Assembly: GCA_001780775.1 (NCBI GenBank)
Contig: MFIO01000008.1
Coordinates: 1 to 55,795, forward strand
Direction: 5' to 3'
Length of the DNA: 55,795 nt
Source of the DNA: Candidatus Giovannonibacteria bacterium RIFCSPLOWO2_12_FULL_43_11c
Lineage (GTDB): Bacteria > Patescibacteriota > Minisyncoccia > JACPKW01 > UBA11713
In this document: in pieces, positions 1 through 55,795 of the stretch
How the letters are laid out: the number at the start of each line of letters is the position of its first letter
Position numbering within the stretch: the stretch's first letter is position 1
The notes under the pieces: generated by a model
The model's database searches: none
Seen by the model: the letters and a program-made list of their open reading frames with translations, nothing else
What the model was told of the DNA's origin: nothing
Position numbers and translations under genes: made by a program

Positions 1-1
1 A

Positions 2-652
2 CACGGGGTTATCGGAACATCAAGAAGCGGAGAAATTTCTTCTGAAGAAACTAAACCTGAGCCCGCTGTGTGGCACCGCAAATTAAAAGAGAAAAAGCAA
101 GTTACCGTAAGTTTTAATATCCAAGGCAGAAGTTTTCGCTCCGGACAAATTCACAGCAAAACTACTCCACCGCGCTTACATGAATTGTACTTGCAAGAAA
201 AAGAATATCATCACTTTTACAATGTGTGGCACAGGGGAATCTCGATTGTTTTTGATATATCAAATTTAAAAGAAATTCCACCGCAATATGTACACGAGAA
301 AAGCCATCCGAAGCCCTTCCCGCCAAAAACATTTGGTATTAGGGGGGGTAGGAGTCATCTGGTCAAAACACCAGACGAAAGAGGAAATTTATGCACAACA
401 ATCGAATATGGATTTTCTCTACAATCCAGAATCAGCCCTAGGCAAATTCGCGGAATGATATTATCTCCCCAGTATGAAAACCAGTTGAGCTTGGTTATAG
501 ACAAAATAAAAAAAAATTATGAAGAAACGTCAGAAAATTTAATACCGGCGTATAATGAATCCGGCGATCTTCTGTGGCCAAAACAAATGAGCTACGAAGA
601 AGTTAAAAGGTTTGTGGCGGAGAGGGATAAAAATAAAAAAGAGGAAAAATGA
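2..652 (+). CDS. hypothetical protein, 5' partial
   Basis: ORF 68..652 is in the track. The same frame has no stop back to nt 2, so the GTG at 68 is probably internal. No recognisable motif. Confidence 0.35.
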   Translation, partial: HGVIGTSRSGEISSEETKPEPAVWHRKLKEKKQVTVSFNIQGRSFRSGQIHSKTTPPRLHELYLQEKEYHHFYNVWHRGISIVFDISNLKEIPPQYVHEKSHPKPFPPKTFGIRGGRSHLVKTPDERGNLCTTIEYGFSLQSRISPRQIRGMILSPQYENQLSLVIDKIKKNYEETSENLIPAYNESGDLLWPKQMSYEEVKRFVAERDKNKKEEK

Positions 653-1095
653 AGAATCCAGAAAAACTAATAGTTTATACGGACGGCGGGGCGCGGGGGA
701 ATCCGGGACCTGCGGCTTTGGGCGTCGTGATTCAGGATGCCAAGGGAAACATCATAAAAAAATTTGGAGAGCGGCTCGGGATTAAAACTAATAACGAAGC
801 TGAATACAGCGCGATTATTGCGGCTTTACGGAAAATAAAAGCGCTTTACGGGAAAGAGAAAACCAAAAAAATGTTGATTGATATGAGAATGGATTCCGAA
901 TTGGCGGAAAAACAGCTGAATGGCATCTATAAAATCGAAGAGGAAAGATTATTCCCGCTTTTTATCAAAGTGTGGAATTTAAAAATGGATTTTGGGAAAA
1001 TCACCTTCTCGCACATCCCGCGCGCGCAAAATAAGAACGCCGATCAGATGGTAAATGAGGCGCTTGACGGCGATGGCGTCGCAACTCTTTTTTAA
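649..1095 (+). CDS. rnhA: ribonuclease HI-like protein
   Basis: 148 aa. N-terminal YTDGGARGNPGPAALGVVI and NNEAEYSAIIAAL are typical of RNase H type 1. ATGA overlap with the upstream ORF. Confidence 0.8.
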   Translation: MKNPEKLIVYTDGGARGNPGPAALGVVIQDAKGNIIKKFGERLGIKTNNEAEYSAIIAALRKIKALYGKEKTKKMLIDMRMDSELAEKQLNGIYKIEEERLFPLFIKVWNLKMDFGKITFSHIPRAQNKNADQMVNEALDGDGVATLF

Positions 1096-2429
1096 TGAGA
1101 AACCTCGCGATAATAGTGCTTTTCGGATTTTTTACCGGGGTCGCGTTTCGGTCATTTTTCGTTTTTGATTTAGAATTTCTAATTTTATTATTTTTTATTG
1201 CAAGTGCTCTCGGACTTATTTTTTGGCGCGGGGCTAATTTCGGATTCATTCTCATTCAAGCCGCGATATTTTTAGCAGCATTCGGCTTGGGAATTTTAAG
1301 GTATGAAATTCAGGACAATAAAGAATATATATCCGCGCTCAAGCCTGAAATAGGCCACAGCATTGAGATATCAGGAATAATAGTCGAAGATCCACAAAAA
1401 TTAGATAAATTTACTCGGGCAATTCTTAAAAAAGATGGTGTGAAGATATTATTAACCGTGCCTCATTATCCCGAAGTGAATTACGGCGATACACTGACTA
1501 TTCAAGGGAAATTCGAGGAGCCCCAAAATTTTTCTGATTTTGACTGGAAAAATTATCTCACCAAAGACGATATTTATTTTGAAATGTTTTTACCAAAAAT
1601 AACGAAACAAGAATCTGGAGGAGGATCGGCAATTAAACGGTTTCTATTTTCGGTAAAACATAAATTTTTAGATAATCTTTCGAAAGTTCTGCCCGAACCT
1701 CACAGATCCTTTTTGGCTGGCGTTACTATAGGCGAGCGGGCTTCGCTCCCGCAGAATCTCGAAGAAGATTTTAGGAACATCGGGGTAATCCATCTCGTAG
1801 TTCTTTCAGGGTATAATATTTCAATCGTTTCTGAAAATACAATCAAAGTTTTAGGTTATCTGCCAGTTGCAAAAACCGCGAGAACTATTATCGCGACCAT
1901 CGGCGTGATTCTTTTCGCGATTTTGACCGGAGGTTCGGCGACGGTCGTCCGCGCGGCGATCATGGGAATTCTTATATTATGGGCCCGCGAAACGGGAAAA
2001 ATTTATCAAGCGCTCTCGGCTCTTGTCTTCGCGGCCTTTTTGATGGTTTTAATCAATCCAAAAATTGTCCGCTTTGATGCTTCTTTCCAGCTTTCATTTT
2101 TGGCGACGGCGGGATTGATTTTTGTATCGCCGAGAATCGAGAAATACTTTTCTTGGTTTCCGAATTTTTGGAAACTACGCGAAAACCTCGTCTCAACTCT
2201 CTCGACGCAGATTTTTGTCCTACCGCTTTTAATATATTTAGGCGGCAATTTTTCATGGAGGACCATTCCAGCGAATCTTATGATTCTAAGCGCGATGCCG
2301 ATCACCATGTTTTTCGGATTTCTAACCGGCCTCGCCGGATTTACCTCGTATTATCTTTCCTGGTTTTTCGCCTGGCCCGCGTATTGGCTGCTCGCTTACG
2401 AACTTTGGGTGGTTAAAATATTTTCATAA
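1095..2429 (+). CDS. comEC: ComEC/Rec2-family DNA internalisation channel (membrane part only)
   Basis: 444 aa and polytopic. It has an N-terminal OB-like region followed by a competence-domain-like segment (HLVVLSGYNISIV, GGSATVVRAAIMG). Confidence 0.75.
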   Translation: MRNLAIIVLFGFFTGVAFRSFFVFDLEFLILLFFIASALGLIFWRGANFGFILIQAAIFLAAFGLGILRYEIQDNKEYISALKPEIGHSIEISGIIVEDPQKLDKFTRAILKKDGVKILLTVPHYPEVNYGDTLTIQGKFEEPQNFSDFDWKNYLTKDDIYFEMFLPKITKQESGGGSAIKRFLFSVKHKFLDNLSKVLPEPHRSFLAGVTIGERASLPQNLEEDFRNIGVIHLVVLSGYNISIVSENTIKVLGYLPVAKTARTIIATIGVILFAILTGGSATVVRAAIMGILILWARETGKIYQALSALVFAAFLMVLINPKIVRFDASFQLSFLATAGLIFVSPRIEKYFSWFPNFWKLRENLVSTLSTQIFVLPLLIYLGGNFSWRTIPANLMILSAMPITMFFGFLTGLAGFTSYYLSWFFAWPAYWLLAYELWVVKIFS

Positions 2430-2432
2430 AAT

Positions 2433-3284
2433 ATGAAGAAAAATTTTAAATATCTATTTATATTGATTTTGCTAATTATCGCGGTTTTGGCGTGGAATGA
2501 GGCATTCGGTCTCGGCGAAGATAAACTAAAATTTTATATGTTGGATATTGAGCAAGGGGACGCGATTTTTATAGAAACCCCATCTGGAAATCAGATTTTG
2601 GTAGATGGCGGGCCCGATCGGAGGATTTTGGAGGAATTAGGAAAGATCATGCCGTTTTACGATCGCTCAATTGATTTAATAATTTTAACTCATCCACATT
2701 TAGACCATGCTGGCGGGCTTCTCGAAGTTTTGAAAAATTATAATGTCGGGGAATTTATGGACGTAGGAGACAGCTATAATCTAGCGGAATATGGGGAATT
2801 GAAAAAACTAATAGAAGATAAAAAAATTAAATATGAAACAGTGCATCGTGGTTTAAAAATATATTTGGATAGAGAGGTAAGTCTTTTGGTTTTAACGCCG
2901 GAGAAATTGATTAAGAGCGATAATCCCCACGACAATAATGTTGTTTCGCGCCTCTCTTACGGCAAGATAGATTTTCTTTTGATGGGCGACGCGGAGAAGG
3001 GGGAAGAGCTGCGCCTTGTTCAGGAAGGCGACAATTTGGAAAGTGAAGTTTTGAAAGTCGGCCATCATGGTTCGAAGACTTCGTCCAACCCGCTTTTTCT
3101 TGAAAAAGTAAAGCCGGAATACGCTTTGATATCAGTTAGCGCTAAAAACAGATACGGCCACCCCGCACAAATTACTTTGGATAATCTTCTTGCCGCAGGC
3201 GCTAAAATCTTTCGGACCGATATAGATTCGATCATCGAATTTAAAACTGATGGAAATAGTTTGACTTTAGTCGGTGGAAAATAG
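2433..3284 (+). CDS. MBL-fold metallo-hydrolase (ComEC C-terminal-type domain encoded as a separate ORF)
   Basis: 283 aa with its own N-terminal TM helix. Contains the THPHLDHAGG metallo-beta-lactamase motif and VGHHGS. Starts 4 nt after the comEC stop. Confidence 0.75.
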   Translation: MKKNFKYLFILILLIIAVLAWNEAFGLGEDKLKFYMLDIEQGDAIFIETPSGNQILVDGGPDRRILEELGKIMPFYDRSIDLIILTHPHLDHAGGLLEVLKNYNVGEFMDVGDSYNLAEYGELKKLIEDKKIKYETVHRGLKIYLDREVSLLVLTPEKLIKSDNPHDNNVVSRLSYGKIDFLLMGDAEKGEELRLVQEGDNLESEVLKVGHHGSKTSSNPLFLEKVKPEYALISVSAKNRYGHPAQITLDNLLAAGAKIFRTDIDSIIEFKTDGNSLTLVGGK

Positions 3285-3308
3285 TATCATTTAGAATACT
3301 GATTTTAT

Positions 3309-3908
3309 TTGGAAATTATGCAAAAACTTACACAAGAAAAAACATTAGTGCTGATAAAGCCAGACGGAATTAAAAGAGGGCTCGTCGGCGAAATTATCGG
3401 ACGCATCGAACAGCGCGGCTTGAAAGTAATCGCTCTTAAGATGATCCAGGCGACCGAGGAGCAAATAGACGGGCATTATCCAAAAGACGCGGCATGGATC
3501 CGCCGCCTCGGCGAAAAATCCTTAGGCACATATAGCAAATACGGGATCAATCCTGTTAAGGAATTGGGCACTAACGACGCGGACGAGATTGGCAAGATGG
3601 TCCGATCATGGATTATGGGGTTTATGACCTCCGGCCCCATAGTTAAAATGGTTGTAGAGGGAGTGCACGCGATCGATATGGTTAGGAAGCTCTGCGGAAA
3701 CACGCTTCCAAATATGGCGGATATGGGGACGCTCCGTGGAGATTACTCCGTTGATTCTCCGGCTTTGGCTAATTCCGAAAAGCGCGCGGTGCACAATATA
3801 ATTCACGCATCGGAAAATCCGGAGGAAGCTATGCACGAGCTTTCTTATTGGTTCACTCCAGACGAAATACACGACTACAAAAGAGCGGAGGAGGACATAA
3901 TGTTTTAA
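3309..3908 (+). CDS. ndk: nucleoside-diphosphate kinase (long form)
   Basis: LVLIKPDGIKRGLVGEIIGRIEQRGLKV and NIIHASEN (active-site His). The real start may be the ATG at 3318. Confidence 0.85.
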   Translation: MEIMQKLTQEKTLVLIKPDGIKRGLVGEIIGRIEQRGLKVIALKMIQATEEQIDGHYPKDAAWIRRLGEKSLGTYSKYGINPVKELGTNDADEIGKMVRSWIMGFMTSGPIVKMVVEGVHAIDMVRKLCGNTLPNMADMGTLRGDYSVDSPALANSEKRAVHNIIHASENPEEAMHELSYWFTPDEIHDYKRAEEDIMF

Positions 3909-4199
3909 CGCCCAATTGTTCAACAGTTTATCCACTTTTTTGGTACAACATATAAACATCTTTGTTTATGAAGGTTTGTTTTTTTGAACCTAAATAAGAC
4001 ACATTCTCTCTGGTCTTGGAACTTCCAGCGTATGAATAGGGGATTATACTGAAACTTAGGATATCGTCTTAATGCTACTACACTAAATAATTCCATCAAC
4101 TAATCCTTTGTGCGTCCTAGCCCGTGGGCAGGCGCCAAGGCGAATTTTGGAGAAAAAGTAGTCTAGCAAGGGCGATATCTTTGTGTTACAATTGGAAGA

Positions 4200-4616
4200 A
4201 TGCTGAATTTGACTGTATCCGGTAGATTAATTTTTGGTGTTCTCCTGGCGATTTTTCTAGTCCATGGATGGGCCACGCTGACTGCGGCCTATTTTTATTA
4301 TTGGTGGCTGGACATAGTTATGCATATTACAGGAGGGCTTTGGGTCGGGATAATCGCTATCTATTTCATAAAAAATAAAGACATTTCTCCGTTTATAGTT
4401 TTCTGGCTTGTTTTTGGTTCCGCCACGATTACCGGTCTTTTTTGGGAATTTTTTGAATTTGCGATGTCTCACCTTCCGGGTGAATGGAGTAAATATGGAT
4501 TCATTCAACAAGGCCTTGAAGACACGCTAAGCGATATCCTATCCGATCTTATTGGCGGAATTCTTGCATTTTCCCTTTTTAAAACAACTAGAAAAAATTA
4601 TAATGATAAGCAATGA
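4200..4616 (+). CDS. hypothetical membrane protein
   Basis: 138 aa with about 4 hydrophobic helices. ATGA overlap with the next gene. Confidence 0.4.
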   Translation: MLNLTVSGRLIFGVLLAIFLVHGWATLTAAYFYYWWLDIVMHITGGLWVGIIAIYFIKNKDISPFIVFWLVFGSATITGLFWEFFEFAMSHLPGEWSKYGFIQQGLEDTLSDILSDLIGGILAFSLFKTTRKNYNDKQ

Positions 4617-5959
4617 AGATTTCTTTTTACGGCGGATCGCAAGAAGTCACAGGGTCTTGTTTTTTATTTGACTCTGGCAGGACAAAAATTATAGTTGATT
4701 GCGGTCTTTTTCAGTGCCCAAGGTTTTGTGATCTAAGATCTAGGGATCCGTTTCCATTCGACCCTAAAGATATCAAAGCGCTTTTTGTAACGCACGCGCA
4801 TATTGACCATACTGGCAGAATCCCGAAGCTTGTTAAGGAAGGATTTTCCGGAAAAATTTATTCAACGCCGCCGACAAAAGAACTCGCTCTGCTCATGCTC
4901 GAGGACAGCCTAGGCGTAATGGAGAAAGAAGCAAAGCACCATGAAGAAGATTTAATGTTCGGGTCCGAGGATATAGCTTCAGCGTTCAAACTTTGGGAAG
5001 GGATCGAATACCATAAAATAATTGAAATCGGTGATTTAAAAATACGCCTGTTGGACTCTGGGCATATCCTAGGTTCGTCTATGGTGGAAATTAATATTAA
5101 AGGTAAAAAAATAGTTTTTACGGGGGATTTAGGAAATCCGCCGACGCCTCTTCTAAATGACCCGGAGGAAGTTAAGGACGCCTCCGTCTTACTGGTAGAA
5201 TCAACTTACGGAAATCGCATCCACGATGACAAAAAAGAGAGAAAATTGAGGTTGGAAAGAATTATTGAAGATATGATACACACAAAGGGCGTTTTAATGA
5301 TTCCGGCTTTCTCGCTTGAGCGTACCCAGGAATTACTTGCGGAAATAGATGATCTTCTCGAATCGGGGAGAGTGCCCAGGGTCCCTATTTTTCTGGATTC
5401 CCCCCTTGCCATAAAAGCAACTGCGGTATATAAAAAATACGAAAATTATTTTAACATCCAAGCGCATAGGAAAATAAAATCAGGAGATGATATTTTTCGG
5501 TTCCAGGGGCTTAAATTTACGATGACCACTGAGGAATCGAAGGCTATAAACGAAGTTAAGCCGCCAAAAATCATAATCGCGGGGTCCGGCATGTCTAACG
5601 GCGGAAGAATTTTACATCACGAGAAAAGATATCTTTCCGACCCCAATTCAACTTTGCTTCTTGTCGGATACCAAGCCGCCGGTTCTTTGGGCAGGATGCT
5701 CCAGGATCACGCAGGGGAAGTTACAATACATGGCGAGAAAATTTTAGTTCACGCCAAAGTGGAAACTTTGCAAGGATATTCTTCCCATCCGGATCGCGAG
5801 CAGTTAATGGAATTCATATCAAAAAGCAAAGATACTCTGGAAAAAGTATTTGTGATCACAGGCGAGCCGGCTTCAGCGCTTTTCTTGGTCCAGCGCGTCC
5901 GCGATTATTTAGGCATTTCCACGGAAGCTCCCCGATACGGAGAAACGAAAGAAATTTAG
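4613..5959 (+). CDS. MBL-fold / beta-CASP RNA-metabolising hydrolase
   Basis: 448 aa. Has the HAHIDHTGRIP motif, ESTYG, and a C-terminal HPDREQL typical of the beta-CASP family. Confidence 0.8.
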   Translation: MKISFYGGSQEVTGSCFLFDSGRTKIIVDCGLFQCPRFCDLRSRDPFPFDPKDIKALFVTHAHIDHTGRIPKLVKEGFSGKIYSTPPTKELALLMLEDSLGVMEKEAKHHEEDLMFGSEDIASAFKLWEGIEYHKIIEIGDLKIRLLDSGHILGSSMVEINIKGKKIVFTGDLGNPPTPLLNDPEEVKDASVLLVESTYGNRIHDDKKERKLRLERIIEDMIHTKGVLMIPAFSLERTQELLAEIDDLLESGRVPRVPIFLDSPLAIKATAVYKKYENYFNIQAHRKIKSGDDIFRFQGLKFTMTTEESKAINEVKPPKIIIAGSGMSNGGRILHHEKRYLSDPNSTLLLVGYQAAGSLGRMLQDHAGEVTIHGEKILVHAKVETLQGYSSHPDREQLMEFISKSKDTLEKVFVITGEPASALFLVQRVRDYLGISTEAPRYGETKEI

Positions 5960-5980
5960 AAAATGTGCTAAAATTTATTT

Positions 5981-6556
5981 ATGAAACCTTCACCGCATTC
6001 TCATCTTAAATTCAAAATTTGCGTTTCCGGAGCCGCTGAAACGGGACATTGCGGGGATGACGCCTTAAATATTGCAAAAGAAGTCGGAAAAGAGATAGCC
6101 AGGCATAAAACGGTCTTGGTGACTGGGGCGACCACCGGCATTCCCCTCTGGGCGTGTATAGGAGCGAAAGAAGAAGGAGGCATATCAATCGGCCTTTCTC
6201 CAGCTAAAAACGAAAGAGAACATATCGAGGATTATAAACTGCCGGTGGATTATATGGACATGATTATATATACGGGATTTGGATACTCCGGGCGGAATCT
6301 TTTATTGACCCGTTCCGCTGACGCGGTAATTTTCGGGTGCGGAAGAATGGGGACTTTAAACGAATTTACCATTGCGTACGAGGACGACAAGCCGATAGGT
6401 ATCTTGATGGGTCCTTGGGAAACTGGAGACCTTTTCCGCGAGATAGTGGAAAAATCTCACCGAGGTCCTGGAAAAATTGTCTACGATTCGGATCCAAAAA
6501 CTCTGGTGGAGAAAGTATTAGAGCTTGTCCGAAAGGAGAAAATAATTGAGATATGA
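5981..6556 (+). CDS. TIGR00725 / LOG-like Rossmann-fold protein
   Basis: 191 aa. The VSGAAETG...VTGATTGIP...GGISIG...GGRMGTLNEF pattern matches the lysine-decarboxylase-like (LOG/SLOG) family. Confidence 0.55.
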   Translation: MKPSPHSHLKFKICVSGAAETGHCGDDALNIAKEVGKEIARHKTVLVTGATTGIPLWACIGAKEEGGISIGLSPAKNEREHIEDYKLPVDYMDMIIYTGFGYSGRNLLLTRSADAVIFGCGRMGTLNEFTIAYEDDKPIGILMGPWETGDLFREIVEKSHRGPGKIVYDSDPKTLVEKVLELVRKEKIIEI

Positions 6557-7668
6557 AAATCCTTGAGGGATTCGGGATTTTAGTCGGAGTAATAATCGGC
6601 GCGGGAATTTTTAGTTTGCCGTATAGCTTTTCGGCAGCTCCTCTTTTGTGGAACATATTTCTTTTTCTTGCCGTTTTTTGCTTAAGCGTTTTTTTGCATC
6701 TTCTTTTCGCCGGGATTATTTATACGACTCCGGGAAAACATCGCTTCCCGGGCTACGTCCAGATTTATCTCGGGCCGAGGGCAGAGACTATCGCGACAAT
6801 TTTTACAGCCTTAAGCTACTACGGGGCAATGCTCGCATATGGAATTCTTGGAGCGACATTTCTTCAAAATATTTTCGGGATTGATTTTTTTATTGCTGGG
6901 ATTTTATTTTTTATTCTCGGCAGCGCGCTCTTTTTCCTAACCATAGATAAAATAGGTAAAATTAATTTTTATCTTACGCTTCCTCTAGTTTGCTTTATAT
7001 TACTGATGGCGTTAAAAGTTTTTCCGGAAATACATCCAGAAAATTTTGCGATAGAAGGACGTTCATGGTTTTTGGCGTATGGAATTCTTGTTTTCGCTTT
7101 CGGGGGATATTCGGCAATCCCAGATTTAAAGGACATTTTAGGTGCGCGGAACCACTCGCTTCCTAAAAAAATTATTTTATGGAGCCTTATCGCCGCAGCT
7201 CTCATATATTTAATTTTTATTTTTGCAGTGCTTGGAGTATCCGGCAATTCTGTTTCGCCGGATGCCTTGTCCGGATTATCTGGGGCTTTGTGGAGAGGAA
7301 TTTTAACAATAGGGTCTCTCATCGGTATTTTTACGGTCTTTCGCGCGTATATCGGTTTTGGCGCGGATTTAAAGCTGACTTACAAGTATGATTACGAAAT
7401 TCGCGAAGTCAATGCCTGGTTTTTATCTTTTCTTCCTCCAATCTTACTTTTTCTTCTAGGTTTTATTGACCTCGTCCAGATATTGAGCATTGTTGGTTCT
7501 GTTGGCTTGGGAGTTTTTGCAGTCTTCCTCCTTTTAATGGCTTGGAAGAAAAGAAAGGATGTCTCTTCTTTTCTCGGGTTTAATCTTCGACCTTGGTGGC
7601 TTTTTATAATAGGCATTTTAGTAGTCTTCGGAGCGCTCCAGGATATATTTGCCGGATTTATTTTCTGA
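6553..7668 (+). CDS. polytopic permease (amino-acid transporter-like)
   Basis: 371 aa with about 10-11 TM helices and an N-terminal GAGIFSLPY-type motif. The family assignment is tentative. Confidence 0.5.
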   Translation: MKILEGFGILVGVIIGAGIFSLPYSFSAAPLLWNIFLFLAVFCLSVFLHLLFAGIIYTTPGKHRFPGYVQIYLGPRAETIATIFTALSYYGAMLAYGILGATFLQNIFGIDFFIAGILFFILGSALFFLTIDKIGKINFYLTLPLVCFILLMALKVFPEIHPENFAIEGRSWFLAYGILVFAFGGYSAIPDLKDILGARNHSLPKKIILWSLIAAALIYLIFIFAVLGVSGNSVSPDALSGLSGALWRGILTIGSLIGIFTVFRAYIGFGADLKLTYKYDYEIREVNAWFLSFLPPILLFLLGFIDLVQILSIVGSVGLGVFAVFLLLMAWKKRKDVSSFLGFNLRPWWLFIIGILVVFGALQDIFAGFIF

Positions 7669-7674
7669 AAATAA

Positions 7675-8295
7675 ATGGACAAAGAAGAATCCCTTCTCGG
7701 GCTTAAAAAAGAAATTGAGGAAAATCGCGAACTTCCACTATGCGGCGAGGCGAATTTGGTTTTCGGGGAGGGGAGCGCCGATGCGGAAGTTATGTTTATC
7801 GGAGAGGCGCCGGGTTTTCACGAGGACAAACTCGCGCGTCCTTTTGTCGGGCAGGCGGGAAAGCTTTTGGATAAATTGCTTGTGAAAATAAATTGGCCGC
7901 GCGAATCGGTTTATATAACAAATATCGTCAAGCGCCGCCCTCCAGGGAATCGCGACCCATTGCCGTCGGAGATAGATGCGTATAAGCCTTATCTGGAAAG
8001 ACAGATTAAAATAATCAATCCAAAGATAATTGCGACCTTGGGGAGATACTCCATGAATTATTTCCTGCCCGAGGCAAAAATTTCCCGCGATCACGGCGTA
8101 GCTCAATTTACGAGGGGGGGGTATCTCATTTTACCCTTATACCACCCCGCCGCCGCTCTCCGCGCGACAGCGGTACTCAAAGACCTCGAGATCGATTTCA
8201 AAAAACTCCCCGAGATCCTAAAAAATCCCCCTACCAAAAAGGAAAACTCCACAAAAAAAGAAACAGCTTCCGATACGCAGGAGAGTCTGTTTTGA
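7675..8295 (+). CDS. uracil-DNA glycosylase, family 4
   Basis: GEAPGFHED motif and the C-terminal HPAAALR motif. Confidence 0.85.
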   Translation: MDKEESLLGLKKEIEENRELPLCGEANLVFGEGSADAEVMFIGEAPGFHEDKLARPFVGQAGKLLDKLLVKINWPRESVYITNIVKRRPPGNRDPLPSEIDAYKPYLERQIKIINPKIIATLGRYSMNYFLPEAKISRDHGVAQFTRGGYLILPLYHPAAALRATAVLKDLEIDFKKLPEILKNPPTKKENSTKKETASDTQESLF

Positions 8296-8363
8296 CCCAC
8301 TACTAAATTTGCTACTTAATTAAAACTCTATCGCGCCATCTTTTAAAGTGCTAATATTATTTA

Positions 8364-9494
8364 ATGAAACGACCCACGCTTTGGGGAGCAATAATTGGGG
8401 GTGTAATAATTGCCGGTTCTGTTTATCAAGGAGCCAAAGTCCTCACCAATCCGACGGATCTGTTTTTGGTAAACATAGCTATCTTTGTACCAAATTTGTT
8501 AACGGTCGCTTTAGGCGTATTTTTAGTTGGCATTTATTTCAAAAGCAAGCAAAAAGAGGATGAAGGACAGGAGCCAATTAAATTTGCGCCAGATAGTCCC
8601 CAAGACATCGAATCTTTAGCAAAAAAGCGCAATTGGATAATTGGCTTTTTGCTTTTACTCGAAATTATTGGATCATCAGCAACTTGGATTCTGAACGACT
8701 ATGCAGCGGGATTTGCGCCCGTGAACATAAGCACCATTTTTGATGTATTGGTAAATATTTCCCTTCTTTACATCTCAATAGAATTGTTCAAAGGCAAGAG
8801 AAATGTTTTAAATCTTCTTTTTTATACCGCTATAGTTTACGCATTAGGCGCAGCCTTTGTTTATATCTGGCGCGAGCATTACTATGGCGGTGCAGTCAAC
8901 GTTTTATTTAATTTGTATATTATTTATGCAATCAAAGCCCCACTCAATCGGAAAAATTTCAGAATTGCTCACCTGGCATTTTTGCCTGTTTTTGTAATTT
9001 CATTATTTGCCGTTACCTACTTCGATAATGGGAATATTCCTGAATTAACAAAAAAAGAAATGTTGCTTGAACAGCAATTTTTGAATGATTCCAACACTTT
9101 GATTGGAACGTATCAGCTATATTTACAGAGAGAGGCCCCGGACGCAAGAGAAATTCAGGATGTTAAAGATGCAATAGAAAAGAGGGATAAAAAAAGTCAA
9201 GAGATAATTGATAACCTCCGCACCTTAAAGTCGGAGTATGAGAAGCAAATTTCCACCGTTGCCCAAAAAGAAACTTTTGAGCGCATAAAATATTTATTAG
9301 AAATGATGAATATACATCAAGCTCAGGCGCTGAAGGTTAAAGAGCTGATGGACTATTCCGAAAAAGTAAATTTTCGTAATTTATCGGACAAGCAAAAATC
9401 AGACATAAGCAATTTTAAAAAAGAAGTCGACGGCTATCTCACCCAACTTACTGACGTGCAATTCAAATTAGATAACTCAAATTTGAATTATTAG
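8364..9494 (+). CDS. hypothetical membrane protein with C-terminal coiled coil
   Basis: 376 aa with N-terminal TM helices and a charged heptad-like C-terminal third. Confidence 0.4.
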   Translation: MKRPTLWGAIIGGVIIAGSVYQGAKVLTNPTDLFLVNIAIFVPNLLTVALGVFLVGIYFKSKQKEDEGQEPIKFAPDSPQDIESLAKKRNWIIGFLLLLEIIGSSATWILNDYAAGFAPVNISTIFDVLVNISLLYISIELFKGKRNVLNLLFYTAIVYALGAAFVYIWREHYYGGAVNVLFNLYIIYAIKAPLNRKNFRIAHLAFLPVFVISLFAVTYFDNGNIPELTKKEMLLEQQFLNDSNTLIGTYQLYLQREAPDAREIQDVKDAIEKRDKKSQEIIDNLRTLKSEYEKQISTVAQKETFERIKYLLEMMNIHQAQALKVKELMDYSEKVNFRNLSDKQKSDISNFKKEVDGYLTQLTDVQFKLDNSNLNY

Positions 9495-9551
9495 TTCACA
9501 AGGAATCTCTATGAGAGGAGCACTTCTGAAGAAGGGGTGCTAATAAAAAAT

Positions 9552-9607
9552 GCTCCTGTACCAGTTCTTGGTCGTCAATGATGATGACCAAGAATCGGTA
9601 CAGGAGC
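9552..9607 (+). repeat. 56-nt near-perfect hairpin (about 26-bp stem, ATGA loop)
   Basis: GCTCCTGTACCAGTTCTTGGTCGTCA-ATGA-TGATGACCAAGAATCGGTACAGGAGC. It has one 2-nt internal mismatch and is flanked by smaller hairpins at 9519..9541 and 9616..9630. Confidence 0.6.
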
Positions 9608-9857
9608 GAATTCAATCCCGCTAAGCGGGACACTAGAGAAATAAATTGTTACTAAAGAACTAGTACGCAATTTTAGTAAAAAGCTTCTTGCCCAAGCGCT
9701 TGCGTGTGATTACTTCTTGCCCCGCATCCTTTCCCCTAGGATCGCGAAACCATTTGGCACAGGCCTTTTGACGTAAAGACTTTTTCTCAAAGTTGCTAAT
9801 TTAATGGTATCACCCTTGGCGGAAACAGCGAGTGGATAAATCTGATAGAATAAAGCT

Positions 9858-11570
9858 ATGAAAAATAAGGAGATAGCGAAGATACTCTTTGAGCTTTCGG
9901 AACTATACGAAATGAAAAACGTGCCATTTAAGCCCCGGGCGCTCGAGCGCGCTTCGGAGACGATTGACTCGCTTACAGAAGATGTCATAGATATATATAA
10001 AGAAGGCGGAATTAAGGCGCTTGAAAATATTCCGGGCGTCGGCAGGGGGATTGCGGAAAGGATAGAAGAATATCTCAAGGCAGGCCGTATCAAAGAATAT
10101 GAAAATATGAAGAAAAAATTCCCGGTTGATATAGCCGGGCTTTCTTCGATTGAAGGGGTTGGACCTAAACTTATCAATCTTTTGTATACAAGATTAAAGA
10201 TAAGAACAGTTTTAGACCTGGAGAAAGCGGCGGAGGCAGGCAAATTGAAGGGGTTACCCAGAATGGGAGCGAAGCTTGAAGCGAAGATCCTAAAAGGCAT
10301 TGAATTTAAGCATGAGGGCGGAGGAAGGTTTGCCTTGGGCGAGGTTTTGCCCATGGCGCGAGAGATTAAGACAAGATTATTAAAAGTTAGGGGCGTTGAG
10401 ACGGTTGAAGTCGCGGGTTCCATCAGGCGGCGGCCTGAGACAATAGGCGACCTTGATTTTCTTGCGATATCGGAACATCCTGCTGCCGCCGCAGAATTTT
10501 TTGCGCGTATGCCAGAAGTTAGCCATGTTTACGGCCACGGGGAAACCAAGGTCCTCGTCAGGTTAAAATCTGGCATAGACGCCGATTTGATTATTTTGCC
10601 TAAAAAATCCTTTGGCGCGGCTCTACAATATTTTACGGGATCTAAAGATCACAACGTCGAGGTGCGGAAGCTTGCGATCAAAAAAGGATGGTCATTAAAC
10701 GAACACGGGCTAACGCGCGGCAAAAAAATGATAGCAAGCGAAACAGAAAAAGAAATTTATGAAAAACTCGGGATGGATTTTATCGAACCCGAGATGCGAA
10801 CGAACCGAGGAGAAATCGAAGCCGCACTCGCGCATAATTTGCCTAAACTCATCGGTTACGGAGATTTAAGAGGGGATTTGCAAGTTCAAACATCTTGGAC
10901 GGATGGCAAAAATTCAATTGAGGAGATGGCGCGGGAGGCTGAAAAATTTGGTCACGAATATATCGCGATAACGGATCATACGAAATTTTTGGCGATGACC
11001 GGTGGATCGGATAAGAAAAAACTTTTGCGCCAGATGGCGGAGATTGATAAGATTCAGAAAAAATTTCGCAAACTTAAAATTTTGAAAGGAGCAGAGGTGA
11101 ATATAATGCGCGATGGATCTCTCGATATTGATGACGAAACTTTAGCGAAGCTAGATGTCGTCGGGGCGGCGGTGCATTCGCTTTTTAATTTATCGCAGGA
11201 AGAGCAAACCGCGCGTATCATTAAAGCGATGGAAAATCCGAACGTTGATATTTTATTTCATCCGACTGGGCGCGTGATTAACAAGCGAAAGCCGTACGAA
11301 GTTGATATGGAAGCGATTATCAAGGCTGCGAAGCGCACTGGGACGATTTTAGAAATCGACGGGCATCCTTGGCGGCTCGATTTAAAAGATGAGCATATTC
11401 GTATGGCGCGCGAGGGCGGAGTGAAAATGGTTATTGATACCGATGCGCATTCTGTTTCCGAGATGAGTTATCTCGAATATGGCATCGCGCAAGCCAGGCG
11501 CGGGTGGTGTGAAAAAAAAGACATAATAAATACGTTGCCGCTTAAAGAATTTTTAAAGGCGTTAAAATAA
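9858..11570 (+). CDS. polX: family X DNA polymerase with C-terminal PHP domain
   Basis: 570 aa. Has HhH motifs (IPGVGRGIAERI, IEGVGPKL), the pol-beta catalytic GSIRRRPETIGDLDFL motif, and a PHP domain (ITDHT...DTDAH). Confidence 0.9.
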   Translation: MKNKEIAKILFELSELYEMKNVPFKPRALERASETIDSLTEDVIDIYKEGGIKALENIPGVGRGIAERIEEYLKAGRIKEYENMKKKFPVDIAGLSSIEGVGPKLINLLYTRLKIRTVLDLEKAAEAGKLKGLPRMGAKLEAKILKGIEFKHEGGGRFALGEVLPMAREIKTRLLKVRGVETVEVAGSIRRRPETIGDLDFLAISEHPAAAAEFFARMPEVSHVYGHGETKVLVRLKSGIDADLIILPKKSFGAALQYFTGSKDHNVEVRKLAIKKGWSLNEHGLTRGKKMIASETEKEIYEKLGMDFIEPEMRTNRGEIEAALAHNLPKLIGYGDLRGDLQVQTSWTDGKNSIEEMAREAEKFGHEYIAITDHTKFLAMTGGSDKKKLLRQMAEIDKIQKKFRKLKILKGAEVNIMRDGSLDIDDETLAKLDVVGAAVHSLFNLSQEEQTARIIKAMENPNVDILFHPTGRVINKRKPYEVDMEAIIKAAKRTGTILEIDGHPWRLDLKDEHIRMAREGGVKMVIDTDAHSVSEMSYLEYGIAQARRGWCEKKDIINTLPLKEFLKALK

Positions 11571-11697
11571 GCTTAAAAATTAGGCAATTTTTGGGCCTTG
11601 CATTTTTTAGAATTTCATGGTATGCTTTTGCAGGGTTTGATTCTTAATAACGTAAGCTCTTCGGAGCTGAATTGACAAAAAGAAAGGAAGGATCGCC

Positions 11698-12390
11698 ATG
11701 AGCGATAAAGCCTTAATGACGAGAGCAGAATTAGAGTTGACGCAGAAAATGCAGCGGGAATTTCCTGCTGGCGGAGTCGTCCATCCTGATATTATCAAAG
11801 AGGTGAACGACTCTCCGGAGCTTACCGCCCATCTCACCGCTTTTTTGCAAAACCGTGGGCGCATGCAAGTGGGAAGCACCAGCGGCATCGTTGCCCCGCA
11901 AAATGGAATCGTTTTGCCGTTCACTATTCCGGTGAACGAATCGCGCGATTGGAACGATGTGGTAAGGGCAGTTGGTCTGAATACGGATCACAGTAATGAT
12001 ATATGGAAAGTGGGGGATCAATTTGCTCCGACTGCGGGTATGGTGGAGCGGCTCGAGCAAATTTACCTTGTCAACTTTGGCAAGGATAGCATAACGCAGA
12101 GCCTGGACGCCCTTGCGTGGGGCAAGGAACAACATATTATTCCTGTGTCTCCTCGCGCGGACTTTGCCATCGCCGAGCACTTCCCAAAACTCCATACCTA
12201 TCTAGGCATGGACCCCATGGCGATTGTTTCCCTCCAAAGGTGTTCTTTCGAAAGCCACGCTCGTGTCGCTAAGGTCTGGTTCGATGGCTCGAAGCGCGGT
12301 GCGGGTCTCGGTTGGTTCGGGTACGACTGGAACGACGACTTCTGGTTTCCCTTCGTTCGTGAGTTTGAAGCTGGGAATTCTGGATCCTGA
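11698..12390 (+). CDS. DGR target (variable) protein
   Basis: 230 aa with no obvious signal peptide. The C-terminal 50 aa (...SFESHARVAKVWFDGSKRGAGLGWFGYDWNDDFWFPFVRE...) are encoded by the VR. Confidence 0.8.
   Translation: MSDKALMTRAELELTQKMQREFPAGGVVHPDIIKEVNDSPELTAHLTAFLQNRGRMQVGSTSGIVAPQNGIVLPFTIPVNESRDWNDVVRAVGLNTDHSNDIWKVGDQFAPTAGMVERLEQIYLVNFGKDSITQSLDALAWGKEQHIIPVSPRADFAIAEHFPKLHTYLGMDPMAIVSLQRCSFESHARVAKVWFDGSKRGAGLGWFGYDWNDDFWFPFVREFEAGNSGS
12243..12360 (+). repeat. DGR variable region (VR)
   Basis: 118 nt matching TR at a 488-nt offset. There are 14 mismatches, and 13 of them fall where TR has A. Confidence 0.85.
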
Positions 12391-12428
12391 AATCTTTGGG
12401 ATTCTTGAATCCTTGGTTTGCATTTTAA

Positions 12429-12460
12429 CGCCTGCATGGCTTCGGTCATGCGGGCGTTTT
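12429..12460 (+). terminator. GC-rich hairpin with UUCG loop and T4 tail downstream of the DGR target gene
   Basis: CGCCTGCATGGC-TTCG-GTCATGCGGGCG followed by TTTT. Confidence 0.5.
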
Positions 12461-12730
12461 CAATTTTCGAAAATTTGATATAATAACTTTGGATACTAGA
12501 CTAATATGCTGGCGGTTACGGCTTCCAGCGGTCGAATTCTGAGAGCTGATGGGTCAGAATTACTTTGGCTACGCCTGCCGGAGGCAGGCAGGGCTTAGGC
12601 AAGTGTATCTATCAGAAATTCTTCAAAAATGAAGATACTCGGTGCCGAGCACTAAGGGATTTTCGATCCCGGATTAGATACAATCCCGAGAGCACTCGAA
12701 GGACAGTGGCATAGGTGGTGCTTGGTACAT

Positions 12731-12848
12731 TTCTTTCGAAGGCAACGCTCATGTCGCTAAAGTCTGGTTCAATGGCTCGAAGCGCAATGCGAATCTCAAT
12801 TGGTTCGAGAACGACTGGAACGACGACTACTGGTTTCCCTTCGTTCGT
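12731..12848 (+). repeat. DGR template region (TR)
   Basis: Non-coding copy of the VR. It has 27 adenines, many in AAY codons when read in the VR frame. The 3' 19 nt are A-free and identical to the VR. Confidence 0.85.
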
Positions 12849-12856
12849 TATTCTCT

Positions 12857-13219
12857 TCATTCCCTGCCCTTTCTCTGTGGCAGGGTTTCTTTTTCAACAT
12901 TTCTTATCCATCCGCCAAGCATTTTACCGATCTCGTTCAAGGGTTCAGAAAGCGCGATATACTTTTTAGTATCAAGAGCTTTTATTTCCCAAGAAATTTG
13001 CAAGAAGAATTTTAAGAGATCAAGTTTCACAGCAGATTTTTTGAGATAAGGCAGTTTTTCTTCTTTCGATAAATAGCTTGCGATAAATAACAATTCCAAA
13101 GTTTCAATAAATAGCGAATCTATCTTTGCGCCAAGCGTGTATCGTGATTTTTTAGAAATATGATCAAGAATTTCATGCCACAATTTGTAGACCAAAATAA
13201 AACGCCCGATGATGGGCAA
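12857..13219 (-). CDS. avd: Avd-like accessory variability determinant (four-helix-bundle protein)
   Basis: 120 aa. The ...LNEIGKMLGGWIRNV... C-terminal helix resembles Avd and the 23S-rRNA-IVS four-helix-bundle family. The only canonical start in the ORF is the TTG at 13219. Confidence 0.7.
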   Translation of the reverse strand: MPIIGRFILVYKLWHEILDHISKKSRYTLGAKIDSLFIETLELLFIASYLSKEEKLPYLKKSAVKLDLLKFFLQISWEIKALDTKKYIALSEPLNEIGKMLGGWIRNVEKETLPQRKGRE

Positions 13220-14210
13220 AACTTGTCTGGGGGGGGGGCTTAGAGGAAAAATTCAATTCAGTCATAGCTTTGATGAAATTATTTCAGTTGAGAATTTACT
13301 TCTTGCCTGGCAGGAATTCCTGAAAGGAAAAAGAAAGAAAGCCGACGTCCAAGAATTCTCCATGCATCTCATGGATAATATTCTAGCACTTCATCACGAT
13401 TTAAAGGAAAGAAAATATAAACACGGAGGATATCACGCTTTCAATATATCCGATCCCAGGCCGCGAAATATCCACAAAGCAATCGTTCGCGATCGGTTGT
13501 TGCACCATGCAATCTATCGAAAACTCTATCCATTCTTCAACCGCATCTTCGTTGCGGATTCATATTCTTGTCGAATTGGCAAAGGGACGTATAAAGCACT
13601 CAACCGATTTCTGGAATTCGGGCGAAAAGTGAGCAGGAACAATACAAAAACCTGCTGGGTTTTGAAAGGCGATATCAGAAAATTCTTCGCGAATATTGAT
13701 CACGAAGTTTTAATGACAATTTTGAAAAAATATATTTCTGACGAAGATATTATCTGGTTGTTGTACGAAATCATCGAAAGCTTTGTTCCGGGCTTGCCGC
13801 TCGGCAATTTAACCAGCCAATTATTTGTAAATATCCATATGAATGAATTTGATCAGTTTATAAAGCACAAACTCAATGCAAAACATTATATCCGCTATGC
13901 AGATGATTTTGTGATTTTTTCTGAAAATAAAACCTGGCTCGAGGTGTTAATTCCCCAAATTCGAGATTTTCTTTCAGACAAACTTTGCCTCGAGTTGCAT
14001 CCTGACAAGTTGTTCATCAAAACACTTGCTTCCGGAGTTGATTTTCTCGGATGGGTGCATTTCCCGGGTCATCGGGTTTTGCGGACCACCACCAGAAGAC
14101 GTATGATAAAACGTATGTCAGAAAAATCAAAGTCAGAAACCATTAATTCATATTTTGGCCTATTGCGGCACGGGAATACGTTTAAGATTAAAAAAAGAAT
14201 TTTACCGTAA
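13209..14210 (+). CDS. DGR reverse transcriptase
   Basis: 333 aa. Has LPLGNLTSQLFVN (DGR-type motif 4), the YADDFVIF catalytic motif, and N-terminal NLLLAWQEFLKGKRKK. Confidence 0.9.
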   Translation: MMGKTCLGGGLRGKIQFSHSFDEIISVENLLLAWQEFLKGKRKKADVQEFSMHLMDNILALHHDLKERKYKHGGYHAFNISDPRPRNIHKAIVRDRLLHHAIYRKLYPFFNRIFVADSYSCRIGKGTYKALNRFLEFGRKVSRNNTKTCWVLKGDIRKFFANIDHEVLMTILKKYISDEDIIWLLYEIIESFVPGLPLGNLTSQLFVNIHMNEFDQFIKHKLNAKHYIRYADDFVIFSENKTWLEVLIPQIRDFLSDKLCLELHPDKLFIKTLASGVDFLGWVHFPGHRVLRTTTRRRMIKRMSEKSKSETINSYFGLLRHGNTFKIKKRILP

Positions 14211-14211
14211 C

Positions 14212-14640
14212 ATGCCGGTTTTGCGTTCAGCGGGAATCATTCTTTTTAGAGAGACCCAAGGGGGCAGGCGATATTTAATTTTAAGGGCATCGCGCAAGGA
14301 CAATCGTCCGGAATTTTGGGATATTCCAAAGGGAGAGCTGGATAAGGGCGAGTCGGGCATTGAAGGGGCTATGCGTGAAGTGAAAGAAGAAGCAGGTTTG
14401 GAAAATTTTTCATTGATTCCTGATTTTAAGCATACGGTGCAGTATTTTACACGCCGTGCCGGCAAATCCATCATGAAATTTGTCGCGGTTTTCCTCGCAG
14501 AGGCCCAGAATGACAAAGTCAAGCTATCTTGGGAGCATGATGCGTATGAATGGGTAACACTCGAAGAGGCGACAAAAAAATTGACAACTATGCGCGAGAC
14601 TATAAAAAAAGCAGATGAATTTCTCCGAAAAAGTTCTTAA
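14212..14640 (+). CDS. NUDIX hydrolase
   Basis: Nudix box: GELDKGESGIEGAMREVKEEAGL. The start is taken at ATG 14212, just after the RT stop, rather than the track start at 14155. Confidence 0.8.
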   Translation: MPVLRSAGIILFRETQGGRRYLILRASRKDNRPEFWDIPKGELDKGESGIEGAMREVKEEAGLENFSLIPDFKHTVQYFTRRAGKSIMKFVAVFLAEAQNDKVKLSWEHDAYEWVTLEEATKKLTTMRETIKKADEFLRKSS

Positions 14641-14646
14641 ATAAGA

Positions 14647-14991
14647 CTATTTTATTTTTTCTACAAGAGCGGAAAACGCTTTCGGATATTCTTGGGCCAA
14701 TTGGGCGAGGATTTTCCTGTCCAATCCTATATTCGCTTTTTTGAGTTTGTCTATTAGAACGCTATAAGACATTCCTCGTTCGCGTGCCGCGGCGTTTATC
14801 TGGATCTGCCAAAGTTTCCGGAAATTTCTTTTCTTTTTTCTGCGATCTTGGAAAGAATGTTTAGCCGCGTGCAATAGCCGCTCGCGCGCCAAGCGCTCTT
14901 TTGATTTCGCCCCCCAGCGGAAGCCCTTCGCGCGTTTTAAAATTTTCCTTCTTTTCTTTAATGCAATTGTCGCTTTTTTGACCCTTGGCAT
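14647..14991 (-). CDS. rplT: 50S ribosomal protein L20
   Basis: MPRVKKATIALKKRRKILKRAKGFRWGAKSK... Confidence 0.95.
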   Translation of the reverse strand: MPRVKKATIALKKRRKILKRAKGFRWGAKSKERLARERLLHAAKHSFQDRRKKKRNFRKLWQIQINAAARERGMSYSVLIDKLKKANIGLDRKILAQLAQEYPKAFSALVEKIK

Positions 14992-14998
14992 AGTTTAC

Positions 14999-15184
14999 TT
15001 AGTTGGGAAGATAATGATTAAGCTCGTTTTTGGGAATACGAAAATTAACGAGACCTTTTTGGCGGAGCTGTTTTGCTCTGCGCACTTTCGCGTTGAAATG
15101 GTTTTGCCCGGGAATCCGCGCAAGGACTTTCCCCGTGCGCGTGACCTTGAGGCGCTTTCGAAATGATTTGTTGGTTTTTGGCAT
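14999..15184 (-). CDS. rpmI: 50S ribosomal protein L35
   Basis: MPKTNKSFRKRLKVTRTGKVL... Confidence 0.95.
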   Translation of the reverse strand: MPKTNKSFRKRLKVTRTGKVLARIPGQNHFNAKVRRAKQLRQKGLVNFRIPKNELNHYLPN

Positions 15185-15187
15185 TTT

Positions 15188-15787
15188 TTACTTTTTCTCT
15201 ACAAGCACGTGTATGCCCCGAGGGCCTTGTTTAGGCCCATCGCTGATTTTATAGTCCCGGGGGATAAAATGCAGTATTCGCTCTATTCTCTCGTTTTTAA
15301 AGTTTTTGTCAAGATATTTGGCCCGTCCGCGAAGCACTAGGTCTATTTTCACTTTGTCTCCGGCATCCAGAAATTCACCTACTTTTTTTGCCTTCATCTC
15401 CAAATCATGTTCAGATGTATTAAGGCCTATCCGCACCTCTCTCACTTCCGAAGTACGAGCTTTCTTATTCGCCTCTCTGCGCTTTTTATCTTCCTGGTAA
15501 GACCATTTTCCATAATCCATTATTTTTACGACCGGCGGCTTTGCGGTTGGAGAAATTTCAATAACGTCGAGTCCATTTTCTTTGGCTATTTCAATTGCCT
15601 TCGCTATCTCAATGATGCCGTAGTTTGTTCCATCATCGCCAATTGCCCGCACGGGGGAGGCGGTGATTTGGTTATTTATTCTTGTGCGCTTTGTAGTCAG
15701 AGATTTAAATATAGCTTTTTTGGTTATTCTTGTGAAGGGTTGCCCTTTTTTTGAGTTATCCACTAATCTTAATTTCGCGCCGAGCAT
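15188..15787 (-). CDS. infC: translation initiation factor IF-3
   Basis: RINNQITASPVRAIGDDG...DVIEISPTAKPPVVKIMDYGKWSYQ. The true start is possibly a downstream non-AUG codon (ATA/ATT), as is common for infC. Confidence 0.9.
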   Translation of the reverse strand: MLGAKLRLVDNSKKGQPFTRITKKAIFKSLTTKRTRINNQITASPVRAIGDDGTNYGIIEIAKAIEIAKENGLDVIEISPTAKPPVVKIMDYGKWSYQEDKKRREANKKARTSEVREVRIGLNTSEHDLEMKAKKVGEFLDAGDKVKIDLVLRGRAKYLDKNFKNERIERILHFIPRDYKISDGPKQGPRGIHVLVEKK

Positions 15788-15822
15788 ATAATGAAATTAA
15801 GTTTCCAAGGTTCAATTAATCT

Positions 15823-16356
15823 ATGACAAAAAGCTGGCCAAAATTTATACTGGGCTGGGTTATTTCTTTCCTCATCCGGATGGTTCCTTTCCGCCCTCCG
15901 AATGTCGAGCCGATTTTAGGAATTCAGATGCCCTTCAGTAAAGCTTACGGATATACGCCAGCTTTTCTTTTTGCATTTTCAAATATAGTTTTATTTGATC
16001 TCTTGGTTAATAAATTTGGAGTGTGGACGCTGATTACATCTCTCGCTTACGGATTTTTAGGAATTTGGAGCAGTCGATATTTTAAAAACCGAGAAAGCTC
16101 GCAATTAAATTACCTTAAATTTTCCATAATGGCGACCTTGGCCTACGACGCCGTAACGGGGCTTTCCGTGGGGCCTCTTTTATTCGGGCAACCGTTTATG
16201 GCGGCCGTAATCGGGCAAATTCCCTTTACTTTACTTCATCTTTTGGGCAATTGCTCATTTGCTGTTTTGGCAAGCCCTCTTATTTACCGCTACGCTGTTT
16301 CTAATCGCCGCGTTGAGGGGGCGTATTTATTAAATCTAAAGCCACTGGCTAACTAA
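15823..16356 (+). CDS. hypothetical polytopic membrane protein (candidate vitamin-transporter S-component, by context only)
   Basis: 177 aa with about 5-6 TM helices. It sits immediately upstream of the B12-dependent RNR and the corrinoid adenosyltransferase. Confidence 0.4.
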   Translation: MTKSWPKFILGWVISFLIRMVPFRPPNVEPILGIQMPFSKAYGYTPAFLFAFSNIVLFDLLVNKFGVWTLITSLAYGFLGIWSSRYFKNRESSQLNYLKFSIMATLAYDAVTGLSVGPLLFGQPFMAAVIGQIPFTLLHLLGNCSFAVLASPLIYRYAVSNRRVEGAYLLNLKPLAN

Positions 16357-16367
16357 TCCTTTATAAT

Positions 16368-18659
16368 ATGGAAACGATGGTTGAAAAAAAACCTAGGACA
16401 CTATCTCATATTGAACTTTCTCAAATTAGAAAACGAGACGGATCTCTGGTCCCATTTGATTTAGCTCGAATAAAAAATAAGGTCCTGTTAGCATTTGAAT
16501 CGACCAAAGAGGCTGGGGAGGAAGAAGCGAGGCTCGTGTCGTTTCGAGTGTATGACATGTTAAGGCAAATGAAATTGACCAACCCTCAATTTATTCCGTC
16601 GGTTGAACAAATTCAGGATTTGGTGGAAAAGGAACTCATCTTGGATAAATTTGCCGTCACGGCGAAATCTTACATCTTATACCGTGAAAAACATGCAGAG
16701 ATGCGCAGAGAAGCCGGACCCGTGTCAGAACGCTTGCGGACTCTCGCCAAAGAAAGTAAAAAATATTTCAAAAATCCTCTTGCGGAATTCATATACTACC
16801 GTTCATATGCTCGCTGGGTAGAGAGTGAGGGCAGAAGAGAAACGTGGATAGAGACAGTAGATCGATATATGAGCTTTATGAAAGAAAAATTAGCTGACGC
16901 GTTGACGGAGACAGAGTATTCCGAGGTCCGCGAGGCCATTTTAAAGCACGAAGCCATGCCTTCTATGCGCCTTTTACAATTTGCAGGTCCTGCTGCGATG
17001 GCGACTAACGTTTGCGCGTATAATTGCTCGTTTATCGCCCCCCGATCGTTTCAGGACTTTGCCGAAATTATGTATATTTCTATGTGCGGAACTGGAGTTG
17101 GGTGGTCTGTTGAGAGCGAAAATATCCAGTCTTTACCGCAAGTCAAGCGACAGACTAGCAAAAAGGTCCCTACCTATGTCATTCCGGATAGCAAAGAGGG
17201 ATGGGCGGACGCTTTTGCCTTTGGGCTCAAGACTTGGTTTGAAGGGGACGATGTGGATTTCGATTTCTCAAAGCTTCGCCCAGCTGGCGCGCGCCTCAAG
17301 ACAATGGGCGGGAAAAGCTCTGGTCCGGAGCCTCTTAGAAACCTTCTGGAATTTACACGTGAGAGGATTTTAAATAGACAAGGAAGGCGACTTTCAAATA
17401 TCGACGCTCACGATATCATCTGCAAAATTGGCGATTGCGTAGTATCCGGCGGAGTGAGGCGGAGCGCTATGATTTCTCTCTCTGATTTGGATGATGCGGA
17501 GATCCGCGATTCAAAGAAAGGGCAGTTTTATATGAACGACCCACAGCGCAGTTTGGCGAACAACTCCGCTGTATATTGGCAGAGGCCGACAACGAAAGAA
17601 TTTCTGGACGAGTGGACAGCTTTGATTAAAAGCGGAAGCGGGGAGCGCGGAATTTTTAACCGCGGAGGGCTTGCAAAAACTCTGCCAGAGCGCAGGCTCG
17701 AACAATTCGGCGGTAATCATCCTTCTTGGGGGACGAATCCCTGCGGAGAGATAGTTTTGCAGTCGAAGCAATTTTGCAACCTGACGGAGATTGTAGCGAG
17801 GGAAGAAGATACGAAAGAGACTTTAATGAAAAAAGCAAAAATAGCGACTATCCTCGGCACATACCAATCCACACTGACTTATTTTCCATATCTTTCGAAG
17901 GAGTGGCAGGAAAATTGCGAAAAGGAGCGATTGCTTGGAGTTTCTATAACCGGACAGTGGGATTCCCCGGCCGTTCGCGATGAGGCTTTTTTGAGAAAGC
18001 TTAAAGAATATATTGTTAAAACCAATAAAGAATATGCTGCTAAATTTGGCGTCAATCAATCAACCTGCACGACATGCGTTAAGCCTTCGGGAACAGTCTC
18101 CCAGCTTGTGGATTGTTCTTCGGGAATGCACGCTAGGCATTCGCAATACTATATCAGGCGCGTGCGCATCTCAGTGACCGACTCCCTTTTCAAGATGCTA
18201 AAGGACCAAGGTGTCCCGTTTTATCCGGAAGTCGGTGAGACTATGGAGAGTGCGGCGACATTTGTCTTAGAATTCCCCGTTAAGGCGCCGGAAGGCAAAA
18301 TTTTCCGCGACAATCTTACCGCGATGGATCAACTGAAGCATTGGAAGATGGTAAAAGAAGCCTATACCGAACATAATCCGTCAGTTACGGTTTCCGTTGG
18401 GGATGACGAATGGGTGGCTGTTGCGAATTGGCTTTATGAAAATTGGGATATCGTCGGCGGGCTTTCTTTTCTGCCCCGAGCCAATCACGTCTACCGCTTG
18501 GCGCCCTATGAAGCCATTAAAAAAGAAGAATATGATGAGCGCGCCAAGAAACTCGAACACATTGATTTTTCCAAAATCTACACATACGAAATCGAAGACG
18601 AGACGGAAGTTAAGCGCGAGCTCGCCTGCGTTGCCGGAGTTTGCGAAATAGAATTATAA
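16368..18659 (+). CDS. nrdJ: adenosylcobalamin-dependent (class II) ribonucleotide reductase with N-terminal ATP-cone
   Basis: 763 aa. Has an ATP-cone-like N-terminus (IRKRDGSLVPFDLARIKNKV) and the catalytic NPCGEIVLQSKQFCNLTEI. Confidence 0.9.
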   Translation: METMVEKKPRTLSHIELSQIRKRDGSLVPFDLARIKNKVLLAFESTKEAGEEEARLVSFRVYDMLRQMKLTNPQFIPSVEQIQDLVEKELILDKFAVTAKSYILYREKHAEMRREAGPVSERLRTLAKESKKYFKNPLAEFIYYRSYARWVESEGRRETWIETVDRYMSFMKEKLADALTETEYSEVREAILKHEAMPSMRLLQFAGPAAMATNVCAYNCSFIAPRSFQDFAEIMYISMCGTGVGWSVESENIQSLPQVKRQTSKKVPTYVIPDSKEGWADAFAFGLKTWFEGDDVDFDFSKLRPAGARLKTMGGKSSGPEPLRNLLEFTRERILNRQGRRLSNIDAHDIICKIGDCVVSGGVRRSAMISLSDLDDAEIRDSKKGQFYMNDPQRSLANNSAVYWQRPTTKEFLDEWTALIKSGSGERGIFNRGGLAKTLPERRLEQFGGNHPSWGTNPCGEIVLQSKQFCNLTEIVAREEDTKETLMKKAKIATILGTYQSTLTYFPYLSKEWQENCEKERLLGVSITGQWDSPAVRDEAFLRKLKEYIVKTNKEYAAKFGVNQSTCTTCVKPSGTVSQLVDCSSGMHARHSQYYIRRVRISVTDSLFKMLKDQGVPFYPEVGETMESAATFVLEFPVKAPEGKIFRDNLTAMDQLKHWKMVKEAYTEHNPSVTVSVGDDEWVAVANWLYENWDIVGGLSFLPRANHVYRLAPYEAIKKEEYDERAKKLEHIDFSKIYTYEIEDETEVKRELACVAGVCEIEL

Positions 18660-19202
18660 ATGTACTGGACTGGGAAAGGAGACGACGGTCGGACGAAATT
18701 ATTTAACTCGCCCGCCGGTTGCCGCATTCCAAAAAGCTCGCGGATAGTCGAAGCGCTGGGCTCGCTCGACGAGGTAAATTCTTATTTGGGGCTAGCGAAA
18801 GCACTCTCGAGGGAACAGAAATTGGATTTAGAATCTTTCGTAAATTTCTTGCAGGAGCAGCTTTTTATATTGCAAGCCGAACTCGCTGGAGCCGAGAAGA
18901 CTGTCTCCCGGGAATCGCTCGAGAAAATGGAATCCCAGCTCCACGTTTTTTCCGAAAAAATTCCCCCGATTAAATCTTTTTCCATCCCCGGCGGGACAGT
19001 TCTCTCCGCGCATTTTGACATCGCGCGGACGATGGCGAGGCGAGCAGAGAGGGAAGTAGTCGCGTTACGCGATGATAAAGAAAAAGCGCTTGGCGAGAAA
19101 AGCTACGCATTTTTGAATCGCCTATCTAGCGCGTGTTTCATTTTGGCGAGATATGTAAATTCGGTCCAAGGCGTCTCCGAAACCCCACCGAGTTATAACT
19201 AG
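18660..19202 (+). CDS. ATP:cob(I)alamin adenosyltransferase, PduO type
   Basis: 180 aa. Has the N-terminal YWTGKGDDGRTKL motif and an LQAELA helix. Starts 1 nt after the nrdJ stop. Confidence 0.85.
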   Translation: MYWTGKGDDGRTKLFNSPAGCRIPKSSRIVEALGSLDEVNSYLGLAKALSREQKLDLESFVNFLQEQLFILQAELAGAEKTVSRESLEKMESQLHVFSEKIPPIKSFSIPGGTVLSAHFDIARTMARRAEREVVALRDDKEKALGEKSYAFLNRLSSACFILARYVNSVQGVSETPPSYN

Positions 19203-19210
19203 GGAAAGTA

Positions 19211-19247
19211 GGATAGCTTGACAGGATAGCATAAAATATGCTATCTT
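19211..19247 (+). promoter_or_regulatory. putative sigma70-type promoter overlapped by a palindromic operator
   Basis: TTGACA (19218..19223), 18 nt, then TATCTT (19242..19247). A perfect 9-bp inverted repeat GATAGCATA-AAA-TATGCTATC (19225..19245) lies between them, with an extra GGATAGC half-site at 19211. Confidence 0.35.
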
Positions 19248-19398
19248 TATAGCGAAATATAGAGTTTTTTGATATTGGCTTTCCTTCCCCGCCCAACGTC
19301 AAATTTTGGTGTATGGCGGGGAGGGAAGGCTACGATTAGTAGCAGGTGCCTATAGTTGAGAGGCGCTATCCGGTCCCTCTCAAAAAAATTGGAGAACT

Positions 19399-19563
19399 AT
19401 GAAAATTCTCCGTGCTATAGGTTTTCTGCTTGCTATTCTTGGACTCAAATTCTTCTTGATGTGGACTGTGTTTCGCGCATTCGAGGGATCCTTGATCGCG
19501 CTCTTCACTACCTTCTCATCATTGATGAGTTCAGTCCAAACTACCCTCCCCGCGTCGTTTTAA
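19399..19563 (+). CDS. small hydrophobic protein (54 aa)
   Basis: GGAG lies 5-8 nt upstream of the ATG. Product: MKILRAIGFLLAILGLKFFLMWTVFRAFEGSLIALFTTFSSLMSSVQTTLPASF. It is below the 60-aa track cut-off. Confidence 0.35.
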   Translation: MKILRAIGFLLAILGLKFFLMWTVFRAFEGSLIALFTTFSSLMSSVQTTLPASF

Positions 19564-19582
19564 ACGATGCGGAACACAATGT

Positions 19583-19620
19583 GCCAGAGAGAATCTGACT
19601 TTAGTCAGACTCTCTCTGGC
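19583..19620 (+). terminator. 17-bp hairpin (one mismatch) after the small ORF
   Basis: GCCAGAGAGAATCTGAC-TTTA-GTCAGACTCTCTCTGGC. No clear U-tract follows. Confidence 0.35.
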
Positions 19621-19700
19621 TTCCTCTAAGTTAATTACTTCGATATATCGTAGTAGTTGGTTTGGAGGAAGTAAAATTTTGTTCTTTGGAAAGGAGAATT

Positions 19701-19985
19701 ATGAAGATAAATATAAACGGACTTTATCACGAGCAGATTGATGAGGACGGTCTTCAGGATCTGAAAGAGACTCTGCTGGAATATACTCTTCCGGTTCTGG
19801 AAATTACTTCACAAGAAAACGGAACTATTTCTGCGGAGGTGCCCGACGCCGTCGATATGAGAGAGATTACTGCTCCGCTGGCAACATTCGCAGAAGTTTT
19901 AGCTCGGCATTTCGCCAGAGATGTCTGGTTTGAACTCGAAGTTCCCAAGTGGGGCATTCGCTGCGATATCGCCGGCGCGGCTTAG
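19701..19985 (+). CDS. hypothetical acidic protein (94 aa)
   Basis: AAGGAGAATT precedes ATG 19701 (MKININGLYHEQIDEDG...). The track ORF starts further upstream, at 19662. Confidence 0.4.
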   Translation: MKININGLYHEQIDEDGLQDLKETLLEYTLPVLEITSQENGTISAEVPDAVDMREITAPLATFAEVLARHFARDVWFELEVPKWGIRCDIAGAA

Positions 19986-20034
19986 CAAAAAATACAACAC
20001 TTCAATCAAAAGAAAGGAGTTAAAAACAAAAAGT

Positions 20035-20070
20035 CTCGGTACAGAAATGTGGCCGAGTTCTTTTTATTTT
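20035..20070 (+). terminator. hairpin plus T-rich tail
   Basis: CTCGG-N13-CCGAG followed by TTCTTTTTATTTT. Confidence 0.4.
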
Positions 20071-20088
20071 CCTTCCGATTTCTAATTG

Positions 20089-20400
20089 TGGAGATGGCGG
20101 GAGTTGAACCCGCGTCGGGAAAGCTTTTGAGGGATGGTTGACAAGCTTAAGTGAAATCCTGAATTGACTCTCAGGAAAAAAGTTTTCTCGCTTATGACAC
20201 CCGCGATTCTTTAGCGAGAATCAAGGACGGATGGCCTAGATCCGAAGATCCAAGCGTTGCCATTAAGCTACTGCCAAAGCAGGCTCTCTGGTTCCAAATA
20301 AGTTTGCACTTATTATTTCCCATGGGAGATATTTAGCTCCGCCATGGCGGAGCGCCTGAACATCATCTCAAAGTTCTTCCCCTCGAGGCCTATCATCCCC
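20089..20400 (-). ncRNA. ssrA: tmRNA (SsrA), about 312 nt, CCA not encoded
   Basis: On the minus strand, the 5' GGGGATG pairs with the 3' CATCTCC (G3-U pair), followed by discriminator A. The T-arm is GCGGGTTCAACTCCCGC. Candidate tag ORF: GCA AAC TTA TTT GGA ACC AGA GAG CCT GCT TTG GCA GTA GCT TAA (ANLFGTREPALAVA). It lies directly downstream of smpB. Confidence 0.85.
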
Positions 20401-20836
20401 GTAGGTTGCGGCCGACTTCGCGTTCGATGTCACGTTTTTTTATTTTGTCGCGTTTTTCAAATTTTTTCTTTCCGCGGACAATCGCGATCTCGATCTTGAT
20501 TCGGCCGCTTGAAGTATACACCTTTGTCGGGATGATTGTCAATCCGCGTTCTTCGGCGCGTCCAGTCAGATGCGCAATTTCTTTTTTATGGAGGAGAAGT
20601 TTTCGAGTTCGCTCGCGTTCGTAGCCCTCAGGAGTGTTATTGGGCTGATAGGGAGGAATATCCATACCTACGATAAATGCCTCGTCCCCGCGGATTAAAA
20701 CGCGAGCCCCGGAAATATTTCCGTTTTTATTTTTGAGCGATTTTACCTCAAGCCCAAGCAACGATAAACCAGCCTCGTATGTCTCGAGTATTTCGTAGTT
20801 AAAATATACTTTTTTGTTTTCTATTAAAGCGGGCAT
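20393..20836 (-). CDS. smpB: SsrA-binding protein SmpB
   Basis: KVYFNYEILETYEAGLSLLGLEVKSLK... Confidence 0.95.
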   Translation of the reverse strand: MPALIENKKVYFNYEILETYEAGLSLLGLEVKSLKNKNGNISGARVLIRGDEAFIVGMDIPPYQPNNTPEGYERERTRKLLLHKKEIAHLTGRAEERGLTIIPTKVYTSSGRIKIEIAIVRGKKKFEKRDKIKKRDIEREVGRNLRG

Positions 20837-20875
20837 AAATTCATAATAACATTCTTACTATGCTAAACTAAAAAC

Positions 20876-22342
20876 ATGCTTCGTGACGAATTGATAAAGG
20901 AAATTTCGAATGCCGTTGGCGAAGGTGTTGAAGTTAAACTTGTCGAGCCGGAAAGGGATGAGAACGGGGATTTTTCGACAAATGTTGCGTTTAAAGTCGG
21001 CAATGCAGAGGGCATGGCCGAGAAATTAAGGAAGAGCGAGTTAGTTAAAGAAGTAGTCGTAAAAAATAAATTTATAAATATTTTTCTGAAAGACGATATT
21101 TTAATTAAAGAGCTTGGTGAGAAATTAAAATTTGAGGAAAAAAATAAAAAAATAAACGTTGAGTTCGTTTCCGCAAATCCGACTGGACCGTTAACAATGG
21201 CCAACGGACGCGGGGGATTTTACGGCGATGCGCTATCGAATGTTTTAGAGAAAGTCGGATACGATGTAACGCGCGAATACTATATTAACGATGCGGGGAA
21301 TCAAGTGCGTTTACTCGGTGAATCAATTGAAGCCGTAGAGGGAAAGCGCGAAGTAAAAAATAAATATTACAAAGGAGAGTATATAAAAGATTTTGTTGGA
21401 AAATCCGGAGAAGAAGCGGTTCAATTTCTTTTGGGGGAAATAAAGAAATCTCTCGAGAGAGCCAGCATAAATTTTGATGTTTGGTTTTCGGAGAGAGTGC
21501 TTCGTGAAAAAAAAGAGCCGGAGAAAGTTTTAAAATTTTTGGAAGGCAAAAATTTAGTTGAGAAAAAAGATGGGGCAGTATGGCTCGGGGGCGCAGTACT
21601 AGTAAAGTCCGACGGGGAATATACTTATTTTTTGGCGGATCTCGCTTATCACTGGAATAAGTTTATTGAGAGAAAATTTGATATCGCGATCGATATTTGG
21701 GGAGCGGATCATCATGGATATGTCGAGCGTATGAAGAAAGGGGCGGAGGCGTTGGGAATTGGTCCGAAAAGATTAAAAATAATCATAATGCAGTTAGTAC
21801 GTTTAATCTCCGGAGGCAAAGAAGTCAAAATGTCCAAGCGCGCTGGCGAATTTGTCACGATGGATGAATTATTGGAACAGGTTGGCGTTGACGTGGCGCG
21901 GTGGTTTTTTCTCGAGCGTTCGCCCAATACCCATATGGATTTCGATTTAGATTTAGCCAGAGAGAAATCGGAGAAAAATCCGGTTTACTATGTCCAGTAC
22001 GCGCATACAAGAATGTCTAGCATCTTGGCAAAGTCCGGGAAGCTCGGCTTCCACTTGGAAGCCGAGCTTCCAAGTGCGTTTCTACATCCGGCGGAACGTT
22101 CACTCGCGCTGAAGATTTTGAGATTCCCGGAATTGCTCGAAGATATTTCAAAAGATTATCAAGTTCACCGGCTAACAACTTATGCTTATGAACTCGCGCA
22201 AACTTTCTCCGCTTTTTACCGCGATGTTAAAGTTATCGGCTCGGAACGGGAAGCCGAGCTTTTGTATTTTGTATCAAAAACCAAAGAAACCCTAGGAGAT
22301 GTCTTAAAAACTCTCGGCATCTCCCAACCGGAGAAGATGTAA
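20876..22342 (+). CDS. argS: arginine--tRNA ligase (short form)
   Basis: 488 aa. Has SANPTGPLTMANGRGG, KMSKRAGEFV and YAHTRMSSIL. Confidence 0.9.
   Translation: MLRDELIKEISNAVGEGVEVKLVEPERDENGDFSTNVAFKVGNAEGMAEKLRKSELVKEVVVKNKFINIFLKDDILIKELGEKLKFEEKNKKINVEFVSANPTGPLTMANGRGGFYGDALSNVLEKVGYDVTREYYINDAGNQVRLLGESIEAVEGKREVKNKYYKGEYIKDFVGKSGEEAVQFLLGEIKKSLERASINFDVWFSERVLREKKEPEKVLKFLEGKNLVEKKDGAVWLGGAVLVKSDGEYTYFLADLAYHWNKFIERKFDIAIDIWGADHHGYVERMKKGAEALGIGPKRLKIIIMQLVRLISGGKEVKMSKRAGEFVTMDELLEQVGVDVARWFFLERSPNTHMDFDLDLAREKSEKNPVYYVQYAHTRMSSILAKSGKLGFHLEAELPSAFLHPAERSLALKILRFPELLEDISKDYQVHRLTTYAYELAQTFSAFYRDVKVIGSEREAELLYFVSKTKETLGDVLKTLGISQPEKM
22038..22071. repeat. 34-nt perfect palindrome inside argS (family member 1)
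   Basis: GGAAGCTCGGCTTCC-ACTT-GGAAGCCGAGCTTCC, translated as GKLGFHLEAELP. Confidence 0.8.
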
Positions 22343-23125
22343 CTAGAGAATAATTTTTTCTGGCGCTATTTTGATATTCAAAAGATCCTTCGCAAACTTT
22401 GAAAATTTCTCGGGGTCGCCAGTGGTGATATAGCGCCTTAAGCCATTACTCCCAATGCGTTTTTTTATTTCAAGGTGGCGGGATAAATAATTTTCTAGCG
22501 ACACGGGAATTACTGAAGGAGAATCAAATATTTGGGCATCGGGCATTTCGCTTTGAATTATATTCTTGATAAGCGGGTAATGCGTGCAACCGAGAATGAT
22601 GTTTTTGATATTTTGTTTTTTAAACGGGTCGAGATATCTCCTTAAGGCTTCTTTCATAGCGCTATGATATATCATGCCAGCCTCAATTAATGGAACTAAT
22701 TTCGGAGCGGCCACTTGAAAAATTTTGGACATCGGATGTCCATATTTTTTGAGTTCGCGAAGATAAGCTCCGGATTCAACCGTAGCTTGAGTTGCAAGAA
22801 TGCCGATGGTTCCTTCAAGTGTCGCAACTTTTTTCGCAATAGGAATCAAAACCCCTAAGACTTTTTTATCGGGCAGAGCGTGCTGAATTTTTCGAAGCGC
22901 TTGCGAGGAGGCCGTGTTGCAGGCAAGAATTATTAACTCGCAGCCGTTTTTAAATAGCCAATCAACGGCTTGGCGCGTAAATTCGTAGATTTCTTGCGGC
23001 TCGCGCGATCCGTATGGGGTGCGGGCATTATCCCCGAAATATATAAAATCGTATTTCGGGAATTTTTCCGCGAGCGGCTTAAAAACCGTAAGCCCACCAT
23101 ATCCCGAATCAAAAACCCCGATCAT
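22343..23125 (-). CDS. murI: glutamate racemase
   Basis: GVFDSGYGGLTV, ILACNTAS, LGCTHYP. Confidence 0.9.
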   Translation of the reverse strand: MIGVFDSGYGGLTVFKPLAEKFPKYDFIYFGDNARTPYGSREPQEIYEFTRQAVDWLFKNGCELIILACNTASSQALRKIQHALPDKKVLGVLIPIAKKVATLEGTIGILATQATVESGAYLRELKKYGHPMSKIFQVAAPKLVPLIEAGMIYHSAMKEALRRYLDPFKKQNIKNIILGCTHYPLIKNIIQSEMPDAQIFDSPSVIPVSLENYLSRHLEIKKRIGSNGLRRYITTGDPEKFSKFAKDLLNIKIAPEKIIL

Positions 23126-23156
23126 GGCTTGATTATATCTCTATTTCGCATAATAT

Positions 23157-26100
23157 ATGATTATGGCCGATGAGAAAGGTCCAATGTATGAAAGCGTTTC
23201 TCCTCGATCCGAAGAGGAGATTCTTCGTTTTTGGAAAGAAAATAAAATATTTGAGAAGTCTTTAGAAAATCGCCAAAAGGCGAAAACTTTTGTCTTTTTT
23301 GAGGGGCCGCCTTACGCGAACGGCCTTCCCGGAATCCACCACGTAGAATCCAGATCGTTCAAAGACATCATTTTACGCTACAAAACCATGCGCGGATTTT
23401 TCGTGCCAAGGCGCGCCGGATGGGATACGCATGGACTTCCGACAGAAATGGCAGTTGAGAAAGCACTTGGGATAAAATCCAAAAAAGAAATTGAGGAAAA
23501 GATAGGCGTTGAAAAATTTGTCGAGGAGGCGAAGAAAAATGTTTTCACATTTATAGACGCTTGGGAGAAATTAACTGATCGCATGGCTTATTGGCTCGAT
23601 TTGAAAAATGCCTATGTGACCATGACCAACGACTATATAGAATCTCTTTGGGCCGTCATCTCAAAAATTTCCGAGAAAAAATTGCTTTATGAAGATTATA
23701 AAGTTCTTCCGTGGTGCCCGCGCTGCGGAACATCGCTTTCTTCGCACGAGTTGGCGCAGGGGTACCAGAAAGTAAAAGAAAATTCGATTTATGTTAAGTT
23801 CCAACTTGAGGGCGATAAATCGCAAAATCAGCGGGTAAGTTTTTTAGTCTGGACGACAACCCCTTGGACGCTTCCGGGGAATGTCGCACTCGCTATCAAT
23901 CCGAAAATTGATTACGTGACAGTAGAGCGCTCTGGGAACCCGGATGAGTGGCTGATTTTGGCAGAGGCACGTTTGGACGTGGTTGAAGGAGAGTATAAAA
24001 TTATCAATCGCGAAAAAGGCGCGGCGCTTGTTGGGACGAAATATAAAGCTTTATATTCTAATTCTTCTGCAACGGAAAATAGTTATCGCGTTATCGCAGC
24101 CAGTTTTGTGGGAGCGGAGGACGGCTCGGGCATAGTTCATATAGCGCCTGCATTTGGGGGAGATGACTTGGCGGTTGGCAAAAAGGAAAAGTTGCCTACG
24201 CTCGTGACTGTATCAGAAGAGGGAAAAATGAAAACTCCTGGCGCAGTATGGGATGGAAAATTTATTAAAGATGCCGACTTGCTTATAATTGAAGATTTAA
24301 AAAAACGTTTGCTTTTATTCAAAATCGAGCCATATGAACACGATTATCCTTTTTGCTGGCGGTGCGGCACGGCTTTGATGTACTACGCGAAGACTTCATG
24401 GTTTTTCAAGACTACGGCCGTCCGCGACCATATGCTAAGAGAGAACGCCAAAATCGATTGGCACCCGGAATATTTGCGGGACGGCCGTTTCGGTAGTTGG
24501 CTCAAGGAAAATGTCGATTGGGGAATTTCTCGCGAGCGCTATTGGGGAACGCCGTTACCGGTATGGCGGTGCGATCAATGCGAGAAGATTAAGGTAGCAG
24601 GTTCGCTCAAAGAATTAGACAATCTCGATCTGCATCCAACTGAATTGATTGTGATGCGGCATGGCGAGGTTCCGCACAATATTAAGGACACTACCAATCC
24701 AGTTGATCCGGAAAAAGATGAAAAAGAGACTTTAACAGAGAAGGGCAAGGCAGATGTGAGAGAGGCTGCCAAAAAATTAAAGAAAGAAAAGATTAATTTG
24801 ATTTTTTCTTCCCCTTCGCATCGAGCGAGGGAAACCGCAAGTATTATTGCCGAAGAGCTTGGCTTGCCGGAATCAGTAATCGCCGTCGTACCCGAACTTT
24901 ATGATGTTCTTGTCGGCGGATTTGAAGGCGTTCCGATTAATGAATATGAAAAAGCTTTCTCGAGTTTTGAGGCGCATTTTACGGAAAAACCGAAAGGCGC
25001 TGAAAATTTTAGGGAGATTCGCTCAAGGATGATTAAAGCAGTGATCAAATTAAGGCGCAATTACGCAGGCAAAAAGATTTTGATAATAAGCCACGGGCAT
25101 CCGACATGGATTTTGATGGCGGCGCTTGAAAGTTTTGACGAAAAAGATTATCTGAAGTCGCCGTATTTGAACCCTGGGGAGTTTAAAAAAATTAATTTGC
25201 ACAACTGGCCGTATAATTCGGCGGGCGAACTTGATTTACATAAGCCATATATTGATGAAATAAAATTGAAATGTGAAAAATGTGCGGGCGAGATGGCGCG
25301 CGTGAAAGAGGTTATGGATGTCTGGTTTGACTCCGGCGCCATGCCGTTTGCGTCGCAGTGTTTTGGAAGTTCGACTTCCAAGGGGAAGTCGAACTTCCTC
25401 TATCCGGCCGAATATATTGCTGAAGCTATCGATCAGACCCGCGGGTGGTTTTATACGCTTCTCTCCGTATCGGCGCTATTGGGATTTGAGTCATCATACA
25501 AACGCGTTTTATCGCTTGGCTTGGTGCTTGATGGAAAAGGCGAGAAAATGTCGAAATCCAAAGGAAATGTCGTTGATCCGGAGACTCTTATGGAAAAATA
25601 CGGAGCAGACGCGGTGCGCTGGTATTTCTATACTATCAATCAGCCTTGGGACGACAAGCTTTTTCGCGAGAAAGACATCCAAGATGCCCAGCGCCGCTTT
25701 CTTATGATTCTATGGAATTCGTATCTTTATTGGCGCACGTACAGGGAAGTTCGACTTCCTATTGGAAGTCGAACTTCTAAGCCGAAACTCGTAATCAATA
25801 AGTGGCTTTTGGCGAAGTGGAATAAAATTTTATCAGAAGTTTCTGAAAATCTTGAAAAATATGATATCGTCTCTGCGGCGAGAAAGTTGGAAAATTTTGT
25901 CGTTGAAGATTTATCGCACTGGTATATCAGGCGGATCCGCGAGCATATGAAGCATGAAAAATCTGACGCGGCAAAAGAATGTTCCGCCACGCTCGGCTTC
26001 GTTCTTTTAGAGCTATCAAAAACATTAGCACCTTTTACGCCATTTATCTCCGAAGGAATTTATCGCGGAATTAGCGGAGAGAAAGAAAGCGTTCATCTTG

Positions 26101-26660
26101 AGGATTTCCCCGCCTTCGCCAAGGCTTCGGCGAGCAAGCCTGAAAAGAAATTAATAGAAGAAATGGAGAAAACGCGCGAGATAGTTTCAAGAGGCCTTGA
26201 GGCGCGGCAAAAGGCAGGAATTAAAATTCGCCAACCTCTTTCAGAGTTGAAAATTAAAAATAAACTTGATAACGAATTACTAGAACTAATAAAAGGCGAG
26301 GTCAACGTTAAAAAAGTTTCGGTCGCGAAAGATTTGAAAGAGGAAGTCGAGCTTGATACGGAAATTACTAATGAGCTTCAAGAAGAGGGGCTAGTCCGCG
26401 AATTTATTCGGGCTGTGCAGGATTTCAGGAAGGAGTTGAAATTAACTCCGCAGGAGAAAGTGGAGTTGGCGGTCAAATCTTCGAAAGAGTTTGAAAAAAT
26501 TCTAAAAGAGCATAAATCTTTAATAGAGAAAGAAATAAATATTTCCAATCTTTTTTTCGGAGATTTAGGCGATTCGCGCACAAAGGAAATCTTGATTGAT
26601 AAAACTAAAGCCGAGATTGGAATCAATCATACTCACCATATGAAAATCGAAAATGAATAG
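23157..26660 (+). CDS. ileS: isoleucine--tRNA ligase with an inserted histidine-phosphatase domain
   Basis: 1167 aa. Has PYANGLPGIHH (HIGH-like), KMSKSKGN, DQTRGWFY and a CP1 editing region. An extra RHG...SHG domain sits at about 24633..25226. Confidence 0.95.
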   Translation: MIMADEKGPMYESVSPRSEEEILRFWKENKIFEKSLENRQKAKTFVFFEGPPYANGLPGIHHVESRSFKDIILRYKTMRGFFVPRRAGWDTHGLPTEMAVEKALGIKSKKEIEEKIGVEKFVEEAKKNVFTFIDAWEKLTDRMAYWLDLKNAYVTMTNDYIESLWAVISKISEKKLLYEDYKVLPWCPRCGTSLSSHELAQGYQKVKENSIYVKFQLEGDKSQNQRVSFLVWTTTPWTLPGNVALAINPKIDYVTVERSGNPDEWLILAEARLDVVEGEYKIINREKGAALVGTKYKALYSNSSATENSYRVIAASFVGAEDGSGIVHIAPAFGGDDLAVGKKEKLPTLVTVSEEGKMKTPGAVWDGKFIKDADLLIIEDLKKRLLLFKIEPYEHDYPFCWRCGTALMYYAKTSWFFKTTAVRDHMLRENAKIDWHPEYLRDGRFGSWLKENVDWGISRERYWGTPLPVWRCDQCEKIKVAGSLKELDNLDLHPTELIVMRHGEVPHNIKDTTNPVDPEKDEKETLTEKGKADVREAAKKLKKEKINLIFSSPSHRARETASIIAEELGLPESVIAVVPELYDVLVGGFEGVPINEYEKAFSSFEAHFTEKPKGAENFREIRSRMIKAVIKLRRNYAGKKILIISHGHPTWILMAALESFDEKDYLKSPYLNPGEFKKINLHNWPYNSAGELDLHKPYIDEIKLKCEKCAGEMARVKEVMDVWFDSGAMPFASQCFGSSTSKGKSNFLYPAEYIAEAIDQTRGWFYTLLSVSALLGFESSYKRVLSLGLVLDGKGEKMSKSKGNVVDPETLMEKYGADAVRWYFYTINQPWDDKLFREKDIQDAQRRFLMILWNSYLYWRTYREVRLPIGSRTSKPKLVINKWLLAKWNKILSEVSENLEKYDIVSAARKLENFVVEDLSHWYIRRIREHMKHEKSDAAKECSATLGFVLLELSKTLAPFTPFISEGIYRGISGEKESVHLEDFPAFAKASASKPEKKLIEEMEKTREIVSRGLEARQKAGIKIRQPLSELKIKNKLDNELLELIKGEVNVKKVSVAKDLKEEVELDTEITNELQEEGLVREFIRAVQDFRKELKLTPQEKVELAVKSSKEFEKILKEHKSLIEKEINISNLFFGDLGDSRTKEILIDKTKAEIGINHTHHMKIENE
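25365..25398. repeat. 34-nt perfect palindrome inside ileS (family member 2)
   Basis: GGAAGTTCGACTTCC-AAGG-GGAAGTCGAACTTCC, translated as GSSTSKGKSNF. Confidence 0.8.
25745..25778. repeat. 34-nt palindrome inside ileS (family member 3)
   Basis: GGAAGTTCGACTTCC-TATT-GGAAGTCGAACTTCT, translated as (R)EVRLPIGSRTS. Confidence 0.8.
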
Positions 26661-26797
26661 CGAGACCAAAACTTGCCAAAACTGTCCCGTAAAATCACGA
26701 ACGCAGGCGAGTAGATTTTACGCGGACCCCGTGATTCCGAACTTTGTGAGGAATTTTTCGGGGTTACCTTCGGTGATTAACGGGATAAACAAACAAA

Positions 26798-28585
26798 ATG
26801 GAGACTAGGAAGTGTCAGAACTGTCATAACGATTTCACAATCGAACCGGAGGATTTTAAGTTTTATGAAAAAATATCTGTACCTCCGCCGACCTGGTGCC
26901 CGGAATGTCGGGCTATGCGCCGACTGCAATTTAGAAACTTAAGGCAACCTTATAAGCGCGTATGCGCCGCGACAGGGAAGGATATTTTTACTCTCATGCC
27001 TCCCGAAGCGCCGATGCCGGTGTATAGTGGTGACTACTGGAGAAGTGATGCATGGGATCCGCTCGCATATGGCAGAGATTATGATTTCACACAGCCATTT
27101 TTCGAGCAGATAAAAGATTTATTTAACGCTGTTCCATGGGCTCCCATGTGGGATTTTGAAAAAACAAATAGTGATTATAGTATTTCTGCCTGGGTGAAGA
27201 ATTGTTATATGTGTTTTGATACCGGTTTTGTAGAAGATAGTGCCTATGCGGTTGCCCTACACCACAGCAAGCAATGTATCGATGTAATCAACTGCGAAAA
27301 TTGCGAGCTCTGCTACTACTGTATAAATACAAACAAATCCTATAAAACATTTTTCTCAAGGAACTGCACTTCTTGTATCGAGGTATGGTTTAGTCAGGAT
27401 TGCATCGGGTGCACAAGTTGTTTTGGGTGCACGGGATTGAGAAATAAATCGTACTATATTTTCAACAAACCATATACAAAAGAGGAATATAAAAAGAAGT
27501 TAGAAGAGATGAAACTCGATTCATTCTCTGGAATAGAAAAAGCTTTCGGGGTTGTAATGTCTGAATGGAAGAAATATCCCGTAAAGTATCAGCATAGCGT
27601 TCAAGCAAACGGGTGTACGGGTGATTACATTTATAATTCTGCAAAAATTCGCAATAGTTTTTTTGTGGGTAATTCCGAAAATTGTGCATACTCGCAAAGT
27701 ATTATCTACGGACCGATAAAAGATTGCATTGATATTTCTTCCACTGGCTTGAATGCGGAACTTGATTACGAAATAGGTTGTTCTGGGGATGCGCTATACA
27801 GAACTTCATTTGCTTCTGAATGCGGCGTATTAACCGATTGCCAGTATGTTTTCAATTGTAAGCAAGACAGTAACCTATTTGGGTGTGTTGGCGTTCGGAA
27901 CAAAAGTTATTGCGTCCTAAACAAGCAATACACGAAAGATGAATATGAAAATCTTGTATCGCGAATCCGGAAACATATGGATGAGATGCCTTATATTGAT
28001 AAAAAAGGAAGGAAATATAAATATGGGGAATTTTTTCCGCCCGATGTGAGTCCTTTTGGGTATAATGACACGCAGGCGCAGGAATATTTTCCGTTAACTA
28101 AAGAAGGGGCAGAGAGCTTTGGATATAGTTGGCGCGTGCCAGACAAGCGCAATTATTCTATCACGAAGAGTTCCAAAGATATGCCGGATGCCATTTCTGA
28201 TACTGACGACTCAATACTAAACGAGGTTATCCAATGCATGCATGATGAGAAAGATAGCCACTCGGTATTGTGCGGATATAATTGTGCTACCGCATTCCTG
28301 ATTACTCCGCAGGAACTAAAATTTTATCGCCAGCTGAATTTGCCGCTCCCAAGATTATGTTTTAATTGTAGACATTGGAAGCGTGTTGCCTGGAGAAATT
28401 TACTAAAGTTATATAAGAGACAATGCATGTGCCTTTCGACAGGCTCAAGGCAAGCGACTTATCAAAATACTGCTACTCATGAGCATGGAGAAAATCCCTG
28501 CCCTAACGAATTTGAGACTACCTATGTGCCTGATCGCCCGGAAATAGTTTATTGCGAAGCTTGTTACAATAAAGAAGTCGCATGA
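26798..28585 (+). CDS. Cys-rich protein with N- and C-terminal zinc-ribbon modules (paralogue 1)
   Basis: 595 aa. Has CQNC...FTIEPEDFKFYEKISVPPPTWCPECR at the N-terminus, a related FLITPQELKFYRQLNLPLPRLCFNCRH module at the C-terminus, and a periodic Cys-rich core. A paralogue lies at 45030..46820. Confidence 0.6.
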   Translation: METRKCQNCHNDFTIEPEDFKFYEKISVPPPTWCPECRAMRRLQFRNLRQPYKRVCAATGKDIFTLMPPEAPMPVYSGDYWRSDAWDPLAYGRDYDFTQPFFEQIKDLFNAVPWAPMWDFEKTNSDYSISAWVKNCYMCFDTGFVEDSAYAVALHHSKQCIDVINCENCELCYYCINTNKSYKTFFSRNCTSCIEVWFSQDCIGCTSCFGCTGLRNKSYYIFNKPYTKEEYKKKLEEMKLDSFSGIEKAFGVVMSEWKKYPVKYQHSVQANGCTGDYIYNSAKIRNSFFVGNSENCAYSQSIIYGPIKDCIDISSTGLNAELDYEIGCSGDALYRTSFASECGVLTDCQYVFNCKQDSNLFGCVGVRNKSYCVLNKQYTKDEYENLVSRIRKHMDEMPYIDKKGRKYKYGEFFPPDVSPFGYNDTQAQEYFPLTKEGAESFGYSWRVPDKRNYSITKSSKDMPDAISDTDDSILNEVIQCMHDEKDSHSVLCGYNCATAFLITPQELKFYRQLNLPLPRLCFNCRHWKRVAWRNLLKLYKRQCMCLSTGSRQATYQNTATHEHGENPCPNEFETTYVPDRPEIVYCEACYNKEVA

Positions 28586-29070
28586 GTAACGGACTATATC
28601 AAACCGAGGGGATAATTTTAAACTCGCAGGACCAAGGCGAGGCGGATAAAGTTTTGACTATATATACCAAAGAATTCGGGATGATGAGATTATTTGCGCG
28701 AGGGACGAGAAGGGCATCGTCCAAGCTGAACAAGTTTTTAAACCTTTTTACTTACGGAAAATTCGGTTTTGTTTCCGGGAAAGATTCGTGGCACCTGATA
28801 GACGCCGAAGATTTAGGGCATTTTGATAAAATTTTTGAACCGGAATTCGGCAGAGTATCCAATTTTATCAAGAGATTCTCCCCGGGCGAGGGCAAGGAAC
28901 CAAAGCTCTGGGAAGCGTTTCAGGATTTTACCAGATCCGGAGACGAACTTTTATTTTATGCAAAAGCCCTCGCTGTCTTGGGATATTTGGATGAAAAAGA
29001 GATCCTAGATATTTCTCGTGAAAATTTATCGCAATTTATTTACGGCGCTATCGCGCGAAGCCAGCTATAG
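28582..29070 (+). CDS. recO: DNA repair protein RecO (short, 162 aa)
   Basis: The N-terminal OB-fold signature TEGIILNSQDQGEADKVLTIYTKEFGMMRLFARGTRRASSK. ATGA overlap with the upstream gene. Confidence 0.65.
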   Translation: MSNGLYQTEGIILNSQDQGEADKVLTIYTKEFGMMRLFARGTRRASSKLNKFLNLFTYGKFGFVSGKDSWHLIDAEDLGHFDKIFEPEFGRVSNFIKRFSPGEGKEPKLWEAFQDFTRSGDELLFYAKALAVLGYLDEKEILDISRENLSQFIYGAIARSQL

Positions 29071-29089
29071 ATGCTAAAATTAATGTATT

Positions 29090-30961
29090 GTGTCAGAGCA
29101 TTTAGAAGAACTTAAAAAACGCCTTTATAAGTCAGGAGAGTCTTTTGACGCCAGATTGCGCCGTCCGGAATTGACCCCACAGCCTCAAAAGTCTCCTTCG
29201 GTTTGGCAGGAAGAAAATAGGCCAATTTTAATGGAGCCAAGGCGGAGCGGAAAAATATGGTGGATTTTAGGAGCGGTTTTTTTTATAGCCGCAATAGGGG
29301 CGGGCACTTATTATTATTTAAGCTACAATTCAATATCTAACAAAAGAATAGACATCAGTATTTCCGGTCCGGATGGAGCTATCGGCGGGGAGCGGGTTAC
29401 TTGGGAAGTAGCCATAACTAACAATAATAATAAAGCACTCTCGGGCGTAGCACTAGTTTTTGAATACCCCGCAGGTTCGAGAGTTTTAGACGAAGGGGTT
29501 AAAGGACTAAGAGCTAGGAAAATTTTGGAAAATATCGGGGCAGGGCAAACGGTGCGCCTTTCTTTTAGCGCCTTTGCCTACGGTTTCGAAAATGAAACCA
29601 AAGATGTCCGTGCGACGCTCGAATATACTCCGTTCGGATCAAGCGCTGCTTTTTCAAAAGAAGAGCTTGGGAAAATAACAATAACGCGCTCGCCGGTCGG
29701 AGTTTCCTTCGAGCTTCCACGTGAAATTCGCGCCGGACAGGAAATAGAAATCAAAGTTAATTATGTATCCAATTCATCAAGCGTTCTAGAAAATCTCATT
29801 TTAGAGCTCGCAATTCCTTCGGGATTTGTTTTCAAGAGCGCGGATCCCAAGCCGGATACAGGCGGAAAGACATGGTTCTTATCGCCGCTAAACCCTAGCG
29901 AGAAAAGAATAATAACGGTCAGGGGAATTTTGAGCGGAGGCGAGCTCGAGGAGAAAAGTTTTAAGGCTTCAGTGGGAATTAAGGATTCTTCCAACGGATT
30001 TAATATTTACGGTCAGGGGGTTGCTACCATCGAGCTAAAAAGACCATTTTTGGAAGTTGACGCGAAAATAAACGGGCAAGATACTTATTCCGCGCGCCCC
30101 GGAGAGTCGGTTTACGTCGAGCTTATGTATAAAAATAATTTGACTGTTCCAGTGGAGAACGCTATCATTGAAGGCGTTTTGTCCGGGAGGATATATGATG
30201 AAAGCAAAACCAAAGTTCGCTTTGGAACTTATAGGTCAATCGATAAGAGAATAATATGGAATTCGTCCTTGAATAATTCTCTTGGCAGGATTGATCCTGG
30301 GGAGTCCGGGACTGTGAGTTTCGAGCTGAACATCTTGGAAAAAATTCCCGTAAAGACAACCACGGACAAAGACTTCAATATATCAATGCATTTTGAAATC
30401 AGGCCGGGAGAAAAACCCCCTGGATATGAAGGAGCCGATTTAAAAGGGGAAGATAGTTTTGACATGAAATTGATTTCGCGCCTTCAACTTGTTCGAAGGG
30501 GATTTTATTACTCGAAAACTATGCCAAATACCGGCCCGATTCCTGCTAAGGTCGGACGAGAGACGACATTTACCGTAATACTTTCTCTGACAAATTCGAC
30601 GAGCGATCTTGACGGCGTAAAAGTTCGCGCGTTCCTCCCGCCATACATGGGTTGGAAAAATAAAATTATCTCGGCCGAGCCTGTTACCTATGATCCTAAT
30701 ACGGGCGAGATAATATGGGATGTCGGAGATATGAAGGCCGGAATCGGTTATACCTCTCCCGCGAAAGAAATAACTTTCCAAATCGGGCTTATTCCGTCCG
30801 CGAACCAAGCCGGGCAGACTCCGGAACTCGTAGCCAATATTACGGCCGAGGGGCATGATAAATTTACTGATTCAAATCTTCAGGTTTCCGTTCCATCGCT
30901 CACACTGAAACTCGAATCCGACCCGAAGATTGATTTGAGGCAAACTACGGTGATAAAGTGA
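29090..30961 (+). CDS. hypothetical membrane-anchored protein with repeated beta-rich (DUF11/CARDB-like) modules
   Basis: 623 aa with a GTG start and one TM helix near residue 55. Repeated segments resemble ...GETVTWEV.ITNN.... Confidence 0.4.
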   Translation: MSEHLEELKKRLYKSGESFDARLRRPELTPQPQKSPSVWQEENRPILMEPRRSGKIWWILGAVFFIAAIGAGTYYYLSYNSISNKRIDISISGPDGAIGGERVTWEVAITNNNNKALSGVALVFEYPAGSRVLDEGVKGLRARKILENIGAGQTVRLSFSAFAYGFENETKDVRATLEYTPFGSSAAFSKEELGKITITRSPVGVSFELPREIRAGQEIEIKVNYVSNSSSVLENLILELAIPSGFVFKSADPKPDTGGKTWFLSPLNPSEKRIITVRGILSGGELEEKSFKASVGIKDSSNGFNIYGQGVATIELKRPFLEVDAKINGQDTYSARPGESVYVELMYKNNLTVPVENAIIEGVLSGRIYDESKTKVRFGTYRSIDKRIIWNSSLNNSLGRIDPGESGTVSFELNILEKIPVKTTTDKDFNISMHFEIRPGEKPPGYEGADLKGEDSFDMKLISRLQLVRRGFYYSKTMPNTGPIPAKVGRETTFTVILSLTNSTSDLDGVKVRAFLPPYMGWKNKIISAEPVTYDPNTGEIIWDVGDMKAGIGYTSPAKEITFQIGLIPSANQAGQTPELVANITAEGHDKFTDSNLQVSVPSLTLKLESDPKIDLRQTTVIK

Positions 30962-32268
30962 AGAACATGCCCGATTTAGATAAAATTGTCTCGCTTGCCA
31001 AAAGGCGCGGTTTTATTTTTCCAAGTTTTGAAATTTATGGCGGTTCGGCAGGCTTTTTTGATTATGGACCACATGGTCTTACGCTCAAAAACAATGTCAA
31101 ACAAATATGGTGGAAACAATTTGTATCAGGGCGTGAGGATGTGTATGGAATTGATTCGGTAATAGTGACAAAAAAGGAAGTTTTTGAAGCAAGCGGCCAT
31201 GCTCGCGGTTTTGCAGATATGTTGACGGAGTGCGAGAAATGCCAGCGCCGGTTTCGAGTTGATCACCTTGCGGATACGAAGAAATGTCCAGAGTGTGGAG
31301 GGAAGCTAGGCGAAGCGCGTCAATTCTACATGATGCTAGAAACTCATATTGGAGCTGCTGAAGATGAAGCATCGCTTGCATATCTTCGTCCGGAAACGGC
31401 GCAAGGGATTTTTACAAATTTCAAGAACATTGTTGATTCATTTCATCCGAGCCTTCCCTTTGGGATCGCACAGATAGGCAAAGCTTTTCGCAATGAAATA
31501 GCACCACGAGATTTTCTCTTCCGTCTTCGCGAGATTGAGCAGATGGAGGTTGAATACTTCATAAAGCCTGGCGATTGGAAAGAATCATTTGAGATGTGGC
31601 GAAAAGAAATGCAAAAGTTCATTGCTAGTCTCGGCATTGATACAAATAAAATTTTCGAACTTGAAATTGAGGAGGCAGATCGCGCGCACTATTCCAAACG
31701 CACAATTGATTTTGAATTTGATTTTCCGTTTGGTAAAAAAGAATTATATGGGCTCGCGTATAGGACAGATTATGATCTTTCCGCGCACGAAAAGGCATCG
31801 GGAGCGGATCTGCGCTATACCGATCCGGAATCCGGCGATAAATTCATTCCACATGTGATTGAACCTTCTTTAGGTATTGATAGAACTATCCTCGCTATAC
31901 TTTGTTCGGCTTATGTGGAAGATGAATTAGGCAAGGAGAAACGAGTTTTCCTAAAATTAAAACCTCAAATAGCACCCGTTAAAGTTGCCGTGTTCCCGCT
32001 CGTTTCAAACAAAGAAAATATAGTTTCAAAGGCCCGCGAGCTTTATAAAAATCTTAAAGAAAAAATTTCTGGAGTTGCCTGGGACGACAACGGTAATATC
32101 GGCAAGCGCTATCGCAGGCAAGACGAAATTGGAACCCCATGGTGCGTTACGATTGACTATCAAACACTCGAAGATAAAACTGTCACGGTGCGCGATAGAG
32201 ACACTGGGGAGCAGATCAGGAAAAAAGAAAAAGAACTCGAGAAATATTTTTCTGACAAACTTTCATGA
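30958..32268 (+). CDS. glyQS: glycine--tRNA ligase (dimeric class II type)
   Basis: RRGFIFPSFEIYGGSAGFFDYGPHG. Has class II motifs and a C-terminal anticodon-binding domain. Confidence 0.9.
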   Translation: MKNMPDLDKIVSLAKRRGFIFPSFEIYGGSAGFFDYGPHGLTLKNNVKQIWWKQFVSGREDVYGIDSVIVTKKEVFEASGHARGFADMLTECEKCQRRFRVDHLADTKKCPECGGKLGEARQFYMMLETHIGAAEDEASLAYLRPETAQGIFTNFKNIVDSFHPSLPFGIAQIGKAFRNEIAPRDFLFRLREIEQMEVEYFIKPGDWKESFEMWRKEMQKFIASLGIDTNKIFELEIEEADRAHYSKRTIDFEFDFPFGKKELYGLAYRTDYDLSAHEKASGADLRYTDPESGDKFIPHVIEPSLGIDRTILAILCSAYVEDELGKEKRVFLKLKPQIAPVKVAVFPLVSNKENIVSKARELYKNLKEKISGVAWDDNGNIGKRYRRQDEIGTPWCVTIDYQTLEDKTVTVRDRDTGEQIRKKEKELEKYFSDKLS

Positions 32269-33485
32269 GAGAAAAACTTAATGTAACTTTCCGCGCCTTG
32301 CGGTCGCGCAATTTTAGACTGTTTTTGTTTGGGCAGGGGATTTCAAACATGGGGACATGGATGCAGAGGGTGGCTTTGAGCTGGCTTGTCTACGAGCTTA
32401 CAAGCTCGGCACTTCTATTAGGTTTAGTAAATTTCGCGAGTTACATACCATTACTTATTATATCTCCCATCGCCGGAGTATGGATTGATCGGTATCCCAA
32501 AATAAAAATCGTCATCGCGACGCAAATTTTATCTATGATTCAGGCGTTCATACTTGCTTTTTTAGTGCTTTCCGGAAAAATCGAGATTTGGCACGTCATA
32601 GTTTTGAGTTTGTTTTTGGGCGTGATAAACGCCTTTGATGTCCCCGGAAGGCAATCGTCGTATATAAATTTGATAGATAACAAAGAAGATTTACCGAACG
32701 CAATCGCGCTTAATTCCGTCGCCTTTCATCTCTCGCGCTTCATAGGCCCGTCTATCGCTGGGATAATAATCGCGGCTTTTAGCGAAGGCATCAGCTTTTT
32801 AGTAAACGGCTTTAGTTATATCCCTGTTATAATTTCTCTTTTCATGATCCGCGTCGATGAAGAGCCTAAGAAGGGCGAAGAAAAGCATGCGTCGGAGGAG
32901 TTGAAAGACGGATTTAGATATATTTCCGCTAGGCCCGGTTTAAAAAATATATTATTACTGGTTGGAGCTATAAGTCTTTTCGGGTGGTCTTACACTATTT
33001 TATTCCCGATTTTCGCGAAAGATATATTAGGTGGAGACGCGCTTACCTTCGGTTTTCTTAATTCCGCGGCGGCGATAGGCGCTATCGTCGGAGCCTTTTA
33101 TGCGGCGTCCCGGAAGGATCTTTTTGGATTGGAGCGGAGGGCGGTTTTTTTCGCTTCTATATTCGGCGTTGCTCTTGTCTTGTTTTCTTTTTCAAAGATG
33201 ATTTGGTTTTCCATATTTTTTGTAGCACTCTCCGGTCTTGGGGCCATGCTTCATAATACCTCTGCGAATTCTTATGTTCAGAGCGTTGTCTCCGGAGAAA
33301 GGCGTGGAAGAGTCATGAGTTTCTACGCCTTGGCGCACCAAGGATTGATCCCGATAGGCAGTTTATTGCTCGGTTGGGCGGCGTCGTCTTATGGGGCTCC
33401 CGCCGCGATGATAGCCGCTGGCATATTCTGCATCTTATCCGTCTTGCTTCTAGGCCCGAGAATAGTTGCGTCATATTCGAAGTGA
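32265..33485 (+). CDS. MFS transporter
   Basis: 406 aa with about 12 TM helices. The start region resembles the EntS/MFS_3 family (FRLFLFGQGISNMGTWMQRVAL). Confidence 0.75.
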   Translation: MREKLNVTFRALRSRNFRLFLFGQGISNMGTWMQRVALSWLVYELTSSALLLGLVNFASYIPLLIISPIAGVWIDRYPKIKIVIATQILSMIQAFILAFLVLSGKIEIWHVIVLSLFLGVINAFDVPGRQSSYINLIDNKEDLPNAIALNSVAFHLSRFIGPSIAGIIIAAFSEGISFLVNGFSYIPVIISLFMIRVDEEPKKGEEKHASEELKDGFRYISARPGLKNILLLVGAISLFGWSYTILFPIFAKDILGGDALTFGFLNSAAAIGAIVGAFYAASRKDLFGLERRAVFFASIFGVALVLFSFSKMIWFSIFFVALSGLGAMLHNTSANSYVQSVVSGERRGRVMSFYALAHQGLIPIGSLLLGWAASSYGAPAAMIAAGIFCILSVLLLGPRIVASYSK

Positions 33486-33558
33486 AGCTTTACATCTCAA
33501 AGGCTTCTTGATATCTTAAACTCGAAGTTAGGATTAAAAATCTGAAGGAGGAAGAATT

Positions 33559-34314
33559 ATGAATACATTCTGGAAGGATGCTTTTGCCATAACGGCGGGA
33601 GCTTTTTTTGGAGCCATACTGGCTCATGCAATGGGTCATTTCTGGGCGGGAGGTTTGCTCTTTGGCGGAGCCATTGGATACTTCGCGCGGCTTATAACGG
33701 AACCGTTGCGCATTCTCGAAGCTCTCAGGCAGGCTTATCAGGATGTGTATCACTGGCGACCCAAGAAAGAATGGAAGACGTGTTTTCGCGAAGGATCGCT
33801 CTATGGCATCGGCGCTGGCGGAGTATTAGGTATGTTTGGGTTTGGCCCATTTTCCTTATACAGGGGTTATGAGCAAGGCGCTTCATTGGAACAGCTTATC
33901 TATTCCTATTATTTTACAGTGGCTGTTTCAGAAATATTGGCGCCAATCTTCGGTGCAATCTTTGCATATCAAGAGTATTTATACCTAGATGAAGATGCTT
34001 CAAAGATGGCAAAACATTTCAATGCCGTATCGCTACATTACTACGTCCTCAAGGGCGCCGGTTACTCCATCTTCTATTTAGTCGCTGCCATCTGCAAAAT
34101 TCCTCGTTTCCTTCGGCTCTTTGCCATCTTCGTGCATTCAGAGAATTTTACAGCTTGTGCTGTGTATGCGCTGATGGCGGGTTCGATTGTTTTCCTCCTC
34201 GTTCCGTACAATCCACCATTGATGCTTGCCGTATCAAGTCTGGCAGGCCTCTTCGGCGCTTGGGTTCGACCGAAAGCGCTTGCGATGTTGGAGCCGGCTC
34301 TTTCTTCGCCGTAA
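33559..34314 (+). CDS. hypothetical membrane protein
   Basis: 251 aa, multi-TM, with a GAAGGAGG RBS. Confidence 0.4.
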   Translation: MNTFWKDAFAITAGAFFGAILAHAMGHFWAGGLLFGGAIGYFARLITEPLRILEALRQAYQDVYHWRPKKEWKTCFREGSLYGIGAGGVLGMFGFGPFSLYRGYEQGASLEQLIYSYYFTVAVSEILAPIFGAIFAYQEYLYLDEDASKMAKHFNAVSLHYYVLKGAGYSIFYLVAAICKIPRFLRLFAIFVHSENFTACAVYALMAGSIVFLLVPYNPPLMLAVSSLAGLFGAWVRPKALAMLEPALSSP

Positions 34315-34326
34315 TGGCGATTTACT

Positions 34327-34357
34327 TGGGGCTCGAAGACAAAGTCTCCGAGCCCCA
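34327..34357 (+). terminator. hairpin after 33559..34314
   Basis: TGGGGCTCG-A-AGAC-AAA-GTCT-C-CGAGCCCCA. The T-tail is weak. Confidence 0.4.
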
Positions 34358-34399
34358 CTTCAATTTTATGAGATTTACTGTTACAATTTTCAAATGAAT

Positions 34400-34515
34400 C
34401 CCGTTAGAAGCCGCGGTCGCTAGATATATCAACATGAATAAAAATTATTATTTATATAGTTCCATTTATAGGCATAACGAATGTATGGTTAAGACCGCGG
34501 CCTGCTTCTAACGGG
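34400..34515. repeat. 19-nt inverted repeat pair flanking a 74-bp AT-rich spacer, abutting the start codon of 34516
   Basis: CCCGTTAGAAGCCGCGGTC (34400..34418) pairs with GACCGCGG(CCTG)CTTCTAACGGG (34493..34515). Confidence 0.6.
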
Positions 34516-35787
34516 ATGAAATTCGAGAAGAAAACTTTTAAGAACGGGCTTCGGGCGATAGTTGCGCCGATGAAGGATACGCAGGCGATGACTCTGCTTG
34601 TGCTTTTTGGAACCGGTTCGAAATATGAAATAAAGAAATTGAACGGCGTTTCTCATTTTTTGGAGCATCTATTTTTTAAAGGAACGAAACACCGCCCCAA
34701 GGCTGGGCAGATTAATCTGGAGCTGGATCGGCTAGGAGCCGAATCAAACGCGTTTACCTCCAAAGAATACACAGGATACTACGTGAAAGCTGCGGCGAAA
34801 CATTTCGATGTTGCTCTTGATATCGTTTCCGATATATTGCTCGAACCGCTTTTTAAAGCGGATGAAATTGAAAAGGAGAGAGGAGTGATTCTGCAGGAAC
34901 TTTCGATGTATGAGGATAATCCCCAAAGACAAGCTTACGAAATTTTTGAGGATTTGCTCTATGGGGACCAGCCCGCAGGGTGGATGACTGGAGGATACCC
35001 CGATACCGTGAAAAACATAACTCGCGGCGACATAGTTCATTACAAAGCGGGTCACTATCTTTCTTCCAACGCCGTAGTTGCCGTGACCGGGAATATTGAT
35101 CAGGCTCGCGTATTCAAAAAAATCGAAAAAGTTTTTTCAAAGATGCCACAAGGAGAAAAATTAGAAAAACTTAAAGTGGTGGAATCGCAAGCTAGGCCGC
35201 AAGTTAAATTAAAAAAGAAAGATGTTGATCAAACCCATATACGCCTCGGGGTTCGCTCCTATAATATGTATGACGAGAGAAGATATCCGTTGACGGTTTT
35301 AAACACAATAATCGGAGGGAATTGGTCGTCGCGCCTCTTTACGGAGTTGCGCGAGAAACTTGGCCTTGCTTATTATGTCCGATCAGCGGTCGAGCAATAT
35401 ACGGATACAGGATATTTGATCGCTTCTGCCGGGATTCCTCATGGGACTTTGCCGAAAGTTTCCGAAAAGATCGTCCAGATTTTATCGAGCACCAGAAAAA
35501 AAGGAGTATCTGCTGAAGAAATTAAATTCGCCAAAGAGTATATCCGCGGTTCCATGGACCTTGCTTTCGAGTCGTCCGATGAAGTCGCGATGTATTTGGC
35601 CTCGCAGGAAATTTTTTATAAAAAAATCCTTACTCCCGAAGAAGTCTTGGTCAAGATTGAGAAGGTCCGAAGAAGTGATATCATGGGTATAGCTAGGGAT
35701 ATTTTCTCTCCCGCGAAGATTAATCTCGCGGCCATAACTCCGGACGATAATTCTAAACCATTTGAAAAAATATTGGCAAAAATATAA
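34516..35787 (+). CDS. M16-family (pitrilysin-like) zinc peptidase
   Basis: HFLEHLFFKGT inverted zincin motif (HxxEH). Confidence 0.85.
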   Translation: MKFEKKTFKNGLRAIVAPMKDTQAMTLLVLFGTGSKYEIKKLNGVSHFLEHLFFKGTKHRPKAGQINLELDRLGAESNAFTSKEYTGYYVKAAAKHFDVALDIVSDILLEPLFKADEIEKERGVILQELSMYEDNPQRQAYEIFEDLLYGDQPAGWMTGGYPDTVKNITRGDIVHYKAGHYLSSNAVVAVTGNIDQARVFKKIEKVFSKMPQGEKLEKLKVVESQARPQVKLKKKDVDQTHIRLGVRSYNMYDERRYPLTVLNTIIGGNWSSRLFTELREKLGLAYYVRSAVEQYTDTGYLIASAGIPHGTLPKVSEKIVQILSSTRKKGVSAEEIKFAKEYIRGSMDLAFESSDEVAMYLASQEIFYKKILTPEEVLVKIEKVRRSDIMGIARDIFSPAKINLAAITPDDNSKPFEKILAKI

Positions 35788-36822
35788 ATGAACGGCGAAA
35801 AATTAACAATAGATATCTCAACTCTCTCTCTAATAAAAGTTTCACTTTTTGTCGTTTTGGCTTGGCTTGTTTTCGAACTTCGTGGAGTTATAGGGGTTCT
35901 CTTAGCCTCTGTAGTAATTGCGTCTTCGGTGGAACCAGCAACGCGCTGGCTTTCCGCCTACAAAATTCCAAGAGTTATCGCTGTTATTTTTGTATATTTG
36001 GCTGCATTTACGATTCTTGGACTGATTTTTTATCTTATTTTGCCCCCGCTAGTTTCTGAGTTAGGCGGGTTTTTGACGGATCTCCCGGACAATATACAGA
36101 CGTTTGAGCCGACCAATATCTTTTCTTTTCTCCCGGAGTTGCCCAAGAGCCTCAATAATATATTAAGGGATGCCATCTTGAATTTCCGATACTATTCTTT
36201 TGAAGGCACATCAGGGCTTTTGGCTACAATCGCGAAAGTATTCGGAGGAGCCGTTTCATTTATTATGATAATAGTCATTTCTTTTTATTTGTCGGTTGAG
36301 GAGCGTGGTATCGAGAATTTTCTGAAAATAGTTACACCAAAAGAGTATGAAGGGTACGCACTTGATCTGTGGAACCGTTCAAGGCGGAAAATCGGACTTT
36401 GGTTCCAGGGCCAGCTACTTCTCGGCGTATTGGTAGGCGTCCTCGCTTTTTTGGGCCTTACCATACTTGGCGTCAAATATGCTCTCTTGCTCGCGATCCT
36501 TTCGGGAATTTTGGAAATAATTCCTGTGTTCGGGCCAATAATATCCGCAGTGCCGGCTATCGGAGTTGCCTTCACGCAAAAACCTATCCTGGGCCTCGCG
36601 GTTCTAATTCTATATGTTATCATCCAGCAATTTGAAAATCATCTTATCTACCCGTTGGTTGTGCGCAAGACCATAGGCATACCCCCGCTATTAGTCATTT
36701 TATCGATTTTTATTGGCGGAGTGCTTGCTGGGTTTTTCGGAATTATGCTTGCAGTCCCTGTTGCGACAGTGCTCGTGGAATTTATCAACGATTTTGCCAG
36801 GCGAAAACAGATTGAGTTTTAA
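35788..36822 (+). CDS. AI-2E family transporter (PerM/UPF0118)
   Basis: 344 aa, polytopic. Has the EIIPVFGPIISAVPA motif typical of the family. Confidence 0.8.
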   Translation: MNGEKLTIDISTLSLIKVSLFVVLAWLVFELRGVIGVLLASVVIASSVEPATRWLSAYKIPRVIAVIFVYLAAFTILGLIFYLILPPLVSELGGFLTDLPDNIQTFEPTNIFSFLPELPKSLNNILRDAILNFRYYSFEGTSGLLATIAKVFGGAVSFIMIIVISFYLSVEERGIENFLKIVTPKEYEGYALDLWNRSRRKIGLWFQGQLLLGVLVGVLAFLGLTILGVKYALLLAILSGILEIIPVFGPIISAVPAIGVAFTQKPILGLAVLILYVIIQQFENHLIYPLVVRKTIGIPPLLVILSIFIGGVLAGFFGIMLAVPVATVLVEFINDFARRKQIEF

Positions 36823-38352
36823 ATGGCTAAATTTTATATTACAACCGCAATCGATTATATAAACGGACCTCCGCATATTGGACACGCTATTCAGAAGGTT
36901 TGGGCTGATGTAATCGCGCGCTTTAGAAGAATATCTGGAGATGACGTTTTTTTTATGACAGGAACGGACGAACACGGTATCAATATAATGAAAAAAGCCG
37001 AGGAGCTTGGAAAAAGCCCAGAGAATTTAGCGGACGAAAATTCGGAAAAATTCAGGGCGATGAAAAAAACTTTGAATCTTTCGTGGGACGATTTCATCAG
37101 AACTACGGACAAAAAAAGGCATTGGCCAGGAGCCATCATGATTTGGAATAAGCTTCGCGAAGCAGGCGATATTTACAAATCACAATATGAAGGTCTTTAC
37201 TGTAACGGACACGAGGCGTTTATAACAGATAAAGACATGGAGGACGGGAAATGCGCTCTTCACGGCAAAGCGCCAGAGAAAATAAATGAAGAAAATTATT
37301 TTTTCAGGCTTTCTAAATATGCCTCTAAGATCAAAGAGGCTATCGAGTCCGGAGAATTTAAGATTTTACCCGAGTCAAGGAAAAATGAGATATTATCGCT
37401 TATTGGCGATGGGCTCGAAGACGTGAGTTTTTCGAGGTCCGAGAAAGATCTTCCGTGGGGTATTCCGGTTCCCGGGGACGAGAGCCAGGTGATGTATGTT
37501 TGGTGCGATGCGTTGGCTAATTATTTGTCCGCGATTGGTTATGGGAGAAACGACGATTGGAAAAAGTGGTGGCCTGCGGATTTGCATGTTTTAGGGAAAG
37601 ACAACTTACGCTTTCATGCCGCGATTTGGCCGGGAATGCTTCTTGCCGCTGGCCTCGATCTTCCCAAATCTCTTTTAGTACACGGCTTTATCCAGGCCGG
37701 AGGAAGAAAAATGTCAAAAACTTTGGGAAATATTGTGGATCCATTCGATTTGGTTGAACACTTTGGAACCGATGCTGTGCGTTATTATTTTTCGCGCGAA
37801 GTTCCGATTTTTGATGACGGAGATTTTACTGAAGAGAAATTCGAACGTGCTTATGAAGGCAATTTGGTAAACGGACTCGGGAATTATATTCAGCGCGTCT
37901 CAACTATGGCTAGGAATTATTTTCCGGAAGGGATCGTGCGGCCGAGTCACGAAGATTTATTAAAAGTTGCGTTAAAGAGGGGAAATTCTGAATATGTAAC
38001 GCTTGAATATTTTGTGAAAGAAATAATCACCAAAGAATATCGAGAGGCCATGGAAAAATTTGAACTCACGAAAGCAATAGATAAAATTTTTGAACTTTTG
38101 AAAGAGCTTGATGTATATGTTCAAGTAAATGAGCCATTTAAGCTCATAAAGACCGATAAGGAAAAAACTCGAGTGATTTTGTGGAATTTATGTTATGGCG
38201 CCGTTGGGCTGGCTTGGCTTCTTTCCCCGTTTTTACCAGAAACTTCGGACAAGATATTTGATATTTTCGGAATTTCAGAGAAATTAAAACAGGAATGGAG
38301 TGATTTCAAGGCAAAAGAGCATAAAGCGTTGTTTCCGCGCATTGAGAAATGA
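36823..38352 (+). CDS. metG: methionine--tRNA ligase
   Basis: YITTAIDYINGPPHIGHA and KMSKTLGN. Confidence 0.95.
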   Translation: MAKFYITTAIDYINGPPHIGHAIQKVWADVIARFRRISGDDVFFMTGTDEHGINIMKKAEELGKSPENLADENSEKFRAMKKTLNLSWDDFIRTTDKKRHWPGAIMIWNKLREAGDIYKSQYEGLYCNGHEAFITDKDMEDGKCALHGKAPEKINEENYFFRLSKYASKIKEAIESGEFKILPESRKNEILSLIGDGLEDVSFSRSEKDLPWGIPVPGDESQVMYVWCDALANYLSAIGYGRNDDWKKWWPADLHVLGKDNLRFHAAIWPGMLLAAGLDLPKSLLVHGFIQAGGRKMSKTLGNIVDPFDLVEHFGTDAVRYYFSREVPIFDDGDFTEEKFERAYEGNLVNGLGNYIQRVSTMARNYFPEGIVRPSHEDLLKVALKRGNSEYVTLEYFVKEIITKEYREAMEKFELTKAIDKIFELLKELDVYVQVNEPFKLIKTDKEKTRVILWNLCYGAVGLAWLLSPFLPETSDKIFDIFGISEKLKQEWSDFKAKEHKALFPRIEK

Positions 38353-39221
38353 AATTATTTGATGTCCATACGCATGTCCAGTTCGCGGCTTTCCGCGATG
38401 ATGCCAAAACGGTTATTTTGCGCGCTCTTGAGGCTGGAGTCTGGATGATTAACGTAGGCACTCAAAAAGATACTTCCGAAGCCGCGATAAAAATAGCGCA
38501 TGAATACAAGGAAGGGATATATGCGACTGTCGGTTTGCACCCCATTCATACTTCAAGGTCTTATCACGATGAACAAGAAATTGGTGCCGCTTCCGAAGGG
38601 AGCGAGCCTCGCCTCGACGGTTTCTGGTCGAGGCGGGAAGAATTTGATTACAATGAATATAAAAAACTCGCGCTAGATGAGAAAGTTATCGCGATTGGGG
38701 AGTGCGGATTGGATTATTACAGGCTCGAAGAGGATACGAAAAAAAAACAGGAAAGAATTTTTATAAAACAAATTGAGCTTTCGCGCGACACAAAAAAACC
38801 CCTCATGATACATTGCCGCGAAGCCTTCGGCGACCTGATTAATATTCTGAATTCTTATCATTCCTCATTGATCCCGAGGCCTGGAGTGGTTCATTTTTTT
38901 TCCGGAGATAAAGAGGAAGCAAAGAAACTCATGGATTTCGGCTTTTTATTTTCCTTCGGCGGCGTTCTCACGTTTACGCGCGACTACGAAGACGTCGTAA
39001 AATATATTCCGCTCGAGCAAATTTTACTCGAAACCGACGCGCCGTATGTCGCTCCCGTGCCGTATCGCGGAAAACGCAACGAACCGAGTTATGTAATTGA
39101 AGTCGCAAAGAAAATTGCAGAAATAAAAAGCTTGAGCTTGGAACAGGCTGCCGAAATTACTTTCCAAAATGCACAGAAGATTTTCCAACTTGGTAGCTTA
39201 GCTACCAAGTTGCTAGAATAG
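38349..39221 (+). CDS. tatD: TatD-family metal-dependent hydrolase
   Basis: FDVHTHVQ, AIGECGLDY, IHCREA, ETDAPY. The last 11 codons are encoded by a REP-like palindrome. Confidence 0.85.
   Translation: MKLFDVHTHVQFAAFRDDAKTVILRALEAGVWMINVGTQKDTSEAAIKIAHEYKEGIYATVGLHPIHTSRSYHDEQEIGAASEGSEPRLDGFWSRREEFDYNEYKKLALDEKVIAIGECGLDYYRLEEDTKKKQERIFIKQIELSRDTKKPLMIHCREAFGDLINILNSYHSSLIPRPGVVHFFSGDKEEAKKLMDFGFLFSFGGVLTFTRDYEDVVKYIPLEQILLETDAPYVAPVPYRGKRNEPSYVIEVAKKIAEIKSLSLEQAAEITFQNAQKIFQLGSLATKLLE
39186..39212. repeat. REP-like palindrome, copy 1
   Basis: CAACTTGGTAGC-TTA-GCTACCAAGTTG with perfect 12-bp arms. It lies inside the 3' end of tatD. Confidence 0.8.
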
Positions 39222-39225
39222 AAGT

Positions 39226-39882
39226 ATGAGAGGGATAAAATTTTCAAACGAAGAATTTTATCATATTTATAACCGCGGAGTTGATAAGCGGGAGATTTTT
39301 CTTGAGGGATATGATTTGAATAGGTTTTTTCAAAGCATGGATGAATTTAACACTCTCGAACCCATCGGAAGTATTTATGAAAAATCTTTTCTTAATTTAT
39401 CGCAATTTAAAGATTCTGATGAGAAATTGGTAAGATTTATCTGTTATTGCCTAAATCCAAACCACTATCATTTTATACTTCAGCAAGTTTCAGACCGAGG
39501 AATTGAAAAATTTATGCATCGTCTATCTGGAGGATACACAAGATATTTTAATGAAAAGTATAGGCGCACGGGATCTTTGTTTCAGGGCGCTTATAAGGCG
39601 ATCCATATAGATTCAAACGAATATCTTCTGCATCTGAGCGCCTACGTGAATTTAAATAACCATGCTCACCAACTTGGTAGCTCGGCTACCAAGTCAAGTT
39701 GGGCAGAATATATCGGGACGGACAACGCGCATACATTTTGTAGCAAGAAAATTATTTTAGATCAATTCCAAAATCCCAGAGAATACGAAGAATTTGCCAA
39801 GGAATCCTTGAAGAATATCTTAGAGAAAAAGAGAATGGCAACTGAACTCGAGAGATATATTTTGGAGGCGGATAGATTTTGA
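39226..39882 (+). CDS. Y1 (HUH) transposase, REP-associated tyrosine transposase (RAYT)/IS200-like
   Basis: 218 aa. Has YHIYNRGVDKREIF, the HUH motif NPNHYHFIL, GSLFQGAYKAIHI and LSAYVNLN. Confidence 0.8.
   Translation: MRGIKFSNEEFYHIYNRGVDKREIFLEGYDLNRFFQSMDEFNTLEPIGSIYEKSFLNLSQFKDSDEKLVRFICYCLNPNHYHFILQQVSDRGIEKFMHRLSGGYTRYFNEKYRRTGSLFQGAYKAIHIDSNEYLLHLSAYVNLNNHAHQLGSSATKSSWAEYIGTDNAHTFCSKKIILDQFQNPREYEEFAKESLKNILEKKRMATELERYILEADRF
39670..39694. repeat. REP-like palindrome, copy 2 (inside the RAYT ORF)
   Basis: CAACTTGGTAGC-TCG-GCTACCAAGT, translated as QLGSSATK. Confidence 0.7.
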
Positions 39883-39888
39883 GCTATA

Positions 39889-39912
39889 AACTTGGTAGCT
39901 TAGCTACCAAAT
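39889..39912. repeat. REP-like palindrome, copy 3
   Basis: AACTTGGTAGC-TTA-GCTACCAAAT. It overlaps the stop and last codons of the minus-strand ORF 39900..40685. Confidence 0.75.
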
Positions 39913-40685
39913 AAGAACTCTTTTCCAAAATCCCTGATTAACTCTCTTTTCGAATCTTCATAAATCTCTTTAAGTCTGCCGTTGAGGTAAAGATTTCTCT
40001 GATAATCAGAAAATTTATTCCATGCAGATTCTATATTTGATGCTTCTTTCTCATATTTTTGGAGGATGGGAATACCGCCCATCGTAGACCATGACGGTAA
40101 ACCATACTCCGCATATCTTTTATTTCCTTGAAGCCAACCAAACTCTGTTTTAGCGATATCGAATCGCGCCATTATTTTCGGGCGAATCTCGATATCTGAA
40201 CCACTACCTTTGCGCATTACTCTATCGCCTACTTTGGTTGTTGTGCCATCTTTCAAAAACTTTCTAGTTTTTTCTTCTATCGTTTTTGCAATCTGTTCCA
40301 TATTATCGTGACTTCCAATATAAATAGTCGCGCCAGATTCATTTAATCCATTGAAATAGGTTCCTGAACCAGCTTCAGTTTTAAAGTAAAGCCCATTTTC
40401 ATAAAGCAATCCCGAAACTTCTTTTTCTTTGCCTTTCTCGAAAGCAATATGAATTTTCCACCCCTTAGATGAATACGCTGAGAAAGGACTTTCATCTTCT
40501 TTAGTTTGAAAATATCCGTCTTTTACTCCTCTCGGCTTCCATCGCTCCTGCCAAAATCCTTCAAATTCTTTTCTCCGCTGTTCCTTAGCAGCTTCGTTGT
40601 AAATGGTTCCCCAAAGTAAAGGATCCACATTCTTTTGTGCAGGTGTTACTTCGTGGCTAGATTGTAATCGATTCTCAAACCCCAT
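39900..40685 (-). CDS. hypothetical protein
   Basis: 261 aa, soluble, with no confidently recognised motif. The C-terminal FLFGS* is encoded by REP copy 3. Confidence 0.45.
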   Translation of the reverse strand: MGFENRLQSSHEVTPAQKNVDPLLWGTIYNEAAKEQRRKEFEGFWQERWKPRGVKDGYFQTKEDESPFSAYSSKGWKIHIAFEKGKEKEVSGLLYENGLYFKTEAGSGTYFNGLNESGATIYIGSHDNMEQIAKTIEEKTRKFLKDGTTTKVGDRVMRKGSGSDIEIRPKIMARFDIAKTEFGWLQGNKRYAEYGLPSWSTMGGIPILQKYEKEASNIESAWNKFSDYQRNLYLNGRLKEIYEDSKRELIRDFGKEFLFGS

Positions 40686-40788
40686 GGCCTAATAGAAACG
40701 TAAATCGCATTTATTTGACTCAATTATAGCTCATTTTACTAAGAATGGCTGAACGGAGAAGCCAGATCCCTCACGCGAAATCGTTTTC

Positions 40789-40817
40789 TTGAAAAAAATC
40801 CCGAAAAATAATAGAAT
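40789..40817 (+). promoter_or_regulatory. putative promoter of leuS
   Basis: TTGAAA, 17 nt, then TAGAAT. The -10 ends 8 nt before the leuS ATG. Confidence 0.4.
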
Positions 40818-40825
40818 TCTGGGAT

Positions 40826-43327
40826 ATGTCGGCATATTCCAAGATAGAGAACAAGTGGCGAAAGCTGTGGCTTAAGGCGAGGGTTTATGAACCGGATTTA
40901 AGGAAAGCCAAAAAACCTTTCTATAATTTGATGATGTTTCCGTATCCTTCCGCGGAAGGGTTGCATATTGGGAGTGTACGGACTTTTACTGGAATTGATA
41001 TTTATGGAAGGTTTAAAAGGATGCAGGGAAACAATGTTTTTGAACCCATCGGGCTCGATGGGTTTGGAATAAATTCGGAGAACTACGCGCTTAAGATCGG
41101 CGCCCATCCAGTAAAGCAGGCAAAAATCTCGGAGAAAAATTTTTATCGCCAGCTTGAGATGATCGGAAACGGATTTGCGTGGCGCGAGCGCCTCGAGACC
41201 TATGACACGGATTATTATAAGTGGACGCAGTGGATTTTTGTGCAAATGTTTAAAGATGGCCTCGCTTATCGCAAGCAATCGCCCGTGAATTGGTGCCCGT
41301 CTTGCAAAACGGTTTTGGCTGACGAACAAGTCCTGCCTGCCGGCAAACAGGAATTTGCCGGGGAATGCGAAAGGTGCGGATCGAAAATAGAGAAAAAGGA
41401 TTTAGAGCAATGGTTTTTCAAAATAACCGATTATGCTGAGAGGCTCTTGTCTGGCCTGGATAAAATAGATTGGCCAGAAAGCGTTAAGGTAGCACAGAGA
41501 AATTGGATAGGCCGCTCCGAAGGATATTCGCTGAAGTTTCCATTGGTCGGCATCCCGGAGCAGGAGGATAGGAAGCATTCAATAGATATTTTTACCACGC
41601 GCCCTGACACTCTTTTCGGGGCGACTTTCGTTGCAATTTCTCCGGAACTCGCGAAAAGATGGATTAACGCGGGATGGCAAGCCTCCGATGAAATAAAAAA
41701 GTATATTTCAAGCGCGCTCGCTCGACGCGAAGGCAGGGAAATATCTGGAGAGGCGGAGAAAACAGGAGTTTTTTTCGGAATACATGCGATTAACCCCGCC
41801 AATCAAGAAAAAATCCCGGTCTGGATTTCCGATTATGTTTTGGACACATATGGTACGGGGGCGATTATGGCCGTGCCAGCGCACGACAGCCGAGATTTTG
41901 AATTCGCAAAGAAATTTAATCTTGTTATTCGTGAAGTGATTTCTCCAAACGGAAGAGACCATGATTTGAGGTCGGCATATATGGATCCAGGAGTCATGAT
42001 AAATTCCGCGAAGTTTAATGGAATTAACTCCGAAGCGGCAAAAATTGAAATAACAAAATTTGCCGGTGGTGACAGAAAAATTAACTATCGCCTGCGAGAT
42101 TGGCTTATCTCACGTCAACGCTATTGGGGGCCTCCTATCCCAATGATTTTTTGTAGCGCCTGCGGAAAATTGGGGAAAGGAGAAAGAAAGGATATGCCGG
42201 GGTGGTATTCTGTTCTGGAAAAAGATCTCCCTGTTCGTTTACCGTTTATTAAGGACTATAGGCCGCAGGGGACGGGTGAGTCTCCGCTCGCGAAAGATAA
42301 AAAATTTTCCAAGGTAAAGTGCCCCAAATGCAAAAACTGGGCGTGCCGTGAGACGGACGTGTCTGACACCTTTCTGGATTCTACTTGGTACTTTTTCCGC
42401 TATTTGGACGCAAAAAATAAACGCAAGCTCTTTGACTGGCTCAGGGTAAAAAGATGGCTGCCAGTGAACATGTATATTGGCGGGTCGGAGCATTCCGTTT
42501 TGCATCTGCTTTATTCCCGTTTTATTACCAAAGCTTTTTTTGATTGGAAGATAATTAATTTCGATGAACCGTTTCCCAAATTTAGGGCGCACGGTTTGAT
42601 AATCAAAGGTGGCGCCAAAATGTCCAAATCCAAAGGAAATATTGTAAACCCCGACGGTTATTTTAAAGATTTTGGCGCGGATGTCATGAGGCTCTACCTG
42701 GCGTTCATGGCCCCGCTCGATAGCGGGGGAAATTTTCGCGATGAGGGTATCTCCGGTGTTGATCGTTTCTTAGTGCGCGTAAAAAAGCTTGGTGCCAAAT
42801 TGGCGAAAACCTCAAAAGATGGGCTTAGTAAAAATTCGGAAAAACTGCTTCATAAATCGATTAAAAAAGTCGGGGAAGATATAGAAAATCTCCATTACAA
42901 TACGGCAATTTCTCAGATGATGATTCTTTTAAATGAGTTTGAGAAACTGCCGTCTTTACCATGGCACCCTTATGGTATATTTTTGAAACTACTTGCTCCC
43001 TTCGCGCCGTATTTAACCGAGGAACTTTGGCAGAATTTCTCCTTTAAAGGTAGCGTAGCCTCTGGCTGGAAAAAACAAAATTCTATCCACCTTGAATCTT
43101 GGCCTAAATTTGATCCCAAAAAAATAAAGGACGAGAATTTTAAATTGATTATTCAAATAAATGGAAGGGTGCGGGCGGTTTTAGATGCTACAACCGGAAT
43201 TTCGGAAAAAGAAGCTCTCGAAATGGCCACGAATGATGAAAATGTCAAAAAATATCTTTCTTCGCTAGCCGGCTCTCCAAAGAAAACTATTTTCGTCCCA
43301 GACAAGTTATTAAATCTTGTAATATAA
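40826..43327 (+). CDS. leuS: leucine--tRNA ligase
   Basis: 833 aa. Has PYPSAEGLHIGS and KMSKSKGN. Confidence 0.95.
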   Translation: MSAYSKIENKWRKLWLKARVYEPDLRKAKKPFYNLMMFPYPSAEGLHIGSVRTFTGIDIYGRFKRMQGNNVFEPIGLDGFGINSENYALKIGAHPVKQAKISEKNFYRQLEMIGNGFAWRERLETYDTDYYKWTQWIFVQMFKDGLAYRKQSPVNWCPSCKTVLADEQVLPAGKQEFAGECERCGSKIEKKDLEQWFFKITDYAERLLSGLDKIDWPESVKVAQRNWIGRSEGYSLKFPLVGIPEQEDRKHSIDIFTTRPDTLFGATFVAISPELAKRWINAGWQASDEIKKYISSALARREGREISGEAEKTGVFFGIHAINPANQEKIPVWISDYVLDTYGTGAIMAVPAHDSRDFEFAKKFNLVIREVISPNGRDHDLRSAYMDPGVMINSAKFNGINSEAAKIEITKFAGGDRKINYRLRDWLISRQRYWGPPIPMIFCSACGKLGKGERKDMPGWYSVLEKDLPVRLPFIKDYRPQGTGESPLAKDKKFSKVKCPKCKNWACRETDVSDTFLDSTWYFFRYLDAKNKRKLFDWLRVKRWLPVNMYIGGSEHSVLHLLYSRFITKAFFDWKIINFDEPFPKFRAHGLIIKGGAKMSKSKGNIVNPDGYFKDFGADVMRLYLAFMAPLDSGGNFRDEGISGVDRFLVRVKKLGAKLAKTSKDGLSKNSEKLLHKSIKKVGEDIENLHYNTAISQMMILLNEFEKLPSLPWHPYGIFLKLLAPFAPYLTEELWQNFSFKGSVASGWKKQNSIHLESWPKFDPKKIKDENFKLIIQINGRVRAVLDATTGISEKEALEMATNDENVKKYLSSLAGSPKKTIFVPDKLLNLVI

Positions 43328-43328
43328 C

Positions 43329-44021
43329 ATGAAAGCAATTATCCCTTCGGCGGGCGAAGGAATCCGCTTGCGTCCTCTAACTCTCAATACTCCAAAACAG
43401 CTTTTGGAGCTTTATGGAAAGCCGATTTTGGAGCATATTTTTGATTCTCTTCCGGACGAAATTGATGAGATAGTTCTTGTTGTCGGATATCTTGGGGACA
43501 AGATAATTAAGCATTTCGGCAATAATTTTAAAGGAAAAAAAATTAATTACGTTTGGCAGAAGCAAAAACGTGGCACTTGGGATGCCCTATTAGCAGCTCG
43601 TAAACATATCGGCAAAGGAAAATTCTTGATGCTCTACGGCGATGACATTATAGATAAAAAAAGCATTAAAAAACTTTTGAAACATGAGTTAGCAGTCCTG
43701 GCCAAGGAAGTTCCAGATCCGCGCAGATTCGGGGTGGTTGTTAAGGATAAAAATGGAAGACTCTTGGAATTAGTCGAGAAACCGGAAAATCCGAAATCAA
43801 AGTTTGCGTTGACCGGCGTGAAAATTTTGGACGAAAGAATTTTCCTTTATCCGGCCGAAAAGCATAAAAACGGAGAATTTTATGTAACGGATTCGGTTTC
43901 AAAACTTGCCAAGGAACACACGGTGATCGTGGAAGAGGCGGATACCTGGCTCTCAATCGCGACTCCCGAAGATTTAGCACGGCTCAATGAAGACTATAAA
44001 GCTCACAAAAGAAAATCTTAA
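43329..44021 (+). CDS. sugar-phosphate nucleotidyltransferase
   Basis: IIPSAGEGIRLRPLTLNTPKQLL (G-x-G-t-R-l motif). Confidence 0.8.
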   Translation: MKAIIPSAGEGIRLRPLTLNTPKQLLELYGKPILEHIFDSLPDEIDEIVLVVGYLGDKIIKHFGNNFKGKKINYVWQKQKRGTWDALLAARKHIGKGKFLMLYGDDIIDKKSIKKLLKHELAVLAKEVPDPRRFGVVVKDKNGRLLELVEKPENPKSKFALTGVKILDERIFLYPAEKHKNGEFYVTDSVSKLAKEHTVIVEEADTWLSIATPEDLARLNEDYKAHKRKS

Positions 44022-44508
44022 AAAAGCGATTAGGGAGACGGTTTTGGCGCTCAAGGCCGGAGAAGTCCTAGAGGTTCCAACGGACACTGTTAGCGGTCTT
44101 ATTTGCGATTACTATAATAAGAGCGCGGAGAAAGAAATATTTAGATTAAAAAAGCGGCCGGAGGAAAAAATACTTCCGATTTTTATTTCATCTATTTCAG
44201 AAGTGAAAAAACTTGTTCCAGTTAATCGGCGCCAAGAAAAATTTATGGAGAAAGTATGGCCAGGAAAAGTAACCTGCGTATTAAAAAAGGATGTCGGTGG
44301 GTTCAGAATCCCCGGCGATAAATTTATTCTAAAGCTTCTTCAAAAATTTGGAGGCCCACTTTTGCAGACCTCGGCAAATATTTCGGGCGAGCTGCCAGCC
44401 GGGGGGGCACCTTCAACGGTAGTCGATATAACCGGGGAAGATTTAAAGATCCTCCGCGAAGGCGCCGTTTCGGGAGAAGAATTACAAAGAATTTGGGACT
44501 TGATTTAA
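43987..44508 (+). CDS. tsaC: L-threonylcarbamoyladenylate synthase (YrdC/Sua5 domain)
   Basis: VPTDTVSGL and LLQTSANISGE. Confidence 0.75.
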   Translation: MKTIKLTKENLKKAIRETVLALKAGEVLEVPTDTVSGLICDYYNKSAEKEIFRLKKRPEEKILPIFISSISEVKKLVPVNRRQEKFMEKVWPGKVTCVLKKDVGGFRIPGDKFILKLLQKFGGPLLQTSANISGELPAGGAPSTVVDITGEDLKILREGAVSGEELQRIWDLI

Positions 44509-44534
44509 ACATTTATGTAGATTAAGGTAAGGGT

Positions 44535-44759
44535 ATGACAGGGCAAGTTTTAATTAGAAAATTGAATAAAGAAGTACTGATCTTAAAAGAAGAGATGAGG
44601 GGAATAAAAAAAATCCTTTTTGCTCCGATTAAAGATCCAGAAGGGGAATACAGAAAGGATTTTGTAAAGAAAATACTGACACGCGCCAAAGAAAATCCTA
44701 AATATCGTTTCACTACCAAGGAAGAATTTATGGCGCAGGTATATGAACGGAAAGAATGA
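44535..44759 (+). CDS. putative antitoxin (74 aa)
   Basis: Small ORF overlapping the start of a RelE/ParE-like toxin by 17 nt. Confidence 0.4.
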   Translation: MTGQVLIRKLNKEVLILKEEMRGIKKILFAPIKDPEGEYRKDFVKKILTRAKENPKYRFTTKEEFMAQVYERKE

Positions 44760-45030
44760 AGTAGAGTATGGGGATGGATTTCTTAAAGATCTTAAACGCC
44801 TCCCAAAAGAAGCAGTTAAGAAGTTAGGTATTCTAATTGAATATTTACGAGACGATGCTTTTGACCCGCGCTTACACACCAAGCCTTTAGGGCCGCCGCT
44901 TGCGGATAAATACTCTTTTCGAATCACGCGCGATTGGCGCGTGGGCTTTATGTTCACAGGACAGTCGCGCATTAAACTTCTTATTGCTGACCACCGCAGT
45001 AAATTTTATGAGAGAATAAAAAGATTGTAA
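44743..45030 (+). CDS. RelE/ParE-superfamily toxin
   Basis: 95 aa. The KDLKRLPKE...HTKPLGPPLADKYSFRITRDWRVGFMF...IKLLIADHR pattern fits the family. Confidence 0.65.
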   Translation: MNGKNEVEYGDGFLKDLKRLPKEAVKKLGILIEYLRDDAFDPRLHTKPLGPPLADKYSFRITRDWRVGFMFTGQSRIKLLIADHRSKFYERIKRL

Positions 45031-46820
45031 TGAATCCCGAAACCAAAATCTGCCAAAATTGTTATCAAAACTTCACGATCGAACCGGAGGATTTTAAGTT
45101 TTATGAGAAAATTTCAGTCCCCCCGCCGACCTGGTGCCCGGAGTGCAGGATGATACGTAGGTTTACCTTTCGAAACGAGCATACACTTTTTCGTAGAAAG
45201 TGTGATTTATGCGGGAAGGATATAGTTGCAAATTTTTCAGCAAATGGGAAATCCAGAGTTTATTGCCCTGAATGTTGGTGGTCAGATAAATGGGATCCAC
45301 TATCTTATGGAAAAGAATATGATTTTTCTAAATCATTTTTTGAACAATTTAGGTCTATAGCTAAAATAACTCCGCATTTAAATCTATGGGCCTTCAACAT
45401 GGTAAATAGTGATTACGCAAATTATTGCGGCTACGGAAAAAATATTTATTTATCAGTTTCTGTCGTGGGGGGAGAAGATATTTACTATTCTTCTTACCTC
45501 GATAAAAGCTTTAATATTTTTGATTCCGATAAAGTTAAGGATTCAGAGCTGTGTTATGAGAATATAAATGGCGCCAATAACAGCAGATCCCATTTCCTTG
45601 TCGATTCGCGAGATTGTATCGATTCTTTATTTTTGTATAACTGCGTCAACTGTCAGAATTGCTTTATGAGTTCTAATTTGCGAAATAAGAAATTTCATAT
45701 CAGGAATGAGCCATATTCTAAAGAAGAATATTTTAAAAAACTTGAAGATAATAACTTGGGCTCAAATAAATCAATCACTGAGCTAAAAGTGGATTTTTCA
45801 GAATTACACAAAAACGCCCTTCATAAATTTGCGGCTGTCATTAAATCAGTTGGCGTAACTGGCGATAATATTACCGCCTCTAAAAATTCACACAACGTAT
45901 ATAATGCTGAAGAAGTTGAAAATGTTAATTTTTCTTGGCGTGTTCACCATCTAAAAGATTCTTATGATGTTGCTGGCGTAATATTTTCTGAACTATGTTA
46001 CGAAGTCAGTACTGGTGGTGACTACAATTATCTTGGTAAATTTTATACGCATAGCAAATCAGTAAATAATTTTGAGTATTCTCATTTTTCTCCAGATTCT
46101 TCAAATCTTTTCGGCTGTTACGGCCTCCGCTCGAAATCCTACTGCATCCTAAACAAGCAATACACCAAGGAAGAATATGAAACACTAGTGCCTCGTATCA
46201 TCAAACACATGAACGATATGCCCTATATAGACAAGAAGGGCAGAGTATACAAATATGGCGAATTCTTCCCTCCAGAGCTATCCCCCTTCTCATATAACGA
46301 AACCATAGCTCAAGAGTACTTCCCATTAACCAAGGAAGAAGCTTTAAACCAAGGCTATTCATGGAAAGACACTGAACCTAGAAACTATCAAATAACACTA
46401 AAGACAGAGGACATCCCAGATCACATCAAAGATGTGCCCGATTCCATCCTCAACGACATAATCCAATGCGCTCACAATATTGGGACATCCGATGATGTCC
46501 AGAATTGTAACGAACAATGCACTGAAGCATATCGCATCATCCCTCAAGAACTAGACTTCCTACGTAAACAAAACCTTCCTATACCCAGACTCTGTCCTAA
46601 CTGCAGACACTACTCTAGAATCAAACAAAGGAACCCACTTAAGCTATGGCATAGGAAATGCCAATGTGCTGGATCTAAATCAGAGAATCAAGTCTATGCT
46701 AATACTATCGCTCATGAACACGGCGAGAATCATTGCGAAAATAACTTTGAGACTACATATGCTCCAGAGAGACAGGAGATTGTTTATTGTGAGAGTTGTT
46801 ATTTGAAAGAAGTTGTATGA
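45030..46820 (+). CDS. Cys-rich protein with N- and C-terminal zinc-ribbon modules (paralogue 2)
   Basis: 596 aa. The N-terminal 40 aa and C-terminal 200 aa are closely similar to 26798..28585. The first core half has lost most of its cysteines. Confidence 0.6.
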   Translation: MNPETKICQNCYQNFTIEPEDFKFYEKISVPPPTWCPECRMIRRFTFRNEHTLFRRKCDLCGKDIVANFSANGKSRVYCPECWWSDKWDPLSYGKEYDFSKSFFEQFRSIAKITPHLNLWAFNMVNSDYANYCGYGKNIYLSVSVVGGEDIYYSSYLDKSFNIFDSDKVKDSELCYENINGANNSRSHFLVDSRDCIDSLFLYNCVNCQNCFMSSNLRNKKFHIRNEPYSKEEYFKKLEDNNLGSNKSITELKVDFSELHKNALHKFAAVIKSVGVTGDNITASKNSHNVYNAEEVENVNFSWRVHHLKDSYDVAGVIFSELCYEVSTGGDYNYLGKFYTHSKSVNNFEYSHFSPDSSNLFGCYGLRSKSYCILNKQYTKEEYETLVPRIIKHMNDMPYIDKKGRVYKYGEFFPPELSPFSYNETIAQEYFPLTKEEALNQGYSWKDTEPRNYQITLKTEDIPDHIKDVPDSILNDIIQCAHNIGTSDDVQNCNEQCTEAYRIIPQELDFLRKQNLPIPRLCPNCRHYSRIKQRNPLKLWHRKCQCAGSKSENQVYANTIAHEHGENHCENNFETTYAPERQEIVYCESCYLKEVV

Positions 46821-47995
46821 AGGACAAAGAAATCGAAAAATTAATTAAAGCCGAAGAGAAGCGCCAAAAAAGCGTCATTAATTTGATACCATCCGAGAAT
46901 TATGTTTCGGATGATGTTTTGAGAGCTCTGGGCTCGGTGCTCAATAACAAATATTCCGAGGGGTATCCGGGAGCAAGGTATTACGGTGGGAACGTCATTA
47001 TTGATAGAGTAGAGGAACTTTGCCAGAAGCGCGCGCTCAAACTTTTTAAATTAAATCCGAGCCAATGGCATACCAATGTCCAGCCGCATTCAGGATCTCC
47101 TGCGAATCTCGCGGTATATTCGGCGTTAGTCCCGATCGGGGGAAAAATTATGGGGCTTTTATTATCTTCCGGGGGACACTTAACCCACGGGCAGAAAATG
47201 TCTATGACGGGGAAAATCTGGAAGCAAGTTCCGTATGAAGTTGATCCAAAGACAGAGACTCTAGATTATGAAGCGCTTAAAAAACTCGCGATTGGGGAGA
47301 AGCCGAATATAATAGTCGCGGGCTACACCGCCTACCCGAGATTTGTCGATTGGAAAAAATTCAGGGAGATTGCAGACGCATCAGGAGCGATTTTGATGGT
47401 AGATATGTCACATATGGCGGGACTCGTCGCGGGGAGAGTTTATCCGAGTCCGTTTGCGTATGCGGATATTGTAACCACGACGACGCATAAGACTCTGCGC
47501 GGGCCGAGGGCGGCCATAATCTTCGCGAAGAAAGGCGAACGAGGTTTTGAGAAAAAAATTGATAAAGCAATAATCCCCGGGCTTCAAGGAGGTCCGCACG
47601 AAAATGCCATAGCGGCGGTTGCTGTGTGTCTCAAAGAAGCGATGAGCCCGAATTTTAAAAAATATGCGAAGCAGATTGTTAAAAACGCGAAAGTGCTCGC
47701 GGACGAACTTAAAAAAAGAGGGTGGCGAATAATTTCTGGCGGGACCGATTCCCATTTGCTTCTAGTTGATACATGGATGGGAGGAAAGGGAATTTCCGGG
47801 AAAGACGCTGAGAGGGCTTTGGAGAAAGGCGGCATAATTGTAAATAAAAACACAATCCCGGGCGACCCGAGGGGACCCCTCGACCCATCCGGCATCCGCC
47901 TCGGCACCCCAGCGGTTACCACGCAGGGGATGAAAGAGCGCGACATGGTGAAAATAGCTGAGAGAATAGATAGGATTTTGAAGTTGAAAACTTAG
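46817..47995 (+). CDS. glyA: serine hydroxymethyltransferase
   Basis: NLIPSENYVS and TTTTHKTLRGPR. The start is taken at ATG 46817, an ATGA overlap. Confidence 0.95.
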   Translation: MKDKEIEKLIKAEEKRQKSVINLIPSENYVSDDVLRALGSVLNNKYSEGYPGARYYGGNVIIDRVEELCQKRALKLFKLNPSQWHTNVQPHSGSPANLAVYSALVPIGGKIMGLLLSSGGHLTHGQKMSMTGKIWKQVPYEVDPKTETLDYEALKKLAIGEKPNIIVAGYTAYPRFVDWKKFREIADASGAILMVDMSHMAGLVAGRVYPSPFAYADIVTTTTHKTLRGPRAAIIFAKKGERGFEKKIDKAIIPGLQGGPHENAIAAVAVCLKEAMSPNFKKYAKQIVKNAKVLADELKKRGWRIISGGTDSHLLLVDTWMGGKGISGKDAERALEKGGIIVNKNTIPGDPRGPLDPSGIRLGTPAVTTQGMKERDMVKIAERIDRILKLKT

Positions 47996-48033
47996 TTTTT
48001 ATGTTATACTCTTTATAAAAAGGAGGTGTTCTT

Positions 48034-48309
48034 ATGATCTCGATAGAGATTTCTGCACGGATGCTTCGCGCTGTGGTCGGCTCCTCATTTATTTTAGCAG
48101 GGATCATTCTTGCCGTATTGGCTCTTTGGCTGAAACCAAAACTCTGCGATCGCTGGTTCAGAGGTTTTGCTTTACTTGGGTATCTGTGGTTTATAATGAA
48201 ATCTGCGCTCAAGGAGGAAATTTTAGATTTGCTTTTTATAGATAAAGTTTTTATAATGGAATCATGCCTACAATTTCTATTCCAAAAAGGCTTGCCAAAG
48301 AAGATTTAA
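48034..48309 (+). CDS. small hypothetical membrane protein
   Basis: A strong AGGAGG lies 7 nt upstream. The 91-aa product has about 2 TM helices. Confidence 0.4.
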   Translation: MISIEISARMLRAVVGSSFILAGIILAVLALWLKPKLCDRWFRGFALLGYLWFIMKSALKEEILDLLFIDKVFIMESCLQFLFQKGLPKKI

Positions 48310-48518
48310 TAGTAATCCCAAAAAGAGAGTACGAAGAGTTTTCACAATGGAGGAAAAACATTAGAATTCGATTGGATGATAGCTGGTTTTGGACGAAGGA
48401 ATGGCAGAAAAAAGAAGCGGAAGCTGATAAAGCGATACGAAACGGTAAAATCGAAGGGCCATTTAGTGACTCCAGCGATCTTCTCGTGGCATTAAAATCA
48501 ACGCGAAAGAAAAAATAA
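48264..48518 (+). CDS. putative antitoxin (84 aa)
   Basis: Small ORF ending 4 nt before a RelE/ParE-like toxin gene. Confidence 0.5.
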   Translation: MPTISIPKRLAKEDLIVIPKREYEEFSQWRKNIRIRLDDSWFWTKEWQKKEAEADKAIRNGKIEGPFSDSSDLLVALKSTRKKK

Positions 48519-48522
48519 GACG

Positions 48523-48783
48523 GTGCGGATTTTATTTTCGGAGCCATTCAAAAAGAATTACAAAGCTTTGCATGCAGGGATAAAAAAAGCGCTGGATAAA
48601 GCACTTACGTTTTTATCGCAAAATCCTCGCCACCACTCGCTACGCTTCAAAAAACTTCACGGCACAGATATTTGGTACGGCAGAATTACTAGAGAATATC
48701 GTTTCACGGCGAATTATCAAGGAGATATAATTATTCTTCGCCGCGCTGGCACACATAAGATTTTGAATAAGGAAAGGAAATAA
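48523..48783 (+). CDS. RelE/ParE-superfamily toxin
   Basis: 86 aa. Has FKKNYKAL...NPRHHSLRFKKLHGTDIWYGRITREYRF...IIILRRAGTH. Confidence 0.6.
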   Translation: MRILFSEPFKKNYKALHAGIKKALDKALTFLSQNPRHHSLRFKKLHGTDIWYGRITREYRFTANYQGDIIILRRAGTHKILNKERK

Positions 48784-48784
48784 T

Positions 48785-49600
48785 ATGATTGTTAACGGAA
48801 AGGCCATCGCCCAGAAAATTAAATCCTCGCTCAAAGAGGAAATTTCGAAGTCAGGCAAGAAAATACGGCTGGCGGTTTTGAAAGTTGGGAAAGATCCGGT
48901 GACGGCGAAATATCTCGAAGTTAAGAAAAAATTCGCGGAGGCAATTGGGGTAGACGTGCGGATTTACGAAGTAAGCGTGGATATTTCAAATAATAAATTG
49001 CGCGAGAAACTTTCAGAAATAGTTCATATCGAGGAAAATACGGGAGTAATAGTCCAGCTCCCTTTGCCAGAGAAAATAAATATGCAGTATATTTTGGACG
49101 CGATAATTCCGGAAAAAGATCCGGATATGCTTTCTTCGCGCGCATTGGGGAAGTTTTCGACCGGCAAATCACGGATATTGCCACCGGTCGTCGGCGCTAT
49201 CAAAGCCATTTTTGACGAAAATAAAATAGAATTGAAAGGGAAAAACGCGGTCGTCGTCGGCGCAGGGAAGCTTGTCGGCAAACCAGTGGCATCTTGGCTT
49301 ATTGGAGAAGGGGCAACGGTATCGGTGATTGACGAGAATACCAAAAATCCCGAAGATTACACAAAAAAAGCTGATATAATAATTTCCGGAGTAGGGAAGC
49401 CAAAAATAATAAAAGGAGATATGGTTCAGGATGGAGTTATTGCTATTGATTGCGGGACATCAGAGTCGTCGGGGCAGGTGGTTGGCGATATTGATCCCGA
49501 TATTTCCAAAAAAGCTTCGATATTCGCGCCGGTTCCAGGCGGTGTCGGGCCAATTACAATTGCTATGCTTTTTAAAAATCTAATTGAACTCGCAAAATGA
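48785..49600 (+). CDS. folD: bifunctional methylene-THF dehydrogenase / methenyl-THF cyclohydrolase
   Basis: GVIVQLPLP, VVGAGKLVGKPV, PVPGGVGPIT. Confidence 0.9.
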   Translation: MIVNGKAIAQKIKSSLKEEISKSGKKIRLAVLKVGKDPVTAKYLEVKKKFAEAIGVDVRIYEVSVDISNNKLREKLSEIVHIEENTGVIVQLPLPEKINMQYILDAIIPEKDPDMLSSRALGKFSTGKSRILPPVVGAIKAIFDENKIELKGKNAVVVGAGKLVGKPVASWLIGEGATVSVIDENTKNPEDYTKKADIIISGVGKPKIIKGDMVQDGVIAIDCGTSESSGQVVGDIDPDISKKASIFAPVPGGVGPITIAMLFKNLIELAK

Positions 49601-50079
49601 TTTATAATAATCTTGTCGTATTTCTCGGTAATTATCTTGCATGGATTTTGGGCGCGGTTCTGATTTTTTTTGCACTTTATCAAAACAGAAAAAATTTCCG
49701 CGTGGCAGTAGAGGCGCTTTTTGCAGGAATCATTTCGAGATTTATATTTACGGAGATAATAAGATATTTTCATGATAAGCCTAGGCCGTTTGAAATCGAT
49801 GGGTCAATTCCTCTCATTTTGCACGAAGTCGGGAAATCATTTCCGTCCGGGCACGCGGCGTTTTTTTTCGCAATTGCCGCGACACTATTTATCTATAATC
49901 GTAGATGGGGAATTGTATTTTTTATTGCGGCGATCGCGATGGGTGCCGGGCGCGTCTTGGCTCATATCCATTGGCCTATCGATATTTTAGGCGGAGCCGT
50001 TATAGGAATTGTGTCCGCCGCAATTGTATGGAAAGTTATGCACAAATTTAATTTGACGCATCAAAGGGAATCAGCTTAA
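49597..50079 (+). CDS. PAP2-family phosphatase (undecaprenyl-diphosphatase-like)
   Basis: SFPSGHAAFFFA and RVLAHIHWPIDILGG. Confidence 0.75.
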   Translation: MIYNNLVVFLGNYLAWILGAVLIFFALYQNRKNFRVAVEALFAGIISRFIFTEIIRYFHDKPRPFEIDGSIPLILHEVGKSFPSGHAAFFFAIAATLFIYNRRWGIVFFIAAIAMGAGRVLAHIHWPIDILGGAVIGIVSAAIVWKVMHKFNLTHQRESA

Positions 50080-50104
50080 TCTAATAAAGTTCCTCTAAAA
50101 ATTA

Positions 50105-50214
50105 ATGCAGTTTCTTGATTACGGTCGTAGGTTGGGGAAGTAGGTGCGAATCCTACACAGTGCCGCTACGGTAATCCGCCCATGAGGTGGAAAGTCCGAT
50201 GGCCAACCCTGCAT
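50105..50214 (+). promoter_or_regulatory. cobalamin riboswitch
   Basis: P1 is ATGCAG/CTGCAT and an inner helix is GGTTGG/CCAACC. The core is GGAAGTAGGTGCGAATCCTACACAGTGCCGCTACGGTAA. The B12-box-like segment is AAGTCCGATGGCCAACC. Confidence 0.75.
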
Positions 50215-50270
50215 GAATAGAATTTTTTCCTCGAGCAAGGTCTATTTTATTAGATTTAATTTAATTACAT

Positions 50271-50295
50271 CCGCCTCGGGGCGGTTTTTTGTTTT
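50271..50295 (+). terminator. intrinsic terminator (riboswitch expression platform)
   Basis: CCGCC-TCGG-GGCGG followed by TTTTTTGTTTT, ending at the ATG of 50296. Confidence 0.65.
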
Positions 50296-51885
50296 ATGTT
50301 CAATAGAAAAATAAAAAATTATATAGTCACAGTCTTACTTTTATCAGCTTTCGTTTTATTGCCGTTATTTCCCGTTCGTGGGAATGTCGATCAATCTATC
50401 GCATATTTAAAAACTAAAACTCCGAACCCATGGATAACCATGGCGCTTTCTGCGGTGGGCGAAAATCCGGACGTTGATTATTTAAAATCATTCGTCGGCG
50501 CTTCCGCTTCCGATTACGAAGCCGCTATTTTGGCTTTGACGGCGGCAGGCAAAGATCCCAGGTCTTTTCCGAACGAGAATTTTGTGCAAAAACTTAAAAG
50601 TTTTTATTCAAACGGGCAGATCGGCGACCCGTCTTTGTTGAACGACGATATTTTCGGCCTCTTGGCTTTATTGGCCGCGGGCGAGCCAATCGGCGACGAA
50701 GTAGCAAGCGGCGCGAAAAATTTCATTGTTCAAAATCAAAAAGAGGACGGCGGCTGGGCCTTCGCGCTGTCTACGGGGAGCGATACCAATATGACCTCCA
50801 TGACCTTGATGGCTCTTCTGGAAGCTGGCGCTTCCAAGACGGATGCGAATATTTCCAAGGCGGTCGGTTATCTTAAAGACGCCCAGAATTCCGACGGAGG
50901 ATTTCCCTATGATCCGAAAAGTTCATTTGGAACCTCATCCGACGCTTCGTCGGACGCGTGGGCGTTGTCGGCTTTGAACAAATTGGGCGAAGATTTGAAC
51001 GGATGGAAAAAAGACGGTCAAGGTCCATCCGAACATTTATCAGGCCTCGAGGCCCCATCTGGATATTTTGAATTCCAAAAGGGGAGCGGGGAAGATGCCT
51101 TTAGTCTCGTAACCACTTCTTACGCGGTAATCGCGCTTAGCGGCAAATATTATCCGGTTTCAAAAATCGCGCTCCAGGAAAACCCCTCAGTCAGTTTTAA
51201 AATAGAAGGGAAAACCAAAACATATTGCAAGGGCGAGGCACAGGCTCCCGATGCTTTGGAGCTGGTAAAAATAGCGGCCTCTAATTGCAATTTCACTTAT
51301 AACATCAAAGATACTTCTTACGGACCGTATTTGGAACAGATCGGAGATGACAAGGCTTCAGGAACCGACGGCTGGCTCTACGCTGTAAATTTTATACTGC
51401 CTAATATCGGCGCGGCGGATTACAAACTTAAGATCGGTGATTATGTTTTATGGCATTTCGGCGAATTTGATTGGCAGCCGCAAAGTTCCAGTGTAACGCT
51501 AAGCGCTAAAGTTGGAGGTTCGGCGGGAAATCCAGGCGGCGATAATCAAAATCCGGGCGAGGGCGAAATTTCTTTGAGCGTATCTATACCGGGAGCCGGA
51601 GGAAGTTTGGATTTCGGCGACATCTTGCCCGGGGAAAGTCGGACTAAAACCGTTAAAGTTACGAATTCCGGCAATGTTGCGCTTACGATTGAGAGCATCG
51701 TTACTGGGGATGATGTATTCAGAAATTATCTTAAAGTAAATAACCTTTCATGGCGGGATTTCGGGACAAATCTTGCGCCGGGCGTAAGCGAGGCCGAGAA
51801 AGTCGGCGTTCAAATCCCGTCTTCTTACGCAAGCCCCGGAACAAAAAACGGCCTTCTTATTTTTTGGGGAACACCTGGGCAATGA
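50296..51885 (+). CDS. secreted or anchored transcobalamin-like protein (prenyltransferase-like alpha/alpha toroid + DUF4430 + Ig-like domain)
   Basis: 529 aa with an N-terminal signal or anchor. Has QxxDGG repeats (QNQKEDGGWAF, AQNSDGGFPY). The DUF4430-like segment is GTDGWLYAVNFILPNIGAADYKLKIGDYVLWHF. It is controlled by the B12 riboswitch. Confidence 0.6.
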   Translation: MFNRKIKNYIVTVLLLSAFVLLPLFPVRGNVDQSIAYLKTKTPNPWITMALSAVGENPDVDYLKSFVGASASDYEAAILALTAAGKDPRSFPNENFVQKLKSFYSNGQIGDPSLLNDDIFGLLALLAAGEPIGDEVASGAKNFIVQNQKEDGGWAFALSTGSDTNMTSMTLMALLEAGASKTDANISKAVGYLKDAQNSDGGFPYDPKSSFGTSSDASSDAWALSALNKLGEDLNGWKKDGQGPSEHLSGLEAPSGYFEFQKGSGEDAFSLVTTSYAVIALSGKYYPVSKIALQENPSVSFKIEGKTKTYCKGEAQAPDALELVKIAASNCNFTYNIKDTSYGPYLEQIGDDKASGTDGWLYAVNFILPNIGAADYKLKIGDYVLWHFGEFDWQPQSSSVTLSAKVGGSAGNPGGDNQNPGEGEISLSVSIPGAGGSLDFGDILPGESRTKTVKVTNSGNVALTIESIVTGDDVFRNYLKVNNLSWRDFGTNLAPGVSEAEKVGVQIPSSYASPGTKNGLLIFWGTPGQ

Positions 51886-52409
51886 TTAAATTCGCCGCGG
51901 TTATTTTTGTCTCGCTATTTGTAATCACGGCAAACGCAGAGGCCGTCGGCTTGTCGGTCTCGCCCTCGGAATTGAGGGCATCCGGAACTTTCTATAAACC
52001 CGCATCCGCAAAATTCACGGTTAAAAATTCTTCGGATGGCGTCGCGCTTTTTGAAGTCTATCCGGACGATTTCGGGGATGCCATAAAAATTTCTCCGGAA
52101 AGTTTCATTTTGGAGGCCGGAGAAAAGAGGGAAATCGAGGCCTCGGCGAATTTTAAAAAATTAGGCAAATATTGGACCGATATTTCCATCGTGGCGAAAC
52201 CAGTGGCAAATTCGGCTTTCAAGACCGCCGGGGGGCTGAAGATTCCTTTTTATATTGATGTAAAAGAGGAAAAATCTTCGCAGCTGGGGCTCCTTATATC
52301 TTCCGTAAGCAAAGAGACTTTGATAGTTCTATCCATAATTTTTGCGTTTGCAATTTTGATTTTCTGTTTGAAATATGGTTTTCGAAAATTCAAGAAAGCT
52401 AAAAGTTAG
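51882..52409 (+). CDS. hypothetical protein with signal peptide, beta-sandwich and C-terminal TM anchor
   Basis: ATGA overlap with the upstream gene. The start was chosen at MIKFAAVIFVSLFVITANA. The C-terminal hydrophobic helix is followed by a basic tail. Confidence 0.45.
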   Translation: MIKFAAVIFVSLFVITANAEAVGLSVSPSELRASGTFYKPASAKFTVKNSSDGVALFEVYPDDFGDAIKISPESFILEAGEKREIEASANFKKLGKYWTDISIVAKPVANSAFKTAGGLKIPFYIDVKEEKSSQLGLLISSVSKETLIVLSIIFAFAILIFCLKYGFRKFKKAKS

Positions 52410-52809
52410 TTTAGGAATTGCGGCCGTAGTTTCGCTCCTATCTCTGGGCGCGTATTTATATTTCCACGTCGATTCGCCTACGGGAAATTTTGATTCTGCG
52501 GCGGTAACTTTAATTTTTGATTACGGGGATAGCCGCCGCGAGGTTTTTGCCAATGAGGAGTTTAAACAAGGCGAAAATTTATTCAATTTCACTAAAAACG
52601 AGCTCGCGGCAAAAAACATAATTTTTGAATTTCAGAAGTACCCGTCTTTGGGGAAGATGGTGACCAAAATCGGGGACAAAAAAAATAGCGCGGAAGGGGG
52701 ATATTGGCAATATTGGATAAACGGCAATTACGCTTCTGTTGGCGCCTCTGAATATTTGCTCAAACCCGGAGACAAAATCGAGTGGAAATTTTCCAAATCG
52801 AGTTTTTGA
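52375..52809 (+). CDS. membrane-anchored DUF4430-domain protein
   Basis: 144 aa with an N-terminal TM helix. GGYWQYWINGNYASVGASEYLLKPGDKIEWKF matches the DUF4430 / transcobalamin beta-domain pattern. Confidence 0.55.
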   Translation: MVFENSRKLKVSLGIAAVVSLLSLGAYLYFHVDSPTGNFDSAAVTLIFDYGDSRREVFANEEFKQGENLFNFTKNELAAKNIIFEFQKYPSLGKMVTKIGDKKNSAEGGYWQYWINGNYASVGASEYLLKPGDKIEWKFSKSSF

Positions 52810-52890
52810 GCAACCATCTCTAAATTGACAAAGAATTTCACCGCAAACATATTTGTGATATCCTAGAATAAATGTTTTTAAGGAGGGCGT

Positions 52891-53418
52891 ATGAGGCAAA
52901 TGTACGAGATTGCTCACGATTTAACATCAAATTTTCCGTCCGGCGTCTCGAATCAATTAAAAGCTTGCGGCATTGCCGGGATTTATCTGGAGGATTTAAG
53001 AGAATCTTTGCGCGGCATATTAAAACATAGGTGGGGTCCGCTAAACAGTAATGGGAAACATATGTATATAATTTCCCTCAATATGAATGATACTATCTCG
53101 GATTGGGCGCATACTGTCGGGCATGAACTATGTCATACTTTTCAAGAGGATTATGCATTCAGCGATGAATTGCTATCAAGCTTTTGTCATAAGTATGGGA
53201 TAGTAGTTGAAACGCGAGCGCGATTGCGAGACTATATTAATGGGGACGGGGGCTGCACAAAAGAATCCTTCCATTTTTATTTCGACACGCGAATTAAAGC
53301 CGACGAAGTTTTCTGTGAAATTTTTTCTTCGATCTGGCTTGCTAGGCCCGGCGTTAGATCGGAACTGGAAGAAATCCTCCACGCTCTTTCGGGAGAAAAT
53401 AGTATAATCGCTTTGTGA
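52891..53418 (+). CDS. putative HExxH metallopeptidase (ImmA/IrrE-like)
   Basis: 175 aa with AHTVGHELCHTF. Confidence 0.45.
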   Translation: MRQMYEIAHDLTSNFPSGVSNQLKACGIAGIYLEDLRESLRGILKHRWGPLNSNGKHMYIISLNMNDTISDWAHTVGHELCHTFQEDYAFSDELLSSFCHKYGIVVETRARLRDYINGDGGCTKESFHFYFDTRIKADEVFCEIFSSIWLARPGVRSELEEILHALSGENSIIAL

Positions 53419-53438
53419 TTTAGTTCTTCGGTAACGAG

Positions 53439-53468
53439 AAAACCCGAGTCTTTATGACCCGGGTTTTT
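53439..53468 (+). terminator. intrinsic terminator
   Basis: AAAACCCG-N13-CGGGTTTTT. Confidence 0.55.
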
Positions 53469-53481
53469 GACTTAATAATAA

Positions 53482-53510
53482 TTGACAGGACAATCATTGA
53501 AAGCTAAAGT
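53482..53510 (+). promoter_or_regulatory. putative promoter of tRNA-Leu
   Basis: TTGACA, 17 nt, then TAAAGT. The -10 ends 11 nt before the tRNA 5' end. Confidence 0.45.
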
Positions 53511-53521
53511 GTGAAAATATT

Positions 53522-53605
53522 GCCGCGGTGGCGGAATCGGCAGACGCACAGGACTCAAAATCCTGCGGGCGCAAGCTCATGAGGGTTCGACCCCCTCCCG
53601 CGGCA
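53522..53605 (+). tRNA. tRNA-Leu (anticodon CAA), class II with long variable arm, CCA not encoded
   Basis: The acceptor stem is GCCGCGG/CCGCGGC plus discriminator A. The anticodon loop is CTCAAAA. The T-arm is GAGGGTTCGACCCCCTC. The variable arm is a stem-loop. Confidence 0.9.
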
Positions 53606-53649
53606 CACTGCCTCTCGACTTTTGAATTGATATTATATATCCTTTTATT

Positions 53650-54597
53650 ATGACCGATTTTCCAGAACCAAAAAGAAGCTCAAGCATCTTCTTTTTAGAG
53701 ATAGATAAAGTCCTGCCTAATCCGCTCCAGCCGCGAAAAGAATTCGATGAAAATCGCCTTTCTGAATTGGCGGAATCAATTAGGCAATATGGCATTCTGC
53801 AACCCCTCGTTGTCGCAAGGAAAGAAATTAAGACTGCTTCTGGCGGCGTTACCACCGAATATGAGCTTATCGCCGGAGAGAGGCGTCTTCGCGCTTCGCG
53901 TCTTGCCGGATTGCGCGAGGTCCCCGCGCTGATTAGAGAAGAGCCTACAGAGAAAATCAAACTGGAGATTGCTTTGGTTGAAAATGTCCAGAGAGAAGAT
54001 TTGAATTCAGTTGACCGCGCCATGGCATTTGACCGCTTAAATCGGGAATTCAATCTTTCTCACCGCGATATAGGCGCCAGGATCGGCAAATCAAGGGAGT
54101 ACGTTGCAAATTCCATACGGCTTTTGGGCCTGCCGGATGAAATCCAGTCTGTGCTTCGCGAAGGTAAAATTACGGAAAGCCACGCGCGCTATCTTTTAAT
54201 GATTCAGGATAAACCGGCAGAACAAAAAGCCCTTTTGGACGATATAGTTTTTCGGGGCCTTAACGTCAGAGAGACGGATCGCATTTTGAAAGAAATAATT
54301 TCCCGAGACAAAAAAAATATCAGTTCTCCCGATCCAGTGACAAAAAATATGGAAGAGAAGCTTGCGCAAACATTCGGGGCAAGAGTTTATATTTCAAAAA
54401 GTTCAAATGGAGGCAGAATTTCTCTGGAGTTTTTTTCTCCCGAGGAGCTCAATTCTTTCTTGGGGCGCTTTGTCGAGCCCGAGAGGCAAGGCGGTCAAGA
54501 CAGCCAAGATAGCTTTGAAACAGCAAACGATGGAATAACGGTCCCAACGCTGGTTTCAGCGCCGAGCCCGGACGAATTGGAAGAATTCACTATTTGA
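53650..54597 (+). CDS. parB: chromosome partitioning protein ParB/Spo0J
   Basis: NPLQPRKEFDENRLSELAESIRQYGILQPLVV and ELIAGERRLRASRLAGL. Confidence 0.9.
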   Translation: MTDFPEPKRSSSIFFLEIDKVLPNPLQPRKEFDENRLSELAESIRQYGILQPLVVARKEIKTASGGVTTEYELIAGERRLRASRLAGLREVPALIREEPTEKIKLEIALVENVQREDLNSVDRAMAFDRLNREFNLSHRDIGARIGKSREYVANSIRLLGLPDEIQSVLREGKITESHARYLLMIQDKPAEQKALLDDIVFRGLNVRETDRILKEIISRDKKNISSPDPVTKNMEEKLAQTFGARVYISKSSNGGRISLEFFSPEELNSFLGRFVEPERQGGQDSQDSFETANDGITVPTLVSAPSPDELEEFTI

Positions 54598-55795
54598 CTA
54601 GATGCGTAATTTTTCTTACTCCGGCGACATCCCGGAGCTTTTTTATTATCTTTTCCAACTCCTCCTTGTTTTTTGGAACAAAAGTTATTTTTATCGGAGC
54701 TTCCTCATTTCCCGATCTAGCTGAAATCAAATTTTGGATATTGATCTTGCTTTTTGCGAAGACCGAAGTTATATCTTTAATAAAGCCAACTCTATTTTTC
54801 CCGTAGATTCTCACTTCAATTAAGTTTGTTTGCAGCATCAAAAAAGATTTTTTTAGGGATAGCCGCAGAGATCTCCTGATCCGATTTTTAGCTAAAGCTG
54901 TTTTTACCAGGCCAAGCCATTCCGGACTAGGCTTTTTATTTTTTTGCGTGATTATTTCAACTACGTCCCCGGATTTAAGCTCCCATGTAAAGGAAACCAT
55001 CCTGCCATTTACCCGTGATCCGGATGCGCGATTTCCTATTTCAGAATGTATATGATAGGCGAAATCGAGGGGTGTGGATCCTCTAGGCAAGTCTATAACA
55101 TCCCCTTTGGGAGTAAGTGTGAAAATCCTATCTTTAAAAAAGTCAATTTTGAGCGCCTCAAGAAGTTCCTCGGAGGTTGGCTGTTCTTTTTGAAATTCCT
55201 TATGCCAATTTTGGAGCTGCGAAATCCAATTAAATTTTTTTCCGAAAGCCTTGAACCCTTTTTTGGGCTTGCCCGCTTCCGCATAAGCCCAATGCGCGGC
55301 GATTCCACTCTCTGCTTCAAGATGCATTTCCGGCGTTCTGATCTGGAATTCGACGATTACCCTCGGCTCGATAAAAACGCTGGTGTGGAGCGACTGATAA
55401 CCGTTTGGTTTAGGAAGCGCAATGTAATCCCTGAATTTTCCAGGAACCGGGCGCCAGAGTTTATGTATGATTCCGAGCGCGCTATAACAGCTTTTTACGT
55501 CCGGAACAATCAAGCGAAGCGCAATCAGATCCGAAAACCTGGACCAATCGCCTTCGTAGCGTTTCAGCTTCTGCCAAATGGAGTAAATATGCTTAGCTCG
55601 GTAATTTATTTGAAAATTTTTAATGCCTTCTTTTCTTAATTCAGCTTCGATTATTGAAAATATCTTTTTTAAGTATTTTTCGCGCTCCGGAGCTCTTTTC
55701 TTTATCTCAGTGGTGATTGTGGCATAATCTTTCGGGTACAGACACTGCATCGAGAGATCCTCAAGCTCGGCTTTGATGTTACACATGCCCAATCG
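54590..55795 (-). CDS. rel: RelA/SpoT-family (p)ppGpp synthetase (5' partial, continues past the window end)
   Basis: Synthetase motif PKPNGYQSLHTSV, TGS domain (TPKGDVIDLPRGSTPLDFAYHIHSEIG), and a C-terminal ACT-like domain. The frame is open to nt 55795. Confidence 0.9.
   Translation of the reverse strand, partial: RLGMCNIKAELEDLSMQCLYPKDYATITTEIKKRAPEREKYLKKIFSIIEAELRKEGIKNFQINYRAKHIYSIWQKLKRYEGDWSRFSDLIALRLIVPDVKSCYSALGIIHKLWRPVPGKFRDYIALPKPNGYQSLHTSVFIEPRVIVEFQIRTPEMHLEAESGIAAHWAYAEAGKPKKGFKAFGKKFNWISQLQNWHKEFQKEQPTSEELLEALKIDFFKDRIFTLTPKGDVIDLPRGSTPLDFAYHIHSEIGNRASGSRVNGRMVSFTWELKSGDVVEIITQKNKKPSPEWLGLVKTALAKNRIRRSLRLSLKKSFLMLQTNLIEVRIYGKNRVGFIKDITSVFAKSKINIQNLISARSGNEEAPIKITFVPKNKEELEKIIKKLRDVAGVRKITHLVK

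Follow-up and report, generated by a model that had tools for sequence, protein, structure and literature searches.

The region spanning positions 11698–14210 of the 55.8-kb window (the whole stretch of contig that was analyzed) is almost certainly a chromosomal diversity-generating retroelement (DGR) of the CPR clade. It lies among housekeeping genes in Candidatus Giovannonibacteria (Patescibacteria), and its components are ordered as target gene with variable repeat (VR), structured RNA, template repeat (TR), avd, a simple-sequence repeat, and reverse transcriptase (RT), with avd alone inverted. The assignment is based on the VR/TR statistics, the best match of the RT to the Bordetella phage DGR RT (bRT), the Avd models, population differences, homologous loci, and the B3 architecture. 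As a DGR, the locus is ordinary, with a standard CPR clade and architecture, and it is less unusual than an earlier note on this DNA had implied. What is new comes from comparison with ~80 related loci (the counts given below refer to subsets of these): a large conserved RNA located 5′ of the TR and a simple-sequence repeat beside the RT gene. No mention of the ~235-nt 5′ RNA domain, its promoter, or the avd–RT repeat tract was found in the CPR DGR papers that were consulted; Paul et al. 2017 is reportedly a further source on CPR-clade B3 DGRs. These features lead to a linked proposal, offered tentatively and with rather less than an even chance of being right as a whole: namely, that the CPR DGR RNA is circularly permuted, with its priming/stop/protein-binding module 5′ of the TR, its own promoter, and a priming adenosine at 12635–12637, and that the avd–RT repeat acts as a slipped-strand switch of hypermutation in subpopulations.

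The VR (12243–12360, plus strand) encodes aa 183–221 of the target protein. The TR (12731–12848, plus strand) lies outside any conserved coding gene in the ORF list, consistent with its earlier description as noncoding, and contains 27 adenines in 118 nt. The two form a single 118-nt direct repeat with 88% identity and 488-nt spacing, and similarity ends abruptly on both sides of each copy. A repeat finder and a base-by-base comparison reproduced the coordinates, length, and spacing claimed in the earlier note, as well as its tally of 14 mismatches, 13 of which are at TR adenines (10 A>G, 2 A>T, 1 A>C); the sole exception is TR-G12741 against VR-A12253. Under a hypergeometric model, 13 or more of the 14 mismatches would fall on adenines with a probability of 3.5e-9. 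Both copies end in the same A-free 19 nt, CTGGTTTCCCTTCGTTCGT, as previously noticed, and no IMH/IMH* difference is visible between them. The hairpin closest to the VR on its downstream side is the intrinsic terminator of the target gene (12427–12458, plus strand; 14 pairs with a UUCG-type loop, then a T-run), 67 nt away; Wu et al. (2018, PMC5758913) found a GC-rich inverted repeat closely following the VR in just 34% of DGRs. Read in the VR frame, the TR gives ...NGSKRNANLNWFENDWNDDY..., and the family-variable columns coincide with those AAY codons. The variable positions, placed before mainly in AAY codons, correspond to AAY/AAG codons. Neither a second VR nor a further match to the TR was found in the window.

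The RT ORF (13209–14210, plus strand) comprises 333 aa, with conserved sequence beginning at ~13248, and its identity to RTs of many CPR lineages is 59–80%. Its best solved relative is bRT (8ub7; E=2.2e-42, 148.8 bits), whereas other RT classes, of group II intron/retron type, reached E=1.4e-20 and at most 77 bits. The alignment with 8ub7 covers 285 residues and pairs LGNLTSQ with IGSLTSQ and YADD with YMDD, confirming the two motifs by which the RT had been recognized, and by PDB scores the protein is closer to bRT than to retron or group II RTs. The avd gene (12857–13219, minus strand; 120 aa, TTG start) is convergent with the TR RNA and divergent from the RT gene. Its product scores 51.3 bits against Pfam PF22296 (bAvd; cut-off 40) and 1.9e-18 against the PHROG family "Avd protein of DGR", and it spans profile positions 1–104 of 104 in NCBIfam NF033474 at 73.7 bits, under the cut-off of 80. 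Thus, the Avd-like neighbor proposed from the letters is supported by Pfam and PHROG, but its position on the minus strand had been omitted. The architecture is B3, TR-(avd)-RT, with avd reversed between the TR and RT in a CPR host; avd is on the reverse strand in every related locus with an avd match, and the same layout and A-biased mismatches recur in 68 of 70 homologous loci. In both Giovannonibacteria lineages, a NUDIX gene begins 1 nt past the end of the RT ORF, and PolX is encoded upstream. These two genes were rejected as DGR accessories, being beside the RT in none of the other 80 CPR loci, and their proximity is read as inherited synteny.

Activity of the element was assessed by comparing the window with four near-identical contigs from other samples over 8.7 kb. 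Each comparison yielded 9–11 differences, 8 of them in the VR and all of these at TR-adenine positions, while the TR was the same throughout. Two VR alleles separated by 8 TR-adenine differences therefore occur in backgrounds with only 1–3 other differences per 8.7 kb. Likewise, the target differs from the homolog P0001 by 7 amino acids, all in the VR at TR adenines. The confinement of VR differences to TR adenines among near-identical contigs indicates an element that is diversifying in nature, and the DGR is apparently active. With adenine-specific VR/TR divergence, a DGR-type RT, an Avd, AAY/AAG variable codons, and VR differences between near-identical contigs, the original reading of the locus as a complete DGR stands.

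Two other accounts of the locus were weighed against an active DGR. An ordinary segmental duplication of the target 3′ end, diverged by normal mutation and lying near an unrelated retron or group II intron RT, could draw on the public annotations of relatives, which name a "group II intron" or "retron-type" RT, and on the best NCBIfam model for the RT, which is a group II intron RT/maturase. The latter result arises because NCBIfam returned no DGR RT model, and the group II model scores just 130.9 bits, well short of its 300-bit cut-off. The mismatches are concentrated on the adenines of a single copy, bRT is the solved structure closest to the RT, and the layout is shared by nearly all homologous loci. 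Moreover, Rfam detected no intron RNA or retron msr/msd family, reporting only sub-threshold noise over 12300–13300 (RT-14 with 20.5 bits, where the cut-off is 48.1, and E=3.7). A simple duplication, of negligible probability, is already refuted by the adenine bias and by the population data. The second account, in which the cassette has decayed, the VR/TR pattern is a fossil, and loss of the RT start codon marks inactivation, is somewhat less remote, if still very improbable. The canonical ATG of relatives (M-K-I-Q) is GGA here; a start codon occupies this position in 57 of 76 relatives, and ATG, GTG, and TTG are absent from it in the window and in 18 of the other 75 related loci. In addition, the target homologs L011 and L013 have no cassette within 4–5 kb, suggesting that a target can persist after its cassette is gone or exist independently of one. 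(The idea that L011 is the L103 locus minus its cassette was unsupported: the proteins encoded upstream share no homology, and the match is confined to a 135-nt SpoU segment.) Against decay stand the two VR alleles in near-identical backgrounds, an RT ORF intact over 333 codons with 67–80% identity to thousands of relatives, and the intact TR, avd, promoter, and RNA helices. An ATG-initiated RT frame is also present, running through the G10 tract discussed below.

The target gene (11698–12390, plus strand) encodes a 230-aa protein with a helical N-terminal region, a conserved core at approximately aa 60–223, and the VR at its C-terminus. It has no match in Pfam, NCBIfam, or PHROG, in keeping with its initial characterization as a small protein with no recognizable N-terminal domain, and inspection by eye revealed no hydrophobic N-terminal or membrane-type segment. 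Its family includes 15 close homologs and at least 501 cluster representatives. A first structural model from a 16-sequence alignment (pLDDT 68.9) gave meaningless fold matches and was replaced by an AF2 model from a 144-sequence alignment (pLDDT 89.6). The top Foldseek matches of this model (8oks, 1sb2, 1v7p, NKR-P1A, BDCA2, and a poxvirus CLec) are C-type-lectin-like but weak, with best E values of 0.17–0.25, probabilities of 0.60–0.63, and TM of ~0.5. When the target family was run as a sequence profile against the PDB, the best E value was 0.86, and solved DGR variable proteins were not among the structural matches of the target. The predicted domain thus weakly resembles C-type lectins; the top matches hint at the scaffold named in the earlier note, but none of them is significant.

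The TR is bracketed by a conserved promoter and a 5′ RNA domain with covariation on one side and by a terminator on the other. The promoter (12457–12484, plus strand) consists of a −35 element TTTTCA, a 16-nt spacer, and an extended −10 element TGATATAAT (12476–12484), and among the promoter matches of the region it scores highest (10 of 12, with TG). The pattern TGnTAnnnT is found at the equivalent place in 44 of 55 related loci, at a median of 231 nt from the TR, and terminator-like hairpins precede the promoter in related loci as well. The structured 5′ domain (12491–12730, plus strand; ~235 nt) is marked by nhmmer conservation across >55 loci and by covariation. On the same strand it comprises the bulged hairpins SL1 (12508–12529) and SL2 (~12555–12612), both with UACG loops and the latter with a lineage-specific insert; an A-rich linker with the strand AAUGAAGA (12628–12635); and a 12-bp helix (12642–12653 with 12717–12728) enclosing inner hairpins at 12656–12670 and 12683–12704. 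In every lineage, 2 nt separate the end of this helix from the TR. Covariation of helices, evaluated with shuffle and slide controls, amounted to 96.2% paired versus 74.3% shuffled, and 274 double-change cells versus 75. Downstream, UCUUCAUU (12854–12861, plus strand), complementary to 12628–12635, begins 6 nt past the TR end (5 intervening nt) and is a candidate template strand of a template:primer-like duplex. Compensatory variants of this 8-bp duplex occur in at least 12 lineages, and own partners match over a mean of 7.71 nt versus 6.86 ± 0.14 nt for permuted partners; the duplex is A/U-rich and hence has a high chance background (6.0–6.9 nt), and the sister lineage L006 has an A-C mismatch in it. 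The terminator of the DGR RNA (12862–12895, plus strand), a hairpin CCCUGCC...GGCAGGG followed by a U-run, overlaps the avd 3′ end on the other strand. It is kept as CUCUCCC...GGGAGAG UUUUGUUUU in most related loci, and it is a possible counterpart of the stem-loop that Handa et al. described downstream of the TR.

These elements suggest a working model in which a transcript of ~405 nt (roughly 12491–12895) would be produced from its own extended −10 promoter, and its 5′ domain would fold back so that 12628–12635 pairs with 12854–12861, shortly beyond the 3′ end of the TR. From the Bordetella RNA we infer, by analogy, that this first duplex would position a priming adenosine, either A12635 or the invariant A12637, and that a second duplex, the 12-bp helix next to the 5′ end of the TR, would halt cDNA synthesis at that edge. 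RT-Avd would then copy the TR, misincorporating at adenines, and the cDNA would replace the VR, rewriting ~13–27 positions in the last three strands of the C-type-lectin-like domain of a small, cytoplasmic-looking protein. Expression of the RT, and perhaps of avd, would be set from the short divergent interval carrying the repeat.

In this interval, a G10 tract (13229–13238, plus strand) lies 9 nt away from the start codon of avd and 12 nt upstream of the conserved N-terminus of the RT, and the only ATG-initiated RT reading frame here contains it. A repeat occupies the space between the avd and RT starts in related loci as well, being G8–14 in 66 of 75 and (GA)n or (GT)n in some others. Tract length variants were seen in 4 of the 7 lineages sampled more than once (10/9, 11/10, 9/17/24/30, and (GT)7/(GT)11), and length was constant in three (n=3, 6, and 9). 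As a comparison, a G8 in the UDG gene had the same length in the three contigs spanning it. In 20 of 65 relatives a −10-like TANNNT adjoins the tract; the examples listed have their ATG at +14. Tract and flank lengths showed no negative correlation (rho=−0.16, p=0.25), and compensation that would keep a fixed −35/−10 spacing was dropped as a hypothesis. Tract length probably changes by slippage, and the tract may be a phase-variation switch. No relevant paper emerged when the literature was searched for DGRs together with homopolymers, poly-G, or phase variation.

Both the RNA model and the switch have a competing explanation. The 5′ RNA domain might only stabilize or regulate the TR transcript, as a protein-binding scaffold or ligand sensor, with priming from the 3′ tail or in trans. 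This view, which we consider unlikely though of some weight, gains from the A/U-rich nature and high background of the 8-bp duplex and from the possibility that the hairpin after the TR is an Avd-binding element; furthermore, Handa et al. predicted CPR stem-loops and flanking duplexes from only 40 nt upstream and 100 nt downstream of the TR. It is countered by the constant placement of the 12-bp helix across lineages; by strand order and spacing that match Bordetella Sp47–56, a 2-nt linker, Sp59–70, a short stem-loop, and adenosines; and by a downstream tail of only ~45 nt before the terminator, which leaves little room for a Bordetella-like 140-nt spacer. For the tract, the alternative is closer to an even chance: it may be a fixed element, either non-B DNA coupling divergent promoters via supercoiling or an initially transcribed homopolymer, with length differences reflecting sequencing or assembly errors. 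Gn, (GA)n, and (GT)n are classic non-B-DNA formers, and all three types found at this position fall into that class. The three lineages of constant length, the missing compensation between tract and flanks, and the error-prone nature of long homopolymers (one contig has an N-gap and another a deletion exactly at the tract) agree with a fixed element, as does conservation across very deep divergence, which argues for a first-order function. Variability in 4 of 7 resampled lineages beside the constant UDG-gene G8, and the location of the tract inside the only ATG-initiated RT frame, point instead to a switch. The repeat type changes between lineages at a fixed position, which fits selection for repetitiveness itself.

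As a DGR, the locus adds little, CPR bacteria being known to be rich in exactly such an architecture. It is, nonetheless, a clean and apparently active example with a small, well-modeled target from an uncharacterized family (at least 501 representative clusters), and thus a handy starting point for studying what is varied in CPR cells, and for what reason. The by-products of the comparison, the RNA domain and the repeat, could outweigh the DGR itself. The conserved repeat at the RT/avd control region provides a directly testable hypothesis on DGR regulation, and one stochastic variation mechanism would be controlling another if the tract is a switch. The covariation-supported RNA model points to nucleotides for mutation in an in vitro reconstitution of a CPR DGR, and it tests whether the Bordetella phage priming mechanism is general but modular.

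Among known systems, the closest are CPR-clade B3 DGRs, which the locus resembles in host phylum, chromosomal setting, the arrangement and strands of its parts (target, TR, inverted avd, and RT), and a target without known domains, with no difference that would exclude membership. Wu et al. (2018, PMC5758913) documented the B3 architecture in 90% of CPR DGRs, the unclassified VR classes "UVR1-6" of CPR DGRs (Wu et al. 2018) are grouped with the target as near systems, and DGR clade 2 of Roux et al. 2021 (PMC8144416) is named with the closest systems. The target shares with the C-type-lectin-fold variable proteins (Mtd, TvpA, and archaeal AvpA) a VR at the extreme C-terminus over the last beta strands, variable AAY positions in a conserved W/F frame with the motif end ...WFxFxR, and C-type-lectin-like top structural neighbors. 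Unlike these proteins, it has no sequence match to FGE-sulfatase or DUF1566-type CLec domains, and its structural similarity is below significance.

Contingency loci are exemplified by the poly-G tracts of Neisseria and Campylobacter and the poly-C of Bordetella fim. Such loci (PMC2831843, PMC8355987) resemble the avd–RT interval in having a G/C homopolymer of 8–14 nt between promoter elements or at the ORF 5′ end, other repeat types substituted at the same place, and, to judge from the assemblies, length differences between close genomes. In contrast to contingency loci, the tract shows no length variation in several lineages; it extends across a superphylum-level clade rather than a few species, and it would putatively control a mutagenesis machine rather than a surface antigen.

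The Bordetella phage BPP-1 DGR (mtd-avd-TR-brt; Handa et al. 2018, PMC6182149) has in common with the present element its adenine mutagenesis and RT-Avd pair, and the two RTs align, IGxxxSQ and YxDD motifs included. Unlike in BPP-1, avd is inverted and follows the TR, the RNA carrying the TR is bounded by a promoter and a terminator of its own and would be transcribed separately from avd and the RT, VR and TR show no IMH/IMH* mismatch, and the target is a small protein without an evident secretion signal rather than a phage tail fiber. At the RNA level (PMC6182149; bioRxiv 10.1101/2023.10.23.563531), both systems have duplexes at the TR 3′ end and, over ~11–12 bp, at the TR 5′ end, along with bulged hairpins capped by UNCG and a short hairpin that has adenosines after it. 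The modules of the BPP-1 RNA are in a 140-nt spacer 3′ of the TR, whereas here they are located 5′ of it in the order found in the Bordetella Sp region (primer strand, short linker, stop strand, hairpin, and A-rich stretch), an apparent circular permutation.

The only long direct repeat found by a repeat finder in the window is the variable repeat/template repeat (VR/TR) pair of the diversity-generating retroelement (DGR): 118 nt at 88% identity, with a spacing of 488 nt. VR (12243-12360, plus strand) forms the 3′ end of the target ORF (11698-12390), and TR occupies 12731-12848 on the same strand. Base-by-base comparison gave 14 mismatches, 13 of them at TR adenines (10 A>G, 2 A>T and 1 A>C), the lone exception being TR-G12741 against VR-A12253. 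Given 27 adenines among the 118 nt of TR, at least 13 of 14 mismatches would fall on adenines by chance with p=3.5e-9. The likeness stops sharply at either edge, the final 19 nt are A-free and the same in both copies, and no further TR or VR copy was found within the 55.8-kb window. All repeat coordinates and mismatch counts of the earlier note were thus reproduced. ORFs of 82-84 aa that run across TR (12612-12860, minus strand; 12715-12969, plus strand) appear as gene calls in some public annotations, such as an 82-aa call in the near-identical contig L001; they are spurious by-products of TR copying coding sequence.

The reverse transcriptase (RT; 13209-14210, plus strand, RVT_1 match) has the Bordetella phage DGR RT (bRT, PDB 8ub7) as its best solved relative (E=2.2e-42, 148.8 bits), compared with at most 77 bits for group II intron and retron-type RTs. 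Both RT motifs reported previously align with bRT, LGNLTSQ with IGSLTSQ and YADD with YMDD. The neighboring Avd-like ORF (12857-13219) is confirmed as Avd by Pfam bAvd (51.3 bits, cut-off 40) and by the PHROG family "Avd protein of DGR" (1.9e-18), while NCBIfam DivGenRetAVD is covered over its whole profile at 73.7 bits, slightly under the 80-bit cut-off; its location on the minus strand had been omitted. Together with the adenine-specific divergence and population differences concentrated in VR, these assignments show that the locus had rightly been read as a DGR.

Relatives of the RT number in the thousands, at 67-80% identity, across many CPR lineages. Among 80 comparison loci from species-representative genomes, avd is on the reverse strand directly upstream of RT in all loci with an avd match. 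TR adjoins the avd 3′ end in 68 of 70 loci, with strongly A-biased VR/TR mismatches, and VR likewise lies ~370-830 nt upstream of TR in 68/70, mostly at 440-500 nt. The window locus matches architecture B3, TR-(avd)-RT, which comprised 90% of the CPR set of Wu et al. 2018 (PMC5758913), as well as DGR clade 2, which is restricted to Patescibacteria (Roux et al. 2021, PMC8144416). The locus is therefore nothing unusual for its kind: a complete DGR of a well-described CPR type, with low intrinsic novelty.

The DGR is apparently active. Across 8.7 kb (5.1 kb in the case of L004), only 9-11 positions separate the window from four near-identical contigs of other samples or assemblies; eight of them fall in VR, every one at a TR-adenine position, and TR is unchanged. 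Likewise, P0001, the nearest homologue of the target (97% identical, from Candidatus Giovannonibacteria MAGs of the Rifle aquifer), has all seven of its amino acid differences in VR. The differences across separate assemblies are direct evidence that this DGR diversifies its target in nature. The window also carries ribosomal protein, IF3, RNR, PolX and tmRNA genes, indicating that the DGR is chromosomal; the tmRNA gene (20086-20400, minus strand) and one tRNA gene (53522-53605, plus strand) are its sole Rfam matches at the gathering threshold. Upstream of the target there is a PolX gene (Pol beta-like and PHP; 9858-11570), and the gene that begins 1 nt past the RT stop (14212-14640) encodes a NUDIX hydrolase; Giovannonibacteria contigs L005-L009 show this arrangement too. 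Both genes thus border the DGR in two lineages of Giovannonibacteria, and neither was found beside RT in the 80 other CPR loci; they were therefore rejected as functional partners, the arrangement being probably inherited synteny.

Searches of the target against Pfam, NCBIfam, PHROG and PDB sequences returned no match, and inspection of the sequence by eye revealed neither a hydrophobic N-terminus nor a membrane-type segment. A word-indexed search yielded only 15 close homologues, and a profile search expanded the family to at least 501 cluster representatives at E<=1e-3, with a common core at approximately residues 60-223; Pfam gave no meaningful match in any of 144 members. An AlphaFold2 model built with a deeper alignment reached a pLDDT of 89.6 (>90 for residues 60-222) and places VR in the final three strands. 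Foldseek found no significant match to this model in PDB or BFVD. Its top ranks, all non-significant (probability up to 0.6, target-normalized TM ~0.5), were mostly C-type-lectin-like, including the Bdellovibrio Bd2740 C-terminal domain, snake-venom proteins, NKR-P1A, BDCA2 and poxvirus proteins. On the basis of this predicted structure, we lean towards a C-type-lectin-like scaffold; the weak match is in keeping with the several CPR VR classes left without assignment by Wu et al. 2018 (PMC5758913). Two target homologues, in L011 (5001-5699) and L013 (291-983), are 55-60% identical and have DGR-like variable C-termini; no RT, avd or TR was found within 4-5 kb of either, and a cassette elsewhere might act on them, or they could be relics. 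A third, in L012, has avd directly downstream, at the contig end.

The comparison also adds a repeat that is conserved where RT and avd adjoin. In the window it is a G10 tract (13229-13238, plus strand), separated by 9 nt from the TTG start codon of avd and by 12 nt from the conserved RT N-terminus downstream. G8-G14 tracts occupy the same place on the RT-sense strand in 66 of the 75 related loci whose upstream sequence is long enough, and only three other G/C runs of at least 8 occur across 524 kb of these loci. Three exceptions (L046, L051 and L091) carry (GA)n instead, and one lineage carries (GT)n, with 7 units in L127 and 11 in L126. No literature on DGRs joined to such a tract was found. 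The element could act in phase variation or as a non-B-DNA control element, providing testable hypotheses on DGR regulation.

The most economical reading is that the tract is a slippage-prone control of RT or avd expression. Its length is 10, 10, 10, 10 and 9 in the window lineage and 17, 24 and 30 in the sister lineage (where the tract is once interrupted by an N-gap and once hit by a deletion), 9 in the related sublineage L010, and 11 (four times) or 10 (once) in one Yanofskybacteria lineage; tract length and flank length show no compensation across related loci. The canonical start codon of the conserved RT N-terminus, M-K-I-Q, is present in 57 of 76 loci and absent downstream of the tract in the window and 18 others. 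Within 13209-13253, the window has GGA AAA ATT where the RT start ATG of relatives stands, and its sole ATG-initiated RT frame crosses the tract: G10 leads to ATG 13209, G9 (near-identical contig L003, and P0165) to ATG 13175 and an RT of 344 aa, and G8 or G11 in the window context would leave RT without a start. A G8 run within the uracil-DNA glycosylase ORF (8114-8121 in 7675-8295) is equal in length in the window and L001-L003, the contigs spanning it, unlike the RT tract. Alternatively, the tract might be a fixed non-B-DNA or promoter element whose length differences are assembly errors, a reading to which we give slightly less than even weight. Tract length is constant in three lineages (n=3, 6 and 9). 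In the promoter layout, a −10-like TANNNT begins at the first post-tract base in 20/65 loci, or at offsets 0-4 past the tract in 23/65, compared with 5.0 ± 2.0 at random positions. In the listed examples of loci where TANNNT abuts the tract, the RT ATG is at +14, as in a leaderless mRNA.

The 370-nt VR-TR interval is non-coding but conserved, with the window spacer matching >55 other loci down to E=1e-26 (nhmmer). Its best promoter match, an extended −10 element TGnTAnnnT (TGATATAAT, 12476-12484, plus strand), comes after the target terminator hairpin. Of 55 loci, 44 have this element, and its median distance to TR is 231 nt. Next come two bulged hairpins with UACG caps, each with numerous compensatory changes, and an A-rich linker containing the near-invariant AAAAAUGAAGAUAC. 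A 12-bp helix (12642-12653 with 12717-12728, plus strand) then closes a domain of ~85 nt and stops 2 nt short of TR. For the three TR-nearest helices, 96.2% of cells are paired compared with 74.3% after shuffling, and 274 cells are double changes compared with 75; neither value was reached in any of 500 shuffles, and shifting the partners by 1-3 columns reduced pairing to 36-51%. G-U pairs identify plus as the RNA strand. In the window and sister lineage L006 only, the second UACG hairpin has an extra GC-rich hairpin (GCCUGCC-GGA-GGCAGGC, 12570-12595) inserted in its loop region.

In most loci TR is followed by CUCUUCAUUUC and then by a hairpin and a U-run. AAUGAAGA (12628-12635) and UCUUCAUU (12854-12861, starting 6 nt past TR) are complementary, and compensatory variants of this duplex occur in at least 12 lineages, e.g., AACGAAGA/UCUUCGUU, AAAAUAACA/UGUUAUUUU, AAGAUGAAA/UUUCAUCUU and AGUGAAGAAA/UUUCUUCACU. 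Duplexes averaged 7.71 nt with their own partners versus 6.86 ± 0.14 with permuted ones (maximum 7.33 in 500 permutations). No Rfam family matched the TR RNA region; a full-length, sub-threshold RT-14 match antisense to avd (12988-13128, plus strand; 20.5 bits, cut-off 48.1, E=3.7) is probably noise. These results provide a new, covariation-supported model of a CPR DGR RNA, extending from conserved promoter to terminator (12457-12895), in which the covarying domain 5′ of TR measures ~235 nt.

In Bordetella, the spacer 3′ of TR carries, first, a bulged, UNCG-looped stem to which Avd binds. A primer strand comes next, paired to the 3′ part of TR and with the priming adenosine at its end; a linker of 2 nt separates it from the strand pairing just 5′ of TR ("cPRT Stop"), after which come a short stem-loop and adenosines (Handa et al., PMC6182149 and bioRxiv 10.1101/2023.10.23.563531). 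This order of elements recurs in the window RNA, namely, UACG hairpins, a strand pairing with the TR 3′ flank, a linker (here 6 nt, 12636-12641), a strand pairing with the TR 5′ flank, a hairpin and an A-rich stretch. In contrast to Bordetella, the entire series lies 5′ of TR, and we therefore propose, by analogy, that the CPR DGR RNA may be a circularly permuted Bordetella-type RNA. The candidate priming nucleotide would be A12635 or the invariant A12637, and the model yields testable hypotheses on priming in CPR DGRs. Putative stop duplexes and stem-loops were previously reported for CPR DGRs by Handa et al., whose analysis took in only the 40 nt before TR and the 100 nt after it; the principle is therefore known, and the upstream module is undescribed.

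Follow-up and report, generated by a model that had tools for sequence, protein, structure and literature searches.

The three 34-nt palindromes embedded in frame in argS and ileS of the window, that is the whole 55.8 kb stretch of DNA analysed, probably belong, as the non-autonomous partner, to a Patescibacteria-specific REP/REPIN-RAYT system. The sequence-only reading had likened them to Rickettsia palindromic elements (RPEs) and proposed a new family; the likeness stands, as the palindromes lie in frame in loops of protein genes and keep their hairpin, but the novelty does not, because the window carries a cognate RAYT-like gene that places them within a known kind of system.

Structure and protein context of the palindromes

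The argS palindrome (22038..22071; ORF 20876-22342) is an inverted doublet with a 15-4-15 geometry of the GGAAGC-TCG/CGA type, GGAAGCTCGGCTTCC-ACTT-GGAAGCCGAGCTTCC, and the two palindromes of ileS (ORF 23157-26660) are inverted doublets of the GGAAGT type, the first at 25365..25398 (GGAAGT-TCG/CGA; GGAAGTTCGACTTCC-AAGG-GGAAGTCGAACTTCC) and the second at 25745..25778 with the loop TATT. Positions and sequences are as first read, but not all three palindromes are perfect over 15 pairs, since the copy at 25745-25778 ends with a T and its stem is thereby limited to 14 perfect pairs; in the argS copy the actual stem is 16 bp long with a loop of 2 nt. The two arm differences between argS and ileS, at positions 6 and 10, are compensated in the opposite arm, as had been claimed, and also inside the arms, as either 15-nt arm alone is close to a palindrome. 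In fact, the 34-mers are REPIN-like doublets made of two unit cores, inverted and 4 nt apart, and not the basic unit, which is a hairpin of 21-25 nt (about 23 nt), (CA)CTTGG-N4-N3-N4'-CCAAG(TG), in which the foot, (CA)CTTGG...CCAAG(TG), is conserved, the 4-bp distal stem varies and the centre measures 1-3 nt. In argS the full single unit is located at 22052-22076, CACTTGGAAGCCGAGCTTCCAAGTG, and the 15 nt upstream are an extra inverted arm. Folded as single-stranded DNA, the three 34-mers reach -16 to -19.3 kcal/mol, with z-scores from -5.7 to -7.0.

The copies begin at codon positions 2, 1 and 3 and are read without a stop in three frames, which yield three different peptides. The presence of one copy per reading frame, true of the window, is a coincidence, since the frame LExxLPxGSxxS holds 61 of 100 coding copies (the window's three counted) and the frames overall are distributed 61/24/15. 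The argS doublet encodes ArgRS residues 388-400, GKLGFHLEAELPS, which in the AlphaFold (AF2) model (mean pLDDT 93.2) fall within the coil 387-404 that separates helices 369-386 and 405-427 and in which the pLDDT drops to 73-85. The first ileS site corresponds to IleRS residues 737-747, GSSTSKGKSNF, replacing a usually conserved HYPFENKExF segment, and the second to residues 864-874, EVRLPIGSRTS, in the variable loop preceding the D/N-[KR]-W-L helix of the anticodon-binding domain. The expected location in loops or linkers is confirmed by the model coil of ArgRS and by the alignment of both IleRS sites with variable segments. In contrast, the inserts of 11-12 aa presumed with respect to orthologues are not found: compared with T. 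thermophilus IleRS (1ILE), site 1 is longer by 1 aa and site 2 shorter by 2 aa; compared with close relatives, the excess in ArgRS is limited to the second arm (15 nt), and relatives with and without a recognisable unit have ArgRS of equal length. The palindrome segments occupy variable loops at about their ancestral length and are not net inserts.

The transposase and its hairpins

The window encodes a RAYT-like Y1 (HUH) tyrosine transposase of 218 aa (39226..39882, plus strand), which matches Pfam Y1_Tnp with 34.3 bits (cut-off 23) and whose top NCBIfam match is the REP-associated tyrosine transposase (REP_Tyr_transpos), at 25.5 bits against a cut-off of 80. The HUH motif NHYHF corresponds to residues 79-83 and the presumed catalytic Tyr140 is included in AYVNLN; H80, H82 and Y140 are invariant in an alignment of 43 sequences comprising the window protein and its homologues. 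A sequence search of the PDB gave no sequence-level match; the closest fold match is 4ER8, the E. coli RAYT bound to a REP hairpin (E 4.6e-5), and 2VJV and 2XM3, with the Y1 transposase fold, are also among the matches. Its genome has a single copy of the gene, the depth of 22-25x being equal to that of the flanks.

This gene is linked to the hairpins both physically and in sequence. Besides the three doublets, the window contains four more units, giving 7 loci in 55.8 kb or about 1 per 8 kb, and two of these flank the transposase gene at -16 and +9 nt. The upstream unit (39186..39212, plus strand; CAACTTGGTAGCT-T-AGCTACCAAGTTG) has a perfect 13-bp stem and overlaps the 3' end of the TatD ORF; the downstream unit (39891..39911, plus strand; CTTGGTAGCT-T-AGCTACCAAA), starting 9 nt past the stop codon, is identical to it in stem and centre base. 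A sigma-70-like promoter at 39190-39219 is formed by the TTGGTA of the upstream unit and by TGcTAGAAT 18 nt on, ending 6 nt before the transposase ATG, and this layout recurs in most homologous transposase loci. A third unit, site B (39672..39694; ACTTGGTAGC-TCG-GCTACCAAGT), lies in frame within the transposase gene and encodes LGSSATK directly after the catalytic-Tyr motif, while the fourth, read in frame within the Asp/Glu racemase gene (22343-23125, minus strand), is a single decayed unit of another stem type (22718..22750; TTTGGACAT-C-GATGTCCATA).

The family of the transposase is widespread in the ultra-small Patescibacteria and includes 4830 homologues at E<=1e-10, some of which carry the JGI name RayT. 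Units are within or adjoining 53 of 68 recognised homologous genes and are present on both sides of 37 of the 68, with a matching 4-nt stem on the two sides in 35 of these 37; paired flanking units are direct in 24 cases and inverted in 13. The inner stem is common within a locus, and stems vary among the loci compared by compensated changes. Among 120 homologues listed, nearly all have LG-x-x-x-[ST]-K at site B, whose residues 3 and 5 covary as reverse-complement codons. The units lack the GTAG/CGTC tag that marks classical REPs. Several stem types coexist in a single genome; in particular, the units of the window transposase are of the GGTAGC type, against the GGAAG type of the argS/ileS palindromes. 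No cognate GGAAG-type transposase gene was seen in the 55.8 kb window; among the homologues eight GGAAG-type transposase loci were found, L120 (complete genome CP066687.1), L131, L132, L135, L150, L160, L179 and L191, and the assignment of a transposase to the GGAAG-type hairpins of the source genome is inferred.

Dispersal, orthologous sites and proposed mechanism

The family extends beyond the three copies first noticed, not only to the four further units of the window: a genome scan found at least 116 doublet loci, mostly in Patescibacteria and none in the viral contigs scanned. Among the matches listed, 97 doublets (84%) are located in long ORFs, and the host ORFs are genuine housekeeping genes with matches to 118 Pfam families. 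In metagenomes of the source type, the argS 34-mer recurs unchanged in at least five other contexts, with a word depth about 10x that of the flanks. An origin by chance, assembly artefact or protein repeat, which could appeal just to the small original observation of three copies, is refuted and retains practically no probability: the degenerate palindrome pattern gave 0 matches in 100 dinucleotide shuffles, the genome scan and the metagenome contexts reveal a dispersed family, the elements are found in many independent assemblies and four separate metagenome runs, and the three reading frames give three different peptides.

The hairpin itself is the conserved feature. Across 104 doublets, pairing at the free inner positions reaches 92.7%, versus 41.8% after shuffling (highest value over 2000 shuffles, 52.5%); the centre bases are complementary in 93 doublets and identical in 8, and 50 distinct inner combinations occur. 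Together with the compensated changes, this bears out the claim that the hairpin is preserved. Stable, compensated stems in transcribed regions would also be compatible with selection acting on the hairpins at the mRNA level, where they would serve in processing, stabilisation or translational pausing, the link with the transposase being secondary. This reading is very improbable: sense-strand stem mismatches show no excess of G-T (9) over A-C (11), which points to a structure kept at the DNA rather than the mRNA level, the palindromes matched no family in an Rfam search, identical units are found up- and downstream of the transposase gene in either orientation, and no common position of the doublets relative to gene starts or ends was found.

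Equally small is the probability that the elements are DNA uptake sequences, i.e., a competence signal built up in genes by biased uptake and recombination, like the USS of Haemophilus and the DUS of Neisseria. Patescibacteria carry competence genes, and the intragenic location, the strong frame bias, the unchanged net length and the lineage-specific 'dialects' at orthologous sites agree with it; however, it is the structure and not the sequence that is conserved, the motif is tightly tied to a Y1 transposase gene, inside which it also occurs, and its stems there match, several stem types are present within one genome, and the density in the window is below that of USS/DUS, which is roughly 1 per kb.

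At orthologous sites the stems are genome-specific. At the argS site the relatives L118 and L119 carry a single unit only; ileS site 1 is also occupied in L023, L037, L100, L072 and L118, by other compensated stems; ileS site 2 has a single GGAAAC-type unit in L118 and none recognisable in L117 and L119. All three argS/ileS sites of L118 are of the GGAAAC type. The racemase site contains TGTTGAACATCCGATGTTCAACA in L117, with a core equal to that of the window and different feet, and nothing in L118; three genomes have the TsaD site filled, each in a different frame, and about 33 nt of ileS are present or absent among relatives. Genome-specific stems at orthologous sites call for either recurrent insertion at the sites already used or a putative conversion step; neither a transposition event nor an empty/filled polymorphism was seen.

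These data bear on the unlikely, though not negligible, alternative of a domesticated system, in which fixed DNA sites useful to the host (e.g., in chromosome structuring, replication or repair) would be bound by the RAYT-like protein and kept matched to it by in-place cleavage and rejoining or conversion, new copies originating on the spot and not through insertion. The unchanged net length at the IleRS sites, the equal length of ArgRS with or without a recognisable unit, the filling of the same sites across species by genome-specific stems (as in L118 and at the racemase site) and the single-copy transposase favour it, and RAYTs have been argued to behave like housekeeping genes (Bertels et al. 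2017, PMC5581495). On the other hand, identical 34-mers occur in at least five unrelated contexts of one community, the three frames at the TsaD site look like independent arrivals, length changes do occur (the 15-nt arm gained in argS and the 33 nt of ileS), and no result indicates a host function.

According to the preferred REP/REPIN-RAYT reading, the hairpins would be moved or rewritten by the transposase. Like E. coli TnpA-REP and IS200/IS605 TnpA, the single-copy Y1/HUH enzyme may recognise the folded hairpin on single-stranded DNA, cut its foot and rejoin the strands, by which units or doublets could be copied to new places; resident copies could recombine with one another and so be kept perfect and matched to the enzyme. 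Copies would survive where they keep the reading frame, bring in no stop and fall in a protein's surface loops or linkers, and they may persist inside genes because the genomes of Patescibacteria have almost no intergenic space; loop length would afterwards be trimmed back toward the original size. The lack of net insertion at the sites is not predicted by simple transposition and counts against this reading. Also against it stand the GGTAGC type of the units at the window transposase, the score of this protein below the NCBIfam cut-off, its lack of a sequence match in the PDB, the missing tag of classical REPs, the predominance of direct flanking units, the genome-specific stems at orthologous sites and the failure to see a transposition event or an empty/filled polymorphism.

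Comparison with known systems

Perfect inverted repeats with both arms translated are also known in the coding sequences of Nematomorpha mitochondria (PMC6649704), but those palindromes reach 284 bp and have neither an associated enzyme nor a dispersed family. The USS/DUS of Pasteurellaceae and Neisseriaceae are likewise short motifs common in genes, with preferred reading frames, weakly constrained protein segments and lineage-specific variants at orthologous sites; they are fixed sequences without a linked transposase, whereas the Patescibacteria elements keep a variable-stem structure tied to a transposase gene. IS200/IS605 and their palindrome-associated miniature derivatives resemble the system in the Y1 fold (2VJV, 2XM3 and further fold matches), in hairpins that bracket the gene and mostly point the same way, and in the expected action on single-stranded DNA; unlike them, the window gene is single copy by depth, its nearest fold match is a RAYT and not IS608 TnpA, and the dispersed copies are bare hairpins instead of gene-length elements.

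RPEs are palindromic repeats translated in frame in housekeeping genes, including those of tRNA synthetases, of a reduced genome and tolerated in loops; small intragenic RPEs have been equated with REPs, and tRNA synthetase genes from other bacteria are reported to contain intragenic REPs (Di Nocera et al. 2013, PMC3733652). However, RPE-1-type elements measure 100-150 bp and add residues, while those of Patescibacteria are of 21-34 nt without net length gain, differ in host lineage and sequence, and have an evident cognate transposase gene.

With respect to the REP/REPIN-RAYT (TnpA-REP) systems of Proteobacteria (Nunvar 2010, PMC2817692; Bertels & Rainey 2011, PMC3116915; Messing 2012, PMC3479197; Corneloup 2021, PMC8266576), the host lineage is Patescibacteria, for which a literature search found no paper on RAYTs or REPs; the units have a CACTTGG/CCAAGTG foot in place of the GTAG/CGTC tag, the doublets are just 34 nt long with a 4-nt spacer and lie mostly inside long ORFs (84% of those listed) and not between genes, the transposase gene itself contains in-frame copies (one or two) whose positions are fixed, those that flank it are mostly direct, and the window protein scores under the NCBIfam RAYT cut-off. 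What is shared is a single-copy Y1/HUH transposase flanked by cognate short palindromes, the covariation of enzyme and hairpin, dispersed singlets together with inverted doublets able to form a longer hairpin, the possible coexistence of several types per genome and hairpins that are perfect palindromes, a trait of the second group of REPs in Corneloup et al. (PMC8266576).

Palindromes of argS and ileS and the unit they are built from

Three 34-nt palindromes, with 15-nt arms around a 4-nt loop, had been reported by the sequence-only reading, and their sequences and positions were confirmed at 22038-22071 in argS (ORF 20876-22342) and at 25365-25398 (site 1) and 25745-25778 (site 2) in ileS (ORF 23157-26660). 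As single-stranded DNA they fold into hairpins of 14-16 bp (-16 to -19.3 kcal/mol, z-scores -5.7 to -7.0). One copy lies in each reading frame, as had been claimed, with starts at codon positions 2, 1, and 3 and the peptides GKLGFHLEAELPS, GSSTSKGKSNF, and EVRLPIGSRTS for argS, ileS site 1, and ileS site 2, respectively; moreover, both arm differences between the argS and ileS copies are indeed matched by a change in the partner arm. Chance, artefact, or a protein motif are excluded as the origin of the palindromes; a degenerate pattern for the three gave no match in 100 dinucleotide-preserving shuffles of the window, and a cause at the protein level is discarded since three frames give three different peptides. 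A target-site duplication at the argS copy, flanked by AAGTCCG and AAGTGCG, was also rejected: the AAGT in these flanks belongs to the hairpin foot, and flanking repeats are missing from the other copies. ArgRS has a 100% match in a Candidatus Giovannonibacteria MAG of the Rifle groundwater series, which identifies the source.

The 15-nt arm is nearly self-palindromic (GGAAGY-NNN-RCTTCC) and single units with a common foot exist, therefore the family unit is smaller than the 34-mer; it is (CA)CTTGG-N4-N(1-3)-N4'-CCAAG(TG), and the 34-mers are doublets formed by two of its cores in inverted orientation. The argS copy reaches to CACTTGGAAGCCGAGCTTCCAAGTG at 22052-22076. A scan of the window for perfect palindromes found three more single units sharing the foot and having a different inner stem, CAACTTGGTAGCT-T-AGCTACCAAGTTG at 39186-39212, ACTTGGTAGC-TCG-GCTACCAAGT at 39672-39694, and CTTGGTAGCT-T-AGCTACCAAA at 39891-39911, and a decayed unit of the GGACAT type is located in a racemase gene (22718-22750). 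In total, the window holds 7 unit or doublet loci per 55.8 kb, about 1 per 8 kb, and several stem types are present within one genome. The Rfam scan of the whole window returned only the tmRNA and one tRNA; hence, the hairpins are outside any known RNA family.

Two other structured regions were observed. An intergenic hairpin at 9552-9607, between the ORFs 8364-9494 and 9858-11570, has 26-nt arms that are 88% complementary and a 4-nt loop; it includes CTTGG...CCAAG, is otherwise unlike the family, and may be a terminator. The stretch 19200-20090, about 0.9 kb adjoining the tmRNA gene (20086-20400, minus strand), contains one small ORF (19662-19985, 107 aa) and strong hairpins at 19278-19330 and 19583-19620, with no Rfam match.

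The Y1 transposase and its flanking and internal hairpins

The gene at 39226-39882 encodes a Y1 transposase of 218 aa (Pfam Y1_Tnp, 34.3 bits, cut-off 23) with the HUH motif NHYHF at residues 79-83 and the tyrosine Y140 in AYVNLN; H80, H82, and Y140 are invariant in a 43-sequence alignment. Its best NCBIfam match is REP_Tyr_transpos (NF047646) at 25.5 bits, below the cut-off of 80, and the protein belongs to a clade distinct from this curated family. PDB searches by single sequence and by profile gave no match, and fold comparison alone succeeded; the AlphaFold model (pLDDT 80) is best matched by 4ER8_A (E 4.6e-5, TM 0.62 on target), the E. coli REP-associated tyrosine transposase (RAYT) bound to a REP hairpin, followed by the IS608, ISDra2, and IS200 transposases. 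The depth of the gene (23-27x) equals that of its flanks (22-26x) in the metagenome runs X1 and X2, with the same proportion in X4 and X5; the four runs hold the window as contigs, not reads, and depth is contig word depth. By this measure it is a single-copy gene, like those of RAYTs (PMC5581495). Within it, the word depth at 39529-39569 and 39731-39778 is 2-3x that of the rest and other contigs branch there, which reflects motifs conserved among transposase homologues of the same community.

Cognate palindromes are located on both sides of the gene, at 39186-39212 and 39891-39911. The hairpins of this gene are of the GGTAGC type, while the argS and ileS doublets are of the GGAAG type; the latter therefore presumably rely on another transposase gene, in an unseen part of the genome, or are relics. 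The transposase has 4830 homologues at E<=1e-10, many of them in Patescibacteria and some named RayT by JGI. Examination of 80 metagenomic loci together with the window, L047, L120 (the complete Giovannonibacteria genome CP066687.1), L122, and L123 led to the recognition of 68 transposase genes; units are in or beside the gene at 53 of these loci and one stands on each side at 37, the 4-nt inner stem being identical on both sides at 35 of the 37. About 20 stem types occur (GGAAGC, GGAAGT, GGAAAC, GGAGGC, GGACAT, GGGGAC, GGCGGT, GGCAAC, and others), with compensated differences and a constant CTTGG/CCAAG foot, and the GGAAG type is found at L120, L131, L132, L135, L150, L160, L179, and L191. 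As judged from these comparisons, transposase and palindromes co-evolve, as those of REP/REPIN-RAYT systems do.

The upstream unit typically ends 15 nt 5' of the ATG and the downstream unit begins 1-26 nt past the stop codon. Flanking units are direct at 24 loci and inverted at 13, an orientation readable solely from the 1-3-nt centre, since the palindrome is perfect elsewhere. Neither a GTAG nor a CGTC tag occurs beside 47 upstream and 38 downstream units, whose flanks consist of the stem extension (CA...TG) and then the promoter. At most homologous loci, TGnTAtAAT comes after the upstream unit and is separated from the ATG by about 6 nt, and a consensus scan upstream of the window gene (39190-39225) finds TTGGTA, 18 nt, and TAGAAT with TG. 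Since the upstream unit supplies a -35-like TTGGNN ahead of an extended -10, the arrangement suggests that the hairpin overlaps the -35 of a promoter that would yield a leaderless transcript; the overlap of this promoter with the enzyme's own predicted binding site could allow autoregulation.

Units are also found in frame inside the transposase genes, near residues ~60 and ~150. Directly past the catalytic-Tyr motif, the internal copy encodes the peptide LG-x-x-x-[ST]-K in nearly all homologues (P0121-P0240), often with a second one near ~60; in the window its codons are at 39670-39693, and the AlphaFold model shows a coil there, past the Tyr helix. Residues 3 and 5 of the peptide covary as reverse-complement codons (S-A, S-T, N-V, H-M, D-V, G-A), and both internal peptides are encoded by in-frame copies of the hairpin of their own locus. 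In two related genomes (L122-L126) the transposase gene is enclosed by pilB (T2SSE) and pilC (T2SSF), genes of the type IV pilus, and the conservation of this position suggests that it was inherited vertically there.

Dispersed doublets and their orthologous sites

The dispersal implied by the sequence-only reading was confirmed, since a scan of one genome per species with the pattern GGAAG-N5-CTTCC-N4-GGAAG-N5-CTTCC gave at least 116 doublet loci, in addition to the single units within the window. Named Patescibacteria lineages account for 59 of the 80 titled loci among the matches listed (Giovannoni-, Sacchari-, Kaiser-, Lipton-, Yanofsky-, Nomura-, Vogel-, Sung-bacteria, and others). The pattern had no match in 2.9 million viral contigs and there is therefore no sign of a phage vector. 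After the removal of 12 loci that were non-Patescibacteria or likely chance, 104 doublets of the matches listed were analysed; the five free inner positions, with 50 distinct combinations, pair between arms in 92.7% of cases versus 41.8% when shuffled (maximum 52.5% in 2000 shuffles), in agreement with the earlier claim that the hairpin is preserved by selection or copying. Perfect inverted repeats are 80 of the 104 and perfect direct repeats 4; a direct tandem repeat of a 19-nt palindrome was rejected, 93 doublets having a complementary centre base and 8 an identical one. Because the commonest loops are ACTT or AAGT and the commonest flanks ACTT...AAGT, many doublets are 42-nt palindromes. 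Pairing could also reflect selection of the hairpins at the mRNA level; such selection finds no support, since G-T mismatches of the sense strand number 9, no more than the 11 A-C mismatches, and no Rfam family is matched.

Doublets inside open frames of at least 150 aa are 97 of the 116 among the matches listed, and 92 scanned host ORFs match 118 Pfam families, including class I tRNA synthetases, GatA amidase, TsaD, MiaA, ribosomal protein L3, GyrB, DnaG, NAD-ligase, EF-Tu-type GTPases, ATP synthase gamma, and the PHP domain of DNA polymerase III. The frame (L)E-x-x-LP-x-GS-x-x-S is used by 61 of 100 coding copies, the three of the window counted in, GS-x-TS-x-GK-x-x-F by 24, and GK-x-x-F-x-x-E-x-x-LP by 15; orthologous copies are tallied separately, so these counts are not independent events. 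In metagenomes of the source type, the argS copy has about 10 times the word depth measured in its flanks, and the exact 34-mer is common to at least five contigs with unrelated flanks, the similarity stopping at 22038 and 22072/22073. One metagenome contig has a GGTGGC-type doublet at ileS site 1. Contig joints in the metagenomes were considered as excision and rejected, being short-contig cross-matches among related community members.

At L052 (4055), L053 (6643), and L090 (3470), and also at L093, L057, and L038, doublets are contained in a longer palindrome whose outer flanks are near-identical (GCATCAATATGG ... NNACATTGA). These doublets are located at the N-terminal end of unrelated genes or ahead of it (release factor, DUF5671, SAICAR synthetase, GFO/IDH oxidoreductase), and they resemble a composite, longer form of the element.

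The proposed location in loops or linkers was upheld; the ArgRS segment is in the variable linker joining the catalytic and anticodon-binding domains, where the model (pLDDT 93.2) has residues 388-400 as a coil between the helices 369-386 and 405-427, with local confidence 73-85. The proposed inserts of 11-12 aa are instead not net insertions. In comparison with 1ILE, the IleRS of T. thermophilus, and with about 100 further type-2 sequences (the homologues from the fragment search being mostly partial proteins), ileS site 1 is longer than 1ILE by only 1 aa, the usually conserved HYPFENKExF being replaced, and site 2 is 2 aa shorter. ArgRS gains only 15 nt, the second, inverted arm, with respect to close relatives (P0002, P0003, P0007, P0019; DNA L118, L119), which have a single unit encoding NLEA-x-LPS. 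In the more distant ArgRS P0050, P0089, and P0093, this position holds doublets read in a different frame (RKSDF-x-RKSDF), and the ArgRS of the relative L117, with 80% identity and no recognisable unit, equals the unit-bearing relatives in length. At ileS site 1, L119 is without 33 nt, and the copy of L117 is decayed and equal in length.

Stem types differ at these shared sites. In L118, the two ileS sites read GGAAAC-TCG-GTTTCC and the argS site reads the one-base variant GGACAC-TCG-GTTTCC; at ileS site 1, four further genomes carry GGAAGT-CCG/CGG, their AAGG loop being that of the window. The racemase site reads TGGACATCCGATGTCCA in the window (22718-22750) and TGTTGAACATCCGATGTTCAACA in L117 (about 8456-9247, minus strand), with none in L118; the cores agree and the feet differ, that of L117 being the palindrome type beside the more distant transposase of L025. 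One TsaD loop holds doublets in three different frames in three genomes (L075, L011, L007), and the sole difference between the Nomurabacteria orthologues L013 and L045 is the inverted 4-nt loop, AAGT versus ACTT. Stem types at orthologous sites are genome-specific.

The IleRS of the window (1167 aa) also has an embedded histidine-phosphatase domain (RHGE...SHGH, Pfam His_Phos_1, 24645-25103, residues ~497-650) between the zinc motifs CDQC (24570) and CEKC (25272); it is conserved in three syntenic relatives and is an unusual domain insertion for an aminoacyl-tRNA synthetase.

A single-copy Y1 transposase would have the hairpins, scattered as singlets and inverted doublets, as its cognate DNA, and the action of the enzyme on them is presumed by analogy with E. 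coli TnpA-REP and IS608 TnpA, which bind a folded ssDNA hairpin, cut at the foot, and carry out strand transfer (PMC3479197, PMC8266576, PMC3597680). Simple insertion leaves two points unexplained: there is no net gain in length, and shared sites carry genome-specific stems. Either insertion may recur at the few permissive loops, with selection afterwards trimming the loop length, or conversion of resident copies may take place via cleavage and strand transfer between copies. It is unlikely, although conceivable, that the hairpins are rewritten in place more than inserted, with the transposase cutting and rejoining resident hairpins against a master copy. Under such rewriting, fixed sites in essential genes would be repeatedly converted to the stem type that the enzyme currently recognises, and the in-frame LG-x-x-x-SK copy after the catalytic tyrosine would be the master copy or would couple the enzyme sequence to its target. 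Rewriting would explain the lack of net length change, the single genome-specific stem at unrelated orthologous sites, and the universal internal copy in the transposase family; if true, protein and target would change together, self-referentially. The alternative that the hairpins are DNA uptake sequences could account for frame bias, unchanged length, and "dialects", but it does not fit the variable and compensated stems, the low density with coexisting stem types, and the link to a transposase.

Significance and relationship to known systems

A large REP/RAYT-like clade with thousands of transposase homologues spans the Patescibacteria, whose genomes are tiny and gene-dense, and its hairpins reside mainly within essential genes, where they would be translated. 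Through them, tRNA synthetases, ribosomal protein L3, gyrase, primase, ligase, and translation factors of these organisms vary in sequence in a systematic way that has so far escaped annotation and can mislead alignments, phylogenies, and gene calling. The strict co-variation of gene and hairpin, the copies within the transposase gene, and the genome-specific stems at orthologous sites also bear on how REP populations and single-copy transposases persist together.

USS and DUS consist of one fixed motif, strongly over-represented at about 1 per kb; unlike them, the hairpins have 50 inner variants, several types in one genome, and about 1 locus per 8 kb of the window. The likeness to Rickettsia palindromic elements suggested by the sequence-only reading stands for the in-frame location in surface loops of functional proteins, and not for size or peptide gain; those elements are of ~100-150 bp and add a peptide, while here 21-34 nt change IleRS by +1/-2 aa and replace HYPFEN. 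Unlike IS200/IS605, the unit of gene plus ends is not multicopy, the depth over the gene being that of single-copy flanks.

The evidence places the argS and ileS palindromes in the REP/REPIN-RAYT class. Shared features are a Y1 (HUH) transposase with HUH motif, catalytic Tyr, and TnpA-REP-like fold, its single-copy gene between two copies of the cognate palindrome, and inverted pairs that, as in REPINs, fold into one hairpin, here with 15-4-15 geometry. The cognate palindromes of such systems are dispersed in tens to hundreds of copies, with an abundance tied to the presence of the transposase; partial evidence of a similar dispersal here comes from 7 loci in 55.8 kb, ~10x depth of the 34-mer, and at least five other contexts, the gene of the window having GGTAGC and the doublets GGAAG. 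In contrast, no GTAG or CGTC tetranucleotide is present at the palindrome end, most listed doublets (97/116) are inside open frames and not extragenic as REPs are, and the protein scores 25.5 bits against the 80 of the curated RAYT equivalog NF047646. To our knowledge, REP/RAYT systems have been studied almost exclusively in Proteobacteria, as extragenic DNA. The REPs of Nunvar 2010 flank the gene as an inverted pair; here, 24 pairs are direct versus 13 inverted, as set by the 1-3-nt centre alone.

Within the literature searched, no relevant paper tied RAYT, REP, or IS200 to Patescibacteria, CPR, or Saccharibacteria. REP-RAYT systems, their co-evolution, and REPIN doublets are already known, and intragenic in-frame REPs, tRNA synthetases included, were already reported, with small Rickettsia RPEs equated with REPs (PMC3733652). 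The "new family" originally proposed is thus of a known kind, REP/REPIN-RAYT, and is new as a Patescibacteria-wide clade with its own foot. As far as the literature searched shows, the novelty lies in this clade and foot without GTAG/CGTC tag, in predominantly intragenic copies in essential genes, in very short doublets, in in-frame cognate copies at conserved positions inside the transposase gene, and in genome-specific stems at orthologous sites.

Follow-up and report, generated by a model that had tools for sequence, protein, structure and literature searches.

The window, the whole 55,795-nt stretch of DNA analysed here (contig MFIO01000008.1 of Candidatus Giovannonibacteria bacterium RIFCSPLOWO2_12_FULL_43_11c), contains a gene in which an apparently functional isoleucyl-tRNA synthetase (IleRS) encloses an apparently active histidine phosphatase (HP). 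The gene, ileS::HP, lies in a smpB-argS-[HP]-ileS-recO block:

20393..20836, minus strand: smpB, an ORF found by tblastn with the SmpB of locus L083 (45% identity)
20876..22342, plus strand: argS, encoding a 488-aa arginyl-tRNA synthetase (ArgRS; Pfam DALR_1, tRNA-synt_1d and Arg_tRNA_synt_N), the conserved upstream neighbour
22343..23125, minus strand: a murI-like racemase gene between argS and ileS (PF01177)
23157..26660, plus strand: ileS::HP, an uninterrupted 1167-aa ORF assigned by profiles and structural model as bifunctional, with a histidine phosphatase nested in a type-2 IleRS
28582..29070, plus strand: recO, the downstream end of the synteny block (PF11967)

Genes of this type carry only the annotation 'class I tRNA ligase family protein'.

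In NCBIfam profile searches, the ORF scored 868.4 bits against TIGR00392 (ileS; cutoff 621.4), with the match falling into two pieces, residues 16–491 and approximately 677 to the end. The alignment to its best PDB match, 8c8w (E 1e-236), likewise stops at 490 and restarts at 677. Pfam domains PF00133, PF08264, PF19302 and PF00300 were detected, and a full-length AF2 model (pLDDT 88.6, pTM 0.83) most closely resembled IleRS2 (8c8v, TMt 0.82) and the Thermus thermophilus enzyme (1ile, TMt 0.92) rather than IleRS1. The C-terminal organisation is that of type 2, for which the criterion is the lack of an IleRS1-style C-terminal zinc-binding domain, with PF19302 (DUF5915) at residues 1037–1157. The following synthetase motifs were located:

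23331..23342, plus strand: class-I signature (aa 59–62), read from the sequence as a non-canonical G-I-H-H in place of HxGH
23850..23870, plus strand: editing-domain motif WTTTPWT (aa 232–238) in CP1, placed by alignment with verified coordinates
25545..25559, plus strand: KMSKS loop (aa 797–801), KMSKS in 117/120 homologues

The G-x-H-H form is shared by 109 of 120 homologues. It is the mupirocin hyper-resistance motif of IleRS2, the only IleRS type for which a functional GxHH has been documented (PMC10485003). WTTTPWT, together with H328 and D337 of the editing domain, is invariant in a 61-sequence alignment, and PDB editing-domain chains match residues 202–398. With the GxHH variant, KMSKS, editing motifs, and anticodon-binding and type-2 C-terminal domains all retained, the IleRS part appears to be complete and functional, in agreement with a first-pass annotation of the sequence that had described the KMSKS and anticodon-binding regions as normal. 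Isoleucine activation and tRNAIle charging are inferred from these intact motifs and from the fact that this is the sole ileS detected in the window. The curated IleRS with a GNAT domain (NF040702) was considered and rejected for this protein, which scored 306.6 bits against a cutoff of 1999 and has no Pfam acetyltransferase domain.

The break in the synthetase alignments corresponds to these features:

24570..24581, plus strand: first CxxC of the CP3 zinc hairpin, C472-D-Q-C475 (both Cys in 120/120 homologues)
24582..24638, plus strand: N-side of the CP3 hairpin and N-junction, aa 476–494, EKIKVAGSLKELDNLDLHP, placed by junction alignment against insert-less IleRSs
24639..25196, plus strand: histidine-phosphatase domain (His_Phos_1, PhoE-like), aa 495–680, ~186 aa, defined by PF00300, the domain model and Foldseek
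25197..25232, plus strand: linker, aa 681–692, LHNWPYNSAGEL, leading the chain back into the CP3 hairpin (P685 in 116/119)
25233..25283, plus strand: C-side of the CP3 hairpin, DLHKPYID plus the second CxxC, C706-E-K-C709 (D693, H695, P697, D700, C706 and C709 invariant or nearly so)

The first-pass annotation had placed about 190 additional in-frame residues inside an IleRS zinc knuckle, separating its two CxxC halves, and PF00300, the split TIGR00392 match and the CxxC spacing all bear this out. More precisely, the insertion site is the CP3 subdomain of IleRS as described in PMC7191050, which bears zinc in the T. thermophilus enzyme. The CP3 hairpin leaves the catalytic domain between the active-site elements WG-PLP and DVWFDSG, and the phosphatase is nested at its tip. 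Insert-less IleRSs read ...GSIEEL|DLHRP... at the junction. Among relatives, the two CxxC pairs are separated by 34–39 residues in the absence of the insert and by 199–251 in its presence; both pairs, the second at nt 25272–25283, are invariant in 120/120 homologues. A linker motif, P-[YH]-N-x-x-G-E-L, is common to both insert-bearing lineages and is missing from insert-less IleRSs and free-standing HP copies.

The inserted domain matches PF00300 (His_Phos_1) at residues 497–668 with E 5.2e-29 (101.7 bits; cutoff 21.7), and the interval 24633–25226 searched alone gave E 2.9e-30. Modelled by itself the domain reached a pLDDT of 96.1. Foldseek placed PhoE (1h2e; TM 0.78, probability 1.00) first, followed by PspA, GpgP and CobC, the four lying at ~0.77. 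Of the checks proposed at first pass, the profile search returned a histidine phosphatase and the structure prediction a separate, PhoE-like domain. Its catalytic residues are as follows, with counts from 119 homologues:

24657..24665, plus strand: RHG motif R501-H502-G503, containing the nucleophilic His (R 119/119, H 119/119, G 118/119)
24822..24824, plus strand: R556, second Arg of the phosphate pocket (119/119)
24903..24905, plus strand: D583, predicted general acid (Glu in 65 and Asp in 54 of 119, never a non-acidic residue)
25002..25028, plus strand: E616...R624, a 'GES...R' motif characteristic of PhoE- and CobC-type members (E 118/119, R 118/119)
25092..25094, plus strand: H646, second catalytic His (119/119)

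The two Arg, the two His and the acidic position are also fixed in free-standing copies, and across all four lineage groups the Arg and His of RHG are present in 100% and the Gly in 92–100% of sequences. The second His is followed by a subfamily signature, H-G-D-P-L-W. Degeneration of the catalytic His and Arg residues, raised at first pass as a possible objection, is not seen. Of the motifs proposed there, RHG, the second His and an intact catalytic apparatus were upheld, whereas the Glu of VGGFEG (E590) is kept in only 29/119 homologues and the conserved acid, and predicted proton donor, is instead D583. The nearly invariant 'GES...R' had been missing from that list. Against this fixed set, the domain as a whole diverges faster than its host, with 38.5% identity to the query compared with 61–64% for the IleRS core. 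Such a pattern marks selection for catalysis, or at the minimum for a phosphate pocket that stays intact. Sequence and model together describe the insert as a complete and apparently active PhoE-like branch-1 histidine phosphatase.

A more specific family assignment was sought. The insert reaches no NCBIfam equivalog cutoff, and its sequence does not indicate a substrate. CobC, the alpha-ribazole phosphatase, was ruled out by TIGR03162 (62.0 vs 162.9) and PRK15004 (35.7 vs 250), and the phosphohistidine phosphatase SixA by TIGR00249 (35.9 vs 74.5), whose alignment covers the N-terminal half only. PF00300 is the sole Pfam match above threshold in the 198-aa insert, which rules out an intein or mobile element; free-standing cellular operon homologues of the insert further contradict that reading.

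The fusion is clade-wide in a large group of ultra-small bacteria, the Patescibacteria, as a survey of related genomes revealed. PF00300 and IleRS domains occur together in 119 of the 120 best homologues (48–100% identity), both junctions are spanned in 80 of the 80 top-ranking loci drawn from GTDB species representatives, and IleRS fusions make up ~93 of the 150 top-ranking representatives of 50% clusters.

In related Patescibacteria, the block reads smpB-argS-HP-ileS-recO, with a free HP gene of ~190 aa, often at a spacing of a few nucleotides, and an insert-less IleRS. In the window and in other lineages there is no HP gene between argS and ileS, and the same domain lies within ileS. Both forms at a single locus were found in 0 of 168 loci. 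Of 69 informative genome loci with ileS::HP, 62 have argS no more than 2.5 kb upstream. The free HP gene directly follows argS in 48/57 loci and directly precedes ileS in 42/47, and recO follows ileS in most loci. The racemase gene in the argS/ileS gap is seen only in the window and in L001–L003, its three nearest relatives. The argS-HP-ileS packing is kept across lineages whose IleRS cores are only ~40% identical. These comparisons show that the phosphatase is evidently not foreign and that the insert traces to the neighbouring free gene of the argS-ileS operon. In the IleRS tree, free group B and inserted group C form a clade with 95% bootstrap, and monophyly of all inserted forms receives 3% support. 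The topology implies at least two switches between the free and inserted states at the same site, in either direction. In one close relative, P0070, the insert is lacking and no HP gene lies nearby, so that IleRS can do without the domain.

IleRS is not the only host. HP occurs in a different loop and a different genomic context in valyl-tRNA synthetase (ValRS), at the C-terminus of ArgRS (3 clusters), fused to TsaC, and at a second IleRS site found on contigs up to 1 Mb. The classified partners, IleRS (two sites), ValRS, ArgRS and TsaC, are tRNA-linked enzymes that convert ATP to AMP+PPi, and no tRNA-unrelated partner was present among them. Read-through into an adjacent HP gene does not explain ValRS::HP or TsaC-HP. 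The comparisons show that ValRS, ArgRS, TsaC and the second IleRS site evidently captured HP independently. ArgRS, ValRS and TsaC fusions are rare and could partly reflect clustering of aminoacyl-tRNA synthetase (aaRS) genes, as argS lies near valS::HP in L169. Tandem HP copies (x2, x4) and varied insertion sites also occur among the fusions. The same loops hold an unrelated P-loop kinase-like module in P0260, and IS200-like and GNAT modules besides the phosphatase in P0217.

Free HP copies are basic, with a net charge per 100 aa of +12 compared with +2.5 for the IleRS of the same genomes, and this excess is gone in the inserted forms. Since 10.8% of background ORFs reach the charge of the free copies, they are a modest outlier in lysine-rich proteomes, and their basic character is a hint of possible polyanion binding.

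We propose, at about an even chance, that the phosphatase is no passenger but a working partner of tRNA-charging enzymes, with a phosphorylated component of the charging cycle as its substrate. The insert would fold autonomously as its own domain and leave IleRS chemistry unaltered. H502 would attack a phosphomonoester held by R501, R556 and H646, D583 would protonate the leaving group, and the phospho-histidine would then be hydrolysed. Tethering to IleRS would replace operon-level co-expression and possibly also the basic surface of the free protein. Two substrates come into consideration: a terminal tRNA phosphate that blocks aminoacylation (3′-phosphate or pyrophosphate), to which we assign roughly one chance in four, and a nucleotide by-product, such as AMP-type phosphomonoesters, which we place at a similar one in four; the two are rated about equally likely.

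The leading alternative, which we consider possible but somewhat unlikely, is that in a compact genome an ordinary PhoE-type housekeeping phosphatase for small molecules, encoded in the argS-ileS operon, was absorbed into a permissive surface loop, with expression and stoichiometry preserved by the fusion but no mechanistic link to aminoacylation. Both the fold and the zinc content of CP3 differ from one IleRS to another, and no tRNA role has been described for it, as befits a permissive site; the unrelated modules of P0260 and P0217 occupy the same loops. The tandem copies hint at a dosage effect, the domain diverges more quickly than the core, P0070 lacks it altogether, and the nearest structures are small-molecule phosphatases. 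There is also a precedent in the MetRS-aminotransferase of Mycoplasma penetrans, for which neutrality is not excludable (PMC7694997). Co-expression alone, however, does not readily account for a set of identified partners in the classified fusions that is entirely tRNA-linked and ATP-to-AMP+PPi, for ValRS and TsaC fusions that did not arise by read-through from a neighbour, for argS-HP-ileS packing that persists beside IleRS cores of ~40% identity, or for at least two changes of state at one insertion site.

A sharper version of the working-partner proposal would make HP a tRNA-directed enzyme, the first histidine phosphatase known to act on RNA, that strips 3′(2′)-phosphate or pyrophosphate from acceptor ends and lets synthetases recharge them. 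We regard this as unlikely. The damaged ends would stem from ribotoxins, cyclic-phosphate-forming RNases or toxSAS-type pyrophosphokinases. The free, basic HP would find tRNA alone, and the nested HP would obtain tRNA binding from IleRS, ValRS or ArgRS; because the synthetase would supply this binding, only tRNA-binding enzymes would be expected to capture the domain, and its charge excess would be lost after insertion. Counting against the working-partner proposal as a whole, the closest structures to the insert are all small-molecule enzymes, and we know of no histidine phosphatase that acts on RNA ends. Moreover, only 1 of ~20 synthetases carries the domain, so that a tRNA role exerted in cis would benefit only tRNAIle. 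Dosage or hitch-hiking suits the tandem arrays and varied sites better than precise geometry does.

Loss of enzymatic function, with the module kept as a structural, dimerisation or phosphate/tRNA-binding appendage, is improbable. Its low overall conservation relative to the IleRS core would suit such a role, as would an Asp replacing the usual Glu proton donor in 54/119 sequences, but both His, both Arg, the acid and GES...R remain essentially invariant among sequences only ~35% identical.

We similarly doubt strongly that the domain protects its host, either by removing inhibitory phosphates that HipA-type toxin kinases place on the synthetase or by detoxifying a phosphorylated class-I inhibitor. 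The histidine-phosphatase superfamily does include protein phosphatases (SixA, PGAM5, Sts-1) and HipA-family kinases do target aaRSs; the insert sits on the catalytic domain, and the GxHH hyper-resistance motif of the host suggests past chemical warfare at IleRS. Yet the SixA model falls well short of its cutoff, the conserved neighbourhood contains no kinase or toxin genes, and the free-standing form would need several targets in trans.

It is very improbable that what IleRS houses here is the cofactor-dependent phosphoglycerate mutase (dPGM) of the cell, or another central-metabolism mutase. The domain had been called PGM-like at first pass, and its top NCBIfam matches include dPGM_arch, a model for a short archaeal dPGM. 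Of that description, branch-1 membership stands and the mutase likeness does not, as the domain is of the short phosphatase type. Scores exclude dPGM (dPGM_arch 67.7 vs 225, pgm_1 27.3 vs 81.7, and the PRK gpmA models all far under cutoff). At ~186 aa the domain is not the dPGM long form (~230–250 aa, with a substrate-binding insert and C-terminal tail), and Foldseek TM values normalised to the target favour short phosphatases (0.72–0.79) over dPGMs (0.60–0.65). The segment from D583 to GES is only ~33 aa, which, by comparison with E. coli GpmA, is presumably too short to hold the substrate-binding insert of a dPGM. One ValRS::HP genome, furthermore, has two cofactor-independent PGMs adjoining enolase and PGK.

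Finally, although the window comes from a metagenome-type assembly, a chimeric contig (the concern voiced at first pass) or an erroneous merger of two genes can be dismissed as a practically negligible prospect: the protein is identical on 5 contigs, diverged versions with the same junctions number hundreds in independent Patescibacteria assemblies (NCBI, JGI, ENA, Logan), insert identity follows core identity (Pearson 0.64), GC content is even across both junctions, and the two IleRS halves that flank the insert in frame are both needed for function.

The closest known enzymes to the insert are PhoE/YhfR of Geobacillus stearothermophilus (1h2e, 1ebb), PspA, GpgP (Rv2419c) and CobC, which have the same fold at ~200 aa (TM 0.72–0.79; phmmer against 1h2e, E 4.5e-11) and the same catalytic set of RHG, second Arg, acid, GES...R and second His. 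They are free-standing, whereas the window HP is nested, uses Asp as its acid, carries the H-G-D-P-L-W signature and lies below equivalog cutoffs. The best NCBIfam match, the mycobacterial RNase H/acid phosphatase (PRK07238, Rv2228c type; 72.7 bits vs 326), likewise pairs a short histidine phosphatase with a nucleic-acid enzyme, but the two are joined end to end and the partner is RNase HI. As precedents for nesting, the CP1 editing domains of IleRS, ValRS and LeuRS are also whole catalytic domains within a connective polypeptide of an active Rossmann-fold host; CP1 is universal, ancient and built into the mechanism, since it takes the tRNA 3′ end, whereas the phosphatase is lineage-restricted and a free gene in sister lineages. 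Curated NF040702 (ileS_w_GNAT) represents an IleRS tolerating an extra catalytic domain, and P0217 bears both GNAT and phosphatase; NCBIfam has no model for a phosphatase-bearing IleRS. Bacterial IleRS2 with GxHH (PMC10485003; 8c8w) shares the scaffold and swapped signature motif of the window enzyme, and no CP3 phosphatase insert is reported for the IleRS2 enzymes of PMC10485003 or bioRxiv 10.64898/2026.02.03.703510. The M. penetrans MetRS fusion also places a complete metabolic enzyme on an aaRS of a genome-reduced bacterium, with two functionally independent activities and unclear adaptive value (PMC7694997). It differs in that its extra domain is attached at the N-terminus and produces the amino-acid substrate, whereas the window HP is nested in CP3, is not obviously connected with isoleucine supply and in other lineages gives way to a free gene of the same operon. 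The first-pass annotation knew of no described aaRS with a phosphatase module at this position, and our searches of the searchable literature likewise found no description of one.

Bacterial aaRSs with extra catalytic domains are rare, and they usually reveal something of otherwise hidden biology. In this case the catalytic domain of an essential synthetase houses an entire second enzyme, and does so throughout a very large radiation of uncultivated bacteria. If the phosphatase is active, this IleRS would have three catalytic sites, for synthesis, editing and phosphate removal. The switches between states offer a natural experiment in how a neighbouring gene turns into an internal domain, and CP3 and the loop after DVWFDSG may serve as permissive insertion sites for class-I synthetase engineering. 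In metabolic reconstructions of Patescibacteria, PF00300 in ileS can be miscounted as a phosphoglycerate mutase. Taken together, the operon, the nesting, the switches of state and the independent captures point to a probable, unstudied link between a phosphatase and tRNA charging.

A single uninterrupted ORF at 23157..26660 (+) of the window encodes an isoleucyl-tRNA synthetase (IleRS) of 1167 aa with a branch-1 histidine phosphatase (HP) nested inside it. The NCBIfam model for isoleucine-tRNA ligase (TIGR00392) scored 868 bits against a cutoff of 621, and its match was split between residues 16-491 and ~677 to the end. The gap is filled by PF00300 (His_Phos_1; residues 497-668, E 5e-29, 101.7 bits against a Pfam cutoff of 21.7), and the interval that the first-pass annotation had assigned to the phosphatase, nt 24633-25226, matched the same profile by itself at E 3e-30. 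A phmmer alignment with IleRS2 of Priestia megaterium (8c8w), the top match among solved structures, ends at query residue 490 and restarts at 677. The insert had been placed between the CxxC halves of a zinc hairpin, and alignment bears this out: C472/C475 and C706/C709 are invariant across 120 homologues, and the spacing between the two pairs is 199-251 residues in insert-bearing relatives versus 34-39 in those without insert. There is no shift in GC content at the junctions, and motif coordinates in the window were checked by translation. The ORF stays in frame as proposed, with the TIGR00392 match resuming after the insert, and the KMSKS motif expected downstream is found in 117 of the 120 homologues. 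In a full-length AlphaFold model (pLDDT 88.6, pTM 0.83) the insert forms a confident domain (pLDDT 91-97), and when modelled alone it reached a pLDDT of 96.1. The nested phosphatase is thus a real and robust observation, and its earlier interpretation is supported. A 129-aa ORF at 25318-25707 (+), in another frame and wholly within ileS, is most likely a shadow ORF and not a gene.

The host is a type-2 IleRS. In both sequence and fold it comes closest to IleRS2 8c8v/8c8w and Thermus 1ile (TM to target 0.82-0.92), PF19302 at the C-terminus marks the type-2 organisation, and all 61 aligned sequences keep the editing motif WTTTPWT, H328 and D337 unchanged. The class-I HIGH signature (23331-23342, aa 59-62) reads G-I-H-H, with positions 1 and 3 swapped, and the G-x-H-H form recurs in 109 of 120 homologues. 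Because this variant, tolerated only in IleRS2, confers mupirocin hyper-resistance (PMC10485003), this whole clade of Patescibacteria is predicted to be hyper-resistant.

The insert-bearing segment, from CP2 to the second Rossmann half, is the CP3 subdomain. In T. thermophilus IleRS, CP3 has a zinc motif, and its fold differs in the Candida and Staphylococcus enzymes (PMC7191050); a paper on yeast IleRS and tRNA describes no tRNA contact for it (PMC11685878). The insert therefore sits on the tip of a surface hairpin that varies between IleRSs and is rooted next to the active-site elements WG-PLP and DVWFDSG. At locus L116 an IleRS of group B (the core-tree groups are given below) has the cysteines of its first CxxC pair pushed apart by ~33 extra residues (CQIGKNHLIAKQLPTVHTQQGAKRLVPKSKIKNQKDC), a further sign that the hairpin tolerates insertions. 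Another loop, after DxWF(D/E/S)SG and before (F/Y)P...DQTRGWF, also takes in whole domains, namely a P-loop kinase-like module in the IleRS P0260 (aa 735-905) and the phosphatase in the ValRS P0270 (L169 8001-11423); the equivalent loop in the window (aa 741-745) has a pLDDT <50.

The solved structures closest to the insert are the short, ~200-aa phosphatases PhoE, PspA, GpgP and CobC (TM 0.72-0.79), and the longer dPGMs fit it less well (TM to target 0.60-0.65). No curated NCBIfam equivalog cutoff was reached (PRK07238, 72.7 of 326; dPGM_arch, 67.7 of 225; cobC, 62 of 163; sixA, 36 of 74.5). The original "PGM-like" label therefore stands for the histidine-phosphatase fold but not for a mutase, given the short-phosphatase structures and missed dPGM cutoffs. 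Conservation of the active site is as follows.

Conservation of phosphatase-domain residues in 119 fusion homologues (numbering of the window IleRS)
R501: 119/119
H502: 119/119
G503: 118/119
N508: 102/119 (Q in 12)
R556: 119/119
T560: 115/119
Position 583: always acidic (E 65, D 54); D in the window
E616: 118/119
R624: 118/119
H646: 119/119

From the motif list first drawn up, the Arg and His of RHG and the second histidine proved invariant, but the Glu of VGGFEG is not conserved and the conserved acid is D583. The catalytic His and Arg residues (R501, H502, R556, H646) are not degenerate in any of these homologues, and catalytic residues are equally fixed in free-standing relatives. Mean identity to the query is 38.5% for the phosphatase domain versus 61-64% for the IleRS catalytic parts. 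Judging from these alignments, the catalytic machinery of the insert is under selection, and the product appears to be one bifunctional polypeptide with both the synthetase and the histidine-phosphatase active site intact. H502 would attack a phosphomonoester held by R501, R556 and H646, D583 would serve as general acid, and the domain would work as an autonomous module.

The fusion is neither an artefact nor a one-off. The identical protein was found on five contigs, and the survey of relatives that had been called for found PF00300 together with IleRS domains in 119 of the best 120 database homologues (48-100% identity, 1050-1217 aa), which come from Giovannoni-, Niyogi-, Taga- and Wildermuthbacteria and "Patescibacteria group" and bear no fuller annotation than "isoleucine-tRNA ligase" or "class I tRNA ligase family protein". 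A GTDB scan (one genome per species, with a query across both junctions) returned 399 relatives; the best 80 loci all cover the query end to end and add Taylor-, Campbell-, Nomura- and Kaiserbacteria, Paceibacterota and Minisyncoccia, one of them on a complete 876-kb chromosome. When the insert alone was searched exhaustively against 1.84 billion 50%-identity representatives, ~93 of the best 150 matches were IleRS fusions or fragments thereof. Insert identity correlates with IleRS-core identity (Pearson 0.64, 6555 pairs), as expected under vertical co-inheritance.

Among the best representatives were free-standing ~190-aa proteins of the same subfamily, 30-38% identical to the insert. Their gene lies directly 3' of argS in every informative case of the first context comparison, in several directly followed by ileS. 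A metagenome survey seeded with these proteins yielded 80 loci, 70 of which could be assigned to one of two states: smpB(-)-argS-HP-ileS-recO, with HP as a separate ORF of 184-229 aa and an IleRS of 944-995 aa without insert, or smpB(-)-argS-ileS::HP-recO. At the free-standing loci (n=58), the gene immediately upstream, on the same strand, is argS in 48 of 57 informative cases, and the next gene downstream is ileS in 42 of 47, mostly at a spacing of no more than 60 nt; at ileS::HP genome loci, argS lies ≤2.5 kb upstream in 62 of 69. A free and an inserted copy occurred together at none of 168 loci. Free copies are plentiful too: the best 120 matches of a free-copy profile are all PF00300-only proteins, and the named sources are Patescibacteria or Parcubacteria. 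Gene order across these loci indicates that the phosphatase has shared an operon with argS and ileS from ancient times, and that its free and nested states can replace one another. JGI labels one of the free copies (P0509, 195 aa) "isoleucyl-tRNA synthetase". At locus L083 (2682-5609, -) the insert-less IleRS beside a free HP gene comes out as two predicted ORFs, of 412 and 554 aa, with the break after the editing domain; the gene may truly be split, or the break may stem from a frameshift or from a sequencing error.

In the window the block is likewise smpB-argS-ileS::HP-recO, and a murI-like gene separates argS from ileS. Its neighbours are:

16368-19202 (+): B12-dependent (class II) ribonucleotide reductase with ATP-cone, followed by a PduO-type cobalamin adenosyltransferase
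20876-22342 (+): short ArgRS, 488 aa, weak match to the ArgRS catalytic-domain profile (66 bits)
26798-28585 (+): very cysteine-rich 595-aa ORF with many CxxC pairs, directly 3' of ileS, no Pfam match
30958-32268 (+): class-II synthetase (tRNA-synt_2b + HGTP anticodon domain), 436 aa, a few genes 3' of ileS

The ArgRS of L083 has 557 aa and scores 336 bits on that profile, and two distinct ArgRS types lie upstream of ileS across the compared loci. L002 and L003 each have a relative of the cysteine-rich ORF (43-48% identity) at the corresponding place. The class-II synthetase gene recurs at the same place in L170 and, with argS and ileS nearby, makes the region a small aaRS gene cluster. The reductase/PduO pair lies a few kb upstream of the argS-ileS block. 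CobC-type histidine phosphatases act in cobalamin nucleotide-loop assembly, but any connection of the pair with the insert would be speculative.

The history of the two states was followed in a neighbour-joining (NJ) tree built on 860 columns of the IleRS core from 113 complete genes, with the phosphatase columns taken out, which falls into group A (inserted, n=70, including the window), group B (free, n=9), group C (inserted, n=21) and group D (free, n=13). B and C form a clade in 95/100 bootstraps, and a single clade of all insert-bearing IleRSs, the single-insertion model, appears in only 3/100, so any rooting would need at least two state changes, a minimum estimate from NJ trees and loci sampled with biased seeds. 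The insertion point is identical in A and C, which also share a linker, P-[YH]-N-x-x-G-E-L, absent from insert-less IleRSs and free copies. Derivation of this linker from the IleRS N-terminus by tandem duplication and deletion was not supported (mean best BLOSUM62 2.36 versus 3.12 for shuffled linkers). Group C inserts are 57% and 52% identical to the free copies of B and D versus 35% to the inserts of group A, a fast-evolving group. The phosphatase-domain tree is saturated and does not separate two insertions from one insertion with differential loss. With 62% core identity, the insert-less IleRS P0070 is no further from the window's than other group-A members are, and its syntenic locus (L170) has no phosphatase gene within 14.8 kb; the spot where other genomes carry the free gene, between argS and ileS, is occupied by a reverse-transcriptase (RVT_1) gene (4449-5297) with DUF5674 and small ORFs of no known kind. 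This state is a probable secondary loss of the phosphatase.

The subfamily has further carriers.

Other proteins carrying the phosphatase (P-numbers, proteins or cluster representatives)
P0246/P0270: ValRS, one HP copy
P0125: ValRS fragment, four tandem HP copies inside
P0157: IleRS, two tandem HP copies
P0183, P0198: IleRS, usual insert plus a second HP copy between the KMSKS region and the anticodon-binding domain
P0260: IleRS, HP plus a P-loop kinase-like module
P0217 (JGI contig, 11.3 kb): IleRS, IS200-like Y1 transposase (aa 340-461), HP (aa 680-854), GNAT toward the C-terminal side
P0221 and two further clusters: ArgRS, C-terminal HP
P0185: TsaC/Sua5, C-terminal HP, on a single 3.7-kb contig

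P0198 has six members on contigs of up to 1.06 Mb, and P0217 holds three foreign modules within one synthetase. The ArgRS fusion does recur, but in no more than 3 clusters, one of them only 49% identical, and P0208, P0256 and P0262 are stand-alone two-domain phosphatase proteins of 410-432 aa. Compared with polynucleotide and nucleotide kinases for a hint of the substrate class, the P-loop module of P0260 gave an uninformative result, with weak mixed matches to APS kinase, shikimate kinase and Pnkp1 (PDB E 0.02-0.05) and NCBIfam scores far under cutoffs. The ValRS insert occupies a different loop, after DTWFSSGLW...GWP, in a different context (pgk, enolase, two iPGM genes, then valS::HP, tyrS, argS). 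The HP domains of these carriers have IleRS inserts or free copies as nearest relatives (42-47% identity). No partner unrelated to tRNA was found among the classified fusion partners, all of which are ATP-to-AMP+PPi enzymes of tRNA charging or modification.

Because the partner set is exclusive, the operon tight and conserved, and capture has occurred repeatedly and independently, we lean slightly toward a phosphatase functionally coupled to tRNA charging. Two candidate substrates would then be about equally likely. A tRNA terminal phosphate would suit partners that all bind tRNA. The free-standing members (P0395-P0510; L088-L167) are also strongly basic (K+R 23%, D+E 11%, ~+12 net charge per 100 aa, where IleRS of these genomes has +2.5), an excess lost in inserted forms, with group-A inserts, the window's included, near neutral; calibrated against other ORFs of the same loci, however, this charge is a real but modest outlier in these proteomes, and we set it aside as evidence of RNA binding. 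We know of no histidine phosphatase that acts on RNA. A nucleotide by-product would suit partners that all produce AMP and PPi; related enzymes such as CobC and PhoE take nucleotide-like monoesters as substrates. The main rival, at a lower probability, is that the domain is a passenger not linked to charging; in its favour are a permissive CP3, tandem arrays, the domain's faster evolution and the loss in P0070. A glycolytic mutase is unlikely: the insert falls under the dPGM cutoffs, dPGM structures fit it worse, and the ValRS::HP locus already has two iPGM genes. A purely structural role is likewise unlikely against invariant catalytic residues.

The first-pass annotation knew of no synthetase with a phosphatase at this position, and full-text literature searches, with subscription literature outside their scope, agree, returning no mention of a phosphatase in IleRS; it is absent from the IleRS evolution papers (PMC10485003; bioRxiv 10.64898/2026.02.03.703510) and from AARS Online (PMC11580382). 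The fusion sequences are public with precomputed Pfam hits, so databases do show the architecture; to the extent of our searches, the fusion is undescribed and uncharacterised. Its closest architectural precedents are the M. penetrans MetRS-aminotransferase (PMC7694997), an IleRS with a GNAT domain for which NCBIfam has a model, the fused RNase H and acid phosphatase of mycobacteria, and the CP1 editing domain, itself nested. The IleRS-phosphatase is a further case of a synthetase with an accessory catalytic domain, one whose evolutionary origin is unusually clear, and the function of the phosphatase in IleRS is experimentally tractable.

Follow-up and report, generated by a model that had tools for sequence, protein, structure and literature searches.

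The stretch of DNA analyzed here (55,795 nucleotides from Candidatus Giovannonibacteria bacterium RIFCSPLOWO2_12_FULL_43_11c, hereafter the window) carries a three-gene operon directly behind a cobalamin-clan riboswitch, and we think it likely that together they form a corrinoid-scavenging module, switched off by B12, of a tiny-genome, B12-auxotrophic CPR bacterium. Corrinoid capture is the best-supported reading of the three proteins (ORF1-3), whose parts in binding and transport are predicted. The initial annotation had proposed a surface capture module; that proposal stands, although it is less new than was implied. Secreted bacterial proteins that join a toroid to an SLBB domain, some with Ig fusions, were predicted in 2007 to sandwich B12 (Burroughs, Balaji, Iyer & Aravind, PMC1796856), so the operon is an uncharacterized CPR-wide variant and not a new principle. 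The features that enter into the argument are as follows.

50098..50222, + strand: cobalamin-clan riboswitch aptamer core (117 bits with our own covariance model), comprising an outer helix, the T-loop hairpin GGTGCGAATCC, the small hairpin AGT-GCC-GCT, a P6 hairpin and AAGTCCG
50229..50240, + strand: P13-like hairpin CCTCGAGCAAGG, its loop conserved, covered by the 3' hairpin of the RF01482 match; putative role in a kissing loop and as antiterminator
50271..50295, + strand: intrinsic terminator CCGCC-TCGG-GGCGG plus T-run (hairpin 50271-50284, T-run to 50295)
50296..51885, + strand: ORF1, 529 aa, transcobalamin-like (Pfam, AlphaFold2, Foldseek)
51882..52409, + strand: ORF2, 175 aa, with a signal peptide, a putative beta sandwich of Ig-like type, and a TM helix and basic tail at the C-terminus
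52375..52809, + strand: ORF3, 144 aa, with an N-terminal TM anchor and a stand-alone DUF4430/SLBB domain
15823..16356, + strand: candidate membrane transporter, 177 aa, ECF S-component fold, 'C8' family (fold match, DUF6580 kinship)
16368..18659, + strand: AdoCbl-dependent class II ribonucleotide reductase (RNR) with ATP-cone (Pfam RNR-II_ins_dom, ATP-cone)
18660..19202, + strand: PduO-type ATP:cob(I)alamin adenosyltransferase (Pfam Cob_adeno_trans, 1.7e-42)

On sequence evidence, the leader element is a cobalamin-clan (AdoCbl-type) riboswitch, far beyond chance. The motifs quoted in the initial annotation are present, as is the ATGCAG/CTGCAT closing helix (50106-50111/50209-50214), and the conserved core helices around the junction, along with the T-loop, L5 and J6/3 sequences that characterize clan CL00101, were found with support from covariation. 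In an alignment of 23 orthologous leaders, 13 of the 19 consensus pairs show compensatory changes, and GGTG, A, TCC, TGCCG and AAGTC are invariant in all 23. A permissive scan of 50000-50350 matched the AdoCbl family RF01482 (clan CL00101) at 50113-50251 with 45.0 bits (E 2.7e-7), and the whole riboswitch, 3' hairpin included, was taken as 50098-50251. The clan foreseen in the initial annotation was thus recovered, whereas the family it had named, RF00174, scored lower in the same interval and was dropped by clan competition. Both families fall below their gathering scores here (50 for RF01482), and the whole window scanned at Rfam gathering thresholds gave no cobalamin match. Of 15 orthologous elements scored with Rfam's own models, 6 reached the gathering score (RF01482 on three, RF00174 on two and RF01689 on one). 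A covariance model built from the 23-leader alignment and run on both strands of 1.13 Mb (the window plus 80 loci) returned 71 matches, 48 of them outside the training set; all were on the + strand, immediately 5' of an ORF1 homologue, and none lay away from such a gene. The riboswitch precedes the ORF1 family in 70 of 80 CPR genomes or loci, and the pairing is conserved across Parcubacteria-type CPR lineages.

The leader position and expression platform that go with clan CL00101 were also found (71 of 71 matches directly 5' of the ORF1 family). As had been claimed, the terminator ends at the start codon of the operon, its T-run stopping at 50295 and the ORF1 ATG beginning at 50296. A hairpin plus T-run lies 3' of 57 of the 71 orthologous riboswitches, and the P13 loop motif CGA(R)GC(W)A follows 43 of the 71 aptamers. 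In 21 orthologues the P13 region and the terminator share at least 6 nt of Watson-Crick complementarity; direct reading of the window indicates that CCUCGAG (50229-50235) could pair with CUCGGGG of the terminator through seven pairs, one of them G-U. High intracellular (adenosyl)cobalamin would favor folding of the aptamer and P13 hairpin, the terminator would form and the operon would be off, while at low cobalamin the P13 sequence would pair with the terminator and transcription would read through.

Public annotation of the same contig calls the identical three genes. The operon is tightly packed and translationally coupled: the ORF2 ATG overlaps the ORF1 stop as ATGA, and ORF3 overlaps ORF2 by 35 nt. 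By its predicted structure, ORF1 shares with transcobalamin, intrinsic factor and haptocorrin a fold of two domains, toroid plus SLBB (DUF4430), and adds an Ig-like domain. An N-terminal signal or anchor helix is followed by an alpha/alpha toroid (~aa 30-290), a DUF4430/SLBB beta domain (~298-406), a Gly-rich linker and the Ig-like domain (427-527). Pfam detects SQHop_cyclase_C (35.3 bits, cut-off 26.1) and DUF4430 (PF14478, the transcobalamin-like clade of the SLBB superfamily; 33.6 bits at aa 337-389, cut-off 23.8), and its Ig-like matches are weak; with the AlphaFold2 model (pLDDT 84) and the hydrophobic N-terminus, these matches bear out the exported three-part protein of the initial annotation. 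That annotation had further likened ORF1 to the domain pair of transcobalamin and intrinsic factor, and the structural comparison agrees. When the model was compared with the PDB by Foldseek, ranks 1-15 were all transcobalamin, intrinsic factor or haptocorrin (E 2e-13 to 6e-11; ~405-443 aligned columns), and the single chain of the model runs from an alpha6/alpha6 toroid into a beta-grasp domain, as in the carrier family. The rmsd to transcobalamin is ~24 A because the inter-domain pose differs, and the likeness is one of domain folds and their order, not of the closed B12-bound pose. The ORF1 profile also weakly matches the transcobalamin beta domain (5no0, E 0.043; 2bb5, E 0.49). Cys311 and Cys331, both invariant in the family, are consistent, like the hydrophobic N-terminus, with an extracytoplasmic protein. 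Among the candidates scored there were 429 ORF1 homologues, all named ones from CPR, and relatives occur in 205 GTDB species. Relatives are named 'prenyltransferase beta subunit' in some sources.

The eukaryotic carriers (PF01122; PDB 2BB5, 2PMV, 4KKI) share ORF1's two domains and their order and, as predicted for ORF1, are secreted or extracytoplasmic. ORF1 differs from them in having no PF01122 match (Pfam, E up to 1), in a toroid closer to squalene-hopene cyclase repeats, in its extra C-terminal Ig-like domain and N-terminal membrane/signal helix, and in its setting, a riboswitch-led operon that also encodes a tail-anchored partner and a solo SLBB protein. The transcobalamin-like SLBB proteins of Burroughs et al. 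(PMC1796856) are exactly of ORF1's architecture class. That description covered Gram-positive bacteria and archaea at a time when CPR genomes were not yet known, and it noted no riboswitch link, unlike the CPR loci; the ORF2 partner and the links to DUF6580/C8 and to nrdJ-pduO are likewise absent from it. A Firmicute example of the toroid plus SLBB arrangement was found in Vescimonas, with no riboswitch at its locus.

At least 46 of 70 loci have an ORF2 homologue following ORF1. ORF2 is conserved and tail-anchored, but its role and fold are weakly supported: the signal peptide and C-terminal anchor described for it initially are there, and the beta sandwich is suggested by weak Ig-like Pfam matches (E 1e-3 to 8e-3, nothing else). 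ORF3 is indeed a membrane-anchored stand-alone DUF4430 protein, with an N-terminal TM helix and a DUF4430 score of 54.9 bits (cut-off 23.8), which like the two ORF1 scores lies above the Pfam cut-off. Its domain and the beta domain of ORF1 are paralogues (37% identity with ORF1 aa 325-391), and the gene is present in at least 22 of 70 loci.

No BtuCDF, ECF or TonB component was found in the operon, where the lack of one had been noted before, nor was any BtuCDF, ECF A/T or TonB gene found in the rest of the window or ~10 kb past each end. The absence of B12 synthesis genes from the window was likewise upheld, a search of ~75 kb in all finding no cob gene. The initial annotation had called the hand-over route to the cytoplasm unexplained; it was right that the operon itself lacks a transporter, but it overlooked a candidate S-component-like gene at 15823-16356. 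This C8 gene lies ~34 kb from the operon, without a riboswitch there, and directly 5' of the class II RNR and PduO genes, and the C8-nrdJ-pduO trio is kept on an independent contig. The RNR (308 bits against TIGR02505 RTPR, cut-off 340) is the single B12-dependent enzyme in the window, where several had been reported, and is accompanied by the PduO adenosyltransferase (150 bits against TIGR00636, cut-off 108). A model of the window C8 protein (pLDDT 87.3, pTM 0.82) shows the six-helix S-component fold and gave ECF S components (RibU, FolT, others) as all of its top 14 Foldseek matches in the PDB (TM 0.53-0.72). A profile search with the C8 protein found no PDB sequence match, and the window protein has no match above the Pfam cut-off for PF07155 or PF12822 (21.5 bits for PF07155, cut-off 26.7); many family members carry precomputed PF07155, PF12822 or PF20221 matches, and some are named 'ECF transporter S component'. 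By hhalign, C8 is remotely related to DUF6580 (probability 87%, E 3.7e-6), a family with no gene in the window. The DUF6580 profile in turn matches 6fnp_A (E 4.3e-5), which from its chain length, copy number and generic name 'Membrane protein' we infer to be CbrT of ECF-CbrT, a biochemically proven B12 transporter that also carries cobinamide (PMC5997447).

The riboswitch operon itself contains a gene for an ECF S-component-like protein, DUF6580 or C8, in at least 20 of 70 related loci. C8 does so in loci L009, L014, L016, L017 and L073; the DUF6580 genes, which come fourth in the operons of relatives, match at E 1e-45 to 1e-50 and score 156-172 bits against PF20221 (DUF6580, cut-off 27). Partner genes in relatives encode nrdJ, PduO or CobO adenosyltransferases and B12-binding radical SAM enzymes. 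Because DUF6580 or C8 recurs in these riboswitch operons and the window C8 gene adjoins nrdJ-pduO, the hand-over route is likely answered: the window C8 protein is probably the operon's 'missing' membrane transporter, with B12 specificity read from gene context. The nrdJ-cbrS-cbrT-pduO cluster of Lactobacillus delbrueckii (PMC5997447; PDB 6FNP) likewise places an S component beside an RTPR-type reductase and PduO, as at 15823-19202. In contrast to that cluster, the window protein belongs to the separate C8 family, and a search of the window plus ~10 kb on either side found no EcfA/EcfA'/EcfT module.

The proposed pathway would run as follows. ORF1 would be kept at the cell surface by its own N-terminal helix and/or by tail-anchored ORF2, and a corrinoid would be sandwiched between its toroid and beta domain. 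The S-component-like protein at 15823-16356 would receive the ligand, possibly via membrane-proximal ORF3, and carry it across the membrane; PduO would adenosylate it, and the class II RNR would use the product for dNTP synthesis. A shared ECF A/A'/T module encoded at another place in the genome could energize transport, or the protein could act as a solitary S component like BtuM. Rempel et al. reportedly showed in 2018 that BtuM, a solitary S component of ECF type, takes up B12 with no ECF module. BtuM offers a precedent for a lone small protein of S-component fold and would fit the finding of no ECF module near the window genes. BtuM uses a Cys ligand, whereas the C8 family has no invariant Cys and an invariant His139, and profile searches of the PDB found no sequence relationship of C8 or DUF6580 to BtuM. 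In E. coli, CbrT on its own failed to support B12 uptake (PMC5997447). The same logic of surface corrinoid capture ahead of a membrane transporter, from B12-riboswitch-repressed loci, is seen with Bacteroides BtuG and BtuH (PMC6143338, PMC8941943). Those are diderm lipoproteins that pass B12 to TonB-dependent BtuB, whereas the CPR proteins are transcobalamin-like, TM-anchored and presumed to hand over to the S-component-like protein. The folds are unrelated to ORF1-3 as well, BtuG being a beta-propeller.

Other uses of the captured corrinoid have to be weighed. ORF1-3 could be a corrinoid store, or serve competitive sequestration or host attachment and B12 stripping, feeding no dedicated transporter, with the S-like proteins carrying another substrate. 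In 23 of 70 loci ORF1 and ORF2 stand alone behind the riboswitch, the window S-like gene is unlinked to a riboswitch, no energizer was found in the window plus ~10 kb at each end, and an episymbiotic life is common among CPR bacteria; that B12 binders at the cell surface can be used in competition is seen from BtuG and BtuH of Bacteroides (PMC6143338, PMC8941943). We nonetheless regard this as improbable, since DUF6580 or C8 shares the operon in at least 20 of 70 loci and is found beside nrdJ-pduO, a B12-repressed operon suits acquisition for the cell's own need, and a class II RNR means that the cell must import B12 somehow.

Little credence is likewise due to the capture of another tetrapyrrole such as heme, or of a corrinoid precursor, with the riboswitch merely tying uptake to B12 status. 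A cobalamin-clan riboswitch is kept with the gene in 70 of 80 loci, the relatives' partners are AdoCbl-dependent nrdJ, PduO/CobO and B12-binding radical SAM enzymes, no heme-related gene recurs among the loci, and the window showed none of the cobinamide salvage genes CobS/U/T. The idea draws on a Lactobacillus sakei preprint in which split transcobalamin alpha- and beta-like proteins (lsa1836-1840, ECF-like operon), with cobalamin-binding residues not conserved, were argued from modelling and docking to be heme scavengers (10.1101/864751). The missing PF01122 match of ORF1 points the same way, as does the movement of cobinamide by ECF-CbrT (PMC5997447).

The toroid also raises the question of an enzyme. 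Its strongest sequence matches are squalene-hopene cyclase repeats (profile against 1gsz, E 1.8e-24; SQHop_cyclase_C), N116-D117-D118 is invariant in the ORF1 family, and the name 'prenyltransferase beta subunit' used for relatives would suit an extracytoplasmic member of the terpene-cyclase/prenyltransferase superfamily acting on an envelope lipid or isoprenoid, with DUF4430 as a generic ligand module and a purely regulatory link to B12. This is very unlikely: the full-length models TIGR01507, TIGR01787 and TIGR03463 give ~29-31 bits against cut-offs of 322-851, ORF1 has one toroid where squalene-hopene cyclase has two, and the invariant acidic motif L115-N116-D117-D118 reads L-N-D-D, not the DxDD of class II cyclases. 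With the beta domain included, moreover, the best 15 fold matches are B12 carriers, above all cyclases and prenyltransferases, and no isoprenoid genes recur nearby. Finally, a decayed or non-functional riboswitch relic, with the operon constitutive or otherwise controlled, might be read from the score below Rfam gathering, the ordinary whole-leader folding energy (z = -1.3) and the lack of a sigma-70-like promoter just upstream of the leader, but it is scarcely credible given the strong conservation and compensatory helix changes across distant CPR lineages, the strictly fixed position, the conserved terminators and the orthologues that pass Rfam thresholds.

Taking the operon as a corrinoid-scavenging module, we put forward tentatively, and with more doubt than expectation, that Parcubacteria-type CPR that depend on class II RNR and are unable to make B12 share a lineage-wide, self-contained uptake route, in which a full-length bacterial transcobalamin homologue, kept at the surface with ORF2 and ORF3, would load a solitary S-component-fold transporter that works without an ECF ATPase. 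Many CPR bacteria live as episymbionts attached to host cells, so B12 could come directly from the host surface or from host carriers. Such a route, if true, would be the main cofactor lifeline for a large part of CPR and would provide a tractable bacterial model of B12 binding and release by the transcobalamin fold.

Relatives sometimes carry nrdJ and an adenosyltransferase gene within the same riboswitch operon. The placement of nrdJ downstream of an OFF switch, seen in several relatives, is a strange arrangement for an enzyme that needs B12, unless there is an internal promoter.

The initial annotation had placed a cobalamin riboswitch in front of a three-gene corrinoid-capture operon; the observation was confirmed and its interpretation is supported. 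The leader spans 216 nt, from the stop codon of a PAP2 phosphatase gene (ending at 50079) to the ATG at 50296. Scanning the whole 55.8-kb window at Rfam curated/gathering thresholds returned only a tmRNA and a tRNA, and a cobalamin match was absent. A permissive scan of 50000-50350 placed the AdoCbl riboswitch family RF01482 at 50113-50251 (45.0 bits, E 2.7e-7), with two further, lower-scoring families of the same clan (CL00101) suppressed. The proposed Rfam check thus yielded a hit in the clan of RF00174, but one below the RF01482 gathering score of 50, and the window element by itself is a near miss. In a scan of one genome per GTDB species, 205 species had relatives of ORF1 (the transcobalamin-like first gene of the operon), the nearest being Candidatus Giovannonibacteria at 80% identity; 80 loci were retrieved. 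The window leader was aligned with 23 others chosen for bearing the two most conserved motifs, and RNAalifold returned 19 pairs, 13 of which stay paired via two-sided changes. The T-loop stem shows, for example, TA/CG/GC and AU/GC/CG/UA; covariation extends to the outer helix and the P6 hairpin. The resulting covariance model, searched on both strands of the window and all 80 loci (1.13 Mb), gave 71 matches (48 of them outside the training alignment), all on the coding strand and directly upstream of an ORF1 homologue, with a small DUF4430 gene or other ORF lying between in 3 loci; there were zero matches away from ORF1 leaders. The pairing of riboswitch and ORF1 holds in 70 of the 80 sampled CPR species genomes, and two of the 10 loci with no match have no upstream DNA. 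In an 18-locus subset, Rfam's own models reached gathering score at the same coordinates on 6 of 15 riboswitch-bearing loci (RF01482 three times, RF00174 twice, RF01689 once), and standard Rfam annotation misses the CPR form in more than half of the cases examined. Because of the covariation, the model matches and the Rfam passes in relatives at the same coordinates, the leader element is assigned to the cobalamin clan as a divergent CPR form of the riboswitch.

Two hairpins follow the aptamer core.

Hairpins of the predicted expression platform
50229-50240, P13 hairpin, CCTCGAGCAAGG, carrying the loop motif of the RF01482 3' hairpin
50271-50295, terminator-like hairpin CCGCC-TCGG-GGCGG plus T-run, abutting the start codon

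The second bears out the claim that an intrinsic terminator reaches the start codon. A hairpin with a T-run follows 57 of the 71 riboswitches, and 43 have the loop motif CGA(R)GC(W)A in a hairpin equivalent to the 3' (P13) hairpin of RF01482. Watson-Crick complementarity of at least 6 nt between the P13 region and the terminator occurs in 21 loci; it takes the form of AGCAAGG against CCTTGCT in L009, L016, L025 and L061 (L numbers denote the fetched loci), and by direct reading CCUCGAG in the window is able to pair with CUCGGGG of the terminator. We favor this complementarity, which recurs in relatives, as the antiterminator: with ligand bound, the aptamer and P13 would be stabilised and the terminator would form, as in the usual OFF switch, while in the absence of ligand the P13 sequence would invade the terminator. 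The sole G-rich Shine-Dalgarno-like stretch near the ATG lies within the terminator 3' arm, and translational masking of the start is therefore possible too as an alternative platform. The MFE fold pointed to a swap of P6 (CCGCC..GGTGG) with the terminator that resembles it (CCGCC..GGCGG); this reading was dropped because the resemblance fails to co-vary in relatives with a different P6 (e.g. L006, L010, L025).

The three genes downstream are closely packed and encode products that match public gene calls on MFHK01000027.1 (NCBI GCA_001780475.1).

Genes of the operon
50296-51885, ORF1, 529 aa
51882-52409, ORF2, 175 aa, its ATG overlapping the ORF1 stop as ATGA
52375-52809, ORF3, 144 aa, with a 35-nt overlap with ORF2

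Homologues of ORF1 number in the hundreds, and every named one comes from CPR/Patescibacteria, including Giovannoni-, Jorgensen-, Colwell-, Lipton-, Taylor- and Doudnabacteria. Their annotations are limited to "DUF4430 domain-containing protein", "prenyltransferase beta subunit" or hypothetical. ORF1 itself has a hydrophobic N-terminal helix and two Q-x-x-DGG repeats, and the proposed combination of toroid and DUF4430 is supported by profiles, with SQHop_cyclase_C (35.3 bits, cut-off 26.1) and DUF4430 (33.6 bits, cut-off 23.8, aa 337-389) both above the Pfam cut-offs. In an AlphaFold2 model built from a 28-sequence alignment (mean pLDDT 84), a helical toroid occupies about aa 30-290 and a beta domain 298-406; a disordered Gly-rich linker at 408-425 then leads to a beta sandwich at 427-527. 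The suggested comparison with transcobalamin proved apt: in the PDB search, transcobalamin, intrinsic factor or haptocorrin of rat, bovine or human origin took every one of ranks 1-15 (E 2e-13 to 6e-11), and the alignments run over some 405-443 columns and take in both domains, in matching order. Below these carriers, at E 5e-9 or weaker and over the toroid alone, came squalene-hopene cyclases and prenyltransferase beta subunits. The rmsd to the B12 carriers is ~24 A, so the likeness is one of domain folds and their order, not of the closed ligand-bound pose. At the sequence level, a Pfam search gave no PF01122 membership for the ORF1 family, the ORF1 profile matched the transcobalamin beta domain weakly (E 0.043), and full-length cyclase models scored far under their cut-offs on ORF1. 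The invariant acidic motif is L-N-D-D (115-118), not DxDD; N116-D117-D118 is invariant in 28 diverse family members and is similar, not equal, to the DxDD of class II terpene cyclases. Also invariant are C311 and C331 of the beta domain, which fit an extracytoplasmic protein and probably form a disulfide. The Ig-like character claimed for the C-terminus is seen as a beta sandwich in the model, but the sequence matches are weak (Ig-like Pfam families weakly, and the NCBIfam "choice-of-anchor D" under its cut-off).

ORF2 has, as annotated, a signal peptide and a C-terminal transmembrane helix, the latter with a basic tail, but its supposed beta sandwich corresponds to a region with weak Ig-like matches. 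At least 46 of the 70 loci have an ORF2-family gene behind ORF1. A profile comparison of the ORF2 family with the Ig-like domain of ORF1 gave E 0.011 but a probability of only 4%, and no kinship is claimed. ORF3 was correctly described as a membrane-anchored stand-alone DUF4430 protein: an N-terminal transmembrane helix precedes a DUF4430 domain (54.9 bits) that is 37% identical to the ORF1 beta domain. A homologue search with ORF3, by a method limited on short proteins, gave 8 close matches with uninformative names, and tblastn of ORF3 against plasmids gave none.

To compare operon make-up, ORFs were called and clustered across all loci; the counts are lower bounds because gene calls are crude and several contigs end early.

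Genes following the riboswitch in 70 loci (lower bounds)
ORF1 and ORF2 only, 23 of 70
ORF1 only, 13 of 70
ORF1, ORF2, ORF3 and DUF6580, 9 of 70
ORF1, ORF2 and ORF3, 7 of 70
ORF1, ORF2 and C8, 4 of 70
Other gene combinations, the rest

At least 20 loci have a small polytopic membrane protein in the riboswitch operon, either DUF6580 or C8, our name for a second family of ECF S-component-like proteins. The DUF6580 genes belong to Pfam PF20221 (E 1e-45 to 1e-50), and their profile matches PDB chain 6fnp_A (182 aa) at E 4.3e-5. Entry 6FNP is ECF-CbrT, the ECF transporter of Lactobacillus delbrueckii that has been proven biochemically to carry vitamin B12 (PMC5997447), and from its length, copy number and generic name we infer that the 182-aa "Membrane protein" chain 6fnp_A is CbrT. 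The C8 family has no Pfam model of its own; over 2,700 members were detected, some of them under the name "ECF transporter S component". Its kinship with DUF6580 is remote (hhalign probability 87%, E 3.7e-6). Its profile found nothing among PDB sequences, and the fold search alone identified it: the best 14 PDB matches of the C8 model (pLDDT 87, pTM 0.82) were all ECF S components (TM 0.53-0.72).

A C8 gene also lies elsewhere in the window, in a trio that recurs on an independent contig.

The C8-RNR-PduO trio
15823-16356, C8 member, directly upstream of the class II RNR
16368-18659, ATP-cone class II RNR (TIGR02505 RTPR, 308 bits)
18660-19202, PduO adenosyltransferase (TIGR00636, above cut-off)

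The window and about 10 kb past each of its ends contain no EcfA/A'/T, BtuCDF, TonB or cob genes. The initial annotation was right that BtuCDF, ECF and TonB components are missing from the operon, but the C8 gene is a candidate importer, and the hand-over it had left unexplained now has a specific, testable candidate in the S-component-like proteins. BtuM works alone. Solitary CbrT was inactive in E. coli, and the nrdJ-cbrS-cbrT-pduO cluster that led to its discovery is closely paralleled by the trio (PMC5997447). ORF3 might be a counterpart of CbrS. In L009, L014, L016, L017 and L073 the gene order is riboswitch-ORF1-ORF2-C8-class II RNR-PduO, and L021 carries a DUF6580 gene with the RNR and a CobO-type adenosyltransferase gene behind it. 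In all six, the AdoCbl-dependent reductase gene lies downstream of an OFF-riboswitch operon on the same strand. Repression of a B12-requiring essential enzyme at high B12 would be a paradox, which implies an internal promoter or a different regulatory logic. Paired radical SAM enzymes with B12-binding domains (Pfam B12-binding plus Radical_SAM, about 470-655 aa) flank other loci, upstream of the riboswitch in L037 and L044 and downstream of the operon in L062 and L071; they would be a second class of locus-linked B12 consumers. In L068 and L076 a DrrA-like ABC ATPase (307-311 aa) stands directly after the ORF1 homologue, in place of ORF2/ORF3, and may be a different export or import partner.

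Secreted bacterial toroid plus SLBB proteins, some with Ig domains, have been predicted to bind B12, and animal transcobalamin has been proposed to be acquired from Gram-positive bacteria (Burroughs et al. 2007, PMC1796856). The central structural insight of the initial annotation is therefore correct but not new, because that study had described the architecture. Surface B12 binders of analogous function are BtuG and BtuH of Bacteroides, encoded in riboswitch-controlled loci (PMC6143338, PMC8941943). Heme is a rival candidate ligand for ORF1-3, since a preprint gives split transcobalamin-like proteins of L. sakei a role in heme uptake (10.1101/864751), but here the cobalamin riboswitch and the neighbouring genes for B12 enzymes speak against it. 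In the gut Firmicute Vescimonas fastidiosa (pMM35_01, 22614-41450; locus L088), one gene encodes a toroid-containing DUF4430 protein of ~2,200 aa; its neighbours encode a cadherin-like beta-sandwich protein and a prenyltransferase-repeat protein of 1,097 aa. No cobalamin riboswitch was found at this locus at Rfam thresholds, so a toroid/DUF4430 protein need not come with the riboswitch. In the open-access literature we found no description of the system, that is, of the CPR-wide family with its near-obligate riboswitch, the ORF2 partner, the two S-component-like families and the nrdJ-pduO linkage.

CPR bacteria account for much of bacterial diversity; their metabolism is minimal, few have been cultivated, and little is known of how they acquire cofactors. 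The loci represent an uncharacterised CPR-wide system of riboswitch-repressed corrinoid capture coupled with an S-component-type importer rather than a new principle; we infer ligand, regulation and transport alike from sequence, predicted structure and gene context. The riboswitch, the surface-protein pair, two S-component-like families, the adenosyltransferase and the B12-dependent reductase would thereby be tied into one B12 supply chain. Large protein families now listed as "DUF4430" or "DUF6580", or left unnamed, can on this basis be given functional names, and cultivation attempts gain a growth requirement that can be tested, B12 or other corrinoids. Structural and evolutionary studies gain full-length bacterial proteins related to human transcobalamin, and a riboswitch variant comes to light that standard thresholds often overlook.

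Several other features of the window were recorded. The ORF just past the operon lacks both a significant Pfam match and counterparts in the other loci; with a sigma-70-like site upstream (52825-52853), it is probably outside the operon. The reverse transcriptase could be of the group II intron, retron, DGR or defence-associated type.

Other features in the window
52891-53418 (+), 175-aa ORF with the HExxH-like motif GHELCH
13209-14210 (+), reverse transcriptase, 333 aa (Pfam RVT_1, E 6.9e-22), beside a NUDIX hydrolase gene (14155-14640)
23157-26660 (+), isoleucyl-tRNA-synthetase-like protein, 1167 aa, with a complete histidine-phosphatase domain (His_Phos_1, aa 497-668, E 5e-29) set into the catalytic region of the class I synthetase; such a fusion or insertion is unusual
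20086-20400 (-), tmRNA, 75 bits, several internal regions aligning poorly to the bacterial model
53522-53605 (+), tRNA, 84 nt, with a long variable arm
39226-39882 (+), protein of 218 aa carrying an IS200-like Y1 transposase domain (E 2.9e-8); tatD lies on one side and an unannotated reverse-strand gene on the other
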